Below are positions 1 to 64,000 of a DNA stretch of 64,000 bases, in pieces; the first letter of the stretch is position 1; every line of letters starts with the position of its first letter. The stretch comes from Candidatus Eiseniibacteriota bacterium (GTDB lineage Bacteria; Eisenbacteria; RBG-16-71-46; CAZAMP01). The notes under the pieces were generated by a model. That model saw only the letters and a list, made by a program, of their open reading frames with translations. It did not search any database and was not told where the DNA came from. A program made the position numbers and the translations under genes. The DNA is taken from assembly GCA_965224245.1 (NCBI GenBank), contig OZ245046.1, positions 5,115,583 to 5,179,582 of the forward strand, written 5' to 3'.

Positions 1-2
1 AC

Positions 3-689
3 GTGATACTCGGCGTCGGCGTGCTGATGGTCGCCATCGTCGTCGAGCGGTTCCTCGTGATCGGACGCGCGTCGCGGATCAACACGTCCCGCTTCGTGGC
101 CGATCTCCAGGCCTGCCTCGAGAAGGGCGACGTGGCCAGGGCGCGAGAGCTGTGCCGTGGCACCACGCCCGCCGTCCGGGTGGCCGCGGCCATCCTCGGA
201 GATGGGTCCGGTGACCAGCAACGCCTTCAGAACACGGCCGACGGCGCGGCGACGCTTGCGCTCCCGCGCCTCACGAAGCGTCTTCCGCACCTGAACACGC
301 TGGCCAACACGGCCACGCTCCTCGGCCTCCTGGGAACGATCTTCGGGCTGACCACGGCGTTCTCGGCGGTGGGCGCCGCCGACCCCGCGCAGCGCTCCGC
401 GTTCCTCGCGGCCGGCATCTCGCAGGCGCTCAGCACGACCGCCTTCGGACTCATCGTCGCGGTGCCCGCGCTCCTGGCGCACGGCTTCCTGGTGGGCAAG
501 GTCGAGGGTGTCGTCGCCGACGTGGACGAGGTGAGCGTGAGGCTCGTCAAGCAGATGTCGCGTCCGCGGATGACGACGGCGGGCACCTCGGCTCCGGGTC
601 TGGCCCAGAGCACGGCCGCGCGCGCGACCGCACCGCGACTGGCCCCGCCGGCTCCGGCAGCCGGCACACCCCGTCGGGGAGCCGCGTAG
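3..689 (+). CDS. MotA/TolQ/ExbB family proton-channel protein; the N-terminus may be cut by the window edge
   Basis: Translation has the family's conserved C-terminal TM pair: LANTATLLGLLGTIFGL and ALSTTAFGLIVAVPALLAHGF. It is followed by two ExbD-type genes. Confidence 0.85.
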   Translation: MILGVGVLMVAIVVERFLVIGRASRINTSRFVADLQACLEKGDVARARELCRGTTPAVRVAAAILGDGSGDQQRLQNTADGAATLALPRLTKRLPHLNTLANTATLLGLLGTIFGLTTAFSAVGAADPAQRSAFLAAGISQALSTTAFGLIVAVPALLAHGFLVGKVEGVVADVDEVSVRLVKQMSRPRMTTAGTSAPGLAQSTAARATAPRLAPPAPAAGTPRRGAA

Positions 690-692
690 AAC

Positions 693-1217
693 ATGGATGT
701 TCGTCGCACCGGCCGGAGCTATCGACGACTCATCGAGGCCGACATCGAGATGCTGCCGCTGATGAACCTCTTCATCGTGCTGATCCCGATGCTGCTCCTG
801 TCGGCGGTGTTCGTCGAGGTGACGGCGATCGACATGGCGATGCCAGGGGCGGATCCATCCGAGAGCGCGCCGGAGGAAGAGCCGTTCCGGCTCTCGGTCG
901 AGATCGCGCCCGATGCATACGTCATCGACGGCAATCGCGTCGATCGCCGGGTCATCGACTGGGGGACGCCGGCGGGGACACCCTCGCCGGATGCGGCACA
1001 CGAGACGCTCCGCGCGGCGCTGGCCGGGATCGCCGAGCGGCATCCCGAGAACCGCGCGGTTCAGATCCTGTCCCGACCCCGGACGCGCTACCGCGAGATC
1101 ATCGCCGTGATGGACGCGTCACGAGAGGCCGGTCTGCCGCACGTCGGACTGGGAGACGCGGCCGCCCCCCGCGGTGTCGGCGACGTTGCCGTCCGCGACG
1201 TGACCAACGAGGGCTGA
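693..1217 (+). CDS. ExbD/TolR family biopolymer transport protein
   Basis: Short basic N-terminus, then EMLPLMNLFIVLIPMLLL (the ExbD-type N-x-x-P-x-x-D/N TM segment) and a periplasmic alpha/beta domain. It starts 4 nt after the exbB-like stop. Confidence 0.85.
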   Translation: MDVRRTGRSYRRLIEADIEMLPLMNLFIVLIPMLLLSAVFVEVTAIDMAMPGADPSESAPEEEPFRLSVEIAPDAYVIDGNRVDRRVIDWGTPAGTPSPDAAHETLRAALAGIAERHPENRAVQILSRPRTRYREIIAVMDASREAGLPHVGLGDAAAPRGVGDVAVRDVTNEG

Positions 1218-1219
1218 CG

Positions 1220-1717
1220 ATGCACCGAACCTGCCACTCCGGTCGGCGCTCGATCGCGTCCCTGAGACGCTCGGGCGGGATCCGACTCACGTCGATGATG
1301 GACATCCTGACTGTCCTGCTCCTCTTCCTGTTGAAGAGCTTCGTCGTCGACGGCGAGGCGATGACACCGCGGGCGGGCATCGATCTTCCCGAGTCGACGG
1401 CGGAAGGAAGTCCGGATCCGTCGCTCGTCGTGGCCATCCAGTCCGACGGGATCGTCCTCGAGGACGAGCTGGTCGCGTCGCTGGCCGAGGTACGCGACGG
1501 CGGACTCGAGATCTCCGCCCTGAGTGAGCGTCTGGACGCGGTCTGGACCCGCATGGACGCGCTGGCGCGGCGTCGTGGCGAGCGCGAGGCCAGCGCACCG
1601 ACGGCGACGATCCAGGGCGATCGCGATCTGGAGTTCGACGTCCTGCAACGCGTGATGTTCACGCTCGCCGAGAACGGGTTCGAGGACATCTCCCTGGCGG
1701 TCATCAAGAAGTCCTGA
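1220..1717 (+). CDS. ExbD/TolR family biopolymer transport protein (second copy)
   Basis: IRLTSMMDILTVLLLFLL TM motif. The C-terminal segment IQGDRDLEFDVLQRVMFTLAENGF is typical of ExbD. The gene abuts the previous one. Confidence 0.85.
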   Translation: MHRTCHSGRRSIASLRRSGGIRLTSMMDILTVLLLFLLKSFVVDGEAMTPRAGIDLPESTAEGSPDPSLVVAIQSDGIVLEDELVASLAEVRDGGLEISALSERLDAVWTRMDALARRRGEREASAPTATIQGDRDLEFDVLQRVMFTLAENGFEDISLAVIKKS

Positions 1718-1719
1718 GG

Positions 1720-2742
1720 GTGGGCATGGCGACACGTGACCGCAAGTACGACCGGCCACTCTTCGCGGGGCCCGACTCGCTCTTCGCGAAGTGCCTGGCC
1801 GGCGCGTCGATGCTCGGCGCTCTGGTGCTGATCGTCGTCTTCGTGACGCCGCTGCGCGAGCGGGAGCTCGTGACGGTGGACGAGGTGCCGAAGCGCCTGG
1901 CCAAGCTCCTGATCGCCGAGCCCGAGCCGGCGAGGACCCCACCGCTCGTGGCCGAGGCGGTGACGCTCGCCGAGCCGGTCGAGGCGCCCGTCGAGCCGGA
2001 GGTCACGCCCGAGCCCGAGGCGACCGCACCCGAGCCGAGGCCCACCCGGCGCCGGAAGCCACCGGAGGCCGTGCAGCGGGATCCCCGCGCGGGCAAGGCG
2101 GGTCGGGACCGCGCGGCGCGCGAGGTCACCGAGACACTCGCGTCCACGACGAAGAGCGTCGAGTCGGCGCTCACGAGCCTGTCGGCGAGCCTGGCCGGTG
2201 CGAGCGACGCGCCGGAGTCTCCGAGGCGCCCGCGCCGCCAGCGGCGCACGCGGAGCGGCCGGTCCGGCGGGCAGGTCACCGCGGCGGAGACCGCGGTCGT
2301 CTCGGCGGGATCGCGGGCGGCGACCGACGTCGCGCTGGAGACCGAGCTGGTCGCCGTCGAGTCGCTGGGCTCCGGGGGTGGCGCGTCGAGTCCGGGAGGA
2401 TCCGGCGCCGGCGCGAGCTCGGGTGTCGACGTCCATCGTTCGACCGCGTCGCTGCTCTCGGTCGTTCGCCGGTACGCGGCCGGGATCCAGTTCTGCTACG
2501 AGAACGAGCTGAAGCGCGACCAGACGCTCAGGGGCAAGATCGTCGTGTCCCTGACGGTCTCGCCGGAGGGTCGCATCGAGGCGGTCGATCTCGTCGAGGA
2601 CACGCTCGGCTCGCCGGCGCTCGGCTCGTGTGCGCTCTCGCAGATCCGAGACTGGCGTTTCCCGCCGATCGACGAGGGCCGGGTGACGTTCCGGATCCCG
2701 TTCGTGTTCACGCCCCCCACGACGGTGGCGGATCGGGACTGA
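1720..2742 (+). CDS. TonB-like energy-transducer with an AgmX/PglI-type C-terminal domain
   Basis: N-terminal TM helix, a Pro/Glu/Ala-rich spacer, and the C-terminus IQFCYENELKRDQTLRGKIVVSLTVSPEGRIEAVDLV...CALSQIRDWRFPP...FRIPFVFT. The start could be the GTG at 1720 or the ATG at 1726. Confidence 0.75.
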   Translation: MGMATRDRKYDRPLFAGPDSLFAKCLAGASMLGALVLIVVFVTPLRERELVTVDEVPKRLAKLLIAEPEPARTPPLVAEAVTLAEPVEAPVEPEVTPEPEATAPEPRPTRRRKPPEAVQRDPRAGKAGRDRAAREVTETLASTTKSVESALTSLSASLAGASDAPESPRRPRRQRRTRSGRSGGQVTAAETAVVSAGSRAATDVALETELVAVESLGSGGGASSPGGSGAGASSGVDVHRSTASLLSVVRRYAAGIQFCYENELKRDQTLRGKIVVSLTVSPEGRIEAVDLVEDTLGSPALGSCALSQIRDWRFPPIDEGRVTFRIPFVFTPPTTVADRD

Positions 2743-3237
2743 GTCGCGCACCGCGGGCACGAATCGCATGCGGAGCCAGCACCCGCTCCGCTCGATCGGA
2801 CCGATCGGGCATGCGTTCGTCGACGGGGCGTTCGAACCCCGGCACGGACCGGCCGAGTCCGACCGGCCTCGCCCGACGGGCGGCTCCGGGGTCTCGGCCG
2901 AGCACGGGCGACGCCGGTCGGCGCCGCCGGAGGCCCGCCAGAGCCCGCCGACGTAGATAGAGCGCAACGTCCCCATTCCGCGGACGATACCTGTAGCGAC
3001 CCGGATGAGAGCGCGCGCTTCAGGACGCCGCGCGCGCCACGGCTCCGGTTGCCGCCCGAGACCACCGTGATCGCCGTTCCGGCGAGAGTTCGGTTGTCGA
3101 TCCCGCCTCGATCGGGCGATAATCCCCGATCGTTTTTCGGGAGGGGCTGGTCCTTTCGCGCTCCCGCGCGGGGTGACCCGGCGACCGGGCAGACGCCGTT
3201 CGTCCGAAGAGGTGTTTTCCCGGAGGTTCAGAGTCAC

Positions 3238-5454
3238 ATGCCATCCACGAGTAAGGTCACCGCAATGGAAACTCAGACCGGCAATTCGAGCACCGGCCGA
3301 CTGAAGGGACGGATCTACGAGATGGATCTCCTCGGCGGACCTGGCTCGAGCGCGAGCAGCTTCGGGTCGCTCACGTTTTCCGGCGACGTCATGCGGCGTC
3401 GACTTCCGAAGGATGTCTACGAGCAGCTTCATCAGTGCATCCAGCGCGGCCAGCCGCTGGACCACACGGTCGCCGACACGGTCGCGTCGGCGATGAAGGC
3501 CTGGGCGCTCGAGCACGGCGCCACGCACTACACGCACTGGTTCCAGCCCCTGACCGGCTCCACTGCCGAGAAGCACGACGCGTTTCTCGAGCCAGACGGC
3601 AACGGCGGCGCCATCGAGCGCTTCTCCGCCGACCAGCTGATTCAGGGCGAGCCGGATGCGAGCTCGTTTCCGTCCGGTGGCATTCGCGAGACGTTCGAAG
3701 CGCGCGGCTACACGGCCTGGGACGCGTCGAGTCCGGCGTTCATCCTCAAGACCGAAGACACGGCCACGCTGTGCATCCCCACGGCGTTCGTGTCGTGGAC
3801 CGGCGAGGCCCTGGACAAGAAGACGCCGCTGCTCCGGTCGTGCGACGCACTCAGCACCCAGGCCAAGCGCGTGCTGGCGCTGTTCGGCACCGACGCCGGC
3901 GTCACGCGGGTCTCGACGACGCTCGGCACCGAGCAGGAGTACTTCCTCGTCGACCGCGAGCTGTTCAACCTGCGCCCCGATCTCCAGATCTGCGGCCGCA
4001 CGGTGCTCGGCGCGGCGTCGTCGAAGGGCCACCAGCTCGACGATCACTACTTCGGCGCCATCCCGGCCCGCGTGCTGTCGTTCATGGCCGACGTCGAGCA
4101 GCGTCTGTTCGAGCTCGGGGTTCCGGTCAAGACGAGACACAACGAGGTCGCGCCCGGTCAGTACGAGATCGCGCCCACGTTCGAGAACGTGAACACGGCG
4201 GTCGACCACCAGATGCTGATCATGCACGTGCTCCAGCGCACGGCGCGCCATCACGGGTTCGCGTGCCTCATTCACGAGAAGCCGTTCGCGGGCGTCAACG
4301 GATCGGGCAAGCACAACAACTGGTCGATGACCACCGACACCGGGGTCAATCTCCTGGACCCACGTGATGATGCGCACACCAACATGCAGTTCCTGGTGTT
4401 CCTGGCGTCGGTCATCATGGCCGTGGATCGTCACGCCGATCTCCTGCGCGCGTCGATCGCGAACGCGGGCAACGACCATCGCCTCGGAGCCAACGAGGCA
4501 CCGCCGGCGATCATCTCGATCTTCCTCGGCGACATGCTCAGCGACATCCTCGATCAGCTCGCGCGGGGGCAGGCGCGTTCGACGAAGAAGGGCGGCTCGC
4601 TGAACCTCGGCGCGCACACGCTGCCGCAGATTCCCCGTCACTCGGGTGACCGCAACCGCACGAGCCCGTTCGCGTTCACCGGCAACAAGTTCGAGTTCCG
4701 CGCGGTCGGGTCGTCGGCCGCCGTCGCGTGGCCGAACACGGTCATCAACACGATCGTGGCCGAGGCCGTCGACATCGTCGTCACCGATCTCGAGAAGCGC
4801 GCCGGCAAGAACCCCACCGAGAGGAAGCTCGAGCAGGCAGTCCGTGCGGTCCTGAAGGACGTCGTGCGCAAGCATCGCCGCATCGTGTTCGACGGCGACA
4901 ACTACTCGACGGACTGGCACGCCGAAGCCGAGAAGCGGGGTCTCCCGCACCTGCGCACCACGCCGGACGCCTACGCGGCGTTCAAGACCCGTGCGGCGCA
5001 GGCGCTGTTCCGCAAGTACGGCGTCCTGAACGCGCGCGAGTACAAGGCGCGCGTGGAGGTCCTCGTCGAGCGGTACAACAACGTGATGCAGATCGAGGCC
5101 CGCACGCTGCTCCGGATGCTGCGCACGCAGGTGCTGCCCGCATGCCTGCGCTGCCAGGGCGAGCTGGCCGACATCGTCATGTCGAGCGAGGCCGCCGGTG
5201 CGAGGACGTTCGGAGCGCGGCGCACGTTCGACACCGTGGCCGCGCTGTGCGCCGACCTGGAGTCGGAGTGCGACGTGCTGGCGACGGCCCTGGACGAGCT
5301 GCCCGACGGCGGAGACGCCTGCAGCAAAGCGATCATCGACACGTTGATCCCGGCCATGCGAGCGGCACGGACGACGGCCGATGCGCTCGAGGGATACGTG
5401 TCAGACGACATGTGGCCGTTCCCGAGCTACGCGGAGCTGATGTTCGTCAAGTAG
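3238..5454 (+). CDS. glnN: Glutamine synthetase, type III
   Basis: About 738 aa with the GSIII-type N-terminus ([21 protein letters not shown]) and a GS catalytic core ([34 protein letters not shown]). The ATG at 3238 is preceded by GGAGG. The longer track ORF from 3049 adds a non-protein-like leader. Confidence 0.9.
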
Positions 5455-5466
5455 GACCCGCGATCC

Positions 5467-5491
5467 CGCCGCGGCGACCGTCGCCGCGGCG
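5467..5491 (+). terminator. GC-rich hairpin 13 nt after the glnN stop
   Basis: cgccgcggcga / ccg / tcgccgcggcg: perfect 11-bp stem with a 3-nt loop. There is no clear U-tract. Confidence 0.45.
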
Positions 5492-5805
5492 CGCCAGAAG
5501 GCGGCCCCGCCCGGGGTGGGCGAGGCCGCATTCGTCGAGGCCGGGTTGAGACGGAAGTGCGAGGCGGTTGGGGACTACATCTGTTTCGGGTCCAGGCGCG
5601 GGCCGTGGTCTGGGACCGATGAGACGGCGAACCGGTGGGGACGAACGGTGGGGAGCCGCGCCAGCCGTGCGGGAAGTGTAGAACGAAACGCCCGCTCGCG
5701 ATGCAGGGATACCGATCGAAAGTGAGCATTCGTGGTGCGAACGGTCGAGGTCGTCCGACGGTGGTCGGGTGGAGCCGATGCCGGGCGATCCTCTCGGGCG
5801 AGACG

Positions 5806-5832
5806 CCCCGCTCCCGACGAGCGGGAGCGGGG
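5806..5832 (-). terminator. Hairpin just downstream of the PEP-CTERM gene on the minus strand
   Basis: ccccgctcccg / acgag / cgggagcgggg: 11-bp perfect stem, about 30 nt beyond the stop at 5862. Confidence 0.45.
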
Positions 5833-5861
5833 CTGGACGTGATCCCGTCGACGCTTCCGGC

Positions 5862-6212
5862 TCAGCGCATGCGGCGCCGCGCGTGGACGGCGAGTCCCGC
5901 GAGCCCCAGGCCGATCAGTGCGACCGAGGCGGGCTCGGGAATCGGCCTGGCTCCGCCGGGCGACGCCGCGACCAGGAGCCGGTTGCCCGTCTCCTCGCCT
6001 CCCAACGTCACCCGATCGCCGAGCGCCCCGAGCGCCCCGAGCGCCGGCTCGGCGTGCGGCTCATCCAGGCGACCCTCGTAGCCAGCCTCCGCCGGCGCTC
6101 CGCCGGGATGACTCGCGAGCTCACAGACGTACGGTGCCGCGCCGGCCGTCGACGCGGTAGCGGCGCTCAGTCCGACGACCAGCATCAGTCGCCCGAGCGA
6201 TGTCACGTGCAT
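5862..6212 (-). CDS. Small secreted PEP-CTERM sorting-domain protein
   Basis: Signal peptide MHVTSLGRLMLVVGLSAATASTAGA. C-terminus is IPEPASVALIGLGLAGLAVHARRRMR (PEP motif, TM helix, basic tail). GAGGAAGGA lies upstream of the ATG. Confidence 0.7.
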   Translation of the reverse strand: MHVTSLGRLMLVVGLSAATASTAGAAPYVCELASHPGGAPAEAGYEGRLDEPHAEPALGALGALGDRVTLGGEETGNRLLVAASPGGARPIPEPASVALIGLGLAGLAVHARRRMR

Positions 6213-6618
6213 GATGTCAATCCTTCCTCGAGCCGACCGCGCCGGTGCTCCCGGCCGATCGACCGCGTCCCGATGTCGTGTCCTGCTACGGTGCGTGCGA
6301 TGTCGTGGCTCCTTTCCGAGCGCTGCGGGCGCTCTCGGGGCAACTCGTCGTGCGGCAGGCCGACGTCACCCCCGAAGGGGTGTCAGGAGTACGGATCGCG
6401 CGTGCGAGTTCCGGCGGCGAACGCTCCGTTCGATCGTCCAAGTGATGTTGGATCAATACGTTGACAGCGATCGTGGGCGTCGTCTCGCGGTCGCGGCAGC
6501 GTCTCGCGGCATCTGTCTAGACGCCGTGACACCGGAGAAGGTCACATGAGGATCTCGTGTGGGGGCCGACGCCGGCGCGGTCGAGAGAGACCGGGCCGGT
6601 GCGTCGGAGCGGGGGTGT

Positions 6619-8334
6619 CTAGCTGGCGCGCACCAGTCGCACCGATCCCGCAACGCGGCCGTCGACCCGGATGCGGACGAAGTACACGCCGGCTCCGACG
6701 CGAGCGCCGCGCGTGTCGTCGCCGTTCCAGCTCAGCTCGGTGACGCCTCGGGTCACGGCGAGCCCGACGGCGAGTCGCCGCACGAGTCGTCCCTGCGCGT
6801 CCACGACCTCCGCCGACACGCGTGCGTCGGTGTCGAGGTCGAACGCGATGCGGGCCACGTCGCCCGACGGGTTTGGCGTCAGCAGACGGAGCGCGATCGC
6901 ATCGGCGAGATCGACGCTCGGGTCACCCACCGCGATCACGGCCTCCGCCTCGTCGGAGAAGATCGACTCGTTGAAGTCGGTGTCGTAAGCCGACACCGAG
7001 ACGAGAAAGGCGTCCGTGGTCGGCAGGCCTCCGATCGAGAACTCCTGGACGGGACCGGCGTCGAGACCGGCGTCCAGCACGTCGTAGTAGAACGTCGAGT
7101 CGACGCCGGCGCGTCTCAGCGCCACCCGGTAGCCCGCCAGGTCGGGCGCGGTGGTGACGCTCGGCCAGGTCACGTTCAGGTTGCCGTCGCCCAGATCCTC
7201 GACGCTCGGCATCGACGGTCGCTCCGGGGCCAGGGCGAGGTTCGCGAACGCGGCCAGGTTGAGACGCGTGACGCGTGCGAGGTAGGGGAAGTTCATGTAC
7301 TCGATCAAGTCGTCACCGTTGTGCTGGTGCCCGACCGACCCATCGCCGACCCCGTCCTCGTTGGCCTCGGTGAACCGCGCGGCCGCGAAGCCCCGATTCC
7401 CGAAGGGGATGTGATCGCCGCCGCGTCCCGGGCGGTCCTGGCGCAGGATCATCGTCACCTCGAACTCGCTCATGTACCGCAGCCCGGCCAGCTTGATCGC
7501 GCGCGCGAGCTGGCGGCTCGACGACGTGTCCGGTCCCCGCGAGAAGTGACGCACGCTCATCGAGTCGACGATGACCGGCTCCCCGTCCGGACAGGCCGGG
7601 TTCGCACAGCCGACGATGTTGCCGACGATGTCGTTGGTGACCATGCCGTCGAGGCGAAGTCCGCTCGTGTCGGCGAACACCGCGTAGCGCGTCGAGCCGA
7701 TCAGTCCGTTCTCCTCACCGGTGAACGCGAGCAGGAGGAGGCTCGCGTCGAGGTCGGTGCCGGCGAGAACCCGGCTCATCTCGAGAACGGCGGCCACGCC
7801 GCTCCCATCGTCGTTCGCCCCCGGCGCCGCCGAGGACGCGTCGCAGTTGTCGACGATGCGCGAGTCCATGTGTCCGCTGACCAGGAAGTGTCGTTCGGGC
7901 TGGAGCGTGCCCACCTTGTCGTTGACCACGTTGCGATGCGTGGTCGTGAACATGCACGTCTGCGCGACGAACGAGAAGTAGCTCGGCGCCATGTTGCTGC
8001 CGGGTGTGGAGGCGTGCGCGTCGAAGCGGCTGCGGATCCAGCGTCGCGCGGCACCGATGCCCACGGTGGACGAGACCGTGTCCGAGTTCATGTGCCGCGT
8101 GTGGAAGCCGACCAGCCGCTGCACGTAGCTCTGGAGGCTGTCGGCGGAGACGTCTTCGAGGAGCGCGGCGATCGTGGGGTTGGCGGGCAACGAGCTCGAG
8201 AACGGCGTTCCCCTGGACACGGCGTCGCCGTCACCTGCGGTGCGGGTTCCTCCAGCCCGGATGACCAGAGAGGTCGTGATGACGGCGGCCACCACCAGGA
8301 TCATGCGTGTGCGAGCTGAACGACGTTCCACCAT
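6619..8334 (-). CDS. M28 family aminopeptidase with a FlgD/T9SS-type C-terminal domain
   Basis: M28 metal-ligand motifs (SGHMDS, NDDGSGVAAVLE, FTGEENGLIGS). C-terminus is NPSGDVARIAFDL...AEVVDAQGRLVRRL...GAGVYFVRIRVDG. Confidence 0.85.
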   Translation of the reverse strand: MVERRSARTRMILVVAAVITTSLVIRAGGTRTAGDGDAVSRGTPFSSSLPANPTIAALLEDVSADSLQSYVQRLVGFHTRHMNSDTVSSTVGIGAARRWIRSRFDAHASTPGSNMAPSYFSFVAQTCMFTTTHRNVVNDKVGTLQPERHFLVSGHMDSRIVDNCDASSAAPGANDDGSGVAAVLEMSRVLAGTDLDASLLLLAFTGEENGLIGSTRYAVFADTSGLRLDGMVTNDIVGNIVGCANPACPDGEPVIVDSMSVRHFSRGPDTSSSRQLARAIKLAGLRYMSEFEVTMILRQDRPGRGGDHIPFGNRGFAAARFTEANEDGVGDGSVGHQHNGDDLIEYMNFPYLARVTRLNLAAFANLALAPERPSMPSVEDLGDGNLNVTWPSVTTAPDLAGYRVALRRAGVDSTFYYDVLDAGLDAGPVQEFSIGGLPTTDAFLVSVSAYDTDFNESIFSDEAEAVIAVGDPSVDLADAIALRLLTPNPSGDVARIAFDLDTDARVSAEVVDAQGRLVRRLAVGLAVTRGVTELSWNGDDTRGARVGAGVYFVRIRVDGRVAGSVRLVRAS

Positions 8335-8528
8335 GCGGGCCCCCTTGCTGGCGAATCCGGCCGATCGAGAGTGAACTTCGTTCGAAGTCTACCAGCTCGG
8401 CCGGAACCGCGGGGGCGCCCGCCGGGGCCGGCGCTCGGATCGGCATCCCCGGCGGGCGCCCGCTCCGGCTTGACGCGACGGTCGAAAGCCCGTATCGGTC
8501 CCCGCGCACCGCCGGCGAGACGAGGGCC

Positions 8529-9293
8529 ATGCAAGCGAACTCCGGGACCCGCGCGAACGCGCACACATCGATCGTGATCTATACCGACGGGGCCGCCTCC
8601 GGCAACCCGGGCCCCGGCGGGTGGGGGGCGATCGTGCGCTGCGGGGACGATCACGTCGAGGAGCTGGGCGGCGGGGCCGCCCACACCACGAACAACCGCA
8701 TGGAGATGACGGCCGTCATCGAAGCGCTGCGCTTCGCCGCCGATCGTCCGGGACCGGTCGTCGTCTATAGCGATTCCACATACGTCATCAAGGGCATCAC
8801 CGAGTGGATCGACGGGTGGAAACGCCGCGGCTGGCGCACGTCCGGCGGCGAGCCGGTCGCGAACCGCGAGCTCTGGGAGGCCATCGACGAGCTCGTCCGG
8901 GCCCGGGGACGTGCGATCCGCTGGGTGTACGTGCGGGGGCACCGCGGCGTCCCCGGCAACGAACGCGTCGACGAGATCGCGGTGGCGCACACGCGCGGAG
9001 AGGCTCCGTCTCTCTATTCCGGCCCCGTCGCGGCGTACGGCATCGATCTGACGGGACCCCCACCGAGCGCGTCGACCGGATCGTCGACGTCGCGCGCGTC
9101 GCGCCGAGGGGCGGCATACAGCTATCTGAGCCTCGTGAACGGCGTGCTCCGTCGTCACGCGACCTGGGCCGCATGCGAGGCCCGCGTCAAGGGGCGGAGC
9201 GGCGCCCGGTTCAAGAAGGCCATGACGGCCGCGGAGGAGGCCGACATCGTGCGCGGCTGGGGCCTCGATCCGGGCCAGCTCCCGCCGCGCTGA
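8529..9293 (+). CDS. rnhA: Ribonuclease HI with a C-terminal RNase H1-type hybrid-binding (Cauli_VI-like) domain
   Basis: IYTDGAASGNPGPGGWG, NNRMEMTAVIEAL, YSDSTYVIKGI and GHRGVPGNERVD match the DEDD RNase H core. The C-terminus YSYLSLVNGVLRRHATWAACEARVKGRSGARFKKAMTAAEEA resembles the HBD. The start is placed at the internal ATG at 8529. Confidence 0.85.
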   Translation: MQANSGTRANAHTSIVIYTDGAASGNPGPGGWGAIVRCGDDHVEELGGGAAHTTNNRMEMTAVIEALRFAADRPGPVVVYSDSTYVIKGITEWIDGWKRRGWRTSGGEPVANRELWEAIDELVRARGRAIRWVYVRGHRGVPGNERVDEIAVAHTRGEAPSLYSGPVAAYGIDLTGPPPSASTGSSTSRASRRGAAYSYLSLVNGVLRRHATWAACEARVKGRSGARFKKAMTAAEEADIVRGWGLDPGQLPPR

Positions 9294-9443
9294 CGCGGTC
9301 TTGCCGTGGACGCTCGGCCCGTCCATGGGCTACCCTTACCCGTTTCGCAGGCGCCGCCCCCATCCGTCCAAGCGCTTGCCATGAAGACGCATTCCCATGA
9401 GCCCCATGAGCGACGTTCGGAGGGTCCGGTGAGCCAGAGCACG

Positions 9444-11525
9444 ATGACGCCCGCGAATCCGTTCCTGAACCTCGAACCACCGGTGCCCTTCGATCAGATC
9501 GGGCCCGCCGACGTGGCGCCCGGGATCCGCGCGCTTCTCTCCGAGCTGGATCGGGAGCTGGAGCAGGTCGAGCGCTCGTCGACGGCCACCTGGGACGGTC
9601 TCGTCGTGCCGATCGACCGTTTGCGCGACCGGTTCGAGGTGGCCTGGGGCGTGGTGGGCAACCTGCTGTCCGTGAGCAACAGCGAGGAGCTCCGCGCGGC
9701 GTACAAGGACGTCCTGCCGGTGATGGTCGCGTTCTCGCTCCGGCTGAAGCAGAGTCACCCGCTGTTCGAGCGGCTGGAGCAGCTGTCCGGCGGCGATGCG
9801 TGGCACTCGCTGAGCGCCTGCCAGAAGCGGATCGTCGAGTCGCTGTTGCGAGAGATGCGCCACGCCGGCGTCTCGCTGGAGCCCGCGGTTCGTACCGAGT
9901 TCAGCGCGGTCGAGCGGGAGCTGGCCGAGCTCGGAACCCACTTCGGAAACAACGTGCTCGACGCGACGAAGGCGTTCGAGATGACGCTCACCACCGCGGA
10001 GGAGGTCCGCGGGCTCCCCGACACCCTGCTCGGCATGGCCGCGTCGTCGGCGCGCAAGCACGGGCATCCGAGCGCGACCACGCGAGGGGGACCGTGGCGA
10101 GTCCCGCTGAACGAGGCGTACGTCTCACCGTTCCTGACACACAGCGAGCGGCGCGACCTCCGCGAACGCGTCTATCGGGCCCTGGTCACACGCGCGAGCA
10201 CGGCGCCGACCGACAATCGCCCGCTCATCGAGCGCATTCTGAGGCTCCGCGGCGAGCAAGCCCGCCGGCTCGGCTACGACACGTACGCCGAGCTGAGCAT
10301 CGCCAACAAGATGGCGCCGAGCGTGACGGCCGTGCGCGAGGCGCTGGGCGAGCTGCGAGACGCCGCGTACGACGTGGCCCATCGCGAGTTCGACGAGCTG
10401 GCCGCGTTCTCCAGCGCGCACGGTGGCCCGAATCGCGACCAGATCAAGCAGTGGGACGTCTCGTTCTGGCTCGAGCGGCTGCAACAGACCGAGCTCGGCT
10501 TCGCCGACGAGGATCTCCGCCCCTACTTTCCGTTGCCGCGTGTCCTCGACGGGCTCTTCGCGGTGGCCAAGCGACTGTTCAACATCGACGTCGAGGCCCG
10601 GCCGGGCGGGGCTCCCGTCTGGCACGATGACGTCCGGTACTTCGACGTGCGCCGAGACGGCACGGTCGTCGCGTCGTTCTACCTGGATCTCTTCGCGCGG
10701 CCCGGCGTGAAGCAGCAGGGCGCGTGGCAGTCGGGCATCTTCAACCGCTCGCGCAACTCTCACGGTCGCCGTGATCTCAGGACGCCGGTGACGGTGATGG
10801 TCTGCAACCAGGCGCCACCGGTCAGCGGCCGCCCCTCGCTGATGAAGCTGGGCGAGGTTCGGACGCTCTTCCACGAGTTCGGCCACGCGCTGCATCACAT
10901 GCTCACGTCCGTCGACACCGGGCTCGCGGCCGGGACCTCCGGCGTGGAGTGGGACGCAGTCGAGCTGCCGTCGATGTTCATGGAGAACTGGGTCTTCCAG
11001 CCGAACGTGCTGCGCGAGCTCTCGTCGCACGTCGAGACCGGCGAGTCGTTGCCGGAGGAGTGGATCGAGAAGATCGTGGGCTGGCGCCGCTATCGGAGCG
11101 CGCCGCGTCTGCTCCGCCAGGTGTGCCTCTCGCTGACCGATCTCGAGCTGCACGATACGTACGATCCGGACGGCCCCGAGCGTCCCATGGACGTCTTTCG
11201 CCGGGTCGCCCGCGAGAACAGCATCCTGGCACCGCTTCCCGAGGACGTGTTCCTCTGCGCGTTCGGTCACATCTTCTCGGGCGGCTACGCGGCCGGCTAC
11301 TACAGCTACCTCTGGGCCAACATCATGAGCGCCGATGCGTTCTCCGCCTTCGAGGAGGCCGGACTCGAGGACACCGACGCGATCGCGTCCACCGGCCGGC
11401 GCTTTCGCGACACCGTCCTCGCGCTGGGGGGCAGCGTCTCGCCCGCCGAAGTCTTCGAGCGCTTCCGGGGACGGGCGCCGAGCACCGACGCACTGCTCAG
11501 ACACCTCGGTCTGGCGTCGAGCTGA
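9444..11525 (+). CDS. M3 family metallopeptidase (oligopeptidase A / dipeptidyl carboxypeptidase-like)
   Basis: HEFGHALHHM zinc motif, a downstream E ligand region, and FSGGYAAGYYSYLWA typical of M3A. Alternative starts are at 9306 and 9381. Confidence 0.9.
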   Translation: MTPANPFLNLEPPVPFDQIGPADVAPGIRALLSELDRELEQVERSSTATWDGLVVPIDRLRDRFEVAWGVVGNLLSVSNSEELRAAYKDVLPVMVAFSLRLKQSHPLFERLEQLSGGDAWHSLSACQKRIVESLLREMRHAGVSLEPAVRTEFSAVERELAELGTHFGNNVLDATKAFEMTLTTAEEVRGLPDTLLGMAASSARKHGHPSATTRGGPWRVPLNEAYVSPFLTHSERRDLRERVYRALVTRASTAPTDNRPLIERILRLRGEQARRLGYDTYAELSIANKMAPSVTAVREALGELRDAAYDVAHREFDELAAFSSAHGGPNRDQIKQWDVSFWLERLQQTELGFADEDLRPYFPLPRVLDGLFAVAKRLFNIDVEARPGGAPVWHDDVRYFDVRRDGTVVASFYLDLFARPGVKQQGAWQSGIFNRSRNSHGRRDLRTPVTVMVCNQAPPVSGRPSLMKLGEVRTLFHEFGHALHHMLTSVDTGLAAGTSGVEWDAVELPSMFMENWVFQPNVLRELSSHVETGESLPEEWIEKIVGWRRYRSAPRLLRQVCLSLTDLELHDTYDPDGPERPMDVFRRVARENSILAPLPEDVFLCAFGHIFSGGYAAGYYSYLWANIMSADAFSAFEEAGLEDTDAIASTGRRFRDTVLALGGSVSPAEVFERFRGRAPSTDALLRHLGLASS

Positions 11526-11553
11526 GCATTCCCGCCGATCGGAGTCGATCGCG

Positions 11554-12339
11554 ATGACCGAAGCCTCGGAATCGCCGACGGGTATCGTGCGCCGCTTCGC
11601 GTTGCGGACCGAGGAAGCCGTGCTCGCACACGGCGACTTTCGCGGGCTGTTCGCGGTCTACGAGGCGCACGTTCACCGCTGGGAGTCGATTCCCGATCCC
11701 CTGTGTCTGATCATGATGCGTCAGGCGCTCGGAGGAGCGGCGCTGCACCTGTCCTGCCGGCCGCGGGATCAGATGACAGCCTGGACGATCAACATCGCCC
11801 GGCCGCCGCTCAACGTGTTCGTGGCCGGAAACAGTGCGGACTCCACCGTGGTGGGACGGGTCTACACCGAGGACGTCAGCACCGCGGGATCGAGCCGCCT
11901 CTTCGTGGAATCCCGGCGACCGCACGGCAAGTCCAATCGCTCGATGATCGACGTCACCGGGTACGACGTCCTCCAGATCTTCGAGCAGTACTACGAGCAG
12001 TCCGAGCAGAACCCGGCCCGGTTCTTCGAGTTCAACGAGACGGAGTTCGTGATGGTGCTCGCGATGCCCGGTGCCGATCCGGACTGGCTGGCGGCGCTGG
12101 ACCGCGAGCGCGTCAAGAGCATCCTCGACGCCGGTCCGAGCCCCATCGACACCCAGGAGTTCACGTTCCGCTGCGGCTGCGATCACGATCGCATGGTCCA
12201 GGTCGTCCATGGCATGTTCAAGGAGGATCCGACCGAGCTGTTTCAGGGAGACGCCAACGTCGAGGTGAGCTGTCCACGCTGCGGTCGCCGGTGGACGCTC
12301 GACCGGGACGAGTTCGACGAGCTTCAGGAGGACGCATGA
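11554..12339 (+). CDS. hslO: Hsp33-like redox-regulated chaperone
   Basis: C-terminal zinc centre FRCGCDHDRM...(27 aa)...SCPRCGRRW (CxC...CxxC). The start is the ATG at 11554; the longer track ORF from 11335 overlaps the M3 gene in an Arg/Pro-rich frame. Confidence 0.75.
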   Translation: MTEASESPTGIVRRFALRTEEAVLAHGDFRGLFAVYEAHVHRWESIPDPLCLIMMRQALGGAALHLSCRPRDQMTAWTINIARPPLNVFVAGNSADSTVVGRVYTEDVSTAGSSRLFVESRRPHGKSNRSMIDVTGYDVLQIFEQYYEQSEQNPARFFEFNETEFVMVLAMPGADPDWLAALDRERVKSILDAGPSPIDTQEFTFRCGCDHDRMVQVVHGMFKEDPTELFQGDANVEVSCPRCGRRWTLDRDEFDELQEDA

Positions 12340-14540
12340 TGCGGCCAATTCGAGTCCGACTCGCGCTCGCCGTGGCGCTGCTCGCGGCATCCCCGGTGCA
12401 CGCGTTCGACGGCGAGCCGGCGGTGATCGATTCCGAGACGCTCCGGATCACCGAGCTCGAGGATCGCCGCGAGAGCGGACCCGAGCTGCGCACGTACCTC
12501 GGGAGCCCTCGGGCGCACGTCCGCGCTCGGGCCGCGCTGGCGGCCGGTCGCATCGGACACCCCGCCGACGTCGCCGCGCTCTCGGAGATGCTCGCCGATC
12601 CCGACGTGACCGTCCGCCGCGCCGTCGTCTTCGGGCTCGGTGAGATCGAGGACTCGACGGCCGCGATGCCCCTCGCAGAGCTCCTGACGTCCGGACGCGA
12701 GACCGATGCGCGCGCGCGGGCGTTCGCGGTGGAGGCGCTGGGCAAGCTCCGATGGGGCGCCGAGGCCTGCCGGCACGCCATCGACGACGCGGACGCCGAC
12801 GTGCGCGCGCGGGCGCTCCTGGCCGCCTGGCAGATTCCTGTCCCCGCCGTCACCGACCGCGCCGTCGCCGCGCTGGACGACGCGGACGCTCACGTGCGAT
12901 GGGCCGCCGCGTACGCGCTGATGCGGCTCGCCGGTGCGCCGGCGTCCGGGGCGACGCCGATCGCCAGCGCAGCCGCGCTCTCGCCTGCCGAGCGCCGCCG
13001 CGTGGGCGACGCGCTGGCGGGGCTGGTCGGCGATCCCGATCCCGAGGTTCGCACCGTCGCGATCCGGGGTCTCCGGCGCGCCGGCAGCCCCGAGGTGACG
13101 GCCCTTCTCGTCGATCGCATGCGCGACAGCGACTGGCGCGTACGCGTGGAGGTCGTCCGCGCGCTCGGCTCCGACGTGGACGCCGGCGGCGGTGCCGGCG
13201 CGAACGCGGACGACGGCGCGGCCGGAGATCCCGCCGCGGTCGGCTCGACGACGCGCTCGATCGACGTGGACGCGATCGCGCCGCTTCTGGCTGATCCCCA
13301 CCCGAACGTGCTCGTGGAGGCCGTGGGGCTGCTCGCGACCGTGGGCGACGACTCCACGGCGTTCGCCCGTCTCGCCGGCTTCTCCCGCTCGCCCGACGAC
13401 CGCGTGAGCATCGCCGCGTTCGACGCAATGCTGGCCCGCTGGAGCGACGCGGACAGCCTGGATGCGGCCGCGCGGGAGCGCGTCGGCGCCGAGATCGACG
13501 CGATGCGCCGGCGCAGGGCCTGGGCGGCCCGGGCGGCGGTGATCGGCGCCCTGCCGCTCGTGGAGCGATGGGATGCCGAGCGCGCAGGCCAGCTCGCCCG
13601 GGACCTCGTCTCCGATCGCGATCCGCGGGTGGCCAAGCTCGCGGTCGGGGACCACCTTCGCCATCTGGCCGGCGCGGCGTCGGGACCGCTCTGGTCTCGG
13701 GTGGGCGGAGAGGTCTCGTCGCTCACGCGTCACGACGATCCGATGGTGCGACTGATGGCGCTCTACGGGACGTCGGCGCTCTTCCAGGCGGACTCGGTCT
13801 ACGCGCCCACCGACGACGACTGGACCCGCTTCGCGACCACGCTGGACGACGTCTACGAGGTGTCTCGCCAGGTCGACTCGCTGACCGACGTGCGAGAGGC
13901 TGTCGTGGACGTCGCCGCGAACTGGCTCGATCGCCCCGCGTATCGCGACGTCGTGCAGAAAGGGATCGACGACTCGAACTACGTCGTTCGCCGGGCCGCC
14001 CTGGGGGCGCTGGAGAGCGGCGGGATCGACTCGCCGCGTCAGGCCGAGCCGGTGGTGTCGCGGTACGGATCCGGGACGATGCGACAGATCCTCGAGTGGG
14101 CGAACTCCGATCACTGGGCGGTCTGGGATACCGAGTCGGGACGCATCGTGGCCAAGCTCTTCTCCCGCGACGCCCCGCTCACGTGCTGGAACCTGCTGGA
14201 GCTGGCGAACGCCGGGTTCTACGACCAGGGCGCGTGGCATCGCGTGGTGCCGAACTTCGTCCTCCAGGACGGCTGCCCGCGCGGTGACGGATGGGGCGGA
14301 CCGGACTGGCAGATCCGCTGCGAGATCAACCCGAGGCGCTACGCGGCCGACCGACTCGGCATGGCGCTCTCGGGGAAGGACACCGGTGGCAGTCAGTACT
14401 TCTTCACGCACTCCGCGCAGCCGCACCTCGACGGGCGGTACACGGTGTTCGGCGAGATCGTCGAGGGCGCCGAGGCGGCCGCCCGCGTCACGCAGGGGAT
14501 GCGGATTCGCAGCGTGCGCGTGCTCGACGTCGCGCCCTGA
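12336..14540 (+). CDS. Secreted HEAT-repeat protein fused to a cyclophilin-type peptidyl-prolyl isomerase
   Basis: Signal peptide MMRPIRVRLALAVALLAASPVHA. Many PDxxVRxxAxxALG HEAT-like repeats. C-terminus is HRVVPNFVLQDGCPRGDGWGGP...GMALSGKDTGGSQYFFTHS..PHLDGRYTVFGEIVEG. Its ATG overlaps the hslO stop (ATGA). Confidence 0.85.
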   Translation: MMRPIRVRLALAVALLAASPVHAFDGEPAVIDSETLRITELEDRRESGPELRTYLGSPRAHVRARAALAAGRIGHPADVAALSEMLADPDVTVRRAVVFGLGEIEDSTAAMPLAELLTSGRETDARARAFAVEALGKLRWGAEACRHAIDDADADVRARALLAAWQIPVPAVTDRAVAALDDADAHVRWAAAYALMRLAGAPASGATPIASAAALSPAERRRVGDALAGLVGDPDPEVRTVAIRGLRRAGSPEVTALLVDRMRDSDWRVRVEVVRALGSDVDAGGGAGANADDGAAGDPAAVGSTTRSIDVDAIAPLLADPHPNVLVEAVGLLATVGDDSTAFARLAGFSRSPDDRVSIAAFDAMLARWSDADSLDAAARERVGAEIDAMRRRRAWAARAAVIGALPLVERWDAERAGQLARDLVSDRDPRVAKLAVGDHLRHLAGAASGPLWSRVGGEVSSLTRHDDPMVRLMALYGTSALFQADSVYAPTDDDWTRFATTLDDVYEVSRQVDSLTDVREAVVDVAANWLDRPAYRDVVQKGIDDSNYVVRRAALGALESGGIDSPRQAEPVVSRYGSGTMRQILEWANSDHWAVWDTESGRIVAKLFSRDAPLTCWNLLELANAGFYDQGAWHRVVPNFVLQDGCPRGDGWGGPDWQIRCEINPRRYAADRLGMALSGKDTGGSQYFFTHSAQPHLDGRYTVFGEIVEGAEAAARVTQGMRIRSVRVLDVAP

Positions 14541-14762
14541 GCGCGGGGCTCGTCGAGAGGCCGATCGGCCTGCCGAACCAGGGAACACATTGCGCCATCT
14601 GGGGTTGACGTGATCGGGCGCCACAGCTGCGCGCCCGCCGGGAATGTGGTATCTGTTTGGAACTTCGATGCCCCTCCGCACCGGGAGGGGACATCTCGAT
14701 CGGCGACCGCGACGCTACCCCCTGCGATCCTGCGGCCGGACCCGACTACTGGAGATGACGCC

Positions 14763-15578
14763 ATGAAGCAGAAGACGGACGATGCGCCCCTCTCGGCGTA
14801 CGAGAAAGCCGCGGAACAGGGTGTCGACCCGAGGTGCATTCCCAAGAACCTCGATGGCCCCCCCCCGGTCGGTGACGACATCGTCGCACCCGACTATCCC
14901 GACTCCGATCACGAGTCCTGGCAGTTCCTCTTCGATCGCCAGATGACCCTCCTCGAGGACAAGGCCAGCGAGGCGTATCTGGACGGCGTGTCGCTGCTGG
15001 GCATGACGCGCGAGAGGATCCCCTCGCTGGCGGCGATGAGTCGCCGGATGAAGCAGGCCACGAACTGGGAGCTCGCGCGCATTCCCGGGCTCCTTCACGA
15101 GCGTGACTTCTTCACGCTCCTCTCGAAGCGGCAGTTCCCGTCCACCGACTACATCCGGGGCAAGGACGAGCTGGACTACACGCCGGCGCCCGACTGCTTC
15201 CACGACATGTTCGGCCACATGCCCATGATCACCGAGCCTGCCTTCGCCGACTTCTACCAGGAGCTGGGTCGCGCCGCGCTGAAGGCCGAGGGGCAGGATC
15301 GAGTGAGCCTCGAGCGCTTGCACTGGTTCACGGTGGAGTTCGGGCTCATAAGGGAGGACGCCGGTAATCGCATCTTCGGCGCGGGGATCCTGTCGTCCAA
15401 GAACGAGGTCGGGCATGCGCTCGGTCCCGACGTCGAGAAGATCCCGTTCGACCCGTTCCGCGTCATCGAGCAGGAGTACGAGGTCTGGCACCTTCAGCCC
15501 ACGCTGTTCGTGCTCGACTCGTTCGAGCAGCTCGTCACCGGGTTTCGCGAGTGGGCGCGAAGCCGCAACCTCCAGTAG
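14763..15578 (+). CDS. phhA: Phenylalanine-4-hydroxylase (aromatic amino acid hydroxylase)
   Basis: PDCFHDMFGHMPM (iron-binding His pair), a later E ligand region, and WFTVEFGL. The ATG at 14763 is preceded by GGAGA. Confidence 0.9.
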   Translation: MKQKTDDAPLSAYEKAAEQGVDPRCIPKNLDGPPPVGDDIVAPDYPDSDHESWQFLFDRQMTLLEDKASEAYLDGVSLLGMTRERIPSLAAMSRRMKQATNWELARIPGLLHERDFFTLLSKRQFPSTDYIRGKDELDYTPAPDCFHDMFGHMPMITEPAFADFYQELGRAALKAEGQDRVSLERLHWFTVEFGLIREDAGNRIFGAGILSSKNEVGHALGPDVEKIPFDPFRVIEQEYEVWHLQPTLFVLDSFEQLVTGFREWARSRNLQ

Positions 15579-15602
15579 CTCGCCGAGGAGTCCACGACAC
15601 CC

Positions 15603-16391
15603 ATGCGATGTCACGAGGTCGACTACCGCATCCACGGCGACGACATGCAGATGGTCGAGGTCGAGCTCGACCCCGGGGAGACGGTCATCGCCGAGGCCGG
15701 CGCGATGAACTTCATGGCCGACGGCATCACGTTCGAGGCCAAGATGGGCGACGGCTCGAAGCCCGACGAGGGGCTCTTCGGAAAGCTCCTCAACGTCGGC
15801 AAGCGCGTGCTCACGGGGGAGTCGATCTTCCTGACGCACTTCACGCACCAGGGCTCGGGCAAGAGCCACGTGACGTTCGCCGCGCCCTACCCGGGCAAGG
15901 TCATCCCGCTGGACATGGCGGCCATCGGCGGCGAGATCGTCTGCCAGAAGGACTCGTTCCTGTGCGCGGCCCTCGGCACCGAGGTCTCGATCGCGTTCAA
16001 CCGGCGACTGGGCACCGGGTTCTTCGGTGGCGAGGGGTTCATTCTTCAGCGGCTCCGCGGCGACGGCATGGCGTTCCTGCACGCGTGCGGCACGATCGTC
16101 GAGAAGGAGCTCACCGGTGACCGGCTCCGCGTGGACACCGGCTGCCTCGTCGGGTTCACGCCCGGGATCGACTACGACATTCAGCGCGCGGGCAATCTGA
16201 AGTCGATGTTCTTCGGCGGAGAGGGGCTCTTCCTGGCCACGCTCACCGGGCACGGTCGCGTGTGGCTGCAGAGCCTGCCGTTCTCGCGGCTCGCCGATCG
16301 GATTCTCGCGCACGCCCCGCGCGCCGGGGGCTCCCGCAAGGGCGAGGGCTCCGTGCTCGGCGGCCTCGGCGATCTGATCGGCGGAGACTGA
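15603..16391 (+). CDS. AIM24 / TIGR00266 family protein
   Basis: N-terminus is [31 protein letters not shown]. The protein ends in a Gly-rich tail ([14 protein letters not shown]), typical of this family. Confidence 0.8.
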
Positions 16392-16434
16392 CGCGCGGCG
16401 CGGCACTCGCGTCCACTCCGGTGGAGGAACGACG

Positions 16435-17163
16435 GTGACGAACGACCTGATGGAGCGGGAGCTCGGCCTCGTCGAGCTCCTCGGTGCGACGTTCGCGACC
16501 GTCCGCCGCAACTTCGCGACCTTCGGACTCATCGCGCTGCTGCCGTTCGTGCCGATCTTCCTCCAGTACCATCTGATGCCCGCCTTCTCCATGGACGTGA
16601 ACGTCCTCGACCACCTCGGATCGCTCTACGGCGTGTTGCTCCTGCAGTGCCTGGTGATGCCGTTCGTGTACGGCGCGGTGGCCGGCATCACCGAGGCCGA
16701 CGTTCACGGCAACGAGCTCACCGCCGGCGAGGCCCTCCGGGTGGGCGCGCTACGCTGGCTCCCGCTGGTGATCACCGGGATCATGTACTGGTTGGTGACG
16801 TTCGTGGGGATGCTCCTGCTGTTGATCCCGGGCATCGCGGCCCTGGTCTACTTCGGACTCTGCTGGCCGGCGGTCGCGCTACGCGGGTACGTCGGCGTCG
16901 ACGCCATGCGCGCGAGCTGGGAGCTGGTGAAGGATCGCTGGTGGCGTGCCTTCGGGTTCTACCTGCTTCTCTCGGCCATCTTCTGGACGACGTCGTTGTT
17001 GCTCCTGCCGGTGACGCTCTTCGCGCCCCCGACGATCGCGTCGTTCGTCTCGTCCGCGGTGTCGGCGTTCTGGCAGGTGGTGATGATGACGGGCATCACG
17101 TTCTTCTTCCTCAACCACGACTACCTGCAGAACGGCACCCACGTCTCGGACGTCGTCGCCTGA
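16435..17163 (+). CDS. Integral membrane protein of unknown function (DUF975 / GDPD-membrane-domain-like topology)
   Basis: Five to six predicted TM helices and G/C-ending codons. GTG start 6 nt after GGAGGA. Confidence 0.65.
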   Translation: MTNDLMERELGLVELLGATFATVRRNFATFGLIALLPFVPIFLQYHLMPAFSMDVNVLDHLGSLYGVLLLQCLVMPFVYGAVAGITEADVHGNELTAGEALRVGALRWLPLVITGIMYWLVTFVGMLLLLIPGIAALVYFGLCWPAVALRGYVGVDAMRASWELVKDRWWRAFGFYLLLSAIFWTTSLLLLPVTLFAPPTIASFVSSAVSAFWQVVMMTGITFFFLNHDYLQNGTHVSDVVA

Positions 17164-17189
17164 CCCCGGTGCCGGGCACCGACCCCTCC

Positions 17190-17808
17190 GCCCGCTCCGC
17201 GAGGCCGTGACCTCCGCCTCGCACCGCCGCCGAAAAGCGCGTCCGTCCCGCCAGAACTCGGTCCGATGCCCGGTACATCAGACACGAAGACGATGCAGGG
17301 ACGACAGAAACCAGTTACCAGACAGGGAGTTACGAGATGGCGATCTACTTGCAGTTCGACGGGATGACCGGAGAGGTCACGGCGGCGGGTCACGAGGGCT
17401 GGATCGAGCTCGAGTCGTTCAGCTGGGGTGTCGGCCGCGGGATCATCATGCAGACCGGAGCCAGCAAGGACCGCGAGGCGTCGGCGCCGTCGCTGTCGGA
17501 GGTGACGGTGACCAAGCAGATGGACGAGACGTCGCCGTACTTCTTCACCGAGGCGTGCGTGGGCAAGGGCAAGACGGCGACGATCCACTTCGTGAAGACC
17601 GGCGAGGAGCTGGAGACGTACATGGAGTACGTGCTGAGCGACGTGATGGTGTCGGGGTACTCGGTGTCGTCGGGCGGGGATCGCCCGGCGGAGTCGATCT
17701 CACTGAGCTTCACGAAGATCGAGACGAAGTACACGCCGTACGACGACGCGCACGCGGCCACGGCGCCGATCCCGGCCGGCTACAACCTGGCCACCGGCAA
17801 GATGGTCT
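17190..17808 (+). repeat. Tandem duplication, copy A (leader plus hcp)
   Basis: Aligns without gaps to 18114..18732 at a 924-bp offset. I saw only a handful of substitutions: three in the leader and one synonymous change in the CDS. Confidence 0.9.
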
Positions 17809-17810
17809 AG
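17337..17810 (+). CDS. hcp: Type VI secretion tube protein Hcp family
   Basis: MAIYLQFDGMTGEVTAAGHEGWIELESFSWGV... then ...LSEVTVTKQMDETSPYFFTEA...ESISLSFTKIETKY, the typical Hcp1 (PF05638-like) pattern. GGGAG lies upstream. Confidence 0.9.
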   Translation: MAIYLQFDGMTGEVTAAGHEGWIELESFSWGVGRGIIMQTGASKDREASAPSLSEVTVTKQMDETSPYFFTEACVGKGKTATIHFVKTGEELETYMEYVLSDVMVSGYSVSSGGDRPAESISLSFTKIETKYTPYDDAHAATAPIPAGYNLATGKMV

Positions 17811-17858
17811 GGCCACTGCTCCTGACGCGCGTCCCTCGGGGCGCGCGCGGCCCCTCTC

Positions 17859-17907
17859 CCGGGGCGGGACCCCGCGACACCTCGCCACACACAAGGTCCC
17901 GCCCCGG
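17859..17907 (+). terminator. Long-loop hairpin after hcp copy A
   Basis: ccggggcgggacc ... ggtcccgccccgg: 13-bp perfect stem with a 23-nt loop. Confidence 0.3.
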
Positions 17908-18113
17908 TCTTCGCTCTCCCCGCCCCGCTTCGGTGACACCGCTCCACCGTCATTGACCTTCCCACGTGCTTCGATCGCCGCCCGACGCCACCGGTGCAAC
18001 GCCACCAGGCCAACGCCACCAGGGCAACGCCATCGCCCGGGTCACGTCCGAGCTCACGACCGAGCCGATCGCGCGCCCGGAGCGGAGGCGGTCCGGATCC
18101 GGACGCACGTCGT

Positions 18114-18732
18114 GCCCGCTCCACGAGGCCGTGACCTCCGCCTCACACCCCCGCCGAAAAGCGCGTCCGTCCCGCCAGAACTCGGTCCGATGCCCGGTAC
18201 ATCAGACACGAAGACGATGCAGGGACGACAGAAACCAGTTACCAGACAGGGAGTTACGAGATGGCGATCTACTTGCAGTTCGACGGGATGACCGGAGAGG
18301 TCACGGCGGCGGGTCACGAGGGCTGGATCGAGCTCGAGTCGTTCAGCTGGGGTGTCGGCCGCGGGATCATCATGCAGACCGGAGCCAGCAAGGACCGCGA
18401 GGCGTCGGCGCCGTCGCTGTCGGAGGTGACGGTGACCAAGCAGATGGACGAGACGTCGCCGTACTTCTTCACCGAGGCGTGCGTGGGCAAGGGCAAGACG
18501 GCGACGATCCACTTCGTGAAGACCGGCGAGGAGCTGGAGACGTACATGGAGTACGTGCTGAGCGACGTGATGGTGTCGGGGTACTCGGTGTCGTCGGGCG
18601 GGGATCGCCCGGCGGAGTCGATCTCACTGAGCTTCACGAAGATCGAGACGAAGTACACGCCGTACGACGACGCACACGCGGCCACGGCGCCGATCCCGGC
18701 CGGCTACAACCTGGCCACCGGCAAGATGGTCT
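18114..18732 (+). repeat. Tandem duplication, copy B (leader plus hcp)
   Basis: See copy A. The stop codon differs (TGA here, TAG in copy A) and similarity ends just before it. Confidence 0.9.
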
Positions 18733-18734
18733 GA
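18261..18734 (+). CDS. hcp: Type VI secretion tube protein Hcp family; protein identical to the copy at 17337
   Basis: The 157-aa translation is identical to the first copy in the supplied track. Confidence 0.9.
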   Translation: MAIYLQFDGMTGEVTAAGHEGWIELESFSWGVGRGIIMQTGASKDREASAPSLSEVTVTKQMDETSPYFFTEACVGKGKTATIHFVKTGEELETYMEYVLSDVMVSGYSVSSGGDRPAESISLSFTKIETKYTPYDDAHAATAPIPAGYNLATGKMV

Positions 18735-18814
18735 CGCCGGAACCCCCGGGCGGCGCGCCACCCCCGGCGCGTCGCTCGCCACGACATCGATCCCACCACA
18801 CCGCCCTCCCCCGA

Positions 18815-18850
18815 GAGCCGGGGTCCGTCCGACGGGACGAGCCCCGGCTC
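18815..18850 (+). terminator. Hairpin after hcp copy B
   Basis: gagccgggg ... ccccggctc: 9-bp outer stem with additional inner pairing. Confidence 0.35.
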
Positions 18851-18977
18851 CCTCCTTGCCCCCGAGGCGAGGTCGCCGGTGCCGAATCCAGCTGTGCGAT
18901 TCCATTCCCCGGGCCCGTTACCTGGATGAAGGCCGAGCAGGGTACGACATCCAACCCCGATGGGAGACGGACGAAAG

Positions 18978-19445
18978 ATGGGCATGTATCTGAAGTACGA
19001 GGGCGTCGAGGGGCCGATCACGGCCAGCGACTACAAGGGCTGGATCGAGATCGACTCGTTCGAGTTCGAGGTGAAGCGCGGTGAGTATGTCATGCTGGGA
19101 AACGGCACCAACAAGGCCACGAGCATCACCGGGGCCAAGATGACCAAGAAGGCCGACGGTGCGACCACGGCCCTGATGCGCGAGGCGTTTCGCGGCGCCG
19201 TGCGCGAGGATGCCCGGGTCCGGTTCGTCACCGGCGGCGAGCTCGTCGATCCGTACCTGGAGTTCGACTTCGATCGGGTAGTGCTGGCGTACTACGCCAT
19301 CGAGACCGTGAACGGCGCCCCGGTCGAGACGTTCGTCATGGAGTACGAACGGCTTCGATCCACCTACACCCCCCGGGACGCGACGGGCAAGCTCGACGCG
19401 CAAATTCCGGCCGGCTACGACCTGAAGGCGGGCACGCCGCTGTGA
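18978..19445 (+). CDS. hcp: Divergent Hcp family paralog
   Basis: MGMYLKYEGVEGPITASDYKGWIEIDSFEFEV aligns position-by-position with the N-terminus of the other two copies. The C-terminal ...YTPRDATGKL..IPAGYDLKAG aligns in parallel. The start was chosen by that alignment; the track ORF starts at 18960. Confidence 0.85.
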   Translation: MGMYLKYEGVEGPITASDYKGWIEIDSFEFEVKRGEYVMLGNGTNKATSITGAKMTKKADGATTALMREAFRGAVREDARVRFVTGGELVDPYLEFDFDRVVLAYYAIETVNGAPVETFVMEYERLRSTYTPRDATGKLDAQIPAGYDLKAGTPL

Positions 19446-19474
19446 GACGACGGCGGCCGCGCGGCTGTCGTCTC
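19444..19474. terminator. Hairpin between the convergent hcp3 and thrS genes
   Basis: gagacgac ... gtcgtctc: 8-bp stem around a GC-rich palindromic loop. It begins within the hcp3 stop codon. Confidence 0.4.
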
Positions 19475-19515
19475 CGCGGGACGAACGGTCGGCACGTCGC
19501 GCTCGGTGATGAGCG

Positions 19516-21594
19516 TCAGACGCCGGACGTGACCGCCGTATCGGACATCAGCTCCCGCCGCGCGATCTCGCCGGTGAGCGCGACCACGAACTCGTCCAGC
19601 GGTCGCGCGCCCAGATCGCCCTCGCCTCGACGCCGCACCGACACCGTGCGGGCGTCACGGTCGCGTCCGCCCACGATCAGGAGATACGGGATCCGCATCT
19701 CGGAGCCGGCCTTCACCTTCGCGGTGACCCGCTCGTCGCTCTCGTCGATCTCGGCGCGGACGCCGGCGTCGATCAGCGTCCGGAACACCTCGCGCCCGTA
19801 GTCGGTGAACTTCTCGCTGACCGGCAGCACGCGCGCCTGCACCGGCGCCAGCCAGGCGGGGAACGCCCCCGCGAAGTGCTCGATCAGGATGCCCACGAAC
19901 CGCTCGAACGATCCGAAGGGCGCCCGGTGGATCATGACCGGTCGATGCGGCTTGTTGTCCGGGCCGATGTACGACAGATCGAACCGCTCGGGCAGGTTGT
20001 AGTCCACCTGCACGGTCCCGAGCTGCCACTCGCGTCCGATCACGTCGCGGGCCACGAAGTCGATCTTGGGGCCGTAGAACGCCGCCTCGCCGGGCTCCAT
20101 GGTGTACGGCGCGCCCAGGGTCTTCGCCGCCGCCTCGCACGCGGCCTCGGCGCGAACCCACTTCTCGGCCTCGCCGGCGTACTTGTCGCTCTCGGGGTCG
20201 CGGAGGCCGACGCGCACGCGATAGTCGTGCATGCCGAGCGTACCCAGGATCAGCTTCACGAGGCTCAGACAGCCCAGAAGCTCCTCGGCGACCTGGTCCT
20301 CGGTGCAGAAGAGGTGCGCGTCGTCCTGGGTGAACCCGCGGACGCGGGTCATGCCGCTCAGCTCGCCCGACTGCTCCCAGCGATACACCGTCCCGAACTC
20401 GGCCAGCCGGATCGGCAGATCACGGTAGCTGTGCGGCTCGTTCGCGTAGATCTTGATGTGGTGCGGGCAGTTCATGGGCTTGAGCAGAAACCCCTCGATG
20501 TCGCCGGTGCGCATGTCGTTGCACAGCTCGGCGCACGAGCAGCTCCTCTCGACCATGTCCCGCAGGTGTTCGCCGTGCACGAGCGGCGGATACTGGCTGT
20601 CCTGGTAGTACGGGAAGTGACCGGACGTCTTGAACAGATCCAGCTTGCCGATGTGGGGCGTGTAGACCTGACGGTAGCCCTGCTTGACGAGCTCGGCGCG
20701 TATGAACTCCTCGAGCTCGCGGCGGATGACCGCGCCGTTCGGCTTCCACAGGATGAGCCCCTGGCCCACCGCCTCGTCGATGTGAAAGAGTCCGAGCTTC
20801 TTGCCGAGCACGCGGTGATCGCGCCTCCTGGCCTCCTCGATCGCCTCGAGGTGTGCCGCGAGCTGTCGCGGGTGCGGGAACGCGGTCCCGTAGACGCGGG
20901 TCAGGCTGTCCGAGTCGGCATCGCCGTGCCAGTACGCCGACGCGAGCGACATGACCTTGTACGCCCCGATGCGTCCGGTGCTGGGGACGTGCGGTCCGCG
21001 GCAGAGATCCTCGAAGTCGCGGCCCGGCTCACCGGTGGCGTACCAGGACAGCGCGTCGGAGCCGGCCTCCACCGCGCGCTCGGCGTTGTCGAGCTTGTAC
21101 TTCGAGCCCTCGTCGCGGAGCTTCCGCATGCCTTCGTCGACGGGGAGCTCGTACCGGGTGAAGGCGCGATCCTCGGCGATGATCGCGGCCATCTCCTTCT
21201 CGATGGCGTCGAAGTCGTCCGAGCTCAGCGGGCGCGCATCGGGGATGTAGATGTCGTAGTAGAACCCGGTGTCCACGGGGGGGCCGTACACGAGGAGCGC
21301 GTCCGGAACGAGGCGCTGGATCGCCTCGGCCATCACGTGGGCGGCGCTGTGTCGCACGAGGAAGAGAGCGTCGTCCGAAGGGGTGTCCTTCGGACCGCCG
21401 GGCGTCACGATGGAGAGCTCCGCGTCGGTGTCGATCGGACGCGAAAGGTCGGTCAGCTCTCCGTTGACGCGGGCACCGATGGCGGCCTTGGCCAGCCCCG
21501 GGCCGATGTCGGCCGCCACGCGGGCGGCGCTCACCGGTGCGTCATACTCGCGGACGGTTCCGTCCGGAAGTGTGATGCGCGGCATGTGACTCCT
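19516..21594 (-). CDS. thrS: Threonine--tRNA ligase
   Basis: MPRITLPDGTVREYD (TGS domain), an HSAAHVMAEA editing-domain motif, class II core motifs and an anticodon-binding C-terminus. AGGAG lies upstream of the ATG at 21594. The track ORF extension to 22440 is off-gene. Confidence 0.95.
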   Translation of the reverse strand, partial: RSHMPRITLPDGTVREYDAPVSAARVAADIGPGLAKAAIGARVNGELTDLSRPIDTDAELSIVTPGGPKDTPSDDALFLVRHSAAHVMAEAIQRLVPDALLVYGPPVDTGFYYDIYIPDARPLSSDDFDAIEKEMAAIIAEDRAFTRYELPVDEGMRKLRDEGSKYKLDNAERAVEAGSDALSWYATGEPGRDFEDLCRGPHVPSTGRIGAYKVMSLASAYWHGDADSDSLTRVYGTAFPHPRQLAAHLEAIEEARRRDHRVLGKKLGLFHIDEAVGQGLILWKPNGAVIRRELEEFIRAELVKQGYRQVYTPHIGKLDLFKTSGHFPYYQDSQYPPLVHGEHLRDMVERSCSCAELCNDMRTGDIEGFLLKPMNCPHHIKIYANEPHSYRDLPIRLAEFGTVYRWEQSGELSGMTRVRGFTQDDAHLFCTEDQVAEELLGCLSLVKLILGTLGMHDYRVRVGLRDPESDKYAGEAEKWVRAEAACEAAAKTLGAPYTMEPGEAAFYGPKIDFVARDVIGREWQLGTVQVDYNLPERFDLSYIGPDNKPHRPVMIHRAPFGSFERFVGILIEHFAGAFPAWLAPVQARVLPVSEKFTDYGREVFRTLIDAGVRAEIDESDERVTAKVKAGSEMRIPYLLIVGGRDRDARTVSVRRRGEGDLGARPLDEFVVALTGEIARRELMSDTAVTSGV

Positions 21595-21750
21595 CGTTCT
21601 CGTGGGCCCGTCCGAGGCCGGGCGCAGGGTAAAAGGTGTGAGATTGTAGCCGCTCTGCGCTCGTTCTGGCAAACTGCGAGCACGTCCCGCGGGGCTCTCG
21701 CTCGCGGTGACGCTGCTCACGCCCTTCCAGACTCCCACAGAGGTCGCGCC

Positions 21751-22482
21751 GTGAATCCCGTGCTCGAGCTGATGTCGGACCACCGATCGGTCCGCGCGTT
21801 CACCGACGAGCCCGTCTCCGACGAGGTCGTCCGCCGCGCGGTGGGCGCCGCCCAGATGGCGGCCACGTCCAGTCACATCCAGGCATACGCGGTCGTCCGC
21901 GTGGTCGATCCCGAGGTCCGATCCGAGCTCGTGACGCTGACCGGGGGGCAGCGGTACGTGGCGTCCTGCGGGGCGTTCCTCGTGATCGCCGGCGACGTCC
22001 GTCGCCATCGACTGGTCGCCGAGCGCGCGGGTGTGGACAACGTCCAGAACCTCGAGACGTTCCTTCTCGCCGTCGTCGACGCGTCGTTGTTCGCGCAGAA
22101 CCTCGCGCTGGCCCTCGAGTCCGAGGGGCTGGGCATCTGCTACATCGGGGGACTGCGCAATCGACTTCCCGAGGCCGATCGGCTCCTCGGACTGCCCGAC
22201 GGCGTGTGGCCCCTCTACGGGCTGTGCGTCGGTGTGCCCGAGACGCGTCCCGGGAAGAAGCCCCGTCTTCCGATCGACGCCGTCTACGCGGTCGGGCGCT
22301 ATCCGGCCGACGAGAGCATGCGCCGGCACATCGAGGCGTACGACGCCGAGATGGCCGACTATTACGCCGGAAGAGGGCTCGACGGGCGAACGTGGTCCGG
22401 GGGGATCGAGCGGCGATTCGCCGCCGCAAGTCGCGGGCACCTAGCCGGGTTCTATCGTGCGAAGGGTGCTCGTCTGGAATGA
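21751..22482 (+). CDS. NfsA-like oxygen-insensitive NAD(P)H nitroreductase
   Basis: VNPVLELMSDHRSVRAFTDEPVSDE... matches the NfsA family N-terminus, and the length is about 243 aa. GTG start at 21751. The 5' 1.9 kb of the 868-aa track ORF is antisense to thrS. Confidence 0.85.
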   Translation: MNPVLELMSDHRSVRAFTDEPVSDEVVRRAVGAAQMAATSSHIQAYAVVRVVDPEVRSELVTLTGGQRYVASCGAFLVIAGDVRRHRLVAERAGVDNVQNLETFLLAVVDASLFAQNLALALESEGLGICYIGGLRNRLPEADRLLGLPDGVWPLYGLCVGVPETRPGKKPRLPIDAVYAVGRYPADESMRRHIEAYDAEMADYYAGRGLDGRTWSGGIERRFAAASRGHLAGFYRAKGARLE

Positions 22483-22640
22483 GCGTGCTCTGGCTCGTGC
22501 CACCGCTCGCTGCGCTCCTGATCGCGTGCAGCCTTGCGGGCGCACCGGAAGCGACGGCAGCCGCGGAAAGCCGCGTTGCCGTGGACTCCAAGCTCATCGT
22601 CTCGCCGCGGATCGTGCCGCGAGGCGGTGCCGGGCCGTGA
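22479..22640 (+). CDS. Possible small lipoprotein (53 aa) or the N-terminal remnant of a decayed gene
   Basis: ATGA start/stop overlap with the nitroreductase gene, and the lipobox-like signal MSVLWLVPPLAALLIACS. No family is recognised. See the finding on the island boundary. Confidence 0.3.
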   Translation: MSVLWLVPPLAALLIACSLAGAPEATAAAESRVAVDSKLIVSPRIVPRGGAGP

Positions 22641-23164
22641 AGAGCCGCCGAACCCCCATGCGCGCTGCGCCGCCGCCGGATCGTCTCTCGAGCACGACTA
22701 CATCACCCACGAGCTGACTGTGACCCGGCTCGATGGCTACACCTACGAGGACGCGGGCACTGATCGCCCGCAGCGTGGAGGCGGAGCCGCGCGGGTCGGT
22801 GATCACCAGGGCGCCCCGACGCGTGCTGATCGACCTCCGCGGCGGTGAGTGCTCCACCGGTCGTCGGCTCCTGCGACGTGCGGCACCGGTTTCGGGCGCG
22901 TATGGGGTTCCCACGCAACTGGACACCACCGCGTCGTTCGTCTCCGAGATCGGGATCTGATCGCGTACGCCGCCTGGGGATCCCAACGACCTGCCCATCG
23001 GCGCGCCCTGTCGTAGGGTCGGTGGCTGGGGCGGCGTTCTATCTGGCGATGCCGTACCTGAGTTGATCGGTTCTGGTTGTGGGGGATCCGTTATCGTCCC
23101 TGAGCCCGGGAGACTCACCGGAAAGCCGCCGAAGCCGAAAAAGTCTCCCGCCGCGGTCCCGACT

Positions 23165-23212
23165 GATATACTATATATCATCTGTAGCCGATGCGTATCT
23201 CATCTATGAGAT
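23165..23212 (+). promoter_or_regulatory. AT-rich putative promoter/operator upstream of the island operon
   Basis: gatatactatatatc (TATA-rich, 6-3-6 inverted repeat) followed by the perfect inverted repeat atctcat-ct-atgagat (23197..23212). This is the most AT-rich tract of the window and lies about 35-80 nt upstream of the ATG at 23247. Confidence 0.3.
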
Positions 23213-23246
23213 CGAATCAATCGAAGCTCCGCCCAAGGATCCCAAG

Positions 23247-23777
23247 ATGGAGAATGACCAACAGCCTGTCGTCACCGGCGAGCCTCAGCCCCCAGCGAGA
23301 TCTTCGACACCGCAGTCGGTGCATGCCAATGCGGATCCCCCTTCCTCGCCGGCTCCGGAGGGCTCGCCGTCTCGTGTGACCGAAGCGGCGCCGCAGTCGC
23401 CGGCGTCGCCAGCTGTGGATCCCACGCAGGACGAGATCAGGACTCGTCTCGCCCGACTCCGTCGGGCCGAGCGCACGCACGAGATGCTGATCAATCTAAC
23501 GGATGTCGGCCGGATCGCCTTCGGCCTGCTCGTACTCCTCGTATGTCTCTGGGTCCTGATCTCGAACGTGGCAAGCAACGGCGGGGCCGGTCCTCGTCCC
23601 ACCGATACTCTGATCAAAGACAGTGTGAATCAGGGAGCCATCGGGGTCGGATCGACCGGAGTCGTCGGCTTTCTGACGAAGGTCCGGAACAGCCGCAACG
23701 AGGATCTCAACACCGTTCGGGCCGAGATCCGGCAATACATGGAAATGCTCAAGGAACAAGCCAATGCCAACAGCTGA
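23247..23777 (+). CDS. Hypothetical single-pass membrane protein with a Pro/Ser-rich N-terminus
   Basis: ATG preceded by AAGGA. TM segment is IAFGLLVLLVCLWVLISNV. The 3' end overlaps the next gene by 14 nt. No family is recognised. Confidence 0.55.
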   Translation: MENDQQPVVTGEPQPPARSSTPQSVHANADPPSSPAPEGSPSRVTEAAPQSPASPAVDPTQDEIRTRLARLRRAERTHEMLINLTDVGRIAFGLLVLLVCLWVLISNVASNGGAGPRPTDTLIKDSVNQGAIGVGSTGVVGFLTKVRNSRNEDLNTVRAEIRQYMEMLKEQANANS

Positions 23778-25167
23778 GGCACCCCGAACCCGCCACAGGA
23801 GTACCCCGTGCGATTCACGACGAGCCGAGTCGTTGATCGAGAAGGCCCGACAGCAGCGCATTGCGGCGATATTCTTTGCGGTTCAAGGGCTGATCAGCGC
23901 GGGTTACATCGCGTATATCCTGGCCTACATCGACGTCGTACGGCAGTTCACGACCGAGGAGAGCGCTCAAGTGGTGAGCCTCGTCATCCTCGGTGTCAGT
24001 TTCCTCTTCGAGGCCATCTTCGAGATCCCGGCGGGACGTGTCTCGGACCGCAGGGGGCACCTGGCCACCGTGCGGCTTAGTCTAGGTTGGTACACGGTCC
24101 ACGCGCTGCTCTACGTCGTGGCCGCCGTAGCCGCCTCGACCGCGCTACCCATAGCCATGGGTTTGCTCCTGATAGGAGCCGGCGAACTCGCACTGCGCGG
24201 CGGGATTGCGCTCGAGAGCGGTGCATTGTCGAGTTGGTTCGTCACGTCGATGCGGTCCGCAGGCTACCGCGGTGAGCTTGCGGGCTACATGGCGAAGCGG
24301 AGACTGGTGACGAATCTCGTCTGGTTGGTTGTGGGCGGCCTGGTCCTCACGGCGTTGGACTCGCTCGGACCGTGGCGGCTCTACTTTCCGTTCATCATCT
24401 CGGCGGTCATGTACGCGTCCGCTCTGGTCGTCGCCCGAGCATTCGCACGTTCGGCAAAGCGGGAGAGCAGCGAGCTCTCCGCCCACGCCGGCTCTTTCCG
24501 GTTGGGACTCCGGCAGATTGGATCGAACCGTATCCTGCGCGGCGTCATCGTCACACACACCGTGTTCTGGACGCTCGGGCTACTCCTTCTCTACTACTTC
24601 AAGGTCCCACTGGAGCCCCTGCGGGATGAGCCTGTACCGATCAGCTTCTCGACGGCGGCGATCTGCGCCTGGGCTTGCATGTTGGTGATGCGAACGCTGG
24701 CTTCGTACACGATGTCTTCGGTATCGGAGCGGTTGCTCTCGAGGTACAGGCTGGTGATCTACATCGCCGGTCAGCTACTGATGGCGGGGCCGGTTTTCTT
24801 GATCGCCTCGACCTTCAACGGCCAGCCGATGGACACGCCGCGCGCACTCATCATCTTCTTCTTGCTCCTGGCCGTGACGCGGTTCGGCCAAGAGATCTGT
24901 AAGCCGCTCGCGTTGGCTTGGATACATGAGGTGATCGGGTCTCCCGGTAACGAGGAACTCGAGCACAATCGAGCGACGATCGAGTCGATCGTCGAGGCAA
25001 CCAGCGTCCTGGGCATGGTAGTGGTCGCGGGCATGGCGCTGCTTTCGATGCTCGATTGGGTGCCTTTTGGGAAGGACGAGACCGTGATCCCGATCATGGC
25101 CGTGGTTGGGCTCGCGATCGTCGCCGTGAACATCCCGATGTCATTGATGGCACTGCGCCGGAAGTGA
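23764..25167 (+). CDS. MFS-type transporter (about 12 TM helices)
   Basis: An MFS loop 2-3 signature-like segment (EIPAGRVSDRRGH) and repeated 6+6 TM organisation. Codon usage is unusual for this window (ATA, TTG, CTA, AGT, GGT). Confidence 0.75.
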   Translation: MPTAEAPRTRHRSTPCDSRRAESLIEKARQQRIAAIFFAVQGLISAGYIAYILAYIDVVRQFTTEESAQVVSLVILGVSFLFEAIFEIPAGRVSDRRGHLATVRLSLGWYTVHALLYVVAAVAASTALPIAMGLLLIGAGELALRGGIALESGALSSWFVTSMRSAGYRGELAGYMAKRRLVTNLVWLVVGGLVLTALDSLGPWRLYFPFIISAVMYASALVVARAFARSAKRESSELSAHAGSFRLGLRQIGSNRILRGVIVTHTVFWTLGLLLLYYFKVPLEPLRDEPVPISFSTAAICAWACMLVMRTLASYTMSSVSERLLSRYRLVIYIAGQLLMAGPVFLIASTFNGQPMDTPRALIIFFLLLAVTRFGQEICKPLALAWIHEVIGSPGNEELEHNRATIESIVEATSVLGMVVVAGMALLSMLDWVPFGKDETVIPIMAVVGLAIVAVNIPMSLMALRRK

Positions 25168-25191
25168 TGGGCGCGAGCCACGCGCCCATCA
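25165..25191. terminator. Hairpin between the convergent MFS gene and the small minus-strand gene
   Basis: tgatgggcgcg / agcca / cgcgcccatca: 11-bp perfect stem starting at the MFS stop codon. Confidence 0.45.
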
Positions 25192-25256
25192 GCTCGAAGG
25201 ACCTGAGGTCGTTCGCCAAGCTGGATGCTGCAGCTCGTGCGACGGTGCATCCCTTC

Positions 25257-25649
25257 TCAGAGCCGGTTTCGCTCCTCTTCGAGCTTCGCGAGGCGCCGCT
25301 CGCCGAGGCGCAGGGAGATCTCGCTGGCCAGATCGTGTGCCAGCTCGCGGTGCTCGCCCTTGATCCGCAGCTTCACCTCTCCCCGCCGGCTGGTCGGGAT
25401 CGACTCGATCGCGTCGAGGCGCGTGGCTCGGATCACCAGATGCGTCTTCCAGAACCGCTTCTCGACCGAGACGTCACCGATGGCGTCCAGCGGGAGCTCG
25501 ACGTGCGTGGCCGCGCTCTTGACGACGCCGATGAAGGCGTCCCGCGTCTGAAACTCGAGCACGAGGACGTCGTTCTCGAACCGGGCGATGCCCTCGCACT
25601 CGGCGAAGCCCTCGTACACGTCGTCCAGACTGAACGGAATGACACTCAT
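25257..25649 (-). CDS. Hypothetical 130-aa cytoplasmic protein
   Basis: MSVIPFSLDDVYEGF... The beta-rich N-terminal part is followed by a charged C-terminal helix (LGERRLAKLEEERNRL). The start is at an internal ATG; the upstream part of the 314-aa track ORF is Arg/Pro junk. No family is recognised. Confidence 0.55.
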   Translation of the reverse strand: MSVIPFSLDDVYEGFAECEGIARFENDVLVLEFQTRDAFIGVVKSAATHVELPLDAIGDVSVEKRFWKTHLVIRATRLDAIESIPTSRRGEVKLRIKGEHRELAHDLASEISLRLGERRLAKLEEERNRL

Positions 25650-25881
25650 CGCGTCGACCCTCGCTTCCAAGGCACGAGACCGTGACACGGTCGAGTATAC
25701 GTCAGCGGCCCGGGGAGGTGTGAGGGCGCTGGAGTGAGCCTCGGGTGTGGACGTCCCCGAGACCGCAGCGCCGAACGTGTCCGGCGTGGGCGCAGATGAT
25801 CGGTGGGCCTGCGGTGCGGGGCGACACCGTGCCGCCCCGCGAGATCGAGCCCGCCGAGATCGCCTCACCGGTCGTTCCACA

Positions 25882-28800
25882 TCATCGGACGACGACCACG
25901 CGCCCCCCAGTGGTGGATCGACCGGCACGGAGCCGGTAGTAGTACACGCCAGCCGGGACGACCTCGCCGCGGTGGTCACGGCCATCCCAGCGAAGCGACC
26001 TGGGCCCCGGGTCCGAACGGGCATCGGTCTCGAGCACGCGAACGAGTGCGCCGCCGACGTCGAACACGTCGCAGCGGACCGGCCCGGACTCGGCCGTCGA
26101 GAAGCGGATCGACGTCGACACCCGAAACGGGCTCGGCACCGCCCGGGCGCCGAGCCGCCGCGCGGCCGGGGCCGCCACCTCGGGACCGTGGAGGAGCGCA
26201 TCTCCGCGGATCCACACGTCGCCGAGCACGCCCCCGGCGTCGCCTCCGAGCACGACGAGCCCGCGACCGGGTACCACGTCCGCGCTGTGGAGCCGTCTGG
26301 CGACCGGAGAGACCTCGTCGTCCAGTAGCTCCCACGACGTCCCGTCGCTCAGCCACGCGTCGGACAGGTACAGGCCATCGGCCACGCCGCCGTGGACGTA
26401 GACGACGTCGCAGTCCGCGTCGTACGCCATGCGGTGGTGTCCCCGGGCGCTCGGCCCCGCGGTCCCGAGGCTCGTCCAGGTCGCGCCGTCGTAGCTCCAG
26501 TGTGCATCGCTCTCGTCGCCGCCCGGGAGGATCCCGCCGAACATGTGGATGTGTCCCCGGGCACTCGCGTACACCATCTGATGCCCGGACCTGGAACCCG
26601 GGGGGCTCGACTGGATGACGCGCGTCCACGTCACGCCGTCGTACTCGAACGTGGAGTCGGATCGCCCCGAGCCGCTGTCACCGCCGTAGAGCACCGTCAC
26701 GCCCCGCGCTGCATCGTACGCGAGGCCGACGCTGCGAAGCGCCGGGCCGGTGTCGGTGACGTACGTCCAGCTCTCCCCGTCCCACTCCCACGTGTCGTCG
26801 AGGTTCCCGCTCGCGCCGCTGCCGGAGATCATCACGATCACCTCCCGCACGGCGTCGTAGACCATCGACGCGGAGGAGCGCGCCGGCGGGCGAACCGCGG
26901 GCATCCGCTCGGACCACGCCTCGCCGCTCCAGACCCACGTGTCGTCGAGACGGCTGGTGCCGTCGAACCCGCCGAACAGGACGAGCTCGTCGCGAGCCGC
27001 ATCGTACGCGGTCGCATGTCCGGAGCGTGGGCTGGGTCCGGCGGCCCGTTCCGTCCACACCGGCATGCCGAGGCATCGCTCTGCGCTGTCGCAGTGCTCG
27101 GGCAGGATCGCGAGCCCCTCGGCGGTGGCCACGTAGAGGTTCTCGCCAAACGTGACGAGATCCGTCGGCACCCAGGCGATCGCGGCCGCTCCGATCCGCT
27201 GAACGGCGGCCGGGTCGCCGACGTCGAGGACCTCGATCCCGCGATCGTGGTTCGTGTTGGCGCCGTAGCTCACGTATGCGACGTCGCCGTCGATCGCGAC
27301 CCCCACAGCTCCGGCCGGCGTGCGATACGTGTCGACGAGCACGGGCGCGAGCGGATCGGAGACGTCGATGATCTGAAGTCCGAGGTACCCGTCCGCGATG
27401 AACGCCGTCGAGCCGACCACCTCGATGTCGTGCGCCTCCGCGTCGACCCACGTCAGTCCCGCAACATGCAGCGGAGCCGATGGATCACCGACGTCGACGA
27501 CCTCGAGGCCACCGTTTTCGCGTGCGACGTAGGCCATCGTCCCGACGACGTCGACACGCCACGCCTGACCCGGAACCGCGGCACTCCCGACGATTGCGGG
27601 TGCGTTCGGGTCACTCACGTCGATGACCTGGAGATCACCGAGATCGTCCGCGACGTACGCGTACGTGCCGACGACGTCGACACCGGCGGCGCTCCCCGGG
27701 GTGACCACGGACCCGAGAGCGACCGGCGTCAACGGGTTGCTCACATCCAGGATCACCAGACCTTCCGCGAGCGCCGCGACGTAGGCCAGCGGTCCGACGA
27801 TCTCGACATCGCTGGCGGATGCCGGCGACGCCGCCTCGAGGAGCACGGTCGGTGCGGTCGGGTCGGAGACGTCCACGATCGCGAGCCCCTCGGCAGGTGT
27901 GGCCAGGAACGCGTTGTCGTCGACGACCGCGACCGCGTACGCTGACGTGTATGCGTCGATGAACCCGACGGGCTCGACCGCCACCGGAGGTGCCACGTCG
28001 AGGGTCTCGACGTGCCCCTCGTCGTGGGGGTAGTTCACGGTGACGTACACGGTGCCGGATGCGACGTCGATGCCCCGTCCCATCTCGCCCAGCACGTCGA
28101 CCTCGTACGCCACCTCCGGAGCGCTCGGGTCGGTGACGTCCATGATGCAGATCCCTCCGGCCAGCGCTGCGTACACGATGCCATCGGACACGGCGACGTC
28201 CACGACGTCGGATGTCCCCGGCAGGCTTCCGAGCGCGGTCGGGTTCGTCGGATCGGATACGTCGAAGGTCTCGAAGAAGTACACGCCCGCGACGTACGCG
28301 ATGTCGCCGTCCAGCACGACATCGCGCCCGATACCGGCCAGGGGCACGCTGCCGATCTCGTACGCGAGCGCGGGGTCGGAAGCCTCGATGACGTGAAGGG
28401 TCCCGCTCTGGGTGGGCACGTAGACGAGCGAGCCGGACACCGCCAGCCCGACCGTGTACGCGTCGACGAACGGAACGGTGGCCACCTCCGTGGGCGCATC
28501 CGGATCGCTCACGTCGAAGACGTGGAGGCCGTCGGAGAAGTCCGCGACGAAGGCGGCGGTGCCGGAGACCTCGACGTCGAACGCATCGCCCGGGGTCGCG
28601 CTCACGCCCCGCAACGTCGGCGCCGCGGGGTCGGAGACGTCCACGATCCGGAACCCCGCCGGGCCGTCGCCCACGTACGCGAGGCCGCCCACGACGTCCA
28701 CGCCGAACGCCCAGCCCGGCGTGTCCACCGACCCGACGACCACGGGGGCCGTGGGGTCGGTCACGTCCAGGATCACGAGTCCTGCTTCTGCCGCAGCCAC

Positions 28801-29028
28801 GTACGCGAGGTCGCCGCTGACGACGATGTCCTCGACGTCCGTACCGAACAGTGCCTGGCCGACCCGGTGTGCGTACGCACCGTAGTCGATGCACTGGGCG
28901 CCGGCGTCCCGCGGCAGGCTCAACGGGAGAACGCCGACACCGAGAGCCACGATCCAGGTCCGGGCGGCTCCGAGGGAGCATTCGCGAACACGCGCCAGTG
29001 GCGCGACGCGACGTGTGTGCTGGCTCAT
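25882..29028 (-). CDS. Large secreted protein with LVIVD repeats, Kelch-type repeats and a FlgD/T9SS-type C-terminal domain
   Basis: More than 10 repeats of the form Y-V-A-x-x-x-x-G-L-x-I-(L/V/I)-D-V-(S/T)-D-P-x-x-P. These are followed by Kelch-like units (PSPRSGHATAYD...LVLFGG, RSGHQMVY.., ARGHHRMAYD..) and the C-terminus FDVGGALVRVL...WDGRDHRGEVVPAGVYYYRLRAG. Confidence 0.85.
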   Translation of the reverse strand: MSQHTRRVAPLARVRECSLGAARTWIVALGVGVLPLSLPRDAGAQCIDYGAYAHRVGQALFGTDVEDIVVSGDLAYVAAAEAGLVILDVTDPTAPVVVGSVDTPGWAFGVDVVGGLAYVGDGPAGFRIVDVSDPAAPTLRGVSATPGDAFDVEVSGTAAFVADFSDGLHVFDVSDPDAPTEVATVPFVDAYTVGLAVSGSLVYVPTQSGTLHVIEASDPALAYEIGSVPLAGIGRDVVLDGDIAYVAGVYFFETFDVSDPTNPTALGSLPGTSDVVDVAVSDGIVYAALAGGICIMDVTDPSAPEVAYEVDVLGEMGRGIDVASGTVYVTVNYPHDEGHVETLDVAPPVAVEPVGFIDAYTSAYAVAVVDDNAFLATPAEGLAIVDVSDPTAPTVLLEAASPASASDVEIVGPLAYVAALAEGLVILDVSNPLTPVALGSVVTPGSAAGVDVVGTYAYVADDLGDLQVIDVSDPNAPAIVGSAAVPGQAWRVDVVGTMAYVARENGGLEVVDVGDPSAPLHVAGLTWVDAEAHDIEVVGSTAFIADGYLGLQIIDVSDPLAPVLVDTYRTPAGAVGVAIDGDVAYVSYGANTNHDRGIEVLDVGDPAAVQRIGAAAIAWVPTDLVTFGENLYVATAEGLAILPEHCDSAERCLGMPVWTERAAGPSPRSGHATAYDAARDELVLFGGFDGTSRLDDTWVWSGEAWSERMPAVRPPARSSASMVYDAVREVIVMISGSGASGNLDDTWEWDGESWTYVTDTGPALRSVGLAYDAARGVTVLYGGDSGSGRSDSTFEYDGVTWTRVIQSSPPGSRSGHQMVYASARGHIHMFGGILPGGDESDAHWSYDGATWTSLGTAGPSARGHHRMAYDADCDVVYVHGGVADGLYLSDAWLSDGTSWELLDDEVSPVARRLHSADVVPGRGLVVLGGDAGGVLGDVWIRGDALLHGPEVAAPAARRLGARAVPSPFRVSTSIRFSTAESGPVRCDVFDVGGALVRVLETDARSDPGPRSLRWDGRDHRGEVVPAGVYYYRLRAGRSTTGGRVVVVR

Positions 29029-29163
29029 GAGATCCTCCTGACGCCGTCCGCTGTCGGCGCAAGCGGGCGCGCGACGCGGTCACGGTCTCTGGAGAATCGA
29101 GCGCAAACACGCCCCGAAACCCGACACGGGGATCAGCGAAACCGGTAACACAATGTCAGTGAG

Positions 29164-30870
29164 TCAAATACGGGCCTGGAAGGTGTAGAGCCGGTGGTAT
29201 CGCCCGCCGGCGGCGATGAGCGCCTCGTGGGTGCCCCGCTCGACGATGCTGCCGTCCTCGATCACGAGGATCTGGTCGGCCCGCCGGATGGTGCTGAGGC
29301 GGTGGGCGATCACGAACACCGTGCGGCCGCGCATCAGCTGCTCGAGGCTCTCCTGGATGTAACGCTCGCTCTCGGTGTCGAGGTTGGACGTGGCCTCGTC
29401 GAGGATGAGCACCCGAGGATCGGCGAGAACGGCCCGCGCGATCGCCACGCGCTGGCGCTGTCCGCCGGAGAGCTTGACGCCGCGCTCGCCGATCACCGTG
29501 TCGAGCCCCTCGTCGAAGTCGGTGGCGAAGTCGTTCACGTACGCGGCCTCGGCGGCGGCGATCACCTCGTCGCCGGGCGCGCCGGGACGTCCGAAGGAGA
29601 TGTTCTCGCGGATCGTACCCTCGAAGAGGAAGTCGTCCTGGAGCACGACCGCGAGCTGGCGCCGGTAGCTCCCGAGATCGATCGTCGCCAGGTCGACACC
29701 GTCCACGGTCACCCTCCCGCGCGTGGGGACGAGGAACGAGGCAGCGAGGCCGGCCATCGTCGTCTTGCCGGACCCCGAGCTTCCCACGAGCGCGGTGACG
29801 GTGCCCGGCGGCGCCTCAAACGAGATGTCCTGCAGCACCTCGCGCTCGGCCTCGTACGCGAACGAGACGTCGTCGAACACGATGCGCCCGTCCACGGGGC
29901 CGATCGACACCGTGCGGCTCGCGTCGTCGCTCTCGCGGAGCTCGCGCAGCACCTCCTCGGTGCGATCGAGCCCGGCCATGGATTCGGTGAGCTGGGTCCC
30001 GATGCCGGCGATCTGGGCGATCGGGCTGACCAGGAACGCCAGGTACATCGTGAACGCGAAGAAGTCGCCCACCGTCATCTCGCCCGCCATGATGAGCCGT
30101 CCGCCCAGTCCCATGATCAGGATGCTCGCGACCCCCATCAGCAGGGTCGCGGACGCGGTGACGAGGCTCGTGGCGGTCAGGCTCCTGGCCACGTTGCGAA
30201 AGAGCCGCATCGCGCCGTCCACGAAGATCCGCTTCTCGGACTCCTCGGCGTGGAAGCCTTTGATCACGCGCACGCCGCCGAGCGACTCGGTCAGGCGTCC
30301 GGTGACGTCGGCGCGGATCTTGCCGCGCTCGCGGAAGATCGGCCGGATGGCCTTGAAGGCGTATGCCGACACGCCCGAGAAGATCACGAGCGGCACGATC
30401 GCGACCAGCGTCATCTGCGCGTTCAGTCGAAGCAGGATCACGAACGCGGCGATCGCCGTCAGGAGACCGCCCACGAGCTGCACGAGACCGGTGCCCACGA
30501 GGTTCCGGACCCCTTCGACGTCGGACATGATGCGGGACACGAGCACGCCCGACTTCGTGTCGTCGAAGTAGCTGACCGGAAGATGGATGACGTGCGCCTG
30601 CACCTCGGTCCGGAGCTCCGCGATCAGCCGGTGTGCCTCGACCGCGAGAAGCCGTGTCAGCGCGAACGAGGTCACGGCCTGGATGGTGATCGCCAATCCG
30701 ACCACCCAGAGGAGCTTCCAGAGGAGCACGGTGTCGGAGTGCGCCACCACGTCGTCGATGAAGATCTTGGTCGAGCCGGGGAGCACGAGGCCCATGGCTC
30801 GGTTGACCGTGATCAGCACCAGGCCGACCAGGAGCCGTCCGCGTCGGGGCCAGATGAACCGGCGAAACAC
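29164..30870 (-). CDS. ABC exporter, fused permease/ATPase (MsbA/ABCB-like)
   Basis: Six-TM N-terminal domain, Walker A GSSGSGKTT, signature LSGGQRQR and Walker B ILILDEATS. Confidence 0.9.
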   Translation of the reverse strand: MFRRFIWPRRGRLLVGLVLITVNRAMGLVLPGSTKIFIDDVVAHSDTVLLWKLLWVVGLAITIQAVTSFALTRLLAVEAHRLIAELRTEVQAHVIHLPVSYFDDTKSGVLVSRIMSDVEGVRNLVGTGLVQLVGGLLTAIAAFVILLRLNAQMTLVAIVPLVIFSGVSAYAFKAIRPIFRERGKIRADVTGRLTESLGGVRVIKGFHAEESEKRIFVDGAMRLFRNVARSLTATSLVTASATLLMGVASILIMGLGGRLIMAGEMTVGDFFAFTMYLAFLVSPIAQIAGIGTQLTESMAGLDRTEEVLRELRESDDASRTVSIGPVDGRIVFDDVSFAYEAEREVLQDISFEAPPGTVTALVGSSGSGKTTMAGLAASFLVPTRGRVTVDGVDLATIDLGSYRRQLAVVLQDDFLFEGTIRENISFGRPGAPGDEVIAAAEAAYVNDFATDFDEGLDTVIGERGVKLSGGQRQRVAIARAVLADPRVLILDEATSNLDTESERYIQESLEQLMRGRTVFVIAHRLSTIRRADQILVIEDGSIVERGTHEALIAAGGRYHRLYTFQARI

Positions 30871-30995
30871 GTGGCGGACGTTCGAGAGCGAGGCGCGCGG
30901 GTCCGAGGGGGGCTCACGGTCGCCGGATGGCGCGGGAGCATCGGAGGGCGGCGGACCGGTCCGGGCGGTCGCGGCGGCCGGCGCGCGTGACGAAC

Positions 30996-32522
30996 TCAGC
31001 GGAGGCGGACCACGGTGCCGGGAACGCTGGCGCCGCCGGTCGTGACGCGGGTGTAGTAGATGCCCGGTGGCGCGACGAGTCCGACCGCGTCGCGGCCGTC
31101 CCAGACGATGCCGGCGCTACCGGTGCCCGTGAGCGTCCGGACGTGACGTCCACCGACCGAGAAGAGCTCGACGCGCACGTCTGCCGTGTCGCCGCCGGGC
31201 GGCACCAGCATCGTCGACGCCCGGAACGGATTGGGCACCGCCCGCGTGACTGCGGCGCCCGCCGTCGCGACATCGGGTGCGGCCACCGTCGTGACGTACA
31301 CGAGCGTCGTGTTCAGGTTCACGCGGCCGTAGCCGTAGTAGTCGTCGCGACCGGGGAGATCCTGGGCCGGAGAGCCGACCTCGTCCTCGGCGCCGGCGAT
31401 CAGGAACGTGCGGAACACGTCGTGCGTCATGGCCGGGTCGAGCGCCCGGGCCAGCGCCGCGATGCCCGACACGATGGGCGTCGCCGCCGAGCAGCCCGAG
31501 AAGAGATCCCGGTCGTCGACCTCGCTGCCGTAGGCGACCGTGATGACGCTGTTGCCAGGCGCGACCACGTCGAGGCTGGCCCCGGTGGCCGAGGAGCCGG
31601 AACGCCAGTCGTCGTCGCGCGTCCAGCCCACCGAGATCGTGTGCGGCGACGCGCCGGGCCACGTGTCGTCGGCGCCACCGATCCCATCGTTGCCACCGCA
31701 GGCGACCAGAATGGCCCCGTTGTCCCGTGCGCCGGCCAGCGCGTCCTCGAGCGCGGTGACGTTGGGGTAGTTGATCAGGCTCATGTTCACGACGTCCACG
31801 TCCCGGCTCGCGACGTAGTCCAGCGCCTGGATGAGGCTGAACGTGGTTCCGATGAGGTTCTCGTCGAGAACGCGCACCGGCATCAGCGAGCAGCCGTGGT
31901 CGACCCCGGCGACCCCGAAGTCGTTGTCGGCGTCGGCGGCCAGCAGTCCGGCCACGTGAGTTCCGTGCCCGTGGAGGTCGTTGGGATTCGGATCGGTGTC
32001 GACGAAGTCGAAGCCGGCGACGATGCGCCCGGCGAACTCCGGATGATCCAGCTCGATGCCGGAGTCCAGCACCGCCACGACGACGTCGCCCGAGCCGCGC
32101 GTGATCTCCCAGCCCTCGGTGGCGTCGATGTCCGCATCGGCCTCGCCGCCGGACTGACCGGTGTTGTCGAGGTGCCACTGCTCGTCGAAGTAGGTGTCGC
32201 CGGGGAGGATCTCGCCGCCCGTGCCCGTGTAGTTGGGCATCGCGGAGACCACGAGCGGATCGCGCTCGAGCGCATCCAGCGTCGCCATGAAGTCGCGCCC
32301 CTCGGGCACGCTCACGAGGGCCAGCGATCGCGGCGGGTGAGTGCGCTCCAGCGTCACCCCGACCCGGTCGGCCACGTCGTGAACGACGGACTCGGAAGGC
32401 GATCCGGCGAACGAGACGATGATCTCGTCATGGACGTATGGGTAATCGAGGATCTCGGTCGCCGACGCGGACCCGGCAGCGAGCGCGGCGATCGCGACGG
32501 TCGTCGTGAGGCATGAGTACAT
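30996..32522 (-). CDS. S8 family (subtilisin-like) serine peptidase with a FlgD/T9SS-type C-terminal domain
   Basis: Catalytic triad context VAVLDSGI (Asp), HGTHVAGLL (His) and SGCSAATPIVSG (Ser). Signal peptide is MYSCLTTTVAIAALAAGSASA with GGGAGG upstream. C-terminus is NPFRASTML...ELFSVGGRHVRTL..WDGRD..PPGIYYTRV. Confidence 0.9.
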   Translation of the reverse strand: MYSCLTTTVAIAALAAGSASATEILDYPYVHDEIIVSFAGSPSESVVHDVADRVGVTLERTHPPRSLALVSVPEGRDFMATLDALERDPLVVSAMPNYTGTGGEILPGDTYFDEQWHLDNTGQSGGEADADIDATEGWEITRGSGDVVVAVLDSGIELDHPEFAGRIVAGFDFVDTDPNPNDLHGHGTHVAGLLAADADNDFGVAGVDHGCSLMPVRVLDENLIGTTFSLIQALDYVASRDVDVVNMSLINYPNVTALEDALAGARDNGAILVACGGNDGIGGADDTWPGASPHTISVGWTRDDDWRSGSSATGASLDVVAPGNSVITVAYGSEVDDRDLFSGCSAATPIVSGIAALARALDPAMTHDVFRTFLIAGAEDEVGSPAQDLPGRDDYYGYGRVNLNTTLVYVTTVAAPDVATAGAAVTRAVPNPFRASTMLVPPGGDTADVRVELFSVGGRHVRTLTGTGSAGIVWDGRDAVGLVAPPGIYYTRVTTGGASVPGTVVRLR

Positions 32523-32736
32523 CGACAAGATCAGCCTCCCCGGAATGTCGATCGGCGAGCCAGCGGGCAATGTTGCATGGAGCATATCACGTTCGGGGCG
32601 GGTCCGCGTCTCCGGGGTTCCGGTCGAGGGCTGCCCCGATCGGGGCGGATCAGGCCGACCGATCCCGTCGCGCCCCTGGGACGGGCCACGATGCGACGTT
32701 GACGTGCGTGGCCCACGGAACGGAGACTCGGCGATC

Positions 32737-33420
32737 ATGAACGTGTCGATCCTGATCGTCGAGGACGATCCTCGCATCGCCGAGCTGGTCTCGAAGAACC
32801 TCGACTCGGCCGGGTTCGTGTGTCACGTCACGCACTCCGGTGACGATGCGCTCGCCCAGTTCGAGGCCAGACGGCCGGATCTCGTCGTTCTCGACATCAT
32901 GCTGCCCGGAATGGATGGCCTCGAGATCACGCGGCGCCTCCGACGGCATTCCGACGTGCCCATCCTGATGCTGACCGCGCGTGCGGGCGAGGGCGACAAG
33001 GTCCTCGGATTCGAGCTCGGGGCCGACGACTACCTGACCAAGCCCTTCAGCACCCGCGAGCTGGTCGCACGGGTCCGCGCCCTGTTGCGCCGCACGTCGG
33101 CGGGCGGCCGGACCGGGGTGATCCGGCGCGGCGATCTCGTCGTGGATCCCGACCGGCGGGAGGTTCGCCGCGGCGACGAGGTCGTGCCGCTGACCACGCT
33201 GGAGTTCGATCTCCTCCTGGTGATGGCGACCCGGCCGGGGCGCGTGTTCTCGCGCGAGGCGCTGCTCTCCCATGTCTGGGGCTACGATCGCGTCGTGGAC
33301 GGCAGGTCGATCGACAGCCTCGTGAGCCGGCTGCGCCGAAAGCTGGAGGCCGATCCCGGGCATCCGACGTACGTGCAGACCGTCTGGGGGGCCGGGTACC
33401 GCTTCGCGGACGTTCCATGA
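32737..33420 (+). CDS. OmpR/PhoB-family response regulator
   Basis: Receiver domain (ILIVEDDP...[14 protein letters not shown]...LTAR) and a winged-helix C-terminus (...[11 protein letters not shown]). Confidence 0.9.
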
Positions 33421-34919
33421 GAGTCCTCTTCCGCTCGCCGAGCCTGTTTCTGACGCTGGCCGGTGCGTTCCTCGGAGCGCTCGCGATGACCGTGCTGGCC
33501 ATGGTGGTCGCGCTGTCGGCCATCGTGAAGCCGTGGATCGATCGGTCGATGTCCGATCGCGCGCGACTCGATCTCCAGGCCGTCGCGGCCGAGCTCGGTA
33601 GCCTGCCCCCCGGCAGCGGCGAGCGAGAGGTCGCGGCGGTGCTGGCCCGACACGGCCGAGAGCCCGCGCCCGGCATCGGCCAGCACGACGTCCGGCTGGT
33701 GGTGTACGTGGATCGGGCCGGACGCCTCGTGCACCCCGGTCCGGTTCCGGGGAGCGTGCGACCCGTCCTGGAGCGCGAGCTCGGCGTCACGCTCCCGGCC
33801 TTCCCGCGCGGTCCGCGTGGACGCGCGGGCCGGGGCGGGTCACGTGACAGCCTGATCGCCGGTGGTCGCGGGGGACGCCCGGTCGAGTGGCGGCTCTGGG
33901 CCCGGCTCGCCCTCCCGGAGACCGGCCCGTTCCCGGGCGAGCTGGCGTCGTTCGGCCCCGACGTGCCCGATCGCCTCTGGCCGCGCGGGCTCCCCCGGCC
34001 GTTCGTGATCCTGATCCCGATCGCCGTCCTGGTCTCGATCGGGGTGGGGCTCCTGGTGTTCCGCGCGATCGTGGCCCGTCTGCGCGTGCTCGAGGCCCTG
34101 GCCGGGCGCGTCGCCGAGGGCGATCTGAGCTCTCGTGCCGGCGAGCTCGGACGGGACGAGATCGGCCGCCTGGCGGCCCGGTTCGACGCGATGACAGCCG
34201 CCCTGGCCGAGGCGCGCGAGCGGGTGGACGCCAGTGACCGCGGCCGCCGCCAGCTTCTGGCCGACATCACGCACGAGCTGGCGACGCCGCTCACGTCGAT
34301 CCGCGGCTACGCCGAGACGATGCTGGACGCCGGGGTCACGGTCTCCGACGACGAGCGGCGGACGTACCTCGGCTACGTGCTCGAGGAGGCGCAGCGGATG
34401 GACGTCCTGATCCAAGATCTTCTGGATCTGACGCGTCTGGAGGCGGATGCGGCTCCACTCGACGGCGTGCGGCTCGACTGGACCGAGCTGTGCCGCCACA
34501 CGGTCGCGCGTTTCGGGTCCCGCTACCGGGCTGCCGGCCGGCACCTCGAGTGGTCGGGCGACTCGACCCCGATCCCGGTCGTGGCCGAGGGACGGCGTCT
34601 GGAACAGCTCCTGGACAACCTCCTGGCGAACGGCCTCCGGCACGTTCCGGAGGGCGGCCATGTGTGGGTGAGCCTGACCGACGGAGTGACCCACGCCACC
34701 CTGACCGTGTCCGATGATGGGCCGGGGATCCCAGAGGCCGATCTGCCCCGGGTGTTCGAGCGGTTCTACCGCGCCGACCCCGCCCGGGCGACCCCGGGGA
34801 CCGGCCTGGGGCTTGCGATCGTCAAGCGAATTGCCGAACGTCATGGAGGACGCGTGTGGGCCGAGGGACGTGTACCCTCCGGCGCGTGTATTCAGGTGGA
34901 GCTTCCGAAAGCCCCGTGA
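33417..34919 (+). CDS. Sensor histidine kinase (two TM helices, HAMP, HisKA, HATPase_c)
   Basis: ATGA overlap with the regulator gene. H-box is [15 protein letters not shown]1 and G2 boxes are present ([26 protein letters not shown]). Confidence 0.9.
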
Positions 34920-34924
34920 TCGGC

Positions 34925-34978
34925 CCGATCGCGTCGATCGACTCGATCGTGTCGATCGGCTCGATCGCGTCGATCGTC
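34925..34978. repeat. Six tandem 9-bp units with a TCGATCG core
   Basis: ccgatcgcg tcgatcgac tcgatcgtg tcgatcggc tcgatcgcg tcgatcgtc. The array lies directly after the kinase stop and about 84 nt upstream of the ompA-like start. Confidence 0.85.
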
Positions 34979-35061
34979 TCCTCCGACGGTCGATCGGGGA
35001 TCGGCAGCGGGGCGGATCCCCCGGAAGCACCATCGCACATCGATATCAGGAGGAAGACGTC

Positions 35062-35712
35062 ATGAAGCGGATCGTGATCGTATCGTGCATTGTGGCGGTG
35101 GCGGTGGCGAGCTTCGGGTGTTCGTCCAAGAAGGGCACCGGCGCGCTGATCGGTGCCGGGGCCGGTGCCGCGGCCGGGGCGGCGATCGGGAACAACAACG
35201 GCAACACCGCTCTCGGCGCGATCATCGGCGCCGCGGTCGGCGGTGCGGCCGGCGCCGCGATCGGCTCCTACATGGACAACCAGGCCGAGGAGCTCGAGCA
35301 GATCCCCGGCGCGCGCGTCGAGCGCGTCGGCGAGGGCATTCACATCGTGTTCGACTCGGGCATCCTGTTCGCGGTGGATTCGTCCGACCTGACCGGTGAG
35401 GCGAAGGGCAACCTCGGGCGCATGGCGACCGTGCTCAACAAGTACCCCGACACCGAGCTGCGCATCGAGGGCCACACCGACAGCACCGGCGAGGACGCGT
35501 ACAATCAGGCGCTGTCGCGGCGTCGCGCGCAGTCGGTCAAGAGCTACCTAGGCGCGAACGCCGTGCGCTCGGCCCGCATGGTCACGTTCGGCTACGGCGA
35601 GTCCGCGCCGGCGGCCGACAACTCGACGTCGGCCGGACGGGCCCAGAACCGCCGCGTCGAGGTGGCCATCGTGGCCAACGACGAGCTGAAGGAGCGCTAC
35701 GGCGCGGGCTAG
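35062..35712 (+). CDS. OmpA-family lipoprotein with an N-terminal glycine-zipper segment
   Basis: Lipobox VASFGCS, a Gly/Ala zipper (GAGAGAAAGAAIG...), and an OmpA_C peptidoglycan-binding motif (RIEGHTDSTGEDAYNQALSRRRAQSV...NRRVEV). AGGAGGA lies upstream. Confidence 0.9.
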   Translation: MKRIVIVSCIVAVAVASFGCSSKKGTGALIGAGAGAAAGAAIGNNNGNTALGAIIGAAVGGAAGAAIGSYMDNQAEELEQIPGARVERVGEGIHIVFDSGILFAVDSSDLTGEAKGNLGRMATVLNKYPDTELRIEGHTDSTGEDAYNQALSRRRAQSVKSYLGANAVRSARMVTFGYGESAPAADNSTSAGRAQNRRVEVAIVANDELKERYGAG

Positions 35713-35932
35713 CACGTCGCTGTTCCGAGATCCGTCCGGGTGACCCATCCTCTCGCGTCACCCGGGCGGGATTTGCGAGCTGGACGTCACATCTCTGTCA
35801 CATCTCGAGCGTACAACTCACCGACGACGGGGGAGGGAGGACCCTCCATCCCCGGCGCCTCGCGTACAACGAGTACAACGAGACGGTGGATCGGTGGCGG
35901 TGCCGCCGGTCCCGCTGACAGGAGAGCCCACG

Positions 35933-37156
35933 ATGCGACGATCCACTCCACTCACCATGCTGGCGACGCTCGCCACGGCCGCTACGTTTGCGCTCGCGAC
36001 CCAGGGCTGTGACGAGTCCGACGCCGATTCGGCCGTGTCGCCGGTCGATGCCGATCGGCTCGGCCAGTCGTCCTCCGCGGCGATCGGCGCGCCCGCGCTG
36101 CCGACGCTGGCCGATCTGGACGCGCGCCTCGACCTGTCCGACACGCAGGAGACCGCGCTGGCCGCGCTGCTGGCCGACTGGGCCGAGACGCGGGACGCTC
36201 GCGGTCCACGTGGCCCACGCGGTGATCGACCGCACGACGGTGGTCCCGGCTACGGACGTCGGGCTCGCGCCGGCGGAGCGGACTGCCCGACCGATGATGC
36301 CATGCTCCGCCGTGGTCGCCGCGACGGTTGCGGCGAAGGTCGACCCGACGGGGCCGGGGGTCAGGGAGGTCCCGGACAGGGCCTCGGAAGTCCCGGCCAC
36401 GAACGTCCGATGGTGACGTTCCTGACCGGCTCGGCTCCGGTGCTGAGCGACGCGCAGATGCTCGCACTCGTCACGTTCCTGGTGGAGTGGCGCGACGCGG
36501 CTCGCGACGAGTTCGAGGGCACGGGTCCCGGCTCTGGACACGGCGGCCCCGGCCGCGGCGGTCCCGGTCGGATGCTCCTCCTCGGAGGCTCGCTCCGCGA
36601 CCTCGAGCTGACCGCCGACCAGCGCACGGCCGTGCGCGAGCTCGTGTCGACGTCGGCCGAGGCGTTGCGGGAACTCCTCGAGAGCGTCGCGAACGACGCG
36701 ATCACCGCCGAGGCGCTGCGCGACGCCGCCAAGGCCGTGTCCGCCGAGTTCGACACCGCGCTCGCGGATCTGATCGGCGCCGAGGCGTTCGCGACCGTTC
36801 TCGAGTCGCGCCTGGAACACCTGGCCACGATGGCCGAGCACCGGATCGATCGACTCGACGACATGGCCGAGCGTCGCCTCGAGCATCTCACGGCGATCCT
36901 GGAGCTGGACGAGGACCAGGTCGCGTCGGTGGGCGCGATCCTCGAGGCCGCGGTGGCGAGCATGGCCGCGACGCTCCAGTCGCTGGCCGACGGCTCGATC
37001 GATCAGTGGGACGCGATGTATGCGGCCTACGTGACCGCGAACGAGGTCGCCGAGTCCATCGCGCAGGTTCTCGACACCACTCGGGCGGAGCTCTTCGCCG
37101 CACTCCGGGATCTCGTCCCGATGCACGGGGGACCCGGTCCGCGCGGACGGCTCTGA
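35933..37156 (+). CDS. Lipoprotein with repeated LTXXQ-type motifs (Spy/CpxP/ZraP-like periplasmic protein)
   Basis: Lipobox ALATQGC. Motifs are LSDTQETAL, LSDAQMLAL, LTADQRTAV and LDEDQVASV, with Gly/Pro/Arg-rich linkers between them. The middle third has atypical codon third positions (see finding). Confidence 0.6.
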   Translation: MRRSTPLTMLATLATAATFALATQGCDESDADSAVSPVDADRLGQSSSAAIGAPALPTLADLDARLDLSDTQETALAALLADWAETRDARGPRGPRGDRPHDGGPGYGRRARAGGADCPTDDAMLRRGRRDGCGEGRPDGAGGQGGPGQGLGSPGHERPMVTFLTGSAPVLSDAQMLALVTFLVEWRDAARDEFEGTGPGSGHGGPGRGGPGRMLLLGGSLRDLELTADQRTAVRELVSTSAEALRELLESVANDAITAEALRDAAKAVSAEFDTALADLIGAEAFATVLESRLEHLATMAEHRIDRLDDMAERRLEHLTAILELDEDQVASVGAILEAAVASMAATLQSLADGSIDQWDAMYAAYVTANEVAESIAQVLDTTRAELFAALRDLVPMHGGPGPRGRL

Positions 37157-37487
37157 GCCGAACCCAGGACGCCCAGCCCCCGATCCCCGGGCGCCGCGGC
37201 GCCATCGACCTCCGGGTCGGTGGCGCCGCCTTTCGTCATGAAGGCCGACGCGGCGCGGAGATCCCCGTCGGGGCCGTTTGATCCCTGCACGGCGCGCAGT
37301 GATAATGTCGCTGGTACCCTCATCCGGACGAGCGAAACGGGTCCGTGCAGATCACGCGTGTCCTGACGAAGGTTCGGCGGCGATGCCGGTGCCCTCGAGC
37401 GCCCGTGCTCCCCCTCGTGGACGACGAGCGAGCCGATTCCGTCGAGGACGAGGCAGCCCGTGCGCGATCGGGAGCTCGTGACCCCGA

Positions 37488-38150
37488 GTGAGTGCTCGAG
37501 GAGGCCGAGACAAACGGACCGTGCGAGGGAGGTGGGAGCGCCCCGTGTCGTCGTATCGCACGCTGGGCTCGGAGAGCCGACTCGAGATTCCGAAGATCAA
37601 GGGCTCTCGCTTCATCGCCACCTGCGTCCCGGTGGCCGACGCCACCGGGGCGAGCGTGGCGCTCGAGCGGATCCGCCGGGAGCTGTACGACGCCCGTCAC
37701 CACTGCTCGGCCTATCGCCTGGGGCGCTCGACCGACGTGTTCCGCGCCGACGACGACGGCGAGCCCTCGGGATCGGCCGGCCGTCCCATCCTGCGTGAGA
37801 TCGACGCACGCGATCTGGTCGACACGCTCGTGATCGTGACACGCTACTTCGGCGGGACGAAGCTCGGGGTGGGTGGGCTCGTTCGCGCGTACGGGTCGGC
37901 CGCCGGAGCGGCGCTCGATGCCGCGGATGTGCGCACGATCGTCATCACGCAGCGCGTGACGGTCCGGCACGCCTACGAGCTCTCGAGCGCGATCGCGGCG
38001 GCTCTGGCCACGACCGGCCACCAGCCGGTGGCCGTGGAGTACCTGGAGGTCGTCACGCTGGCGTTCGACATCCCGGTCGGGGACGTCGAGCGCTTTCGCA
38101 CCGAGGTCGTGAACCGCACGGCGGGACAGGTCGAGATCGACGTCGCGTGA
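37488..38150 (+). CDS. yigZ: YigZ / IMPACT family (UPF0029) protein
   Basis: IKGSRFIATCVPV, HHCSAYRLG, DDGEPSGSAGRPIL and VIVTRYFGGTKLGVGGLVRAY. An alternative GTG start at 37545 follows GGGAGG. Confidence 0.85.
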   Translation: MSARGGRDKRTVRGRWERPVSSYRTLGSESRLEIPKIKGSRFIATCVPVADATGASVALERIRRELYDARHHCSAYRLGRSTDVFRADDDGEPSGSAGRPILREIDARDLVDTLVIVTRYFGGTKLGVGGLVRAYGSAAGAALDAADVRTIVITQRVTVRHAYELSSAIAAALATTGHQPVAVEYLEVVTLAFDIPVGDVERFRTEVVNRTAGQVEIDVA

Positions 38151-38282
38151 TCGGCCACGCGGGCGCACCACGACCGACCCCACGGCGGAGCCTGGTACGC
38201 GCTCACGCCGTGCGGTAACCTCCACGCTCGCGTCCGCACGTTCAGCGTTTCGTGCGCTTGCACCCGATGTTGCGAGAGGCCG

Positions 38283-39107
38283 ATGTCGATCTCGTTCTCA
38301 GAGCGCCTCGATCACGCGATCACGTCACGGAAGAGCCATCTCTGCATCGGGCTCGACCCCAACCCCGAGCGGATGGCCATTCCCGACGTCACGGCGTTCA
38401 ATCGCGCCATCGTGACCGCGACCGCGGACGCGGCCTGCGCCTACAAGCTCCAGCTCGCGTTCTACGAGGCCGGCGGGTCGGACGGCATTCGCAGCCTCGA
38501 GGAGACGGTCGCGTTCATCCGCACGGAGGCGCCCGGCGTCCTCGTGATCGGCGACGGGAAGCGGGGTGACATCGGATCCACCGCGACCGCGTACGCGAGG
38601 GCCATGTTCGAGACGTGGGGTTTCGACGCGGCCACCGTCAACGCCTACCAGGGACGCGACGCGATCGAGCCGTTCCTCGCGTACGAGGGACGCGGCGCGT
38701 TCGTCCTCTGCCGGACGTCCAATCCCAGCTCGACCGAGCTCCAGGAGCTCTCCGTGTCGCGCGACGGCCAGCCGGTGCTGCTCTACCGGCACGTGGCCGA
38801 GCTCTGCGAGACGTGGTCGGCGGGTCGGGGCAACGTGGGGCTCGTCGTGGGGGCGACGGCGCCCGAACGGCTGGAGGAGCTGCGCGATCGTCACCCCGAG
38901 ATGCCGTTCCTGGTCCCCGGCATCGGCGCGCAGGGGGGCGACGTGACGCGCGTGATGCGCGTGGCCGCCAGCGCGGCCGGACGCGGGGTGATCCTCAACT
39001 CGTCGCGTCAGATCCTCTACGCGTCGAGCGACCCCGACACGTTCGCGAATGCCGCGCGCCGCGTCGCGCTGGCCACGCGCGAGGAGATCACGCGCGCGCT
39101 CGGCTGA
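38283..39107 (+). CDS. pyrF: Orotidine 5'-phosphate decarboxylase (type 2)
   Basis: LCIGLDPN, GDGKRGDIGSTA and PGIGAQGG, the typical long-form PyrF motifs. Confidence 0.9.
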   Translation: MSISFSERLDHAITSRKSHLCIGLDPNPERMAIPDVTAFNRAIVTATADAACAYKLQLAFYEAGGSDGIRSLEETVAFIRTEAPGVLVIGDGKRGDIGSTATAYARAMFETWGFDAATVNAYQGRDAIEPFLAYEGRGAFVLCRTSNPSSTELQELSVSRDGQPVLLYRHVAELCETWSAGRGNVGLVVGATAPERLEELRDRHPEMPFLVPGIGAQGGDVTRVMRVAASAAGRGVILNSSRQILYASSDPDTFANAARRVALATREEITRALG

Positions 39108-39190
39108 CGACACTCACCGTCACGCGGAAGGTGTCGGCCGGGCGCTCGCGCGGCGCTCGCCGGCGAGGCGCCGGCTCCGGGTCGATCCGT

Positions 39191-39868
39191 TCAGAGTCCC
39201 GCCGCCCTCAGCGCGGAGCCGTCGCCCGTCTCGAGCGCGGGGACCAGCTCGCAGAGCCGCTTCTTCAACGCGAGCCGGGCGCGGTTGACGCGGCTTCGCA
39301 CCGTGCCGCCCGGGATCGCGAGCACGTCGGCGATCTCGCCGTACGCGAGGCCCTGCAGATCGCGCAGCACGAGGATCTCCCGATGATGGGGGGCGAGGTC
39401 CTCGATGGCGCCGCGCACGAGCGCCGCGGTGTCGCCGCGACTGACCGTCTCGTCCGCCAGCGGTCCGTCGTCCTCGAGCTGGAACGTGTACCCGTCGTTC
39501 ATGCCGGTGACCGGGTCGATCGGCATCGATGCGCCCTGCCGTTTCACGCGGCGCAGCTCGTTGCGTGCGATGTTCAACGCGATCGTGTGCAGCCAGGTCG
39601 TGAAGCGAGCCGTCGCGCGGTACCTCCGGCGATGGCGGAAGACACGCACGAAGACCTCCTGGCTGAGCTCCTCGGCCCGATCGCGGTCGCGCACGACCCG
39701 CGCGATCAGGTTGATCACGTGGGCGCCGTGACGATCGACCAGCGCCCGAAACGCCGCGTCGGAGTCCTCGGCGCAGAGGGCCATGAGCTCCTCGTCGCTC
39801 GTGGTCGAGAAATCGAAACGCCGCTCGCGCGCCGGGGCGCGTGGGATGGCGAGAATGTTGTCGCTCAT
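39191..39868 (-). CDS. ECF-type RNA polymerase sigma-70 factor
   Basis: Region 2 (FRALVDRHGAHVINLIARVV..DRAEELSQEVFVRVF...FTTWLHTIALNIARNELRR) and region 4 (REILVLRDLQGLAYGEIADVLAIPGGTVRSRVNRARLAL). Confidence 0.9.
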   Translation of the reverse strand: MSDNILAIPRAPARERRFDFSTTSDEELMALCAEDSDAAFRALVDRHGAHVINLIARVVRDRDRAEELSQEVFVRVFRHRRRYRATARFTTWLHTIALNIARNELRRVKRQGASMPIDPVTGMNDGYTFQLEDDGPLADETVSRGDTAALVRGAIEDLAPHHREILVLRDLQGLAYGEIADVLAIPGGTVRSRVNRARLALKKRLCELVPALETGDGSALRAAGL

Positions 39869-39945
39869 GACAGGCTCCTTGTGTCGAGGTGGAGTGCCTC
39901 GCCGTCACGAGGTATCAAGGGGCGTGCCGAAAGCCGGCCAAGGTC

Positions 39946-39971
39946 GTAAATAGCTGTAAATATGGTATTTA
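39946..39971. promoter_or_regulatory. AT-rich repeat element upstream of the ECF sigma gene
   Basis: gtaaata-gct-gtaaata-tgg-tattta: two direct copies with a 10-bp period plus one inverted half-site, 78-103 nt upstream of the start at 39868. Function unknown. Confidence 0.25.
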
Positions 39972-40151
39972 GGGAACCGGAAGCGAACAAGCGTCGAACG
40001 GCGGTTCGCATCGTTGCATCACCTGCGTGTGACGCGGATGCCACAGGTGGGGCGGGGATGCGATGCCGGCCGCGCGGGTCCCGGAAGGACCTCCGCCCGC
40101 CTCTTCACAGCGGGAGAACGAGCAGGGGACGGAGGTCCGGGAGTCCGGTGG

Positions 40152-41474
40152 CTACGGCAGCACGGTGAGGCGGCGTGTCGTGGTCAGACCGGTGGTCGAG
40201 ACCCGCACGAAGTACACGCCCGGGCTCACCGACCGACCCCGGTCATCGAGCCCGTTCCAGACCACGGACCGTGCGCCGGCGTCCTCGACGCGGTCGATCA
40301 GCGTCCGGTGACGGCGGCCCGCGACGTCGTAGACGCCGAGCGAGACGCGGCCGGCCTCGGCCAGCACATACGAGATCTCCGCGCCGGCGCGCGTCGGGTT
40401 GGGCGCCATGCGCGAGATGTCGACCGGCGGGACCGACACGTCACCGACACTCACGACGGCGTCCAGGTCGACGCGGAAGCCTCGGATCGCGAAGGAGGGG
40501 TCGAAGCCCCAGCCGACGATCACGCGTCCGTCCGCGGAGACGCCGGTGGCGGTGGCGAGCGTCCAGCCCTCGGCCCCGGTGATGCCCTCGGCCGCTAGAT
40601 AGTCGTCGAGGCGCTGCAGCCCCGCGCCCTCGATCCAGATGAACGCGGCACGGTCTCCACCGAAGCCGGACCAGCCCACGATGACCGAGCCGTCGTCGCT
40701 CACGTCGGTCGCGCTCGAGCGCCAGTTGAAGCCCGCGAGGCCGCCGATCGACTCCACGGCCGATCCGCCGATCCAGCGGTAGGCGTCCGAGGTGGCGGTG
40801 CTGCCGCCCACGACGACCGAGCCGTCCGGCGTGGCCGCCTGCGCCTCGCCCACCGGGATCGAGGACGCGTCGACCAGCAACGTCTGCACGCCGTCGACCC
40901 AGATCGCCCCCTGACGGAAGCCGTCGCTGGCATCCTGCCAGCCCACGATGACCGTTCCGTCCGCGGAAACGTTGTTGGCCCGCGAGCTGCGGTCGGCGAC
41001 CGTGCTGCCCAGATCGACCCAGCCGGTGCTCTCTTCCCAGGCGATCGCGTGCGCGCGGCAGCCCGGCACCCAGCCGAGTCCGACGATCGCGGAGCCGTCG
41101 CCGTCGACGCCCCACGCGCTGCTCAGGAACGCGTCGCACGAGGCGCCGCCGGGCACGAGGCCGAGGCTCGTCCATCCGTCGACACGGTTCCACCGGGCGG
41201 CGGTCTGGAGGCCGCCGTCGTCGATCGTGCCCACGACGGTCTGCCCGTCGTCGGTGATTCCCGAGCCCTCGAGACCGCCGATCAGCTCCACACCGCCCGA
41301 CGCGGTCCAGAGAAACGCCTGGCCGGTCGATGTGGACGTGCCGACCACGGTGTCGCCGTCGGGCGTGCAGCCGTCGGGGAACAGGTTCAATCCGAGGTCT
41401 TCGAAGGGTGTGGCCGCCACGGTCGTCGGGAGGATCCAGACGGCGGCGATCGAGAGGATCATACGAGCTTTCAT
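40152..41474 (-). CDS. Secreted repeat protein (HAF-family-like extracellular repeats) with a FlgD/T9SS-type C-terminal domain
   Basis: Signal peptide MKARMILSIAAVWILPTTVAA. Repeated units of the form (V/I)S(A/D)DG(S/T)V(I/V)VG(W/T). C-terminus is NPTRAGAEISYVL..LGVYDVAGRRHRTL..WNGLDDRGRSVSPGVYFVRV. Confidence 0.8.
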   Translation of the reverse strand: MKARMILSIAAVWILPTTVAATPFEDLGLNLFPDGCTPDGDTVVGTSTSTGQAFLWTASGGVELIGGLEGSGITDDGQTVVGTIDDGGLQTAARWNRVDGWTSLGLVPGGASCDAFLSSAWGVDGDGSAIVGLGWVPGCRAHAIAWEESTGWVDLGSTVADRSSRANNVSADGTVIVGWQDASDGFRQGAIWVDGVQTLLVDASSIPVGEAQAATPDGSVVVGGSTATSDAYRWIGGSAVESIGGLAGFNWRSSATDVSDDGSVIVGWSGFGGDRAAFIWIEGAGLQRLDDYLAAEGITGAEGWTLATATGVSADGRVIVGWGFDPSFAIRGFRVDLDAVVSVGDVSVPPVDISRMAPNPTRAGAEISYVLAEAGRVSLGVYDVAGRRHRTLIDRVEDAGARSVVWNGLDDRGRSVSPGVYFVRVSTTGLTTTRRLTVLP

Positions 41475-41594
41475 CGCGTGACTCCTGAGACGCGGAGTCC
41501 TCGGCGTCTGGACTCCGCGCCGGTTGTGGGCCGCGCGCGCTGACCGAGGTGTCCGGCCACCGCGCTCGCCAGAGAGCGTAGCACAACTTCCCAA

Positions 41595-41631
41595 GAACTC
41601 CGAGAATTCTCTAAGAGAATTTCCAGAGTTC
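41595..41631. promoter_or_regulatory. AT-rich nested palindromes in a divergent intergenic region
   Basis: The outer arms gaactc and gagttc enclose the sequence cgagaattctctaagagaatttcca. Inside it, gagaattctc is self-complementary and aattctc-taa-gagaatt forms a 7-bp hairpin. The element lies between the divergent genes starting at 41474(-) and 41748(+). Confidence 0.3.
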
Positions 41632-41747
41632 TTTTTCCGAGATCCCGACGCGTGTGTTACGCTCGGCGGCGCGGGCGGACGGAGGTCCGTGATCGCCGCA
41701 AGCGATTGAACCAAAATCGATTGAAATCCAACCCAGGGAGACGTCAC

Positions 41748-43004
41748 GTGACCGACGCCGGGCTCTCGGCCACTCGGCCGGCCTCCGACGCCGACATCGA
41801 TGCCCAGATCAAGACGGTGGCCGAGGACCTCCGCGAGACCCTGAGCGCGGTCGCGGTGGGGGTCACCGGCGCCGCGATCCGCCCGGCCCGCCTGGTTCGA
41901 GATCTCGGCATCGACAAGAGCCTCGCCAGCCGCCTCGCACGCGGGCTCCGGGCGTCGACCGCGTACGAACTCATCCACTTCCTGCCGGCACCCACCGGGC
42001 TCCGGATCTACCTCCGCGCGGCCGCGCAGGCGGGAGTCCCGCGTGCGCTGACCGCCCGCGCGGAGCGCGCGGTCGACGCGTTCCAGGCGCTGCTCGATGG
42101 GCTCCCCGGCGGACGAGCCGCCCTCGACACGCTGATCTCGGCGTCGGTCGCCGAGGTTCGAGACCGGAGCGAGCGCAGCGCGAAGCAGGCCGTCTATCGC
42201 GGGATGAGCACGCTCCTCGGCTTCCACTGCGATGCCATCACGTCGACGCTGATCTTCTTCCCGTCCGAGCGGTCCGACCGCGTGGATGCCGTCGAGGTCA
42301 GCCAGCGACGCGGCATCCGCCGGCTGCGACCGAGCACGCCGGTCGCGCTGTTCAGCGTCGCCATGGATGTGAAGGGCGAGGCGGACGGCGAGCTACCCGT
42401 TCTGGAGACGATCGACGGCGGGCGCAACGTCCGGGATCCCCGGCGCTACCTGCTGCCGGGTCACTCGAGCGATCCGCTACCGGATCTCGACCTCATCGAG
42501 GAGAACGGACATCTCGTGTTCGGACTCTCGGACGACACGATCTCGCTGCACCATCCGGTGACCGTGGCGTCGATCCTCGTCGTGCGGCGTGGCTGGCCAC
42601 GCTACCGCGATGAGACCGCGCCCGACGCCGCGCGCACGTACCTCCTGCACTATCCCTGCAAGCGGGTCGTCCGAGAGGTCTACGTCCACGACGAGATCTA
42701 CGTGGGCGCGAATCCGGACGTTCGCTTCGAGTTCCCGAGCCCGAGGGGCTCGCGTACGGCTCGACCCACCGGCAAGGCGGCCCGGCTGAACACGCTCGAC
42801 GTGGTGTGTCCGATCGAGCAGCTCGGAGTCGGGATCACGCGCGGGGCGGTCCCCGGTCTGCCCGGACACGCCGAGATGGTCCGCGATGCGTTCGCGCTGG
42901 CCGGCCTGGACGCGACGCGGTTCCGCGGCTACCGCACGGATTTGGCCTACCCGGTCCCGATGACGACGATGGGCTGGTGGATCCCGGTCCCGGAGCGACG
43001 CTGA
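41748..43004 (+). CDS. Uncharacterised 418-aa protein with an N-terminal helix-turn-helix-like segment
   Basis: Consistent G/C-ending codons. GTG start 9 nt after GGGAGA. The segment RPARLVRDLGIDKSLASRLARGL looks HTH-like. I recognise no family for the remaining roughly 350 aa. Confidence 0.65.
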   Translation: MTDAGLSATRPASDADIDAQIKTVAEDLRETLSAVAVGVTGAAIRPARLVRDLGIDKSLASRLARGLRASTAYELIHFLPAPTGLRIYLRAAAQAGVPRALTARAERAVDAFQALLDGLPGGRAALDTLISASVAEVRDRSERSAKQAVYRGMSTLLGFHCDAITSTLIFFPSERSDRVDAVEVSQRRGIRRLRPSTPVALFSVAMDVKGEADGELPVLETIDGGRNVRDPRRYLLPGHSSDPLPDLDLIEENGHLVFGLSDDTISLHHPVTVASILVVRRGWPRYRDETAPDAARTYLLHYPCKRVVREVYVHDEIYVGANPDVRFEFPSPRGSRTARPTGKAARLNTLDVVCPIEQLGVGITRGAVPGLPGHAEMVRDAFALAGLDATRFRGYRTDLAYPVPMTTMGWWIPVPERR

Positions 43005-43055
43005 CGACGGCCGCTCCACGGAATCGAGATCATCGCCCGAGGGCGAGTGCCAGGC

Positions 43056-43472
43056 TCAGGCCCACGGATCGTAGGTGCCGAAGCTCCACACGTGTCCCTC
43101 TAGATCGCGGCACGTGTAGCCGCGGCCGCCATAGTCCTGGTCCACCAGCGGCAGGATCACGCGCGCGCCCGCGGCGACCGCGCGAGCATGGTGCGCGTCA
43201 GCATCGTCCACGACCACGTACGACGACTGCGTGTTGGCGCCGTCGGGTCCGTCGGGCGGTCGCACGACCTGTCCGAAGGAGTCGTCCAGCGCCGAGCCGA
43301 GCATGATCATGCTGTTGCCGAAGCGAAGCTGCGCGTGGGGCACGGTCCCGTCCGGCCCCGGGACCACGAGATGGCGCTCGAAGCCGAAGGCCTCGCAGAG
43401 CCAGTCGATCGCGGCGTGGGCATCACGATAGCGGATCCCCGGGATGACCCTGGCGTATCCGGACTTGCTCAT
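43056..43472 (-). CDS. VOC (glyoxalase/bleomycin-resistance) family protein
   Basis: VIPGIRYRDAHAAIDWLCEAFGFE.......HAQL.FG...IML and ...DYGGRGYTCRDLEGHVWSFGTYDPW, typical of the PhnB/glyoxalase-like fold. Confidence 0.8.
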   Translation of the reverse strand: MSKSGYARVIPGIRYRDAHAAIDWLCEAFGFERHLVVPGPDGTVPHAQLRFGNSMIMLGSALDDSFGQVVRPPDGPDGANTQSSYVVVDDADAHHARAVAAGARVILPLVDQDYGGRGYTCRDLEGHVWSFGTYDPWA

Positions 43473-43643
43473 GCTGGTCCCTCCTCGCTCACGGGATGCG
43501 CGGCGTGCCCCCGCACAGTAGAGTGCGGACGCGTGTCACGCAGGTGACGTCCCCGGCCGGGGACGATGATCGCCCGAACGGCCCCGGTAGGTCCAGCGGC
43601 CCGCGGCGGCGACACGCGCGCAGGCTCTCGACCCGGAGGTGCG

Positions 43644-44907
43644 GTGAACGACGTCGGGTATCTGATCATCGCCGCCGCGGTTCTCGCGTTCGCGCTCGGG
43701 GCCCGTACCCTGTCGCGATCGGTCGTCACCGCGCCGATGGCGTTTCTCGTCGTGGGGCTCCTGCTGTCGGAATCGGGGCTCGTGCGGGGCGAAGGTGCCG
43801 AGCGCCTGCTGCACGTCCTCGCCGAGGCGACGCTGGTACTGGTGCTGTTCTCCGACGCCGCCCGGATCGACCTCCTCGCGCTCCGGCGAAAGCACGTGTG
43901 GCCGATGCGCATGCTCGTGATCGGCCTGCCGACTGGCGGTCGTCCTGGGGACGGTGGCCTTTCGCGTGCTGCTGCCGGACTGGTCGGTGTGGTCGGTGGC
44001 GCTGCTCGCCGCGATCCTGGCCCCGACGGATGCGGCCCTGGGGCAGGCCGTCATCACCAACCGCAACGTTCCCGAGCGGGTCCGGCGCGCGCTGACAGTG
44101 GAGAGCGGTCTGAACGACGGGCTCGCGCTCCCCATCGTCTTGCTTTTCGGCTGTCTCGCGTCCGCGCACGCGGCCGGCGACCAGAACTGGCCGCTGTTCA
44201 CGCTCGCACAGCTCGCGCTGGGTCCGGTGGCCGGCGTCGCGGTCGGGTACACCGGGGCCAGGCTCCTTCGAGGCGCGTCCGACCGTGGGGCGACCGATGC
44301 GGCGTACGAGGGCATCGTCGTGCTCGCGCTGGCGGCCCTGGCCTACCTCGCCGCCACGGCGATCGGCGGGAACGGCTTCATCGCGGCGTTCGCGGCCGGT
44401 CTCGCGTTCGGTCACGCAGTCGGTGGCCGGTGCCGGTTCGTCTTCGAGTTCGCCGAGGCCGAGGGCAACGCACTCGTGCTGGTCACGTTCCTGGTGCTCG
44501 GCGCGTCGCTCCTGCCCGACGCCATCGCGCGCGCCGAGCCGGGCGTGGTCGTGGCCGGGATCGTGAGCCTGGTCGCGGTTCGACCGCTGGCGATCTGGCT
44601 GTCACTGCTCGGCACGGACGCCGCGCCGATCACGCGACTGTTCTTCGGCTGGTTCGGTCCGCGCGGCCTGGCCTCGGCGCTCTTCGCGCTCCTGATCGTA
44701 CCGCAGCTGGATGCCGAGATGGCCGACGCCGTGCTCGCGGCGGCCGTGCTCGTGGTCGGGATCAGCGCGGTCTTGCACGGCATGACGGCGGCCCCCGCCG
44801 CGGTCTGGTACGGACGGCACGTGCGTGGCGGCGGCGACCGCCCGGAGACGATGCCGATCGAGTCGAGCGCGATGCCGCTGCGCCACGACGCATCGCGTCG
44901 ATCCTAG
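43644..44907 (+). pseudogene. Cation:proton antiporter (CPA1/NhaP-like) interrupted by a single-base frameshift near 43931
   Basis: The N-terminal roughly 95 codons (VNDVGYLIIAAAVLAFALG...RMLVIGLP) are in one frame. The rest (LAVVLGTVAFRVLLPDWS...ESGLNDGLALP...GWFGPRGLASA) continues in the +1 frame. Deleting the 'a' in ctgccgActggcg restores ...IGLPLAVVLG.... Confidence 0.8.
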
Positions 44908-44925
44908 CAGCGCCCCTGCGGCGCG

Positions 44926-45672
44926 CTACCGGTAGGCCGGGTTGTCGAAGTCGAACCGACAGCCGGCCTCCCACTCCGAGCGCTGGTTCCCGTGCGCCGG
45001 AATGCCGCCCGCGTCCTTGAGCATCCGGGCCATGTGCATCAGGTTCCAGGTCATGAACGTCGTGTTTCGATTGGTGAAGTCGTTCTCGGGACCGCCGGAT
45101 CCCTCGTCCAGGTAGGACGGGCCGGGACCGGCCTCGCCCAGCCAGGCCGCGTCGGCCTGCGGCGGGATCACGTAGCCGAGGTGCTGGAGCGAGTAGAGGA
45201 TGTTCATCGCGCAGTGCTTCGCGCCGTCCTCGTTGCCGGTGATCAGGCAGCCGCCGACCTTCCCGTAGTCGGCGTACTGGCCCTGTGCATTCAGGATGTG
45301 TGAGTTGGCGTAGAGCCGTTCGATCACCTGCGTGCACACCGACGTCTTCTCGCCGAGCCAGATCGCGCTGCCGATCACGACGATGTCGGCCGCGGTGACC
45401 TTCGCGTAGAGCCGGGGCCACTCGTCTGTGTCCCAGCCGTGCTCGGTCATGTCACCGTAGATTCCGAACGCGATGTCGTGGTCCACCGGACGCACGAGCT
45501 CGCACGAGATGCCGTTCTTCTCCATGATCCCCATGGAGATCCGGATGAGCCCCTCGGTGTGGGACAGCTGTGGGGTCTTCTTCAGCGTGCAGTTCAGGAA
45601 CAGCGCGCGGAGATCGGAGAAGTCCCACCGACTCCGGCTGCACAGATCGAGCTGCCTCTCGTTCAGGCTCAT
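44926..45672 (-). CDS. Flavodoxin-like fold NAD(P)H-dependent FMN reductase family protein
   Basis: LFLNCTLKKTP..SHT, ADIVVIGSAIWLGEKTS and GGCLITGNEDGAKH. AGGAGG lies upstream of the ATG at 45672. Confidence 0.7.
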   Translation of the reverse strand: MSLNERQLDLCSRSRWDFSDLRALFLNCTLKKTPQLSHTEGLIRISMGIMEKNGISCELVRPVDHDIAFGIYGDMTEHGWDTDEWPRLYAKVTAADIVVIGSAIWLGEKTSVCTQVIERLYANSHILNAQGQYADYGKVGGCLITGNEDGAKHCAMNILYSLQHLGYVIPPQADAAWLGEAGPGPSYLDEGSGGPENDFTNRNTTFMTWNLMHMARMLKDAGGIPAHGNQRSEWEAGCRFDFDNPAYR

Positions 45673-45719
45673 CACCGCCTCCTGGCTCAGGCCACCGACT
45701 CCGGCTGGACCCGACCAGG

Positions 45720-46265
45720 TTACACGCTCACCCGGCCCGCGCGAAGTCCGCGAGCGCGGCACACCGGATCCAGCGCCGCACGCCAGATACGACGCTTTTC
45801 GGCGCGCGAGATGGCGGCGTGCGCGGGGCTGGTCGAGGGCAGGCGGCGATGTCGGATGTCGCGATGCGTGCTCAGTGTCGGCAACACGTGACGCCGATAG
45901 TGGGTCTCGGCCGTCGCACCGTTGAACAGCACGTCGCTGATCGCCGGGTGGGACGCGAGGAATCCCTCGATGTCGTTCGCGGTGACGGACCCGCCGTCGA
46001 TCGCCGAATCGAGGCTGCCCCGCCGCGCGCACGAGGCCAGCACGTCCCAGAGCGCGAGGCCCCCGGCCCTCACGGCGGTCACCCGGACGTCGTAGGGCGA
46101 GTCGGGGTCGATGCCGAGGACGTCACACACGATCGGCCAGAACGCGTTTCGCGGGTGGGCGTAGTACTGACCGGCCTCCAGCGAGGCCACGCCGGGCATG
46201 CTTCCCAGGATCAGCACCCGGGCGAAACGGTCGCCGATCGGGGGGAAGCTACGAACGACCGTCAT
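45720..46265 (-). CDS. Uracil-DNA glycosylase superfamily protein, hypoxanthine-DNA glycosylase (family 6)-like
   Basis: ILILGSMPGVASL..QYYAHPRNAFWPI and LPSTSPAHA match the deoxyinosine glycosylase subgroup as I recall it. Confidence 0.7.
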   Translation of the reverse strand: MTVVRSFPPIGDRFARVLILGSMPGVASLEAGQYYAHPRNAFWPIVCDVLGIDPDSPYDVRVTAVRAGGLALWDVLASCARRGSLDSAIDGGSVTANDIEGFLASHPAISDVLFNGATAETHYRRHVLPTLSTHRDIRHRRLPSTSPAHAAISRAEKRRIWRAALDPVCRARGLRAGRVSV

Positions 46266-46473
46266 CGCGCTCGGTGCGGGTGAGCGTTGCCACGATCATC
46301 GAGCCGACCGCCGCGAACGTCAACGACCAGAGCGCGAGTCCGGCCCAGTTGCCGGGGGTCGAGAACAGCGATGCCAGGGACGTCGTCTCTCGATCGAGCA
46401 GTCCCAGGCCGATTGCCGCCAGCAGGCTGGTGCAGGCGACGATCACGTACCGGCGGCGACTGTGCATGGCCAT
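46249..46473 (-). CDS. Small two-TM membrane protein (74 aa), hypothetical
   Basis: Two hydrophobic helices, G/C-ending codons, and tight packing in a co-directional gene string. Confidence 0.45.
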   Translation of the reverse strand: MAMHSRRRYVIVACTSLLAAIGLGLLDRETTSLASLFSTPGNWAGLALWSLTFAAVGSMIVATLTRTERDDGRS

Positions 46474-46494
46474 CTCCCGGGGACGAGCCCGACG

Positions 46495-46809
46495 CTACTG
46501 TGAGCTCTCGGTGGAGCTGTACGTGTACGACGACACCCGGCCGCCCGCGTCGAAGCTGATCTTCAGGTCCTTCGCCCGGGGCGTGCCGAAGAGCGCATAC
46601 CGGTAGTGTGCATAGGTCCACGTGCGTTCGCCGTCCTCGACTCCCGTCCGCCACGGGTCGCCGAAGAGACGCTGCACGTCCGCCTGCGTCGTCTCGCCGA
46701 TCTTCAACACGGTGACCGGCTCGGACGCGAAGTCGTGTCCGACGGTCGCGCAGGCGGAGAGCCCCGCGACCGCGAGCGGGAGGGCACAGCGGAGGATGCG
46801 AGGGCGCAC
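46495..46809 (-). CDS. SmpA/OmlA (BamE-like) lipoprotein
   Basis: Lipobox LAVAGLSAC. The segment KIGETTQADVQRLFGDPW is typical of BamE-like proteins. GTG start follows AAGGAG. Confidence 0.6.
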   Translation of the reverse strand: MRPRILRCALPLAVAGLSACATVGHDFASEPVTVLKIGETTQADVQRLFGDPWRTGVEDGERTWTYAHYRYALFGTPRAKDLKISFDAGGRVSSYTYSSTESSQ

Positions 46810-46908
46810 ACGAGCTCCTTTCCACGATCGTGATCGGGTCCAGCCCCGGATGGCGCACGGCATGTTTGCGTCGATGCCGTGAAACCGAGGTGAGCCGTGA
46901 TCCTACGC

Positions 46909-47580
46909 TCAGAGGCCGATCGCGTCGAGGTCCAGTCCGGACTCCCGCTCCGCGAGCTCGGGTACCAGCTCGCAGAGACGCTTCCGTAGCGCCAGCCGGG
47001 CGCGGTTGACGCGACTGCGGACGGTGCCGCCCGGGATGGCCAGCACGTCGCCGACCTCCTCGTAGGAGAGCCCGCGAATGTCGCGCAGGATCAGGATCTC
47101 CCGGTGGATCGGGGGCAGGTCGTCGATCGCCCGGTGCACGAGACGAGCGGTGTCGTGCTGCTGCATCTGCCGGTCGGCGGGCACGTCGTCCTCGTTGGGC
47201 AGGTGCAGCGTGCCCGACTCGTTGGTGCCGGTGACGGGATCGATCGGCACGCTGGAGCCCCGTCGCTTCATCGACCGGAGCTCGTTGCGCGCGATGTTCA
47301 GCGCGATGGTGTACAGCCACGTGTAGAACTTGCCCACGCGGCGATACGTCCGGCGGTGCCGGTGCACTCGTACGAAGACGTCCTGCGCGAGGTCCTCGGC
47401 CCGGTGGCGGTCGTTGATGACCCGGGTGATCAGCCCGACGATCTTGGCCGAGTACCGGTCGACCAGGACGCGAAACGCGTCATCGGACCCGCCGGCGCAG
47501 GCCTCCATGAGGTCCTCGTCGCTCTGGACCGAGAGCCCGGGCGGGGCGGGGGTCGGAAACGGGATGATGTTCGTCGTCAT
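46909..47580 (-). CDS. ECF-type RNA polymerase sigma-70 factor (paralog of 39191..39868)
   Basis: Aligns along its full length with the other ECF sigma, including the inter-region insert ...PIDPVTG(T/M)N(E/D)... and the tail RLCELVPEL. Confidence 0.9.
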   Translation of the reverse strand: MTTNIIPFPTPAPPGLSVQSDEDLMEACAGGSDDAFRVLVDRYSAKIVGLITRVINDRHRAEDLAQDVFVRVHRHRRTYRRVGKFYTWLYTIALNIARNELRSMKRRGSSVPIDPVTGTNESGTLHLPNEDDVPADRQMQQHDTARLVHRAIDDLPPIHREILILRDIRGLSYEEVGDVLAIPGGTVRSRVNRARLALRKRLCELVPELAERESGLDLDAIGL

Positions 47581-47639
47581 GCTCCACGTTGCTCCTCGGT
47601 AGGGGTCGGAGTCGAGCCCCAACACTGGTTAGACAGCGA

Positions 47640-47668
47640 TGCAGGGTGGAACGTTCCGGAAGATTTGG
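47640..47668 (-). promoter_or_regulatory. Candidate ECF-type (autoregulated) promoter
   Basis: The minus strand reads GGAACgttccaccctgcatcgctGTCTAA. This gives GGAAC-type -35 and (G)TCTAA-type -10 elements with ECF-like spacing, about 60 nt upstream of the sigma start. Confidence 0.4.
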
Positions 47669-47745
47669 GGTACACATGCTAACTGATTTGCTCGTAATCT
47701 GTTGAATGGATCGAGGGGGCGGACCGCCCCGGAAGGAGGACGAGA

Positions 47746-48156
47746 ATGAGCGTCCAGGAACGGATCGACGCGTTCTTGAACGGTGCGCCCCACGCCGTCG
47801 TCGGTGCCTCGCGCGATCGATCCAAGTACGGCAACAAGGTGCTTCGCGTCTACATGCAGGCCGGTCGCGAGGTCTACCCGGTCAACCCGACCGGGGGCGA
47901 GATCGAGGGGCTCACCGCGTACGCGTCACTGGATGCGGTCCCCCCGCGTGTGCACGGCGTCTCGATCATCACGCCGGCGAGGGTCACCGAGAAGGTGGTC
48001 GAGACGGCCGCGGAGCTGGGTATCCAGCACGTCTGGATGCAGCCGGGGGCCGAGAGCGACGCGGCCGTGGCCAGGGCCGAGGAGCTGGGTCTCAGCGTGA
48101 TCTCCGGCGGACCGTGCATTCTGGTCGTGCTCGGGTATCGCGAGCAGCACACCTGA
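47746..48156 (+). CDS. CoA-binding domain protein (YccU/YneT-like)
   Basis: AVVGASRDRSKYGNKVLR......YPVNP and ...VWMQPGAES.. match the CoA_binding_2 pattern. Confidence 0.85.
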   Translation: MSVQERIDAFLNGAPHAVVGASRDRSKYGNKVLRVYMQAGREVYPVNPTGGEIEGLTAYASLDAVPPRVHGVSIITPARVTEKVVETAAELGIQHVWMQPGAESDAAVARAEELGLSVISGGPCILVVLGYREQHT

Positions 48157-48202
48157 GGCGGTCCCGACGCGCGACCGAGGTGGATCCGGCCGCGTCGGCG
48201 GC

Positions 48203-49030
48203 TCACCCCTCGATCGCGGCCTCCAGCACGGCGCGATGGCGAGCCATCCAGGCCGCGCTCCGCGTCCGCCACGTGATCGCCCAGAGTGACGACGCGTCGA
48301 GAGTCTCGGCGGTCACCGAGCCGTCGATGGCCTGCTGCGCGGCGTCCTGGATGGCGAACTCGATCATGAGCTCCACGAAGCCCGACCGATCGGCGCCGCT
48401 CAGGCCGTAGCCATCGAGGAGCAGCCGCGCCTGCCGCGCCCGACGCTCGGGCGACTCGAGCCCCTCCTTGCGCGCAACGTCGTCGTCGAAGAGCCGCGCG
48501 TTGAGCCAGCATGCCTGCGCGAGCTCCACGTCCCGGTCGACGGGCCCGGCCACCTCCCAGTCGATCAGTGCGACCGGGCAGCCGTCGCGCGCCACGATGT
48601 TCCAGGGCGCGGGGTCCCCGTGACCGACCACGCGCGCCGAGCCGCCGAGCGATCGGCCGAACCACGGGCGCCACGCGGCGTCGGGACCGGGATCGAACGT
48701 GGCGGTCGCGTCGTGGAGGCGGCGCAGCATCCGACCCACCGCGTGGATCGAGGCGTCGCTCCACGCCTTGGCGACCGTCTCCCCCTCGATGTAGTACAGC
48801 GCCTCGCACCCTCTGCCGTCGAAGCCATCGCCGACGAGACGAGGTGAGCCGGCGAATCCGGCCTCCTCGAGATGCCTCAGCAGCGCGTGGACCGAGGGTG
48901 TCCACGGGCGGACGTCCCGCAGGACGACGTCGTCTCGACGGGCGACGCGGCTGCGACCGCCGCCGTGGAGCTCGACCTCGGAGGTGTCGGGCTCGCGGCG
49001 TTCGGCTGGATTCGACATGCGATGCTCCAT
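48203..49030 (-). CDS. Aminoglycoside/choline-kinase-like phosphotransferase family protein
   Basis: Catalytic loop HGDPAPWN and the metal-binding segment LIDWEVAG are typical of the APH fold. Confidence 0.75.
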   Translation of the reverse strand: MEHRMSNPAERREPDTSEVELHGGGRSRVARRDDVVLRDVRPWTPSVHALLRHLEEAGFAGSPRLVGDGFDGRGCEALYYIEGETVAKAWSDASIHAVGRMLRRLHDATATFDPGPDAAWRPWFGRSLGGSARVVGHGDPAPWNIVARDGCPVALIDWEVAGPVDRDVELAQACWLNARLFDDDVARKEGLESPERRARQARLLLDGYGLSGADRSGFVELMIEFAIQDAAQQAIDGSVTAETLDASSLWAITWRTRSAAWMARHRAVLEAAIEG

Positions 49031-49135
49031 TACGGCCGGTGGCGGCGGCGGACGGCCGTCGTCGCCCGCTCCCGTGGGATCGACAACCCCACAAGGATCG
49101 GCACGCGTGCCCGAGAAGTTGACCCCGGCGACCGA

Positions 49136-51076
49136 TCAGCGCGCGGACAGGGCGCGCGTCACGAGCTTCTCGGCCCCTCCGGCGGCCACGAGCTCCTGGG
49201 GTACGCGACCCAGCGCCGCGAACGCGAACTCGCGACCGTCGCAGCGCACGATCGAGTCCCGGAAGTCGACCTCGATGTCGCCGGCCACGATCGTCGGCGC
49301 GTCCGGGGTCGGATGCTCGGCTCGGAGGTGCTCCACCAGCTCGGGGCACTCGAACACCGGGAAGCCGTTGTTGAACGCGTTCCGCTTGTACGTCTCCGAG
49401 AAGCTGATGGCGATCACGCACGGCACCCCGCGGTACGCGAGGGCGGTCGCCGCCTGCTCCCGCGAGGAGCCGGTGCCGAAGTTGCGACCCCCGACGATGA
49501 CGTCACCCCGCCGGTATACCTCGCCGAAGCGGGGATCGTGGTTCTCGAACACCACCTTCGCCATCTCCTCGGGCGTCATGTCGTCCTGGTACGTCCACTT
49601 TCCGGCGAAGATGCCGTCGGTGTTCAGGTTGTCGGCCGGCATGAGGAGCGCGCGGCCCGAGACCGTCTCGGGGAAGCCGTCGAGGATCTCGACCGTGTTC
49701 GCGGCGCGCGGCTTCGGTGCGCTCACCGATGCCGACTTCCGCGCCGGCGTGACGGCGAACCGCGTCGGAGACGTGATGTATCCGGCCACCGCCGACGCCG
49801 CGACGACCGCCGGCGAGCCCAGATACACCTCGGCCTCGCGGCTCCCCATGCGTCCCTTGAAGTTCCGGTTCGTGGCGCTGATGCCGACCTCGCCGTCCTC
49901 GATCGTGCCGGCGCCGAGGCCGATGCAGGGTCCACACCCCGACGGCAACGGGATCGCGCCCGCGTCGGTGAGGCTCTTCCACGTGCCGTCCGCCTCGGCG
50001 ACGGCCTGGATCTCGGCCGACGCGGCGGCGAAGTAGAACTCGACGCCGTCGGCCACGCGCTTGCCGCGAACCACCGCCGCGGCGTCACGCAGATCCTCGA
50101 GACGCGCGTTCACGCAGCTCAGGAGGTAGGCCTTCTGAATGGCGACACGCTTCGCCTCGATCTCCGGGATCGACGTCATCGTCTTGACGTGGTTGGGCCC
50201 CGACACGTGCGGGATCACGGTGGCGAGATCCAGCTCCAGCTCGGCGGCGTACGTCGCGTCGACGTCGGCCTCGAGCCGCTCGGTGTACCACGCATCGACG
50301 TGGTTGCGCGTGTACCGGTCGGTCCGGCCGGCGCGAGCGAACGCATCGGCCCGGCTGCGGAGATAGTGGCCGAGCACGGCGTCGAACGGGAACACGCCGG
50401 CCAGCGCGCCCCACTCGGTGGTCATGTTCGCGATGCTCATGCGCTGGTCCATCGTCAGACCGGCGATGCCGTCGCCGACGAACTCCACGGCGTGGTTCAG
50501 CACCTCGTCCTGATTGAACAGACCGCAGAGCGCGATGATGACGTCTTTGCCCACCACGCCGGGCCGGAGGGTGCCGGTGAGACGGACCCGCGCGATCTTC
50601 GGGACCTGCCACCAGGTCTGTCCCGTGGCCCAGATCGCCGCCGCGTCGGTGCGTACGACCGGTGTTCCCAGTGCGGCCGCGGCGCCGTACAGATTCGAGT
50701 GGGAATCCGAGCCCACGACCAGGCTGCCGGGCGTGACGTATCCCTGCTCGACCATGACCTGATGGCTGATGCCCGTGCCCGCAGGATGGAAGTCGATTCC
50801 GTGAGTCGTCGCGAACGCCTCGATCCTGGCGTACTTGGCCAGGTTCGCCTCGGACCGGTTCTGGATGTCGTGATCGATCGCGAAGACCGGCTGCCGCGGG
50901 TCGTGCACGCGCGTGGCCCCGATCGACTCGAACTTGGGGATGACCGCACCGGTGTTGTCGTGCGTCATCACGTGCTTCGGGCGGATCGTCACGTAGTCCC
51001 CGGCGTGGACGCGCTCACCCTCGGCGAGACCGACGGCGTAGCGGGTGACGATCTTCTCGACGAGGGTCTGACCCAT
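49136..51076 (-). CDS. Aconitase-family hydro-lyase with fused large (LeuC-like) and small (LeuD-like) domains; homoaconitase / 3-isopropylmalate dehydratase-like
   Basis: GDYVTIRPKHVMTHDNT, GSDSHS and SGCGPCIG are the Fe-S cluster Cys motifs. The C-terminus is swivel-domain-like (GRNFGTGSSREQA). Confidence 0.85.
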   Translation of the reverse strand: MGQTLVEKIVTRYAVGLAEGERVHAGDYVTIRPKHVMTHDNTGAVIPKFESIGATRVHDPRQPVFAIDHDIQNRSEANLAKYARIEAFATTHGIDFHPAGTGISHQVMVEQGYVTPGSLVVGSDSHSNLYGAAAALGTPVVRTDAAAIWATGQTWWQVPKIARVRLTGTLRPGVVGKDVIIALCGLFNQDEVLNHAVEFVGDGIAGLTMDQRMSIANMTTEWGALAGVFPFDAVLGHYLRSRADAFARAGRTDRYTRNHVDAWYTERLEADVDATYAAELELDLATVIPHVSGPNHVKTMTSIPEIEAKRVAIQKAYLLSCVNARLEDLRDAAAVVRGKRVADGVEFYFAAASAEIQAVAEADGTWKSLTDAGAIPLPSGCGPCIGLGAGTIEDGEVGISATNRNFKGRMGSREAEVYLGSPAVVAASAVAGYITSPTRFAVTPARKSASVSAPKPRAANTVEILDGFPETVSGRALLMPADNLNTDGIFAGKWTYQDDMTPEEMAKVVFENHDPRFGEVYRRGDVIVGGRNFGTGSSREQAATALAYRGVPCVIAISFSETYKRNAFNNGFPVFECPELVEHLRAEHPTPDAPTIVAGDIEVDFRDSIVRCDGREFAFAALGRVPQELVAAGGAEKLVTRALSAR

Positions 51077-51371
51077 GTGAAAGCGTGCTCCTCTCTGGCC
51101 CCGAGAACTCCTGGATCCACGTGACGGGAATACTACGCTCAGTCACGAGAGCAGGTCACGTCGCGCCGAAGTTGTTGCCGTTTGAGGTCATCCCGACCGC
51201 CATCGTTCTCCGTCAGCCCCGAGTGTGATTCCGATCGTCCCGCCGCGCCTCACGATCGGAATGGGGCGCGGCCTCGCGATCGATCCTCGGCTCGCTTCCG
51301 ATGCCGCGCACGTCGATCAATGTTCGATCAGGGATGGCGCGACCCAGGCGCCTCCGAGCTGGAGTGATCCC

Positions 51372-54329
51372 ATGCACACGTCTTCTGTCATTCGGGTACG
51401 GCCTTCCGGCCTCCTGGCCCTGGGGGCCCTGTTCGTCGCGGGGGTGGCGGTGGCCGGCCCCCGCCTGTCCGATCGGGCTCCGGACGACGTCCCGTCGCGG
51501 GACGTGATGGCGGCGATCTCGCGTCCGGATCCATCCGTCCTGCCTCCCCATGGATACGGGAGCCTCGTCCGTCTCTTGATGCAGAACCGGACGGACGTCC
51601 GGTCGGGGCTCCTGACCGAGGCCGAGGCGGCGGCCCGCGGAGGCACCGCGATCGCGGGGAGCCGGGCCTTTCCCGTGTTCCCGTTCCTGTACGACAACAC
51701 GGGGTCCGCGCCCTTCTCGCAGGACGACCTCGAGGATCAGCTCTTCACCGGCCCCTGGCCCACGGGAACGATGAAGGAGTACTACGAGGAGGTGTCCTAC
51801 GGGCTGTTCTCGGTGACCGGTCACGTGGAGGACTGGTTCACGCTGGACCACGACGACGACTACTACGAGGGCTTCAACAACGGCCTCGACGTGGACGGGA
51901 ACGTCTACGAGGCGATGGTCGACATCCTCGATGACCGGGATCCGGGTCTCGACTTCGGTCTCTGGGACAACGACGGTCCGGACGGCGTGCCCAACTCCGG
52001 CGACGACGACGGCTACGTGGACTTCATCATGTTCGTGACCCCCGACCCGAGCGGCGCCTGCGGGGACAACGACAACATCTGGTCCCACACCTGGTTCCTC
52101 AGCGGGTGGGGTACCCACTACGAGACCGACGACGCGGCCGCCGCCGCGGGGGTGGCCAACATCCGGATCGATCACTACTTCATGTCCGCCGGCATCGACT
52201 GCACGCTGCCCCGGCAGCGCGGCATCGGCACGCACTGTCACGAGTTCGGGCATGCGCTGGGGCTGCCGGACCTCTACGACACCGATGGTGGCTCCGAGGG
52301 CATCGGCGACTGGGGCCTGATGGGCAACGGCAACAACAATACCCAGGATCGTCCGGCTCACTTCACGGCGTTCCACAAGGAGCGCCTGGGATGGCTGCAT
52401 TACTACGACGTGACCCAGGACGCCACGCACCTCTGCGTGCCGCCGGTGGAGACTCATCCGGCCGCGGTGCGGCTGTGGACACACGGCCGCGTGGGTGACG
52501 AGTACTTCCTGGTCGAGAATCGCCAGCAGATCGGATTCGACGACCAGGTCCACGGCACGGGGTTCGTGATCTATCACGTGGACGAACGCGTGTACGCGGC
52601 CAATCTCCACGACAACGCCGTGAACACGGACGAGGCGCACAAGGCCGTCGACGTGGAGTGCGCCGACGCCACCACGGCCGCCCACGTGGCCGACGCCGAC
52701 GACCTCGACCGGCGTGCGAACGAAGGCGACGCGGGTGACGTGTGGTGTCCGGCGACGGAGGACACGTTCGACGACACGAGCGTGCCCGACACGCGATCGT
52801 GCTCCGGCGGATCCACCGAGGTCTCCATCCAGAACATCGACGCCTGCACCGGCGTCGTGTGCGCCGACTTCAACGTGGGGAGCGCCTACGTGGCCGATCT
52901 CTGCATCCGTGATTGCGTGAGCGACGGCTGCGACGAGCTCTCACTCTGCGAAGGGTGGTGGGGGAGTCCCGACATCTGGATCGACAACGACGGCGACGGC
53001 GTCAGCGATCTTCCGGCCGACGCCCTCGAGAACGACCTCTGGTTCCGCATCCGGAACGTCGGGCCGGAGCCCCTCAGCGACGTCACCGTGAGCCTCTACT
53101 ACGGGGACCCGGCGATGGGTCAGCTCTGGCCGTCTTTCGGTACCTTGATCGAGTCCCGATCGGTGACGTCGATCGACGTGGGTGAGGTGGTGGAGGACTA
53201 CGTTCCGTTCGTCTATCCAGCACCGCCGGTCTACGTGGATCACTACTGCATCGGCGCGGTGGTGACACACGAGCTCGACCCGCAGAACAGCGAGTACCCG
53301 CCGAACGACAACAACGTGGCGCAGGTGAACCACCAGGTGCTCGTGAACCGAGCAGGCGGAAGCCTGCTGGCCGCCGGCTGCGGTCCCTTCGTCGAGAAGT
53401 CGCGCATCCTGCTGCACGCCCCGGACGACTACGCGCACGCGGTCGTACGGCTCGGTACGCCGCCGACGTTCGCCGACTACTCGATCCCGCCGGACTGGAC
53501 CGTGAGCTTCGACCCGGGACCTTACGACATCTACGGGACACCCGTGCCGTTCAACCTGACGGTGGAGTCCACGGAAACGACCCACCGTCAGATGGCGCGC
53601 ATCCCGCTCACGCTGTGGGATCTGCAGCAGGGCCGCGCGATCGGTGGCGTTCTGATGAACTACGTGATCGACTGCTCCGCACCGAAGCAGGTCGGGGGCC
53701 GCGGCGCCGAGTGGCTCTCTCCGCACGGTGATTATCTCATCGGACCCACCGTGCTCGTGGAGTGGGATCGAGTCACCTCGGACGAGGACGGAGAGCCCGA
53801 GATCATCACGCACTACGAGGTGCAACGCTCGGATGATCACGGTACGCCGTGGACGACCGTGGAGCGCGTGGCGGTGGACGCGGAGCTGGAGATGCCGTGG
53901 TTTCAGTGGTACGACGATCTCACGAAGACCTGCGACGTCGAGTACTACTATCGTGTACGCGGCGTGGACGCGGCCGGGTCGGTCGGCGCTTACTCCGCGA
54001 CCATGACGCTGGCTTGCGAGCCCTTGGACGTGGCGGACACGCCCGGCGCGGTCGGATGGCAGCTCGACGCCGGCACGCCGAACCCGTTCCGGGGGCCGAC
54101 GGAGATCCGGTACGGGGTTCCGGTGGCAGGGCCGATCCGACTGGACGTCTTCGACGTGCACGGGCGCCGCGTGCGATCCCTGGTGAACGGCGTCCGGGAG
54201 GTCGGTGAGTTCGCCGTGACGTGGGACGGCCGCGACGACGGCGGTCGGGACGTGGAGCCGGGGATCTACTTCCATCGTCTCCGCGCGGGCGAGACGACCC
54301 TGACCCGGAAGACGACCCGGGTCGAGTGA
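51372..54329 (+). CDS. M6-family (immune inhibitor A-like) metalloprotease with a FlgD/T9SS-type C-terminal domain
   Basis: Signal peptide and the zinc motif HCHEFGHALGLPDLYD. A large beta-rich middle region is followed by the C-terminus NPFRGPTEIRYGV..LDVFDVHGRRVRSL..WDGRDDGGRDVEPGIYFHRLRAG. Confidence 0.9.
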   Translation: MHTSSVIRVRPSGLLALGALFVAGVAVAGPRLSDRAPDDVPSRDVMAAISRPDPSVLPPHGYGSLVRLLMQNRTDVRSGLLTEAEAAARGGTAIAGSRAFPVFPFLYDNTGSAPFSQDDLEDQLFTGPWPTGTMKEYYEEVSYGLFSVTGHVEDWFTLDHDDDYYEGFNNGLDVDGNVYEAMVDILDDRDPGLDFGLWDNDGPDGVPNSGDDDGYVDFIMFVTPDPSGACGDNDNIWSHTWFLSGWGTHYETDDAAAAAGVANIRIDHYFMSAGIDCTLPRQRGIGTHCHEFGHALGLPDLYDTDGGSEGIGDWGLMGNGNNNTQDRPAHFTAFHKERLGWLHYYDVTQDATHLCVPPVETHPAAVRLWTHGRVGDEYFLVENRQQIGFDDQVHGTGFVIYHVDERVYAANLHDNAVNTDEAHKAVDVECADATTAAHVADADDLDRRANEGDAGDVWCPATEDTFDDTSVPDTRSCSGGSTEVSIQNIDACTGVVCADFNVGSAYVADLCIRDCVSDGCDELSLCEGWWGSPDIWIDNDGDGVSDLPADALENDLWFRIRNVGPEPLSDVTVSLYYGDPAMGQLWPSFGTLIESRSVTSIDVGEVVEDYVPFVYPAPPVYVDHYCIGAVVTHELDPQNSEYPPNDNNVAQVNHQVLVNRAGGSLLAAGCGPFVEKSRILLHAPDDYAHAVVRLGTPPTFADYSIPPDWTVSFDPGPYDIYGTPVPFNLTVESTETTHRQMARIPLTLWDLQQGRAIGGVLMNYVIDCSAPKQVGGRGAEWLSPHGDYLIGPTVLVEWDRVTSDEDGEPEIITHYEVQRSDDHGTPWTTVERVAVDAELEMPWFQWYDDLTKTCDVEYYYRVRGVDAAGSVGAYSATMTLACEPLDVADTPGAVGWQLDAGTPNPFRGPTEIRYGVPVAGPIRLDVFDVHGRRVRSLVNGVREVGEFAVTWDGRDDGGRDVEPGIYFHRLRAGETTLTRKTTRVE

Positions 54330-54363
54330 GCGCGCGGTGGGGGTCCACGTCGCCGGGCGTGTG

Positions 54364-54383
54364 AGCCGCCATCCGTGGCGGCT
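54364..54383 (+). terminator. Hairpin 35 nt after the M6 protease stop
   Basis: agccgcca / tccg / tggcggct: 8-bp stem, followed by tt. Confidence 0.4.
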
Positions 54384-54638
54384 TCGGTGGCACGAGCCCG
54401 AACGACGCGTGTATCATGCACGAGCGGATGCCGATCGCCTCAGAATGAGGGTCGTGGGCCCGACGTTCGTCGGTCCCCGACCGGACGACGCCATGGACGC
54501 GCCGATGAAGACGATGACATTCCTCGCGAGCGTGTCCATTCGTTCACCTCGGCCACGGCTCGTGGTGGTCGCTGGCAGCGCGTGCGCCTGGTCACCCGGG
54601 GTGCCGGGCTTCGGCTCGATGGCGGGCGGCGACGTCCG

Positions 54639-55991
54639 ATGACGCGCGGTGTGCTCCACCACGCCGCGCGATACCCGAGCGCGTGGCTCCTGATCGTCGT
54701 CGCCGTCTTCTCTGCGCTCTCGGCATTCGCGCGATCCGATCGCGCACCGGGCGCCGACTTCTATCAGTTCTGGGTCGTCGGGCAGTCCATTCGCGCCGGA
54801 GGCCCCCACGACGTGTACTCGGATGCCGCTCGTCGGCAGCTGGGTGCCGAGGCGCGCAGCCAGGCGCAGTCGGAGCCTGACTCGCGTCGCGAGGTGATCT
54901 CGCGTCATCGCATGGTGCTCGAGACGTACTCGTCCCCACTGCTCTACACGCTCTTTGCCGCCTTCTCCGGCGGATCCTACGACGAGGACCTCCGTCGTCT
55001 TCGATGGGGGACGATCGCGGCCACGGTCGCCAGCCTGCTGGTCTTCGGCATGGCGGTGGGACACGGCTCGACGTCGCTGGCGATCTTCGTCCTCGCGTTC
55101 ACGGCCTGGTACGGCCCGCTCGATTCCGAGCTACGGGTCGGCAACGTGAACACGCTCCTGATGCTCGTCGCCGCGGCGATGATCGCGGCGGCGGGCCGCA
55201 CCCCCCGCGGACGCTGGGGCGTGATCCGCGGTGTCGCACTCGGCGCCGGGATCGCGTTCAAGCCGACGCTGCTGGGCGTGCTCGGCCTCGTGCTGCTGGA
55301 CCGGCTGGTCGGCCGGCGCTGGTGGGACGCGCGGGCCGAGGCGATCGGCGTACTGGTCGGAGTCACCATCGGCGTGGTCGTCGGCGCGATCGGACTCGGT
55401 CCCGGCGCGTGGATCGCGTGGCTCGGGGCACTCGCCACGCTACCCGACACCATCATCGGCATCCAGGCCGGCAACTTCTCCCTCGCACGCCTGGTCGGCG
55501 ACGCGATCGGAGACGGTGCCGCACTCGCCGCGCGGGTGGCCGTGGTCTCGGTCGCGTGCGTCGCGACGTGGCGTGCGGCGCGTGCCCGGCGCTCGAACAC
55601 CGCCCTCGACGGCGTCGGAGCCGCGCCGGCGGCGCGATCGCCCGATCGAGAGCACGACGTCGCGGTGACCGCGCTCGCCCTTCTGACGACCGTTCTGGTC
55701 TCGCGGCTGTCGTGGCTCCACTACTACGTACTGGCGGCTCCAGCTTTCGTGTATCTGCTGCGACCTCGCGCGTCCTCGGCGTCGATGGGATCGGCCGCGA
55801 GCTCGATCACGATCGCGTTCACGCTGGCGGGGTTCTGCTGCGTGGCCGTGAGCCCGGCCCCGCTGCTCGGCCTCCGGCTGCAGCCCGAAGGGCTCGCCGT
55901 GATGACGATCCTGGGCGCGACGCTTCTGTTCGCCTCGCTGTCCGCCGACCTGCTCGGCGCGAGCCCGCGCGAGGCTCAGCGTAACCGGTAG
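54639..55991 (+). CDS. Polytopic membrane protein, DUF2029/GT87-like putative glycosyltransferase
   Basis: At least 9 TM helices. The N-terminal loop has FYQFWVVGQ, and there is a later IAFKPTLLG segment. The family call is from topology and motif recollection only. Confidence 0.55.
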   Translation: MTRGVLHHAARYPSAWLLIVVAVFSALSAFARSDRAPGADFYQFWVVGQSIRAGGPHDVYSDAARRQLGAEARSQAQSEPDSRREVISRHRMVLETYSSPLLYTLFAAFSGGSYDEDLRRLRWGTIAATVASLLVFGMAVGHGSTSLAIFVLAFTAWYGPLDSELRVGNVNTLLMLVAAAMIAAAGRTPRGRWGVIRGVALGAGIAFKPTLLGVLGLVLLDRLVGRRWWDARAEAIGVLVGVTIGVVVGAIGLGPGAWIAWLGALATLPDTIIGIQAGNFSLARLVGDAIGDGAALAARVAVVSVACVATWRAARARRSNTALDGVGAAPAARSPDREHDVAVTALALLTTVLVSRLSWLHYYVLAAPAFVYLLRPRASSASMGSAASSITIAFTLAGFCCVAVSPAPLLGLRLQPEGLAVMTILGATLLFASLSADLLGASPREAQRNR

Positions 55992-57634
55992 ATGATGTAC
56001 TCGTCGCGTCCGGCGGGGCCGATCACGAATGGCAGTGGGCCGACGGCGCTGGAGTAGAAGCCGGCGCCGACGTCCCAGCACGTGGTCTGGATCCAGCGAC
56101 GGTCCACCGTCACGAGGTCGATGCGGGAGGCGACTGTCTCATCGGGAAGAAAGACATGAGCGTTGCTGCGAGGGACGACGAGACGATCGCCCCGGACGCC
56201 GATGGGCCGGCGGGAGTCCTCGTGAACGGCGCCGCCCCGTTCCATGTAGTACTGGAAGCCCCAGTGTCCGAAGAACAGTGTCCGCTCTCCGCGGGTGACC
56301 GCGAGCGAGCGAGCCGCTCGGCGAACGTCGTTCGCCCACACCATGTCGCCCCACGCCACGACGGCGGCCACCGCGAACGCCGGCACGAGACGCAGTCCGG
56401 AGCGGAAGCGCCGCCAGTCGATCCGTGCCAGCTCCGGGCGCCGGGCCAGGACGATGGCCATTGCCGGCACCAGAGGCAGAATCGAGCGCCCGTTGTTCGA
56501 CCAGTTGACGTACGTCGCGAAGAAGGCGGTTCCGCCGATCCACGCGGCCAGGAGAATGGCCGTCGGCGACCCCCGCTGTCGGAGGACGTCCTCGACCGTG
56601 GTCCAGACGACGGCCAACCCCGCGAGCAGGAACACACCCAGCTGTAGCGTGTGGTGCCAGCGCGCAATCCGTACGATCCCCGGTGCATCGTACAGGCGCT
56701 GGGCGAAGGCGGCGGCGACCAGCGCGCTCCCGAGGGTCAGGGCGATCCTCCAGCGCCACGGCCAACGACAGAAGGCGACCGGCAGCGCCACCAGTACGCA
56801 TCCGCCGAGGAACGCGAGTCCGACGACGGTCTGATCGACGACCGTGAGCGGAGTGCGTCGTCCCGCGGCGTAGAGCGCGGCCTCGAAGAAGAGCCCGCGT
56901 CCGTACATGGCGCGGGTCAGCATCTCGTAGCCGAGCCACATCCCGAGCGGGAGGGCGAGCGGCGGCAGCCACACCGCCAGGCGTCGGGTCCGGAGGAGCG
57001 CGTAGAGCACGAGGAGCGGCAGCAGCGCCACCGCGAAGTACTTCGTCAGCGCCGCCACCCCGCACAGTGCGGCCGCGAGCACGAGACGACGAAGCGTCCG
57101 CCCGTCCGCCGGGTCGCCACCCGCCAGGCTGTCGATTCCTCGCATCCACAGCCACAGCGACGGCAACCAGAGTGCGAGCATCGAGACGTCGCACATGATG
57201 GTCGTGCTGGACACCAGGAACGCCGGCGTAGCCGTCGCCACGAGCGCCGCAAGCAGCGGCGCGGCGCCCATGCGTGCGGCCAGGAGATACACGAAAACCA
57301 TCGAGACGAGCGCCGGCACCATGAAGCCGAGATGACACGCGATCTCGGACCACCCGAAGACCGCGGTGACCGCGGCGAGATAGTAGCCCGCCAGCGGGGG
57401 GTTCCTCGTGACGTCGAACATCGGCGCGGCGTATCCGTACCAGTTCACGTCGAAGCCAAAGAAGTCGCCGGGACTGGCATGGATCTGCCTTGCCAGTGCC
57501 AGGAACAGCGTATCGTCGATCGTGAATGCCTTGTTCACGAACGGCAGGTGAACCGCCAGTCCGATGACCACGACGAGGAGGAGCTGGCGTCTCGAGCGCG
57601 CGACGCCCGTCATGTCAGCTCCGTCCGCGCTCAC
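55976..57634 (-). CDS. GT39/GT83-type (ArnT/PMT-like) polyprenyl-phosphate-sugar-dependent glycosyltransferase
   Basis: The first loop has the acidic motif FTIDDTLFLALA after TM1. Roughly 11-12 TM helices are followed by a C-terminal soluble domain. An alternative start at 57613 lies one nt after the upstream stop. Confidence 0.75.
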   Translation of the reverse strand: MSADGADMTGVARSRRQLLLVVVIGLAVHLPFVNKAFTIDDTLFLALARQIHASPGDFFGFDVNWYGYAAPMFDVTRNPPLAGYYLAAVTAVFGWSEIACHLGFMVPALVSMVFVYLLAARMGAAPLLAALVATATPAFLVSSTTIMCDVSMLALWLPSLWLWMRGIDSLAGGDPADGRTLRRLVLAAALCGVAALTKYFAVALLPLLVLYALLRTRRLAVWLPPLALPLGMWLGYEMLTRAMYGRGLFFEAALYAAGRRTPLTVVDQTVVGLAFLGGCVLVALPVAFCRWPWRWRIALTLGSALVAAAFAQRLYDAPGIVRIARWHHTLQLGVFLLAGLAVVWTTVEDVLRQRGSPTAILLAAWIGGTAFFATYVNWSNNGRSILPLVPAMAIVLARRPELARIDWRRFRSGLRLVPAFAVAAVVAWGDMVWANDVRRAARSLAVTRGERTLFFGHWGFQYYMERGGAVHEDSRRPIGVRGDRLVVPRSNAHVFLPDETVASRIDLVTVDRRWIQTTCWDVGAGFYSSAVGPLPFVIGPAGRDEYIIYRLR

Positions 57635-58619
57635 GGAGGCCCGACACGTACAGCATGCCGAGCGCCGCCACCGCCAGTGTGTTCAAGCGGTAGGCCAGCG
57701 CGATGATGCCGCCCGGTCCATCGTCCGTCCCGCCGAAGAGCGCGAGACCATAGAGCTCCGTCAGTGCCAGCTCCGTCGTGCCCAGCCCGGCCGGCGTGAT
57801 CGGGAGCGCCGCGATCAGCGACGCGATCGGCATAATCACGAAGTGATTCGACAGCGAGGGCACCGCGGGGGCGATCGCGGTGGCGACGAGCCAGAGCGCG
57901 AGCGCAGAGAGTGCATGAACGCCCACGCTCATTGCGAAGGCCAGCGCGACGACCCCCGGCGCTCGTCCGAACGCATGAAGTGACGCGATGAGCTGCCCCA
58001 CGACTCGTCTGAGGCGGGAGGACGTCTGATCGTCCCTGCGGTCGACGGGTCGGCTGCCGTGCCACTCCCGCCGGGAGAGCATGGTGAGCACCGCTCCGAC
58101 GAGAAGCGTCGCGAGGACGCTCGCACCCGCCACTGCCGGCATCTCCGATCGGATGTGCGGGCTCGCGACGAGTGCCGCACCGACGAAGATCGCGAGACCA
58201 TACATGCCCACGATGCGATCCATGATCACCGACGCCAGCGCCGCGCCGTGGGACCCGGAGCGCCTTCGGCCCAATGAGGCGGCCTTGAACACGTCGCCGC
58301 CGGCGCTCCCGAACGACGCGAAGCTGAACAGGTAGCCGAGAAAGCCCAGACGGAACGCCTCGCGCAGTGTCAGCCGCAGCCCGAGGGCACGGACCAGGCA
58401 GCGCCATCGGATGAAGGTGACCGACACCGCTGCCAGCAGGGTCACGAGCGCCATCGCGAACGTGACCCCGCTCTTCGGCTGATCTCTGAACCGTCGCCAG
58501 TCATCCGGGGGGATGGTCATGACCACCCAGGCGAGAATGCCGAACGGAAGGAGTAGCTTCAGCGCGGAGATCGCGGCCGCACGCGTGGACGCTCCGGGCG
58601 CACGCGGTCGCTCATCCAC
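57615..58619 (-). CDS. Flippase-like (UPF0104 / lysyl-PG synthase TM-region family) membrane protein
   Basis: [45 protein letters not shown] is characteristic of this family. GTG start overlaps the upstream GT2 stop. Confidence 0.75.
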
Positions 58620-59418
58620 CGCGAATGCCCTCGTCGGACGCCGCGGATGACGGCACCGTCACGTCGGCATCCGGCACCACGGGCCGGAATAGTGGGCTCT
58701 GGTAGAGGCCAGTGCGCCAGAGGCGATACTCGAGGGAGGTTCGCAACACGCCGATCCCATATCGACATGCGCGGCGCAGTCCGATCGAGCTCGCCTCGGG
58801 AAAGTACTTGGTCGGACACGAGATCTCCCCCACGCGGAAGCCGAAGGCGAGGCACTGCGTCAACATCTGATTGTCGAACACGAAGTCGTCGGAGTTGCGC
58901 TCGAGCGGCAGCGTCTCCAGGACGCGGCGCGAGAACGCACGATACCCCGTGTGGAACTCGGAGAGCTTCGACGCCAGGAGGACGTTTTGCACGAGCGTGA
59001 GCGCCCGGTTCGAGACCAGCTTGTACAGCGGCATGCCGCCACTTCTGGCCGTCGCGCCGAGGATGCGAGAGCCGATCACGACGTCGTACACGTCGGAGGC
59101 GACCATCCCCGCCATCGGCGTCACGAGCCGTGGCTCATACTGATAGTCGGGGTGCAGCATCACGACGATGTCGGCACCCAGCCCGAGCGCCTCCCGGTAG
59201 CACGTCTTCTGATTCGCACCGTACCCTCTGTTCTCCGGGTGTACTATCGTATGAATGCCGAGATGGCGAGCGATGGCCGCGGTGTCGTCGTCGCTTCCAT
59301 CGTCTACCAGGAGACAGTGGTCGACGATGTCGTGAGGGATGGCGCGGTGCGTCTTCTCGAGCGTCCGTGCCGCCCGAAAGGCGGGCAAGACGACGACGAT
59401 TCGCTTGGACGCGAGCAT
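58612..59418 (-). CDS. GT2 family glycosyltransferase (polyprenyl-phosphate sugar synthase-like, DPM1/ArnC-type)
   Basis: [33 protein letters not shown] and [10 protein letters not shown] (DxD-type). The start is at the internal ATG at 59418. Confidence 0.85.
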
Positions 59419-59600
59419 TGGTGATCCAGATCCTGGAGACGGGACGTCGCGCGACGGCGGAGGGCCGCGATCTCGAACCCGAGGATGATACCAGAGTACT
59501 TCAACCGGGGGACGGCTTCGGCGAACCGAGGCGCGTCTCGCCGTACGCACGCCCTGCGACGAGCCGACCGCGGAGCACTCGCAGTCGAGGATCGACACCC

Positions 59601-60614
59601 ATGAAGCCACGTTCGAAGAGATCTCACGCGGCGACGCTGGCGGCGTTGGTCGGGCTGGTGGCCGGCTGCGGGTCGCTCACGGGGCGCCACGACGTCGACG
59701 ACGAGCTGGCACGTGCCGGGCCCACGACGATCCGGATCCTGGCCACCGCCCGCACCGATGGCGAGACCGATCCCTGTCCGTGACGGTCGGCGCCCGGACA
59801 GGGCGGGCTGGCCCGGCGGGCCACGCTTCTCGACTCGTTGCGGGCAGAGGATCCGGATCTGCTCGTGGTCGACGCCGGCGACTTCTGCGAGCACGATGGG
59901 CCGCTCGCGGTGGAGAAGAGCGCCTTCATCCTCAGCATGATGCAGGAGATGGGCTACGACGCCGTGGCACTGGGTCCGAGGGAGCTGGCGATCGCCGGCG
60001 ACCTGTCGCACGCGATCGAGGATACCCGTGGCATCGTTCTCTCGAACGCGACCGACGCCATCGATCGATCACTCTCGCCTGAGCGCCACGTCGTCAAGCA
60101 AGTCGGAGGCACGAGAGTGGGCGTCTTTGCGCTCGTGCAGCCCGAGGCCGCCGGCGGCTCGGCCGCCGACGCCCTCCCCGAGCTCGTCGCCGCCGCCGAG
60201 CGCACGTTGCGAGATCTCCGCGCGGAGCGAGCCGGCTTCACGGTGCTGCTCTGTCAGCTCGATGCCGTGGTGACGGACACGCTTCTCAGACGGATCACAG
60301 GCGTGGACCTGGTCGTGATGGGAGACACGCCCGTTGCACGCATTCGGGACCGTATCGAGAGCACCGTGCCCCTGGTCGTGTACCCGGGAGGAAAGGGACG
60401 CTCAGTGACGATCGTCGACGTGAGCGTCGACGCGTCCGGTACCGTCGTCGACGGCCAGGCCCGGATGGTCCTCCTGAACGCGCACATTCCGCTGGATCCG
60501 CGAGTCCACGCGCGGGTCTCGGTCATGAACGCCCGCATCCGGGAGGAGCGGATGCGGATCTTCCGGGAGAGCCGGGGGCTGGGCGACGGTAGAGAGGTGT
60601 CGGACGATCCGTGA
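59601..60614 (+). CDS. Lipoprotein resembling a metallophosphoesterase/5'-nucleotidase N-terminal domain, interrupted by one in-frame TGA at 59781..59783
   Basis: Lipobox LVAGCGS. The track ORFs 59130..59783 and 59838..60614 are in the same frame, and the 54 nt between them keep G/C-ending codons ([20 protein letters not shown]). ...LLVVDAGDF... resembles the GD motif. Other metal-ligand motifs look degenerate. Confidence 0.55.
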
Positions 60615-60700
60615 GTCCGGCGACCCGCGAGGGCTCGTGGGTCGGTGGCGGGACCGCCTCGATCCGTCTGATGACGGATACCGGTCGGCAGAGGGCGTCC

Positions 60701-60728
60701 CTCCGGGTGCGGGGTCTCGCACCCGGAG
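60701..60728. terminator. Hairpin between the convergent genes at 59601(+) and pckA(-)
   Basis: ctccgggtgc / ggggtctc / gcacccggag: 10-bp perfect stem. Confidence 0.4.
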
Positions 60729-60753
60729 GTGACGTGACGCGAGGATCAGCTCG

Positions 60754-62391
60754 TCACTTGCCCGGGCACTGGCTGACCACGCTGGAGTCGATGCCCTTGT
60801 TGCCGTAGTTCTTGTCGAAGTACGCCGAGAACTCCGCCGCGAGCTTCTTCGCTCGCGCATCGTACGCGGACGGGTCCTTCCACGTGTTCCGCGGCGCCAG
60901 CATCGTCGAGTCGATACCCGGCACCTCGTTGGGAACGTTCACGTGGAAGAGCGGATCCTCGGTGTACGAGACCTTCTCCAGCGTGCCGTCGAGAGCCGCA
61001 TGGACGAGGCTCCGCGTCAGGTTGATGTCCATCCGTGAGCCCTCACCGTACGGGCCGCCGCTCCAGCCGGTGTTGACCAGGTACACGTTGGTCTTGTGCT
61101 CCTTCATCTTCCTGCCCAGGAGCGATGCGTAGTCGTCGGGGTTGCGCGGCATGAACGGCGCGCCGAAGAAACGCGAGAACGCGGTCTGCGGCTCGGTGAC
61201 GCCGCGTTCGGTGCCCGCCAGCTTCGAGGTGTAGCCCATCATGAACCACAGCATTGCCTGCGCGGCGTTCAGCTTGGCCACCGGCGGCAGCACGCCGTTC
61301 GCGTCGGCGGTCAGGAAGATGATGTTCGACGGATGCGTCGAGATCGGCGGCGTCTTGATGTGCTCGAGGAAGCTCAGCGGATACGACACGCGTGAGTTCT
61401 CGGTCAGGCGGCCGTCGTCGACGTCGAAGCTGCCGTCGGCCAGCATGAAGCAGTTCTCGATCAGCGCGCCGTGGGCGAGAGGGTCGGACTTGTGGAACGT
61501 GGCGTTCCAGATCTCCGGCTCCTTGTCTTGACGCAGGTTGATCAGCTTCGCGTAGCAGCCGTTCTCGAAGTTCGCGATGCCGTCGTCGCTCCAGCCGTGC
61601 TCGTCGTCGCCGAGGAGCAAGCGCCGCGGATCGGCCGAGAGCGTCGTCTTGCCGGTGCCCGAGAGGCCGAGGAAGAGTGCACAGTCGCCCGCTTGACCCT
61701 CGTTCGCCGAGCAGTGGAGCGGCAGAATGCCCTGGTCGGGAAGCAGGAAGTTCATGACCGTGAACATCAGCTTCTTGACGCTGCCGGCGTACGCGTTGCC
61801 GTACACGAGCCCCAGACGCCGATCGAAGTCCATCGCGATCGCCATGTTGGAGCGAAGCCGTCCCTGGTACGCGTCGAAGTTGATGCGGTCGTACGGGAGC
61901 ACCAGGAGCTTGAAGCCTCGGCTCGCGTAGACGCTGGTCTCGATCTTGTCCGGGATGGGACGGAACATGTTGTCGGTGAAGAGCATCGTGGCCGCCCGAT
62001 CGGAGACCGTGCGGATCGGGAGCGCGTACGCAGGATCGGCGCCGACGGTGCGGTCGGTGTAGTACACCGTCTTCTTCATGGCCAGGATCTTCAGCGCGTC
62101 GTTCCAGAGGTCGTCGAACGTCGACGGCTCCATCGGAATGCAGTTGGGAGAGTCCCAGTCGATCTTGCCTTCGCTCTCGGAGTGGCGAACGATGAACGTG
62201 TCCTTCGGGCTGCGGCCCGTGCAATCAGACGGCGTGAACGTCGCGATCGCACCTCCGGCCGACGCGAACCCTTCCTTGTTGTCCAGGACGTGGCGGATCA
62301 GGTTGCGCCGGGGGAGGTTCGCGTTGACCCCGATGTGGTGTTCGAGCACGCGATCGAGGCCCTTGCCGAGTGTGTCTACCGTGTGTGACAT
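60754..62391 (-). CDS. pckA: Phosphoenolpyruvate carboxykinase (ATP)
   Basis: TGRSPKDTFIV, the kinase-1a loop GLSGTGKTTLS, GDDEHGWS and NFENGCYAK. Length is about 545 aa from the ATG at 62391. Confidence 0.95.
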   Translation of the reverse strand: MSHTVDTLGKGLDRVLEHHIGVNANLPRRNLIRHVLDNKEGFASAGGAIATFTPSDCTGRSPKDTFIVRHSESEGKIDWDSPNCIPMEPSTFDDLWNDALKILAMKKTVYYTDRTVGADPAYALPIRTVSDRAATMLFTDNMFRPIPDKIETSVYASRGFKLLVLPYDRINFDAYQGRLRSNMAIAMDFDRRLGLVYGNAYAGSVKKLMFTVMNFLLPDQGILPLHCSANEGQAGDCALFLGLSGTGKTTLSADPRRLLLGDDEHGWSDDGIANFENGCYAKLINLRQDKEPEIWNATFHKSDPLAHGALIENCFMLADGSFDVDDGRLTENSRVSYPLSFLEHIKTPPISTHPSNIIFLTADANGVLPPVAKLNAAQAMLWFMMGYTSKLAGTERGVTEPQTAFSRFFGAPFMPRNPDDYASLLGRKMKEHKTNVYLVNTGWSGGPYGEGSRMDINLTRSLVHAALDGTLEKVSYTEDPLFHVNVPNEVPGIDSTMLAPRNTWKDPSAYDARAKKLAAEFSAYFDKNYGNKGIDSSVVSQCPGK

Positions 62392-62824
62392 CGAAGTATC
62401 CTCTCGCAGGCTCCAACGGCGCGCGAGACGTTCGTGCGCGGGGAGCTGACTTGAATGCGCTCGAGTCCCAGAAAGCCGAAGAGCATAGGCGAGCGCTCCG
62501 TCGCGCGACAACTTGCGGAAACCCGAAACGGAATATTCGCCTGTCGCTATGTCAGGGCGGAGTCCGCGAGCGCCATCGGACCCATCGCACCGATCTCGAC
62601 TCACGTTCACATCCGGCTCCGACGGCCATGCCGTCCGGGTCACGGTCGAGAGGTGCCCGACGTCCCGGCGCGCGCGGGCGCGCTCACGTGGGGGTCTCGC
62701 GGCCCTCGGCCGCGGGCGGCGATCGGCCGGACAGCGGGCGCGCCCGTGGGCGGCACGACCCGCGCGGGCTCGCGTGGTAGGATCTGTCGCCACCGATCCC
62801 GCACACGTGACCAGGAGCCCCGCC

Positions 62825-64000
62825 GTGACCCTCGAGCAATACGTGAACGACAACCGACGCCGGACGCTGGACGAGCTCGTTGAGCTGCTCCGGGTGCCGA
62901 GCGTCAGCACCGATCCCGCCCGTGCGGCGGACGTGGCGCGCTGCGCGCGTCTCGTCGAAGCGCGCCTCGCCGAGGTGGGGCTGTCCACGCGCATCTACGA
63001 CACCCCCGGTCATCCGATCGTCTACGGCGAGCGGCTGGGCCGCGAGGATCAGCCGACGCTCCTGATCTACGGGCACTACGACGTGCAGCCGCCCGATCCG
63101 CTCGCGCGGTGGCGATACGGGCCATTCGAGCCGACCCTCGAAGAGGGCCGGCTGATCGCGCGTGGAGCCAGTGACGACAAGGGCCAGTTCTACGCCCTCG
63201 TGAAAGGCATCGAGGCCGCCCGCGCGACCTACGGCGACGTCCCGATCAACGTGAAGGTGCTGATCGAGGGCGAGGAGGAGATCGGGAGCCCGAACCTCGC
63301 GCCGTTCGTGCACCAGAGCCGTGCGCTCCTGGCGTCCGACGTGTGCCTGATCTCCGACGGCGCGCAGTTCGGACCAGGCCAGCCCGCGATCACATATGGG
63401 CTCAAGGGGCTCTGCTATCTGGAGATGACCCTGACCGGACCCCAGAAGGATCTGCACTCGGGGGGGTTCGGGGGGACGGTGGCCAACCCGGCCAACGTGC
63501 TCGCACGCGTCATCGCCTCCTGTCAGGCGCCCGACGGCACGGTGACGATCCCGGGCTTCTACGACGACGTGGTCCCGATCGACGAGGATGAGCGGGCCCG
63601 CATCGCCGCCCTGCCGTTCGACGAGTCGGTTTACCTCGACGAGATCGGCTCGCCCGCCGCGACCGGCGAGCCCGGATACTCCACGCTGGAGCGCCGGTGG
63701 GCGCGTCCGACCTTCGACGTGAACGGGCTCTCGAGCGGCTTCACCGGTGACGGGGCCAAGACGGTGCTGCCGTCGACGGCGATGGCGAAGTTCTCGATGC
63801 GACTCGTGCCCGACCAGGATCCCGATCGCATCGTGCGGCTGGTCACCGCGCATCTCCGGCGGGTCACACCGGAGAGCGTGACCCTGGACGTGAAGCCCTT
63901 CCACACCGGGCGACCGATTCTCCAGCCGATCGACAGCGAGCCCGTGCGGGCGGCGACGCGGGCGCTCGAGGCGGCGTTCGGCTGCGCGCCGGTGCACGTG
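62825..64000 (+). CDS. M20 family dipeptidase (ArgE/DapE/ACY1/CPG2 family), 3' end cut by the window
   Basis: My own translation from the GTG at 62825, which follows AGGAG: VTLEQYVNDNRRRTLDELVELLRVPSVS...LLIYGHYDVQPPDP...ARGASDDKGQ...LIEGEEEIGS.. These are the M20 metal-ligand motifs. It is absent from the ORF track because no stop is reached. The listed 62684..63997(-) ORF is its antisense shadow. Confidence 0.85.
   Translation, partial: MTLEQYVNDNRRRTLDELVELLRVPSVSTDPARAADVARCARLVEARLAEVGLSTRIYDTPGHPIVYGERLGREDQPTLLIYGHYDVQPPDPLARWRYGPFEPTLEEGRLIARGASDDKGQFYALVKGIEAARATYGDVPINVKVLIEGEEEIGSPNLAPFVHQSRALLASDVCLISDGAQFGPGQPAITYGLKGLCYLEMTLTGPQKDLHSGGFGGTVANPANVLARVIASCQAPDGTVTIPGFYDDVVPIDEDERARIAALPFDESVYLDEIGSPAATGEPGYSTLERRWARPTFDVNGLSSGFTGDGAKTVLPSTAMAKFSMRLVPDQDPDRIVRLVTAHLRRVTPESVTLDVKPFHTGRPILQPIDSEPVRAATRALEAAFGCAPVHV

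What the first reader, a model, noticed from the sequence alone, without database searches (positions are those of the whole stretch)
17190..19445. Orphan triplet of hcp genes, two inside a near-perfect 924-bp-period tandem duplication
Three consecutive Hcp-family genes sit between a membrane-protein gene and thrS. Copies 1 and 2 encode identical 157-aa proteins.

The duplicated block (17190..17808 and 18114..18732) includes about 147 nt of upstream leader, so any regulatory or 5'-UTR signals were duplicated too. I saw only a few substitutions: three in the leader, one synonymous change in the CDS, and TAG versus TGA at the stop. The 3' flanks are unrelated to each other. Copy 3 is a clearly divergent paralog.

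No TssB/C, VgrG, PAAR, TssM, ClpV or recognisable effector/immunity pair occurs anywhere in the 64 kb. hcp genes are normally found in T6SS core clusters or hcp-vgrG-effector islands. A bare multi-copy hcp array next to an AIM24-family gene and a DUF-type membrane protein (15603..17163) is therefore unusual. It could be dosage amplification of the tube subunit, recent gene conversion, or a non-canonical use of the Hcp ring.
Basis: partly seen in the sequence, partly recalled or inferred. Interest (0 to 1): 0.7.

Follow-up and report, generated by a model that had tools for sequence, protein, structure and literature searches.

The report
Stand-alone triple hcp gene array
Three genes for the tube protein (Hcp) of the bacterial type VI secretion "nano-harpoon" sit alone in a variable slot of a Planctomycetota (Phycisphaerae-like) chromosome; two are kept almost identical, most likely by gene conversion. 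This is a fairly ordinary auxiliary hcp locus, not a new kind of system.

Summary
Windows 17190-17808 and 18114-18732 are a 619-nt direct repeat with four substitutions, plus TAG versus TGA at the stop. Both copies encode the same 157-aa Hcp (PF05638, 127 bits). A third, divergent Hcp follows; its true start is 18978, giving 155 aa, 31% identity and 60 bits. None of the ORFs scanned with Pfam, and no tblastn search of the 64 kb, found a T6SS core gene, VgrG or PAAR.

- The closest relatives of Hcp1 outside this genome lie in canonical tssC..tssF-tssG-clpV-hcp-vgrG clusters, including in Planctomycetota MAGs.
- Bare orphan hcp genes and tandem arrays of 2-3 hcp copies occur in the same family.
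- The window's own 6.45-Mb contig carries at least one more hcp paralog (79% identical).
- Relatives keep the surrounding backbone (M3 peptidase, HEAT/PPIase, PAH, AIM24 ... thrS, nitroreductase) but fill this slot with other genes.

The repeat is not a head-to-tail duplication, because the flanks share nothing. Divergence is concentrated at the repeat edges, which fits gene conversion.

Hcp3 has no relative above about 35% identity among 1.84 billion representatives, yet its model has an Hcp fold.

I could not test whether a T6SS core exists elsewhere in the genome. Verdict: a new member of a known kind, of low to moderate interest.

The parts
16435..17163 (+). Neighbouring multi-pass membrane protein (weak DUF7847/UPF0259-YciC-like). 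It shares the variable slot with the hcp genes, but no functional link is shown.
   Evidence: Pfam gives 26.2 bits, below the 28.7 cutoff. Only three weak homologues were found among 5.8 billion clusters. Their contexts contain neither Hcp nor AIM24. The gene is absent from the syntenic region of relatives.
17190..17336 (+). Leader of hcp1 (repeat copy 1, non-coding part), with a GGGAG Shine-Dalgarno about 8 nt before the ATG.
   Evidence: It is 98% identical to 18114-18260, differing at 17199, 17221 and 17226. It has no Rfam family, no significant RNA structure (z = -1.05), and no sigma-70 or sigma-54 consensus.
17295..17306 (+). Motif GCAGGGACGACA, 42 nt before the hcp1 ATG. The same motif lies at 18219-18230 before hcp2.
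   Evidence: The pattern GCAGGG(N0-1)ACGACA occurs three times in the 64 kb, once before each hcp gene. Shuffles give an expectation of 0.01. The pattern was chosen post hoc.
17337..17810 (+). hcp1 (157 aa), T6SS tube protein family.
   Evidence: PF05638 at 127.3 bits, full length. It matches solved Hcp structures over their full length: EvpC 3EAA, and Hcp1 1Y12. Of the 120 homologues listed, the 118 from other contigs are 56-69% identical and all carry PF05638.
17826..17847 (+). GC-rich hairpin 16 nt after the hcp1 stop. It is terminator-like but has no U tract.
   Evidence: RNA fold of 17808-17900: -47.6 kcal/mol, z = -2.63. Also reported as inverted repeat I6.
17811..18113 (+). Spacer between hcp1 and the second repeat copy. 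It is unrelated to the sequence after hcp2 and contains three 14-nt-period repeats at 17982-18032.
   Evidence: family D7; no similarity to 18735-18977 or to 16900-17189.
18114..18260 (+). Leader of hcp2 (repeat copy 2, non-coding part).
18261..18734 (+). hcp2, encoding the same 157-aa protein as hcp1. There is one synonymous difference (18674), and the stop is TGA.
18747..18850 (+). Two strong GC-rich hairpins after hcp2 (18747-18778 and 18815-18850).
   Evidence: RNA fold of 18732-18860: -62.6 kcal/mol, z = -3.42; 0 of 200 shuffles fold as well.
18937..18949 (+). Motif GCAGGGTACGACA, 41 nt before the hcp3 ATG.
18978..19445 (+). hcp3 (155 aa; start revised from 18960), a highly divergent Hcp paralog.
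   Evidence: PF05638 at 60 bits and 31% identity to Hcp1. It is collinear with the family apart from a 3-residue deletion in the extended loop. The AlphaFold2 model has pLDDT 85.8, with Foldseek TM 0.80-0.86 to solved Hcps. No representative exceeds about 35% identity among 1.84 billion. Its own 90% cluster has a single member.
19444..19474 (+). Hairpin immediately after the hcp3 stop, in the 70-nt gap to the convergent thrS stop (19516).
   Evidence: An 11-bp stem in the fold of 19443-19520. The region as a whole is not significant (z = -0.69).

Best explanation
This is an auxiliary ('orphan') hcp locus of a Phycisphaerae-like Planctomycetota genome. It consists of three separately equipped hcp genes, each with its own leader, Shine-Dalgarno and downstream hairpin. 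They sit in a hypervariable slot between the conserved PAH-AIM24 pair and thrS.

hcp1 and hcp2 supply the same tube subunit from two genes. The likely benefit is dosage, because the tube is expelled and lost at every firing. The two copies are kept identical, leader included, by gene conversion between old duplicates, not by a fresh head-to-tail duplication.

hcp3 is an old, fast-evolving paralog of the same family. It keeps the Hcp fold and may carry a different cargo or form a variant ring.

The products are expected to be used by a T6SS whose sheath, baseplate and membrane genes lie elsewhere in the 6.45-Mb chromosome, probably next to the fourth paralog (P0002).

Shown: the repeat anatomy, family and fold membership, absence of partner genes in the 64 kb, the variable-slot synteny, the existence of a fourth paralog, and the canonical context of the nearest relatives. 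Inferred: gene conversion, the dosage role, separate transcription units, and the presence of a T6SS core elsewhere.
For: - Family and fold: PF05638 is well above cutoff for all three proteins. They match solved Hcps over full length. The Hcp3 model has TM 0.80-0.86 to Hcp crystal structures.
- Context of relatives: the nearest Hcp1 relatives with usable flanks lie in tssC..tssE-tssF-tssG-clpV-hcp-vgrG clusters. These are L045-L047, the Planctomycetota MAGs L003 and L004, and most of the about 90 same-family loci.
- Same genome: P0002, 79% identical to Hcp1, is on the same 6,451,234-bp contig.
- Precedent: bare orphans exist at L001, L060, L062 and L049, and hcp-vgrG islands at L050, L065-68 and L071. 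Tandem arrays of 2-3 copies at 86-95% nt identity occur in L005-L007 and L064. The literature treats orphan hcp loci as routine.
- Variable slot: a relative with 76% ThrS identity has M3 peptidase, HSP33, HEAT/PPIase ... PAH, AIM24, [CBAH, ACS], thrS, nitroreductase. Relatives at 79% ThrS identity have unknown and beta-helix genes 3' of thrS. None has hcp there.
- Gene conversion: the flanks of the 619-nt repeat share nothing. Three of the four substitutions fall in the first 37 nt (binomial P = 8e-4), and the remaining differences lie at the 3' edge. The central 523 nt are identical, including about 120 synonymous sites.
- Composition: GC and GC3 are typical of the genome, so this is not a recent foreign insertion.
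- Separate units: each gene is followed by a strong hairpin.
Against: - No T6SS core gene, vgrG, PAAR or effector-immunity pair is present in the 64 kb.
- The rest of the genome could not be searched. It is absent from the genome and metagenome collections and from the contig index.
- The NCBIfam subfamily model TIGR03344 is not reached: 44 bits against 58.9 for Hcp1, and no hit for Hcp3.
- No recognisable promoter was found in the leader, so expression is unproven.
- Hcp3 has lost many positions that are nearly invariant in the family. It could be decaying, not specialised.
- Gene conversion is inferred from the pattern only. A 619-bp copy inserted 305 bp downstream would look similar.
Confidence: 0.75

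Rival explanations
1. Relic or T6SS-independent Hcp. The genome has no working T6SS, and these hcp genes are either leftovers of a lost system or are used for something else, such as a secreted or structural ring protein or a chaperone.
For: No partner gene lies within 17 kb upstream or 44 kb downstream. Hcp3 is a singleton without close relatives. A T6SS core elsewhere was not demonstrated. Abby et al. note that some genomes without T6SSi still carry small satellite clusters.
Against: Two copies are kept identical at the protein level, with intact leaders, Shine-Dalgarno sites and hairpins, which is not what decay looks like. A fourth paralog at 79% identity sits in the same genome. Outside this genome, Hcp1 is 56-69% identical to homologues, and the closest ones with readable flanks sit in functional-looking clusters. 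No alternative partner is conserved: AIM24 and the membrane protein are not linked to hcp elsewhere. There is no PADLOC hit.
Confidence: 0.1
2. Very recent segmental duplication with no gene conversion. A 619-bp leader-plus-CDS segment was copied once and inserted 305 bp downstream, and the few differences have accumulated since.
For: CDS identity is 99.8%. The repeat boundaries coincide with one functional unit.
Against: Replication slippage or unequal crossing-over gives head-to-tail units that include the spacer, and no such similarity exists. The substitutions are not uniform: 3 of 37 nt at the 5' edge against 1 of 581 nt in the remainder (P = 8e-4). That is the edge-erosion pattern expected of conversion-maintained repeats. 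Tandem hcp copies in other lineages show mosaic identity, for example in L006, where copies 2 and 3 share 84% of the upstream region while the other pairs share about 60%.
Confidence: 0.12
3. Assembly artefact. The second copy was created by mis-assembly of one hcp gene.
For: Near-identical repeats of about 0.6 kb are a classic trouble spot, and read data are not available here.
Against: The two copies differ at six positions, including the stop codon, and have entirely different flanks (305-nt and 243-nt spacers with different hairpins). An artefactual expansion would normally repeat the flanks too. The source is a single 6.45-Mb contig, which suggests long-read assembly.
Confidence: 0.03

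Closest known systems
Orphan or auxiliary hcp loci of T6SSi-bearing bacteria. Examples are the orphan hcp genes described in Salmonella, Pantoea and Pseudomonas fluorescens/putida (papers listed). Abby et al. 2016 (PMC4793230) report satellite TssD/TssI/PAAR loci in 35% of T6SSi replicons.
   Same: The hcp genes lie far from any sheath, baseplate or membrane-complex gene. They belong to the PF05638 family. At least four paralogs occur in one genome.
   Different: Most described satellites carry vgrG, PAAR or an effector-immunity pair, whereas this one is bare. It sits in Planctomycetota, where T6SS has hardly been studied. The main cluster has not been seen.
Identical multi-copy hcp genes in model organisms: Vibrio cholerae hcp-1/hcp-2 and Pseudomonas aeruginosa hcpA/B/C (from my own knowledge, not checked here).
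   Same: Two or more loci encode the same Hcp protein, which suggests dosage or redundancy and concerted evolution.
   Different: In those species each copy heads an hcp-vgrG operon at a separate locus. Here the copies are 924 nt apart, without vgrG, and the 147-nt leader is homogenised too.
Tandem hcp arrays inside T6SS clusters of Inquilinaceae MAGs (L005, L006, L007) and metagenome contig L064, found here.
   Same: They belong to the same Hcp subfamily (about 55-60% identity to P0002). They have 2-3 consecutive copies, about 230-nt spacers, and high but mosaic identity.
   Different: Those arrays lie between clpV and vgrG in a full cluster and are 86-95% identical at the nucleotide level. 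The window's pair is 99.8% identical and stands alone.
Solved Hcp structures: EvpC (3EAA), P. aeruginosa Hcp1 (1Y12) and A. baumannii Hcp1 (4W64).
   Same: Hcp1 and Hcp3 align over the full length of these chains. The Hcp3 model has TM 0.80-0.86 to them.
   Different: Sequence identity to the Hcp3 model in the Foldseek alignments is only about 17-23%. Hexamer formation and lumen properties were not modelled.

Membership tests
Hcp / TssD (T6SS tube protein, Pfam PF05638) | Full-length match to PF05638 above the gathering score. | tested here: met
   Hcp1 and Hcp2 score 127.3 bits, and Hcp3 scores 60.0 bits, against a cutoff of 23.5. Profile positions 1-129 of 129 are covered.
Hcp / TssD (T6SS tube protein, Pfam PF05638) | Match to the NCBIfam subfamily model TIGR03344 (VI_effect_Hcp1) above its cutoff. 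| tested here: not met
   Hcp1 scores 44.4 bits and P0002 scores 41.3 bits, against a cutoff of 58.9. Hcp3 gives no hit. TIGR03344 models one subfamily only, so this excludes that subfamily label, not the Hcp family.
Hcp / TssD (T6SS tube protein, Pfam PF05638) | Hcp beta-barrel fold as in solved structures. | tested here: met
   The AlphaFold2 model of Hcp3 has pLDDT 85.8 and pTM 0.80. Foldseek top hits are all Hcp, with E of 2e-12 and TM 0.80-0.86. Hcp1 was tested by sequence only: it matches 15 solved Hcp chains, full length for the best hits.
Hcp / TssD (T6SS tube protein, Pfam PF05638) | Forms hexameric rings that stack into a tube inside the TssBC sheath and is secreted in a T6SS-dependent way. 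| not testable with these tools
   This needs multimer modelling or experiment.
Hcp / TssD (T6SS tube protein, Pfam PF05638) | The same genome encodes T6SS core genes (tssA-M, vgrG). | not testable with these tools
   None is present in the 64-kb window. The rest of the 6.45-Mb contig is not held in any searchable collection. Indirect support comes from a fourth Hcp on the same contig and from family members elsewhere that sit in full clusters.
Auxiliary hcp-vgrG-effector island | hcp is accompanied by vgrG, PAAR or an effector-immunity pair. | tested here: not met
   No Phage_GPD, PAAR, DUF4150, Rhs or known effector domain was found in any scanned ORF. There is no VgrG hit by tblastn. The intergenic gaps of 303 and 243 nt are too small for an effector.
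Orphan (bare) hcp locus | hcp lies outside any T6SS cluster, with unrelated housekeeping neighbours. | tested here: met
   The neighbours are PAH, AIM24, a membrane protein, thrS and a nitroreductase. The same backbone occurs without hcp in relatives.
Head-to-tail tandem duplication | The whole period (924 nt) is repeated, spacer included. | tested here: not met
   Only 619 nt are shared. The spacer 17811-18113 has no similarity to 18735-18977 or to 16900-17189.

The most novel reading that the evidence does not exclude
The genome has no T6SS core at all. In that case the array of two conversion-maintained identical Hcps plus the singleton Hcp3 would be used independently of a contractile sheath, for example as a secreted ring or chaperone. 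Hcp3 would then represent a new functional offshoot of the Hcp fold. A weaker variant is that a T6SS exists, but Hcp3 forms a specialised or hetero-oligomeric ring for a lineage-specific cargo.
Probability: 0.07. Interest if true: 0.6.

Novelty: new member of a known kind. Interest (0 to 1): 0.22.

Why it matters
The locus is a clean, small example of concerted evolution of a secretion-system structural gene, with the 5' leader homogenised as well. It occurs in a phylum, Planctomycetota/Phycisphaerae, where T6SS biology is essentially unexplored. It also shows that hcp copy number can be expanded away from the main cluster without vgrG or effectors.

None of this changes how T6SS is understood. 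The practical value is in annotation: the hcp3 start should be revised, and the three genes should be labelled tssD paralogs in a variable slot. The locus also gives a reason to check the rest of this genome for its T6SS cluster.

The side observation of single-chain proteins with six Hcp domains may be of more interest than the locus itself.

Tried and rejected
1. Fetching the rest of the genome failed.
- The exact-protein contig look-up found nothing for Hcp1 or P0002.
- Scans of the genome collection with Hcp1 and P0002 did not return the source genome.
- The metagenome scan gave no relative above 65% identity.

2. I considered using contig length (6,451,234 bp) as a fingerprint to find T6SS core proteins of the same genome through a homologue search, then dropped the idea.
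- The window's Hcp lineage sits on a long branch, and no relative of P0002 exceeds 72% identity.
- Core proteins of the nearest candidate donor (the Kangiella-type cluster L002) are only 25-35% identical to other clusters.
- A profile query did not rank P0002 near the top in a local test.
- The target was therefore unlikely to appear among the 120 hits listed.

3. I tested whether AIM24 or the membrane protein is a functional partner of Hcp, and rejected both.

4. Searches of the leader all came back negative: Rfam found no family in the window, there is no significant fold, and there is no sigma-70 or sigma-54 consensus. The two 'sigma-54-like' hits at 17338 and 18262 overlap the start codon and are not promoters.

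5. A defence-system reading found no PADLOC hit.

6. There is no integration hot-spot signature: no tRNA in the window and no GC anomaly.

7. The 167- and 171-aa genes 3' of thrS in the closest relatives are not hidden Hcps.

8. The high rank of giant multi-Hcp proteins in the Hcp3 search does not mean a special relationship. Six weak domain scores simply add up.
Full report
**Observation**

The ORF list, the repeat finder, a MAFFT alignment and a base-by-base comparison agree. Window 17190-17808 and 18114-18732 are collinear without gaps, at an offset of 924 nt. The differences are G/A at 17199, G/A at 17221, G/C at 17226, a synonymous G/A at 17750, and the stop codon (TAG at 17808-17810 versus TGA). 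Both copies encode the same 157-aa protein.

A third ORF follows. Its real start is almost certainly ATG 18978 (MGMYLKYEG..., 155 aa), not 18960. That start aligns with the family N-terminus MAIYLK.... The 155-aa sequence is also the one held in the protein collections, whereas the 161-aa version is not.

Only 619 of the 924 nt are repeated. The 305-nt spacer after copy 1 shares nothing with the 243 nt after copy 2 or with the 290 nt before copy 1. This is a direct repeat of one gene unit, not a head-to-tail tandem duplication.

**Family**

- All three proteins match Pfam PF05638 (T6SS_HCP) across the whole profile. Hcp1 and Hcp2 score 127.3 bits and Hcp3 scores 60.0 bits, against a cutoff of 23.5.
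- The narrower NCBIfam model TIGR03344 is not reached. Hcp1 scores 44.4 bits against 58.9, and Hcp3 gives no hit. They are therefore Hcp-family proteins outside that particular subfamily.
- Both proteins match solved Hcp chains over nearly their whole length. The matches include EvpC 3EAA, P. aeruginosa Hcp1 1Y12, Salmonella Hcp and A. baumannii Hcp1.
- An AlphaFold2 model of Hcp3 (pLDDT 85.8, pTM 0.80) retrieves only Hcp structures at the top of a Foldseek search of the PDB, with E of 2e-12 and TM 0.80-0.86.
- Hcp3 is 31% identical to Hcp1. It is collinear with the family except for a 3-residue deletion in the extended loop. It has replaced many nearly invariant positions but keeps the C-terminal IPAGYDL motif.

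**Surroundings in the window**

I called ORFs by codon-position GC and scanned those picked against Pfam. The window encodes the following:
- ExbB/ExbD/TonB and type III glutamine synthetase.
- Several secreted peptidases with C-terminal FlgD_ig domains, and an M3 peptidase.
- A HEAT/cyclophilin protein, phenylalanine-hydroxylase-like PAH and AIM24.
- A weak DUF7847/UPF0259-like membrane protein, then the three hcp genes.
- Convergent thrS, a nitroreductase and an MFS transporter.
- An ABC exporter, a histidine kinase, OmpA, PyrF and two ECF sigma factors.
- Aconitase, glycosyltransferases, PEPCK and others.

No T6SS core gene, VgrG, PAAR, Rhs or recognisable effector-immunity pair was found. 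A tblastn of TssC, ImpE, TssE, TssF, TssG, ClpV and VgrG (taken from related loci) against the whole window also found nothing. Rfam found no RNA family, ARAGORN found no tRNA, and the GC profile across the array is unremarkable.

**Organism**

The best named homologues of ThrS are from Planctomycetota, Phycisphaerales and Phycisphaeraceae MAGs at 69-73% identity. Unnamed metagenomic relatives reach 79%. The window comes from a single contig of 6,451,234 bp.

**What relatives show**

1. A homologue search with Hcp1 found a second cluster on the same 6.45-Mb contig. This is P0002, 157 aa and 79% identical. The genome therefore has at least four hcp genes. P0002 is closer than Hcp1 to outside relatives (about 72% against 68%). 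That fits P0002 being the older copy, with the pair in the window derived from it.

2. The closest Hcp1 relatives outside this genome with usable flanks sit in the canonical T6SSi order tssC-(impE)-tssE-tssF-tssG-clpV-hcp-vgrG. These are L045, L046 and L047 and two Planctomycetota MAGs, L003 and L004. By tblastn, most of the same-family loci fetched from genomes and metagenomes have this context.

3. The same survey shows that the window's arrangement has precedents.
   - Bare orphans occur with up to 10 kb of non-T6SS flank on a side (L001, L060, L062), and L049 sits between bolA and a hydrolase.
   - There are hcp-vgrG islands (L050, L065-68, L071).
   - Tandem arrays of two or three copies at 86-95% nucleotide identity occur in Inquilinaceae MAGs and a metagenome contig (L005, L006, L007, L064).
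   - The literature treats orphan hcp loci as a standard category. Abby et al. report satellite TssD/TssI/PAAR loci in 35% of T6SSi replicons.

4. Synteny shows a variable slot.
   - A relative with 76% ThrS identity (L053 and L054) has M3 peptidase, HSP33, HEAT/PPIase..., PAH, AIM24, [choloylglycine-hydrolase-family gene, ADP-forming acyl-CoA synthetase], thrS, nitroreductase.
   - The window has the same backbone, with [membrane protein, hcp1, hcp2, hcp3] in the bracket.
   - The two closest relatives (79%; L052 and L103) carry a 167-171-aa protein of unknown family and beta-helix proteins 3' of thrS. Those small proteins are not Hcp.
   - The hcp array is therefore lineage-specific cargo of a hypervariable slot. 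AIM24 belongs to the conserved backbone, not to hcp.

5. The membrane protein has only three weak homologues among 5.8 billion clusters. Those sit next to a metal-dependent repressor, with no Hcp or AIM24 nearby. I found no evidence that it works with Hcp.

**How the repeat is maintained**

A recent slippage or unequal-crossover duplication would repeat the spacer too, and it does not. The substitutions are strongly non-uniform. Three lie in the first 37 nt and one in the remaining 581 nt before the stop (binomial P = 8e-4). The 3' edge carries the other differences, at 17750 and the stop codon. The central 523 nt are identical, including the proximal leader and about 120 synonymous sites.

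High identity in the core with erosion at both edges of the homology block is the expected footprint of recurrent gene conversion between old duplicates. I favour that reading as an inference. A one-off insertion of a 619-bp copy is the main alternative.

The differing stop codons and the unrelated flanks, each with its own hairpins, argue against an assembly artefact. Reads were not available to check this.

**Expression signals**

Each gene has a GGGAG-type Shine-Dalgarno. Each is followed within about 20 nt by a GC-rich hairpin:
- 17826-17847 after hcp1.
- 18747-18778 and 18815-18850 after hcp2.
- 19444-19474 after hcp3.

The first two regions fold significantly better than shuffles, with z = -2.6 and -3.4. 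This suggests three separate transcription units.

The 147-nt leader shows no significant structure (z = -1.05) and no sigma-70 or sigma-54 consensus. By contrast, the orphan hcp genes of L049 and L051 are preceded by a textbook sigma-54 box, TGGCACG-N4-CTGCA.

A 12-13-nt motif, GCAGGG(T)ACGACA, occurs only three times in the 64 kb. It lies 42, 42 and 41 nt before the three hcp start codons, against 0.01 expected. The pattern was chosen post hoc and two of the three occurrences are repeat copies, so it is only a lead for a shared regulatory site or transcript start.

**Hcp3**

A full HMMER scan of 1.84 billion representatives found nothing closer than about 35% identity. Ordinary single-domain Hcps score 60-75 bits. 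Hcp3's own 90% cluster contains only itself.

Hcp3 is therefore a lineage-specific, fast-evolved Hcp that still folds as Hcp. I cannot decide whether it is specialised (different cargo or a variant ring) or drifting.

**Conclusion**

The most likely reading (about 0.75) is an ordinary auxiliary hcp locus serving a T6SS encoded elsewhere in the chromosome. The hcp1/hcp2 pair is kept identical by gene conversion for dosage, and the third paralog is an old divergent copy.

The one piece I could not obtain is the rest of the genome. It is absent from the genome and metagenome collections and from the contig index. An indirect search for its T6SS core proteins was judged unlikely to succeed.

If the complete genome had no T6SS core, the locus would become considerably more interesting. 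I put that at under 10%. Novelty: a new member of a known kind. Interest: low to moderate.

Noticed in passing
Not in the window: proteins P0242 (1009 aa), P0249 (1157 aa), P0243 (2164 aa) and P0244 (665 aa, partial; NCBI MEI8195936.1, Phycisphaerae MAG).: These are single polypeptides carrying six PF05638 Hcp domains, which is a whole tube ring's worth in one chain; the partial P0244 has four. About 30 of the 150 hits listed in the Hcp3 representatives search are such proteins with five or six matched stretches. No paper describing them turned up in two literature searches.
   Followed up: partly
L005 10001-11174; L006 10001-11895; L007 10001-11162; L064 1160-2333.: Tandem arrays of 2-3 hcp genes (86-95% nt identity) lie between clpV and vgrG in Inquilinaceae MAG T6SS clusters. 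In L006, copies 2 and 3 also share 84% of their upstream 150 nt, while the other pairs share about 60%. This suggests mosaic conversion there too.
   Followed up: partly
L049 about 3166-3181; L051 2093-2108.: The orphan hcp genes closest to P0002 are preceded, about 100-120 nt upstream, by a textbook sigma-54 box (TGGCACGCACCCTGCA and TGGCACGCAGGCTGCA). The window's hcp leaders have no such box.
   Followed up: no
Window 17295-17306, 18219-18230 and 18937-18949.: The motif GCAGGG(T)ACGACA occurs only before the three hcp genes, at -42, -42 and -41 from the ATG. Shuffles give 0.01 expected in 64 kb. It could be a shared regulatory or transcript-start element. The pattern was chosen post hoc.
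   Followed up: partly
Window 17982-18032.: Three copies of a 14-nt-period repeat (consensus about CAACGCCACCAGG) lie in the spacer between hcp1 and the second repeat copy (family D7). Their meaning is unknown.
   Followed up: no
Window 19516-21585 (thrS) and its 3' side; L052, L053, L054 and L103.: The slot 3' of thrS holds different genes in each relative examined. The window has hcp x3 plus the membrane protein. The 76% relative has the acyl-CoA synthetase and CBAH genes. The 79% relatives have an unknown 170-aa protein and beta-helix proteins. This looks like a local hot spot of gene turnover in a conserved neighbourhood.
   Followed up: partly
Window 6622-8388 (-), 25885-29079 (-), 30999-32822 (-), 40155-42392 (-), 51186-54326 (+); also 5865-6365 (-).: Five large predicted exported proteins end in a FlgD_ig-like domain: M28, S8 and M6 peptidases, an LVIVD/Kelch beta-propeller protein and one protein of unknown family. 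This looks like a lineage-typical C-terminal sorting or anchoring tag. A small PEP-CTERM protein lies at 5865-6365.
   Followed up: no
L002 versus L057 (Kangiella-type T6SS clusters).: Hcp is 98% identical between the two loci, while TssC is 76% and TssF only 56% identical. The core proteins of this cluster type are only 25-35% identical to those of the other fetched clusters. Hcp is far more conserved than, or has been exchanged independently of, the rest of the cluster.
   Followed up: no
Window 39194-39904 (-) and 46912-47628 (-).: Two paralogous ECF-type sigma factors with the same domain layout lie 7 kb apart.
   Followed up: no

Follow-up and report, generated by a model that had tools for sequence, protein, structure and literature searches.

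A selenoprotein family entered as 'COG0737, UshA-like, CxU' was listed by Zhang & Gladyshev 2008 (PMC2398784), and the UshA-like CxU family appears again in a 2022 review (PMC9312934) and a 2026 review (PMC13188914), the latter citing NCBIfam model NF041198 as CxU and NF049981 as CxxU. Members of the NF041198 family join an N-terminal lipoprotein or secretion signal to a 5'-nucleotidase-type N-domain whose GNHE catalytic residues are lost, and they carry a P-C-x-U motif followed by GGLARRAT, with a SECIS-like stem in the LARRAT codons. All of these traits are shared by a gene in the window (the whole 64-kb stretch of DNA that was analysed). It differs from the family in having PCPU instead of PCGU, a 6-codon linker where the family has 4-5, no tetrahaem (4x CXXCH) domain at the C-terminus, and five phosphoesterase motifs that are degenerate except for DAGD. 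Judged from its sequence, it most likely belongs to this known selenoprotein family as a divergent, haem-less lipoprotein, with an in-frame TGA encoding selenocysteine (Sec). We file it as a divergent member and not as a new family because homology, diagnostic motif and SECIS are common to both and the family is already known. The features of the gene are as follows.

59587..59591, plus strand: Shine-Dalgarno-like GAGGA, 9 nt 5' of the ATG at 59601 (read from the sequence)
59601..60614, plus strand: coding sequence of the UshA-like (seleno)protein, including UGA-61 (translation, GC3, NF041198 match)
59601..59669, plus strand: lipoprotein signal peptide with lipobox L-V-A-G-C, codon of Cys23 at 59667-59669 (read from the sequence)
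59721..60500, plus strand: 5'-nucleotidase-type N-terminal (calcineurin-like) domain, metal and catalytic motifs degenerate (PDB sequence matches, motif table)
59772..59783, plus strand: P-C-P-U motif (Pro58, Cys59, Pro60, Sec61), with TGA 59781-59783 as the proposed Sec codon (alignment to P-C-x-C and P-C-G-TGA)
59802..59825, plus strand: codons of G-G-L-A-R-R-A-T, the start of helix alpha-1, doubling as the SECIS-like stem (G68, G69, R72, R73, A74 and T75 invariant or nearly so)

The frame runs from the ATG at 59601 to a stop at 60612-60614 (337 codons), with the TGA at 59781-59783 (codon 61) as its sole interruption; past it come 276 codons free of a second stop or a frameshift. A sequence-only reading of this DNA had described two ORFs, 59130..59783 and 59838..60614, in a common frame and parted by this single TGA, and its coordinates and quoted peptide were all verified. 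It had also claimed that coding character crosses the TGA, which is borne out by a GC3 of 0.70-0.93 in frame 59601-60614 that continues uninterrupted on both sides, and that the upstream piece supplies an LVAGC lipoprotein signal, which is indeed there, with Cys23 as the lipobox cysteine. Lipobox-type N-terminal signals occur in relatives as well, as LALFGC (L003), ALIEGC (L016) and LALVGC (L086). Both strands of the window were scanned for TGA codons flanked on each side by 40 stop-free, high-GC3 codons. Eleven sites were returned, of which only that at 59781 looks truly coding, the remainder resembling antisense frames of other genes; by this both-strand scan there is no further in-frame-TGA selenoprotein candidate in the 64 kb.

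The public gene call on the 6,451,234-bp source contig is a 249-aa fragment beginning at GTG 59865 (P0001). The UshA-like gene is thus currently mis-annotated, since only this fragment is retained. It lacks both the signal peptide and the active-site motif, a truncation that selenoprotein genes usually suffer. The same call can be taken to favour two independent genes, a 60-codon lipopeptide ORF and a cytoplasmic protein started at TTG 59838 or GTG 59865. We consider this highly improbable: homology to single-chain relatives spans the TGA (strand beta-1, P-C-x-U/C and GGLARRAT), no Shine-Dalgarno-like sequence was seen before the internal starts, and a product from those starts would have no signal peptide, and neither strand beta-1 nor helix alpha-1, although relatives export this domain.

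The best NCBIfam match of the window protein is NF041198 ('UshA-like (seleno)protein, PCGU'; 81.4 bits, E 5.1e-23), which spans residues 40-299 and profile positions 20-290 of 519. Second comes NF049981 ('UshA-like (seleno)protein family 2'; 59 bits, E 4.8e-16, profile 2-224 of 262), whose members are likewise short single-domain UshA-like selenoproteins, while the window motif is CxU instead of CxxU. The curated equivalog cut-off of NF041198 is 275 bits, and NF049981 asks for at least 140 bits together with CxxU; the window protein falls under the cut-offs of both UshA-like families and is therefore a divergent outlier. NF041198 scores of the relatives are 284 bits for L009, 215 for L056, 213 for L001, 167 for L003 and 116 for the Cys homologue P0002, so the curated model takes in just the centre of a larger set of homologues. 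Weaker NCBIfam matches are to SoxB (TIGR04486) and to multifunctional 5'-nucleotidases, and Pfam PF00149 scores 13 bits, under its cut-off of 21.5. The diagnostic motif of NF041198 (P-C-x-U/C, then GG[LI]ARRAT, with TGA at the Sec/Cys column) is present in the window protein, with Pro replacing Gly and a 6-residue linker.

A survey of metagenomes and of genomes, one per species, yielded 160 loci, making 161 sources with the window. Among these sources there are 51 motif sites, 41 of them with TGA (40 PCG-TGA plus the PCP-TGA of the window) and 10 with TGC or TGT. The 40 related TGA sites read P-C-G-TGA-(4-5 codons)-GGLARRAT, and the window reads P-C-P-TGA-(6 codons)-GGLARRAT. The sequence-only reading had given related proteins a motif EPCGC.....GGLxRR and had placed the TGA at the second Cys of its C-x-C. 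Such proteins exist: the Cys homologues P0002, P0003 and P0012 carry DPCGC, PCSC and PCAC, followed by GG[LIV][AS]RRAT. Alignment with them puts their invariant second Cys in the TGA column, along with the 40 related TGA codons, and P58, C59, P65, G68, G69 and R72-T75 are invariant too. Two of the general marks of a bacterial selenoprotein gene, a UGA aligned to the Cys of homologues and TGA-bearing homologues in other organisms, are thus found here, and the proposal of a selenocysteine candidate gains support from the Cys/Sec family of NF041198 and the 40 TGA sites at the column.

A single base separates the Sec from the Cys form, so the TGA could conceivably have arisen by error in sequencing or assembly, or belong to a strain in the minority, with TGC or TGT as the true codon and an ordinary Cys-form UshA-like lipoprotein as the product. 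The chance of this seems very slight, as TGA is the majority state at the column (41 of 51 sites including the window) and a Sec-associated stem is present. The deposited sequence also carries the TGA, since public gene calling on that contig likewise gave a product truncated there.

The closest relative of the window protein is L001, a Sec form with 36% identity over 298 residues (E 4e-48), and all of the best 16 BLAST relatives (16/16) are Sec forms. No orthologue closer than 36% identity was found in the protein, genome and metagenome collections searched. A neighbour-joining tree, drawn without support values, places the PCxU/C proteins in one group separate from the canonical 5'-nucleotidases; the window protein is sister to L001 in this same unsupported tree, with the Cys forms P0002, L122 and L094 in an adjacent clade.

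This placement bears on whether the gene is a relic. Sec decoding may have been lost after inheritance of a Sec form, or a Cys form may have suffered a TGC-to-TGA nonsense mutation; in either case the ribosome would stop with 60 residues made, and no domain beyond them would be produced in functional, exported form. The gene is isolated, a fast-evolving outlier with no more than 36% identity to anything, and Cys forms sit in the adjacent clade, so Sec/Cys switches are frequent; long stop-free frames are, besides, common in DNA of 69% GC. Against this, random nonsense would have to strike one of 337 codons and hit exactly the Sec column of the family, the closest relative is itself a Sec form, and no second stop or frameshift has accumulated in 276 codons, while GC3 and the family motifs are kept on either side of the TGA. 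We consider a relic unlikely, though less so than the two alternatives given above, and take the TGA most likely to be read as Sec in the source organism itself, as a candidate put forward on sequence grounds.

Two GC-rich hairpins follow the TGA, and the positions claimed for them in the sequence-only reading, 7 nt and 25 nt past it, are both correct.

59791-59805, plus strand: hairpin 1, CGCCC-GGACA-GGGCG, 7 nt 3' of the TGA; -10.4 kcal/mol
59806..59827, plus strand: SECIS-like hairpin 2, UGGCCC-GGC-GGGCCA, core stem 59809-59814/59818-59823, loop 59815-59817; -13.3 kcal/mol

The core of hairpin 2 starts 25 nt past the TGA, its loop lies 31 nt from the UGA, and its stem is paired at 6 of 6 positions (9 bp if a bulge is allowed). 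The constraints on bacterial SECIS elements (bSECIS) in PMC13188914 are a stem of 4-16 bp, a loop of 3-9 nt with G first, a UGA distance of 16-37 nt and an energy of at most -7.5 kcal/mol; hairpin 2 lies within them all, at 6-9 bp, GGC, 31 nt and -13.3 kcal/mol. Like the bacterial SECIS consensus (bSECISearch; PMC13188914), it is a hairpin in the coding sequence just past the UGA with a 3-nt loop starting GG; it differs in a family-specific hairpin sequence, a spacing near the upper limit and an extra hairpin before the stem. The spacing, 31 nt against 25 or 28 nt in every relative, is explained by the 6-codon linker. It counts, along with PCPU and the NCBIfam scores under the cut-offs, against the reading favoured here.

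Agreement with these constraints is weak evidence taken alone, because in a window of 69% GC about 50% of TGA triplets have a generic bSECIS-like hairpin after them, as the sequence-only reading had cautioned in calling such hairpins common in GC-rich DNA. The 50 nt from the UGA (59781-59830) have an ordinary folding energy relative to shuffles (z = -0.12). Thermodynamics was set aside as SECIS evidence: z ranged from -0.1 to -2.1, and only a 76-nt fold that takes in upstream sequence reached -3.0. GC-rich hairpins being common and folding energy unremarkable, the hairpins count solely through comparison across the family.

That comparison clarifies the SECIS, as a stem in the L-A-R-R-A-T codons with compensatory synonymous changes that separates Sec from Cys forms. 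Of 34 distinct Sec forms, 29 have the stem of hairpin 2 paired throughout, against 2 of the 10 Cys forms (Fisher p = 2.5e-4), the latter rate matching the chance value of 0.20 obtained from the codon usage of the source genome. Covariation is seen at both wobble-wobble (synonymous third-position) pairs, the only such pairs in the stem, as GC/CG/GU and CG/UA, and the covariation score was reached by none of 500 shuffles and by no slid register. A covariance model trained on the remaining 33 Sec forms has a single hit in the window, at 59800-59828 (33 bits, E 1e-6), with a runner-up at 11.5 bits. No Rfam family matched anywhere in the window at gathering thresholds, and no SECIS family did so around the TGA at E <= 10. 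At the codon usage of the source genome, about 20% of coding sequences for L-A-R-R-A-T would show the 6/6 stem by chance, so that hairpin 2 alone carries a likelihood ratio of only about 4. A relic could therefore show such a stem by chance; what speaks for a Sec codon in use is that the stem is perfect and has the consensus GGC loop.

The suggestion that either hairpin might be SECIS-like accordingly holds for the second, with its conserved and covarying stem, and fails for the first, which is lineage-specific. A two-hairpin SECIS was considered as a family feature and rejected: counterparts of hairpin 1 are 63-77% paired in relatives, with no convincing covariation. The equivalent in Anaerolineae-type relatives is a CCCCCC-AAA-GGGGGG stem. 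In the window the loop of hairpin 1 begins 12 nt past the UGA, outside the 16-37 nt range for bSECIS (PMC13188914), and the hairpin is probably incidental or auxiliary, a by-product of the lineage-specific 6-codon linker.

A PDB sequence search with the window protein returned only 5'-nucleotidases (CD73, snake-venom and Thermus enzymes; E 1e-8 to 1e-9). P0002, a Cys homologue used as a stand-in for the window protein, gave an AlphaFold model (pLDDT 81) that aligns to the N-domain of CD73/UshA with a TM of ~0.7; its C-x-C sits in the loop that joins strand beta-1 to helix alpha-1. With UshA and CD73 (PDB 1ush, 4h1s, 2z1a) the window protein shares the N-domain fold, the GG[VI]AR of helix alpha-1 and DAGD; it differs from them in having no DxH, GNHE, SH and GHxH set, no PF02872, and a Cys-x-Sec inserted in the beta-1/alpha-1 loop. 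Motif by motif, it has ATARTDG for HTNDxHG, GPREL for GNHEF, CQLD for SHxG and MGDTPV for GGHSHx, with DAGD alone kept. The second His of DxH and the Asn-His of GNHE are lost in every PCxU/C protein, and L001, L016 and L056, like the window protein, have lost essentially all but DAGD. These losses, together with the lack of any Pfam match in the window protein to the C-terminal nucleotide-binding domain PF02872, indicate that it is not a phosphoesterase. SoxB thiosulfohydrolase (TIGR04486) belongs to the same 5'-nucleotidase superfamily, is periplasmic and acts on sulfur compounds; the match to it is weak but significant (40 bits, E 1.5e-10, against a cut-off of 550; up to 116 bits in relatives), and SoxB retains a dimanganese site whereas the window protein is without metal ligands.

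A C-terminal domain with four CXXCH motifs is found in about 20 of 50 related proteins, including L001, L009, L016, L058, L059 and L007, and about 30 of the 50 have no multihaem domain. The window protein belongs with the latter: NF041198 places its 4x CXXCH region at about profile positions 360-519, and the window protein has no CXXCH and ends at residue 337. The tetrahaem fusions in relatives point to a role in electron transfer. The degenerate metal-ligand motifs noticed in the sequence-only reading are confirmed by the motif table, and its idea of a non-hydrolytic, possibly redox role fits both the family-wide loss of catalytic residues and the many tetrahaem fusions.

A mechanism can be proposed along these lines. 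At UGA-61, the stem-loop at 59809-59823 (loop GGC, 31 nt downstream) would recruit SelB with Sec-tRNA(Sec), so that Sec is inserted and termination avoided. The UshA-like product would then be exported, lipidated at Cys23 and anchored in the membrane. Its working site would be Cys59-Pro60-Sec61 in the beta-1/alpha-1 loop, adjoining the former metal site, and might act as a thiol/selenol (selenenylsulfide) redox or chalcogen-transfer centre. A separate partner would be needed, because the window protein has no tetrahaem domain of its own.

The gene adds a very divergent form without haem to the UshA-like CxU family, and with it probably a lineage that is poorly sampled. More tentatively, a third subfamily of UshA-like selenoproteins, so far uncurated, could begin with this gene. 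Its protein would stand alone in the periplasm as a lipoprotein for selenol/thiol redox chemistry or for carrying chalcogen, served by a separate electron partner; we hold this to be possible, with the odds somewhat against it. The marks of the subfamily may be a single haem-less domain, loss of all dimetal ligands, P-C-P-U, a lengthened UGA-SECIS spacing and an extra intervening hairpin, in a deep, poorly sampled bacterial lineage. For the role of this widespread pseudo-phosphoesterase family, a minimal single-domain member could be a handy study subject.

The neighbours of the gene in the window are a polyprenyl-phosphate glycosyltransferase, a flippase-like protein, a GT39-like membrane protein, pckA and an M20 dipeptidase, none of them related to selenium or sulfur. 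No selA, selB, selD or tRNA-Sec lies within the 64-kb window (ARAGORN gave 0 tRNAs; ~40 ORFs were scanned with NCBIfam). Across 46 loci carrying family members there is no conserved neighbour family, and none of the loci carrying family members shows synteny with the flanks of the window. The PEPCK of the window has its best match at 72% identity, with matches over several phyla; on the contig of that best relative no UshA-like gene stands beside pckA. Upstream, the UshA-like gene is divergent from a minus-strand glycosyltransferase gene whose coding end is near 59424, so a promoter of its own is expected in 59425-59600; no sigma-70 consensus was found in that interval. Downstream, one further feature lies between the UshA-like gene and pckA, which are convergent.

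60700..60729, no strand assigned: perfect 12-bp inverted repeat CCTCCGGGTGCG ... CGCACCCGGAGG, between the convergent UshA-like gene and pckA (read from the sequence)

The repeat has no T-run and was for that reason not called by the terminator scan; from its sequence and position it is possibly a bidirectional terminator.

The public protein collection holds a single product for the UshA-like gene (59601-60614, + strand), the 249-aa P0001, which is started at a GTG at 59865 (59865-60614) and so begins downstream of the in-frame TGA at 59781-59783; the source annotation mis-splits this selenoprotein gene. When the stretch around the TGA (59769-59825) was aligned with the snake-venom 5'-nucleotidase 5h7w, a eukaryotic enzyme of the CD73 type, the snake-venom enzyme proved to have two Cys residues (DSGKCTGEDCYGGVARRAT) in the same β1/α1 loop that carries the P-C-x-U/C motif. 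Because 5h7w also has two Cys there, the loop is a recurrent location for a Cys pair across the superfamily. In CD73, the Cys pair in this loop probably forms a disulfide.

Among the related loci from our genome and metagenome scans, some carry tandem UshA-like paralogues. At L094 (motif sites 863 and 1957) one copy is a Cys form (TGC) and the next a Sec form (TGA), while both copies at L010 (sites 5002 and 6061) are Sec forms; switching between Sec and Cys after duplication looks common in the family. The PCxU/C domain is also found fused to a C-terminal domain with four CXXCH haem-binding motifs, at L001, L009, L016, L058, L059, L007, L015, L036, L042, L021, L122 and L154. The four Pirellulaceae members with this fusion (L007, L015, L036, L042) are all Cys forms.

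The UshA-like gene converges with pckA, and between them lies a repeat that was not called in the terminator scan, because it has no T-run:

60700-60729, perfect 12-bp inverted repeat (CCTCCGGGTGCG / CGCACCCGGAGG) with a 6-nt loop

When the PEPCK encoded by pckA (60757-62394, - strand) was compared with a collection of 5.8 billion clusters, identity did not exceed 72%, and the matches were scattered among Deferrisomatales, Acidobacteriota, Eisenbacteria and Anaerolineae. With its genome of 6.45 Mb and 69% GC, the source organism appears to represent a deep, sparsely sampled lineage. We also note a homoaconitase with fused large and small subunits (49139-51142, - strand; it scores 766 bits on TIGR00139, whose cut-off is 530), which suggests that this organism makes lysine by the α-aminoadipate route.

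A group of tandem ORFs at 17-19 kb had no NCBIfam match at E 1e-25:

17190-17810, ORF of about 200 aa, first tandem copy
18114-18734, ORF of about 200 aa, second tandem copy
18930-19445, third, diverged ORF copy, with a C-terminal peptide similar to that of the tandem pair

The first two copies are spaced 924 nt apart, and their first 300 nt are 99% identical.
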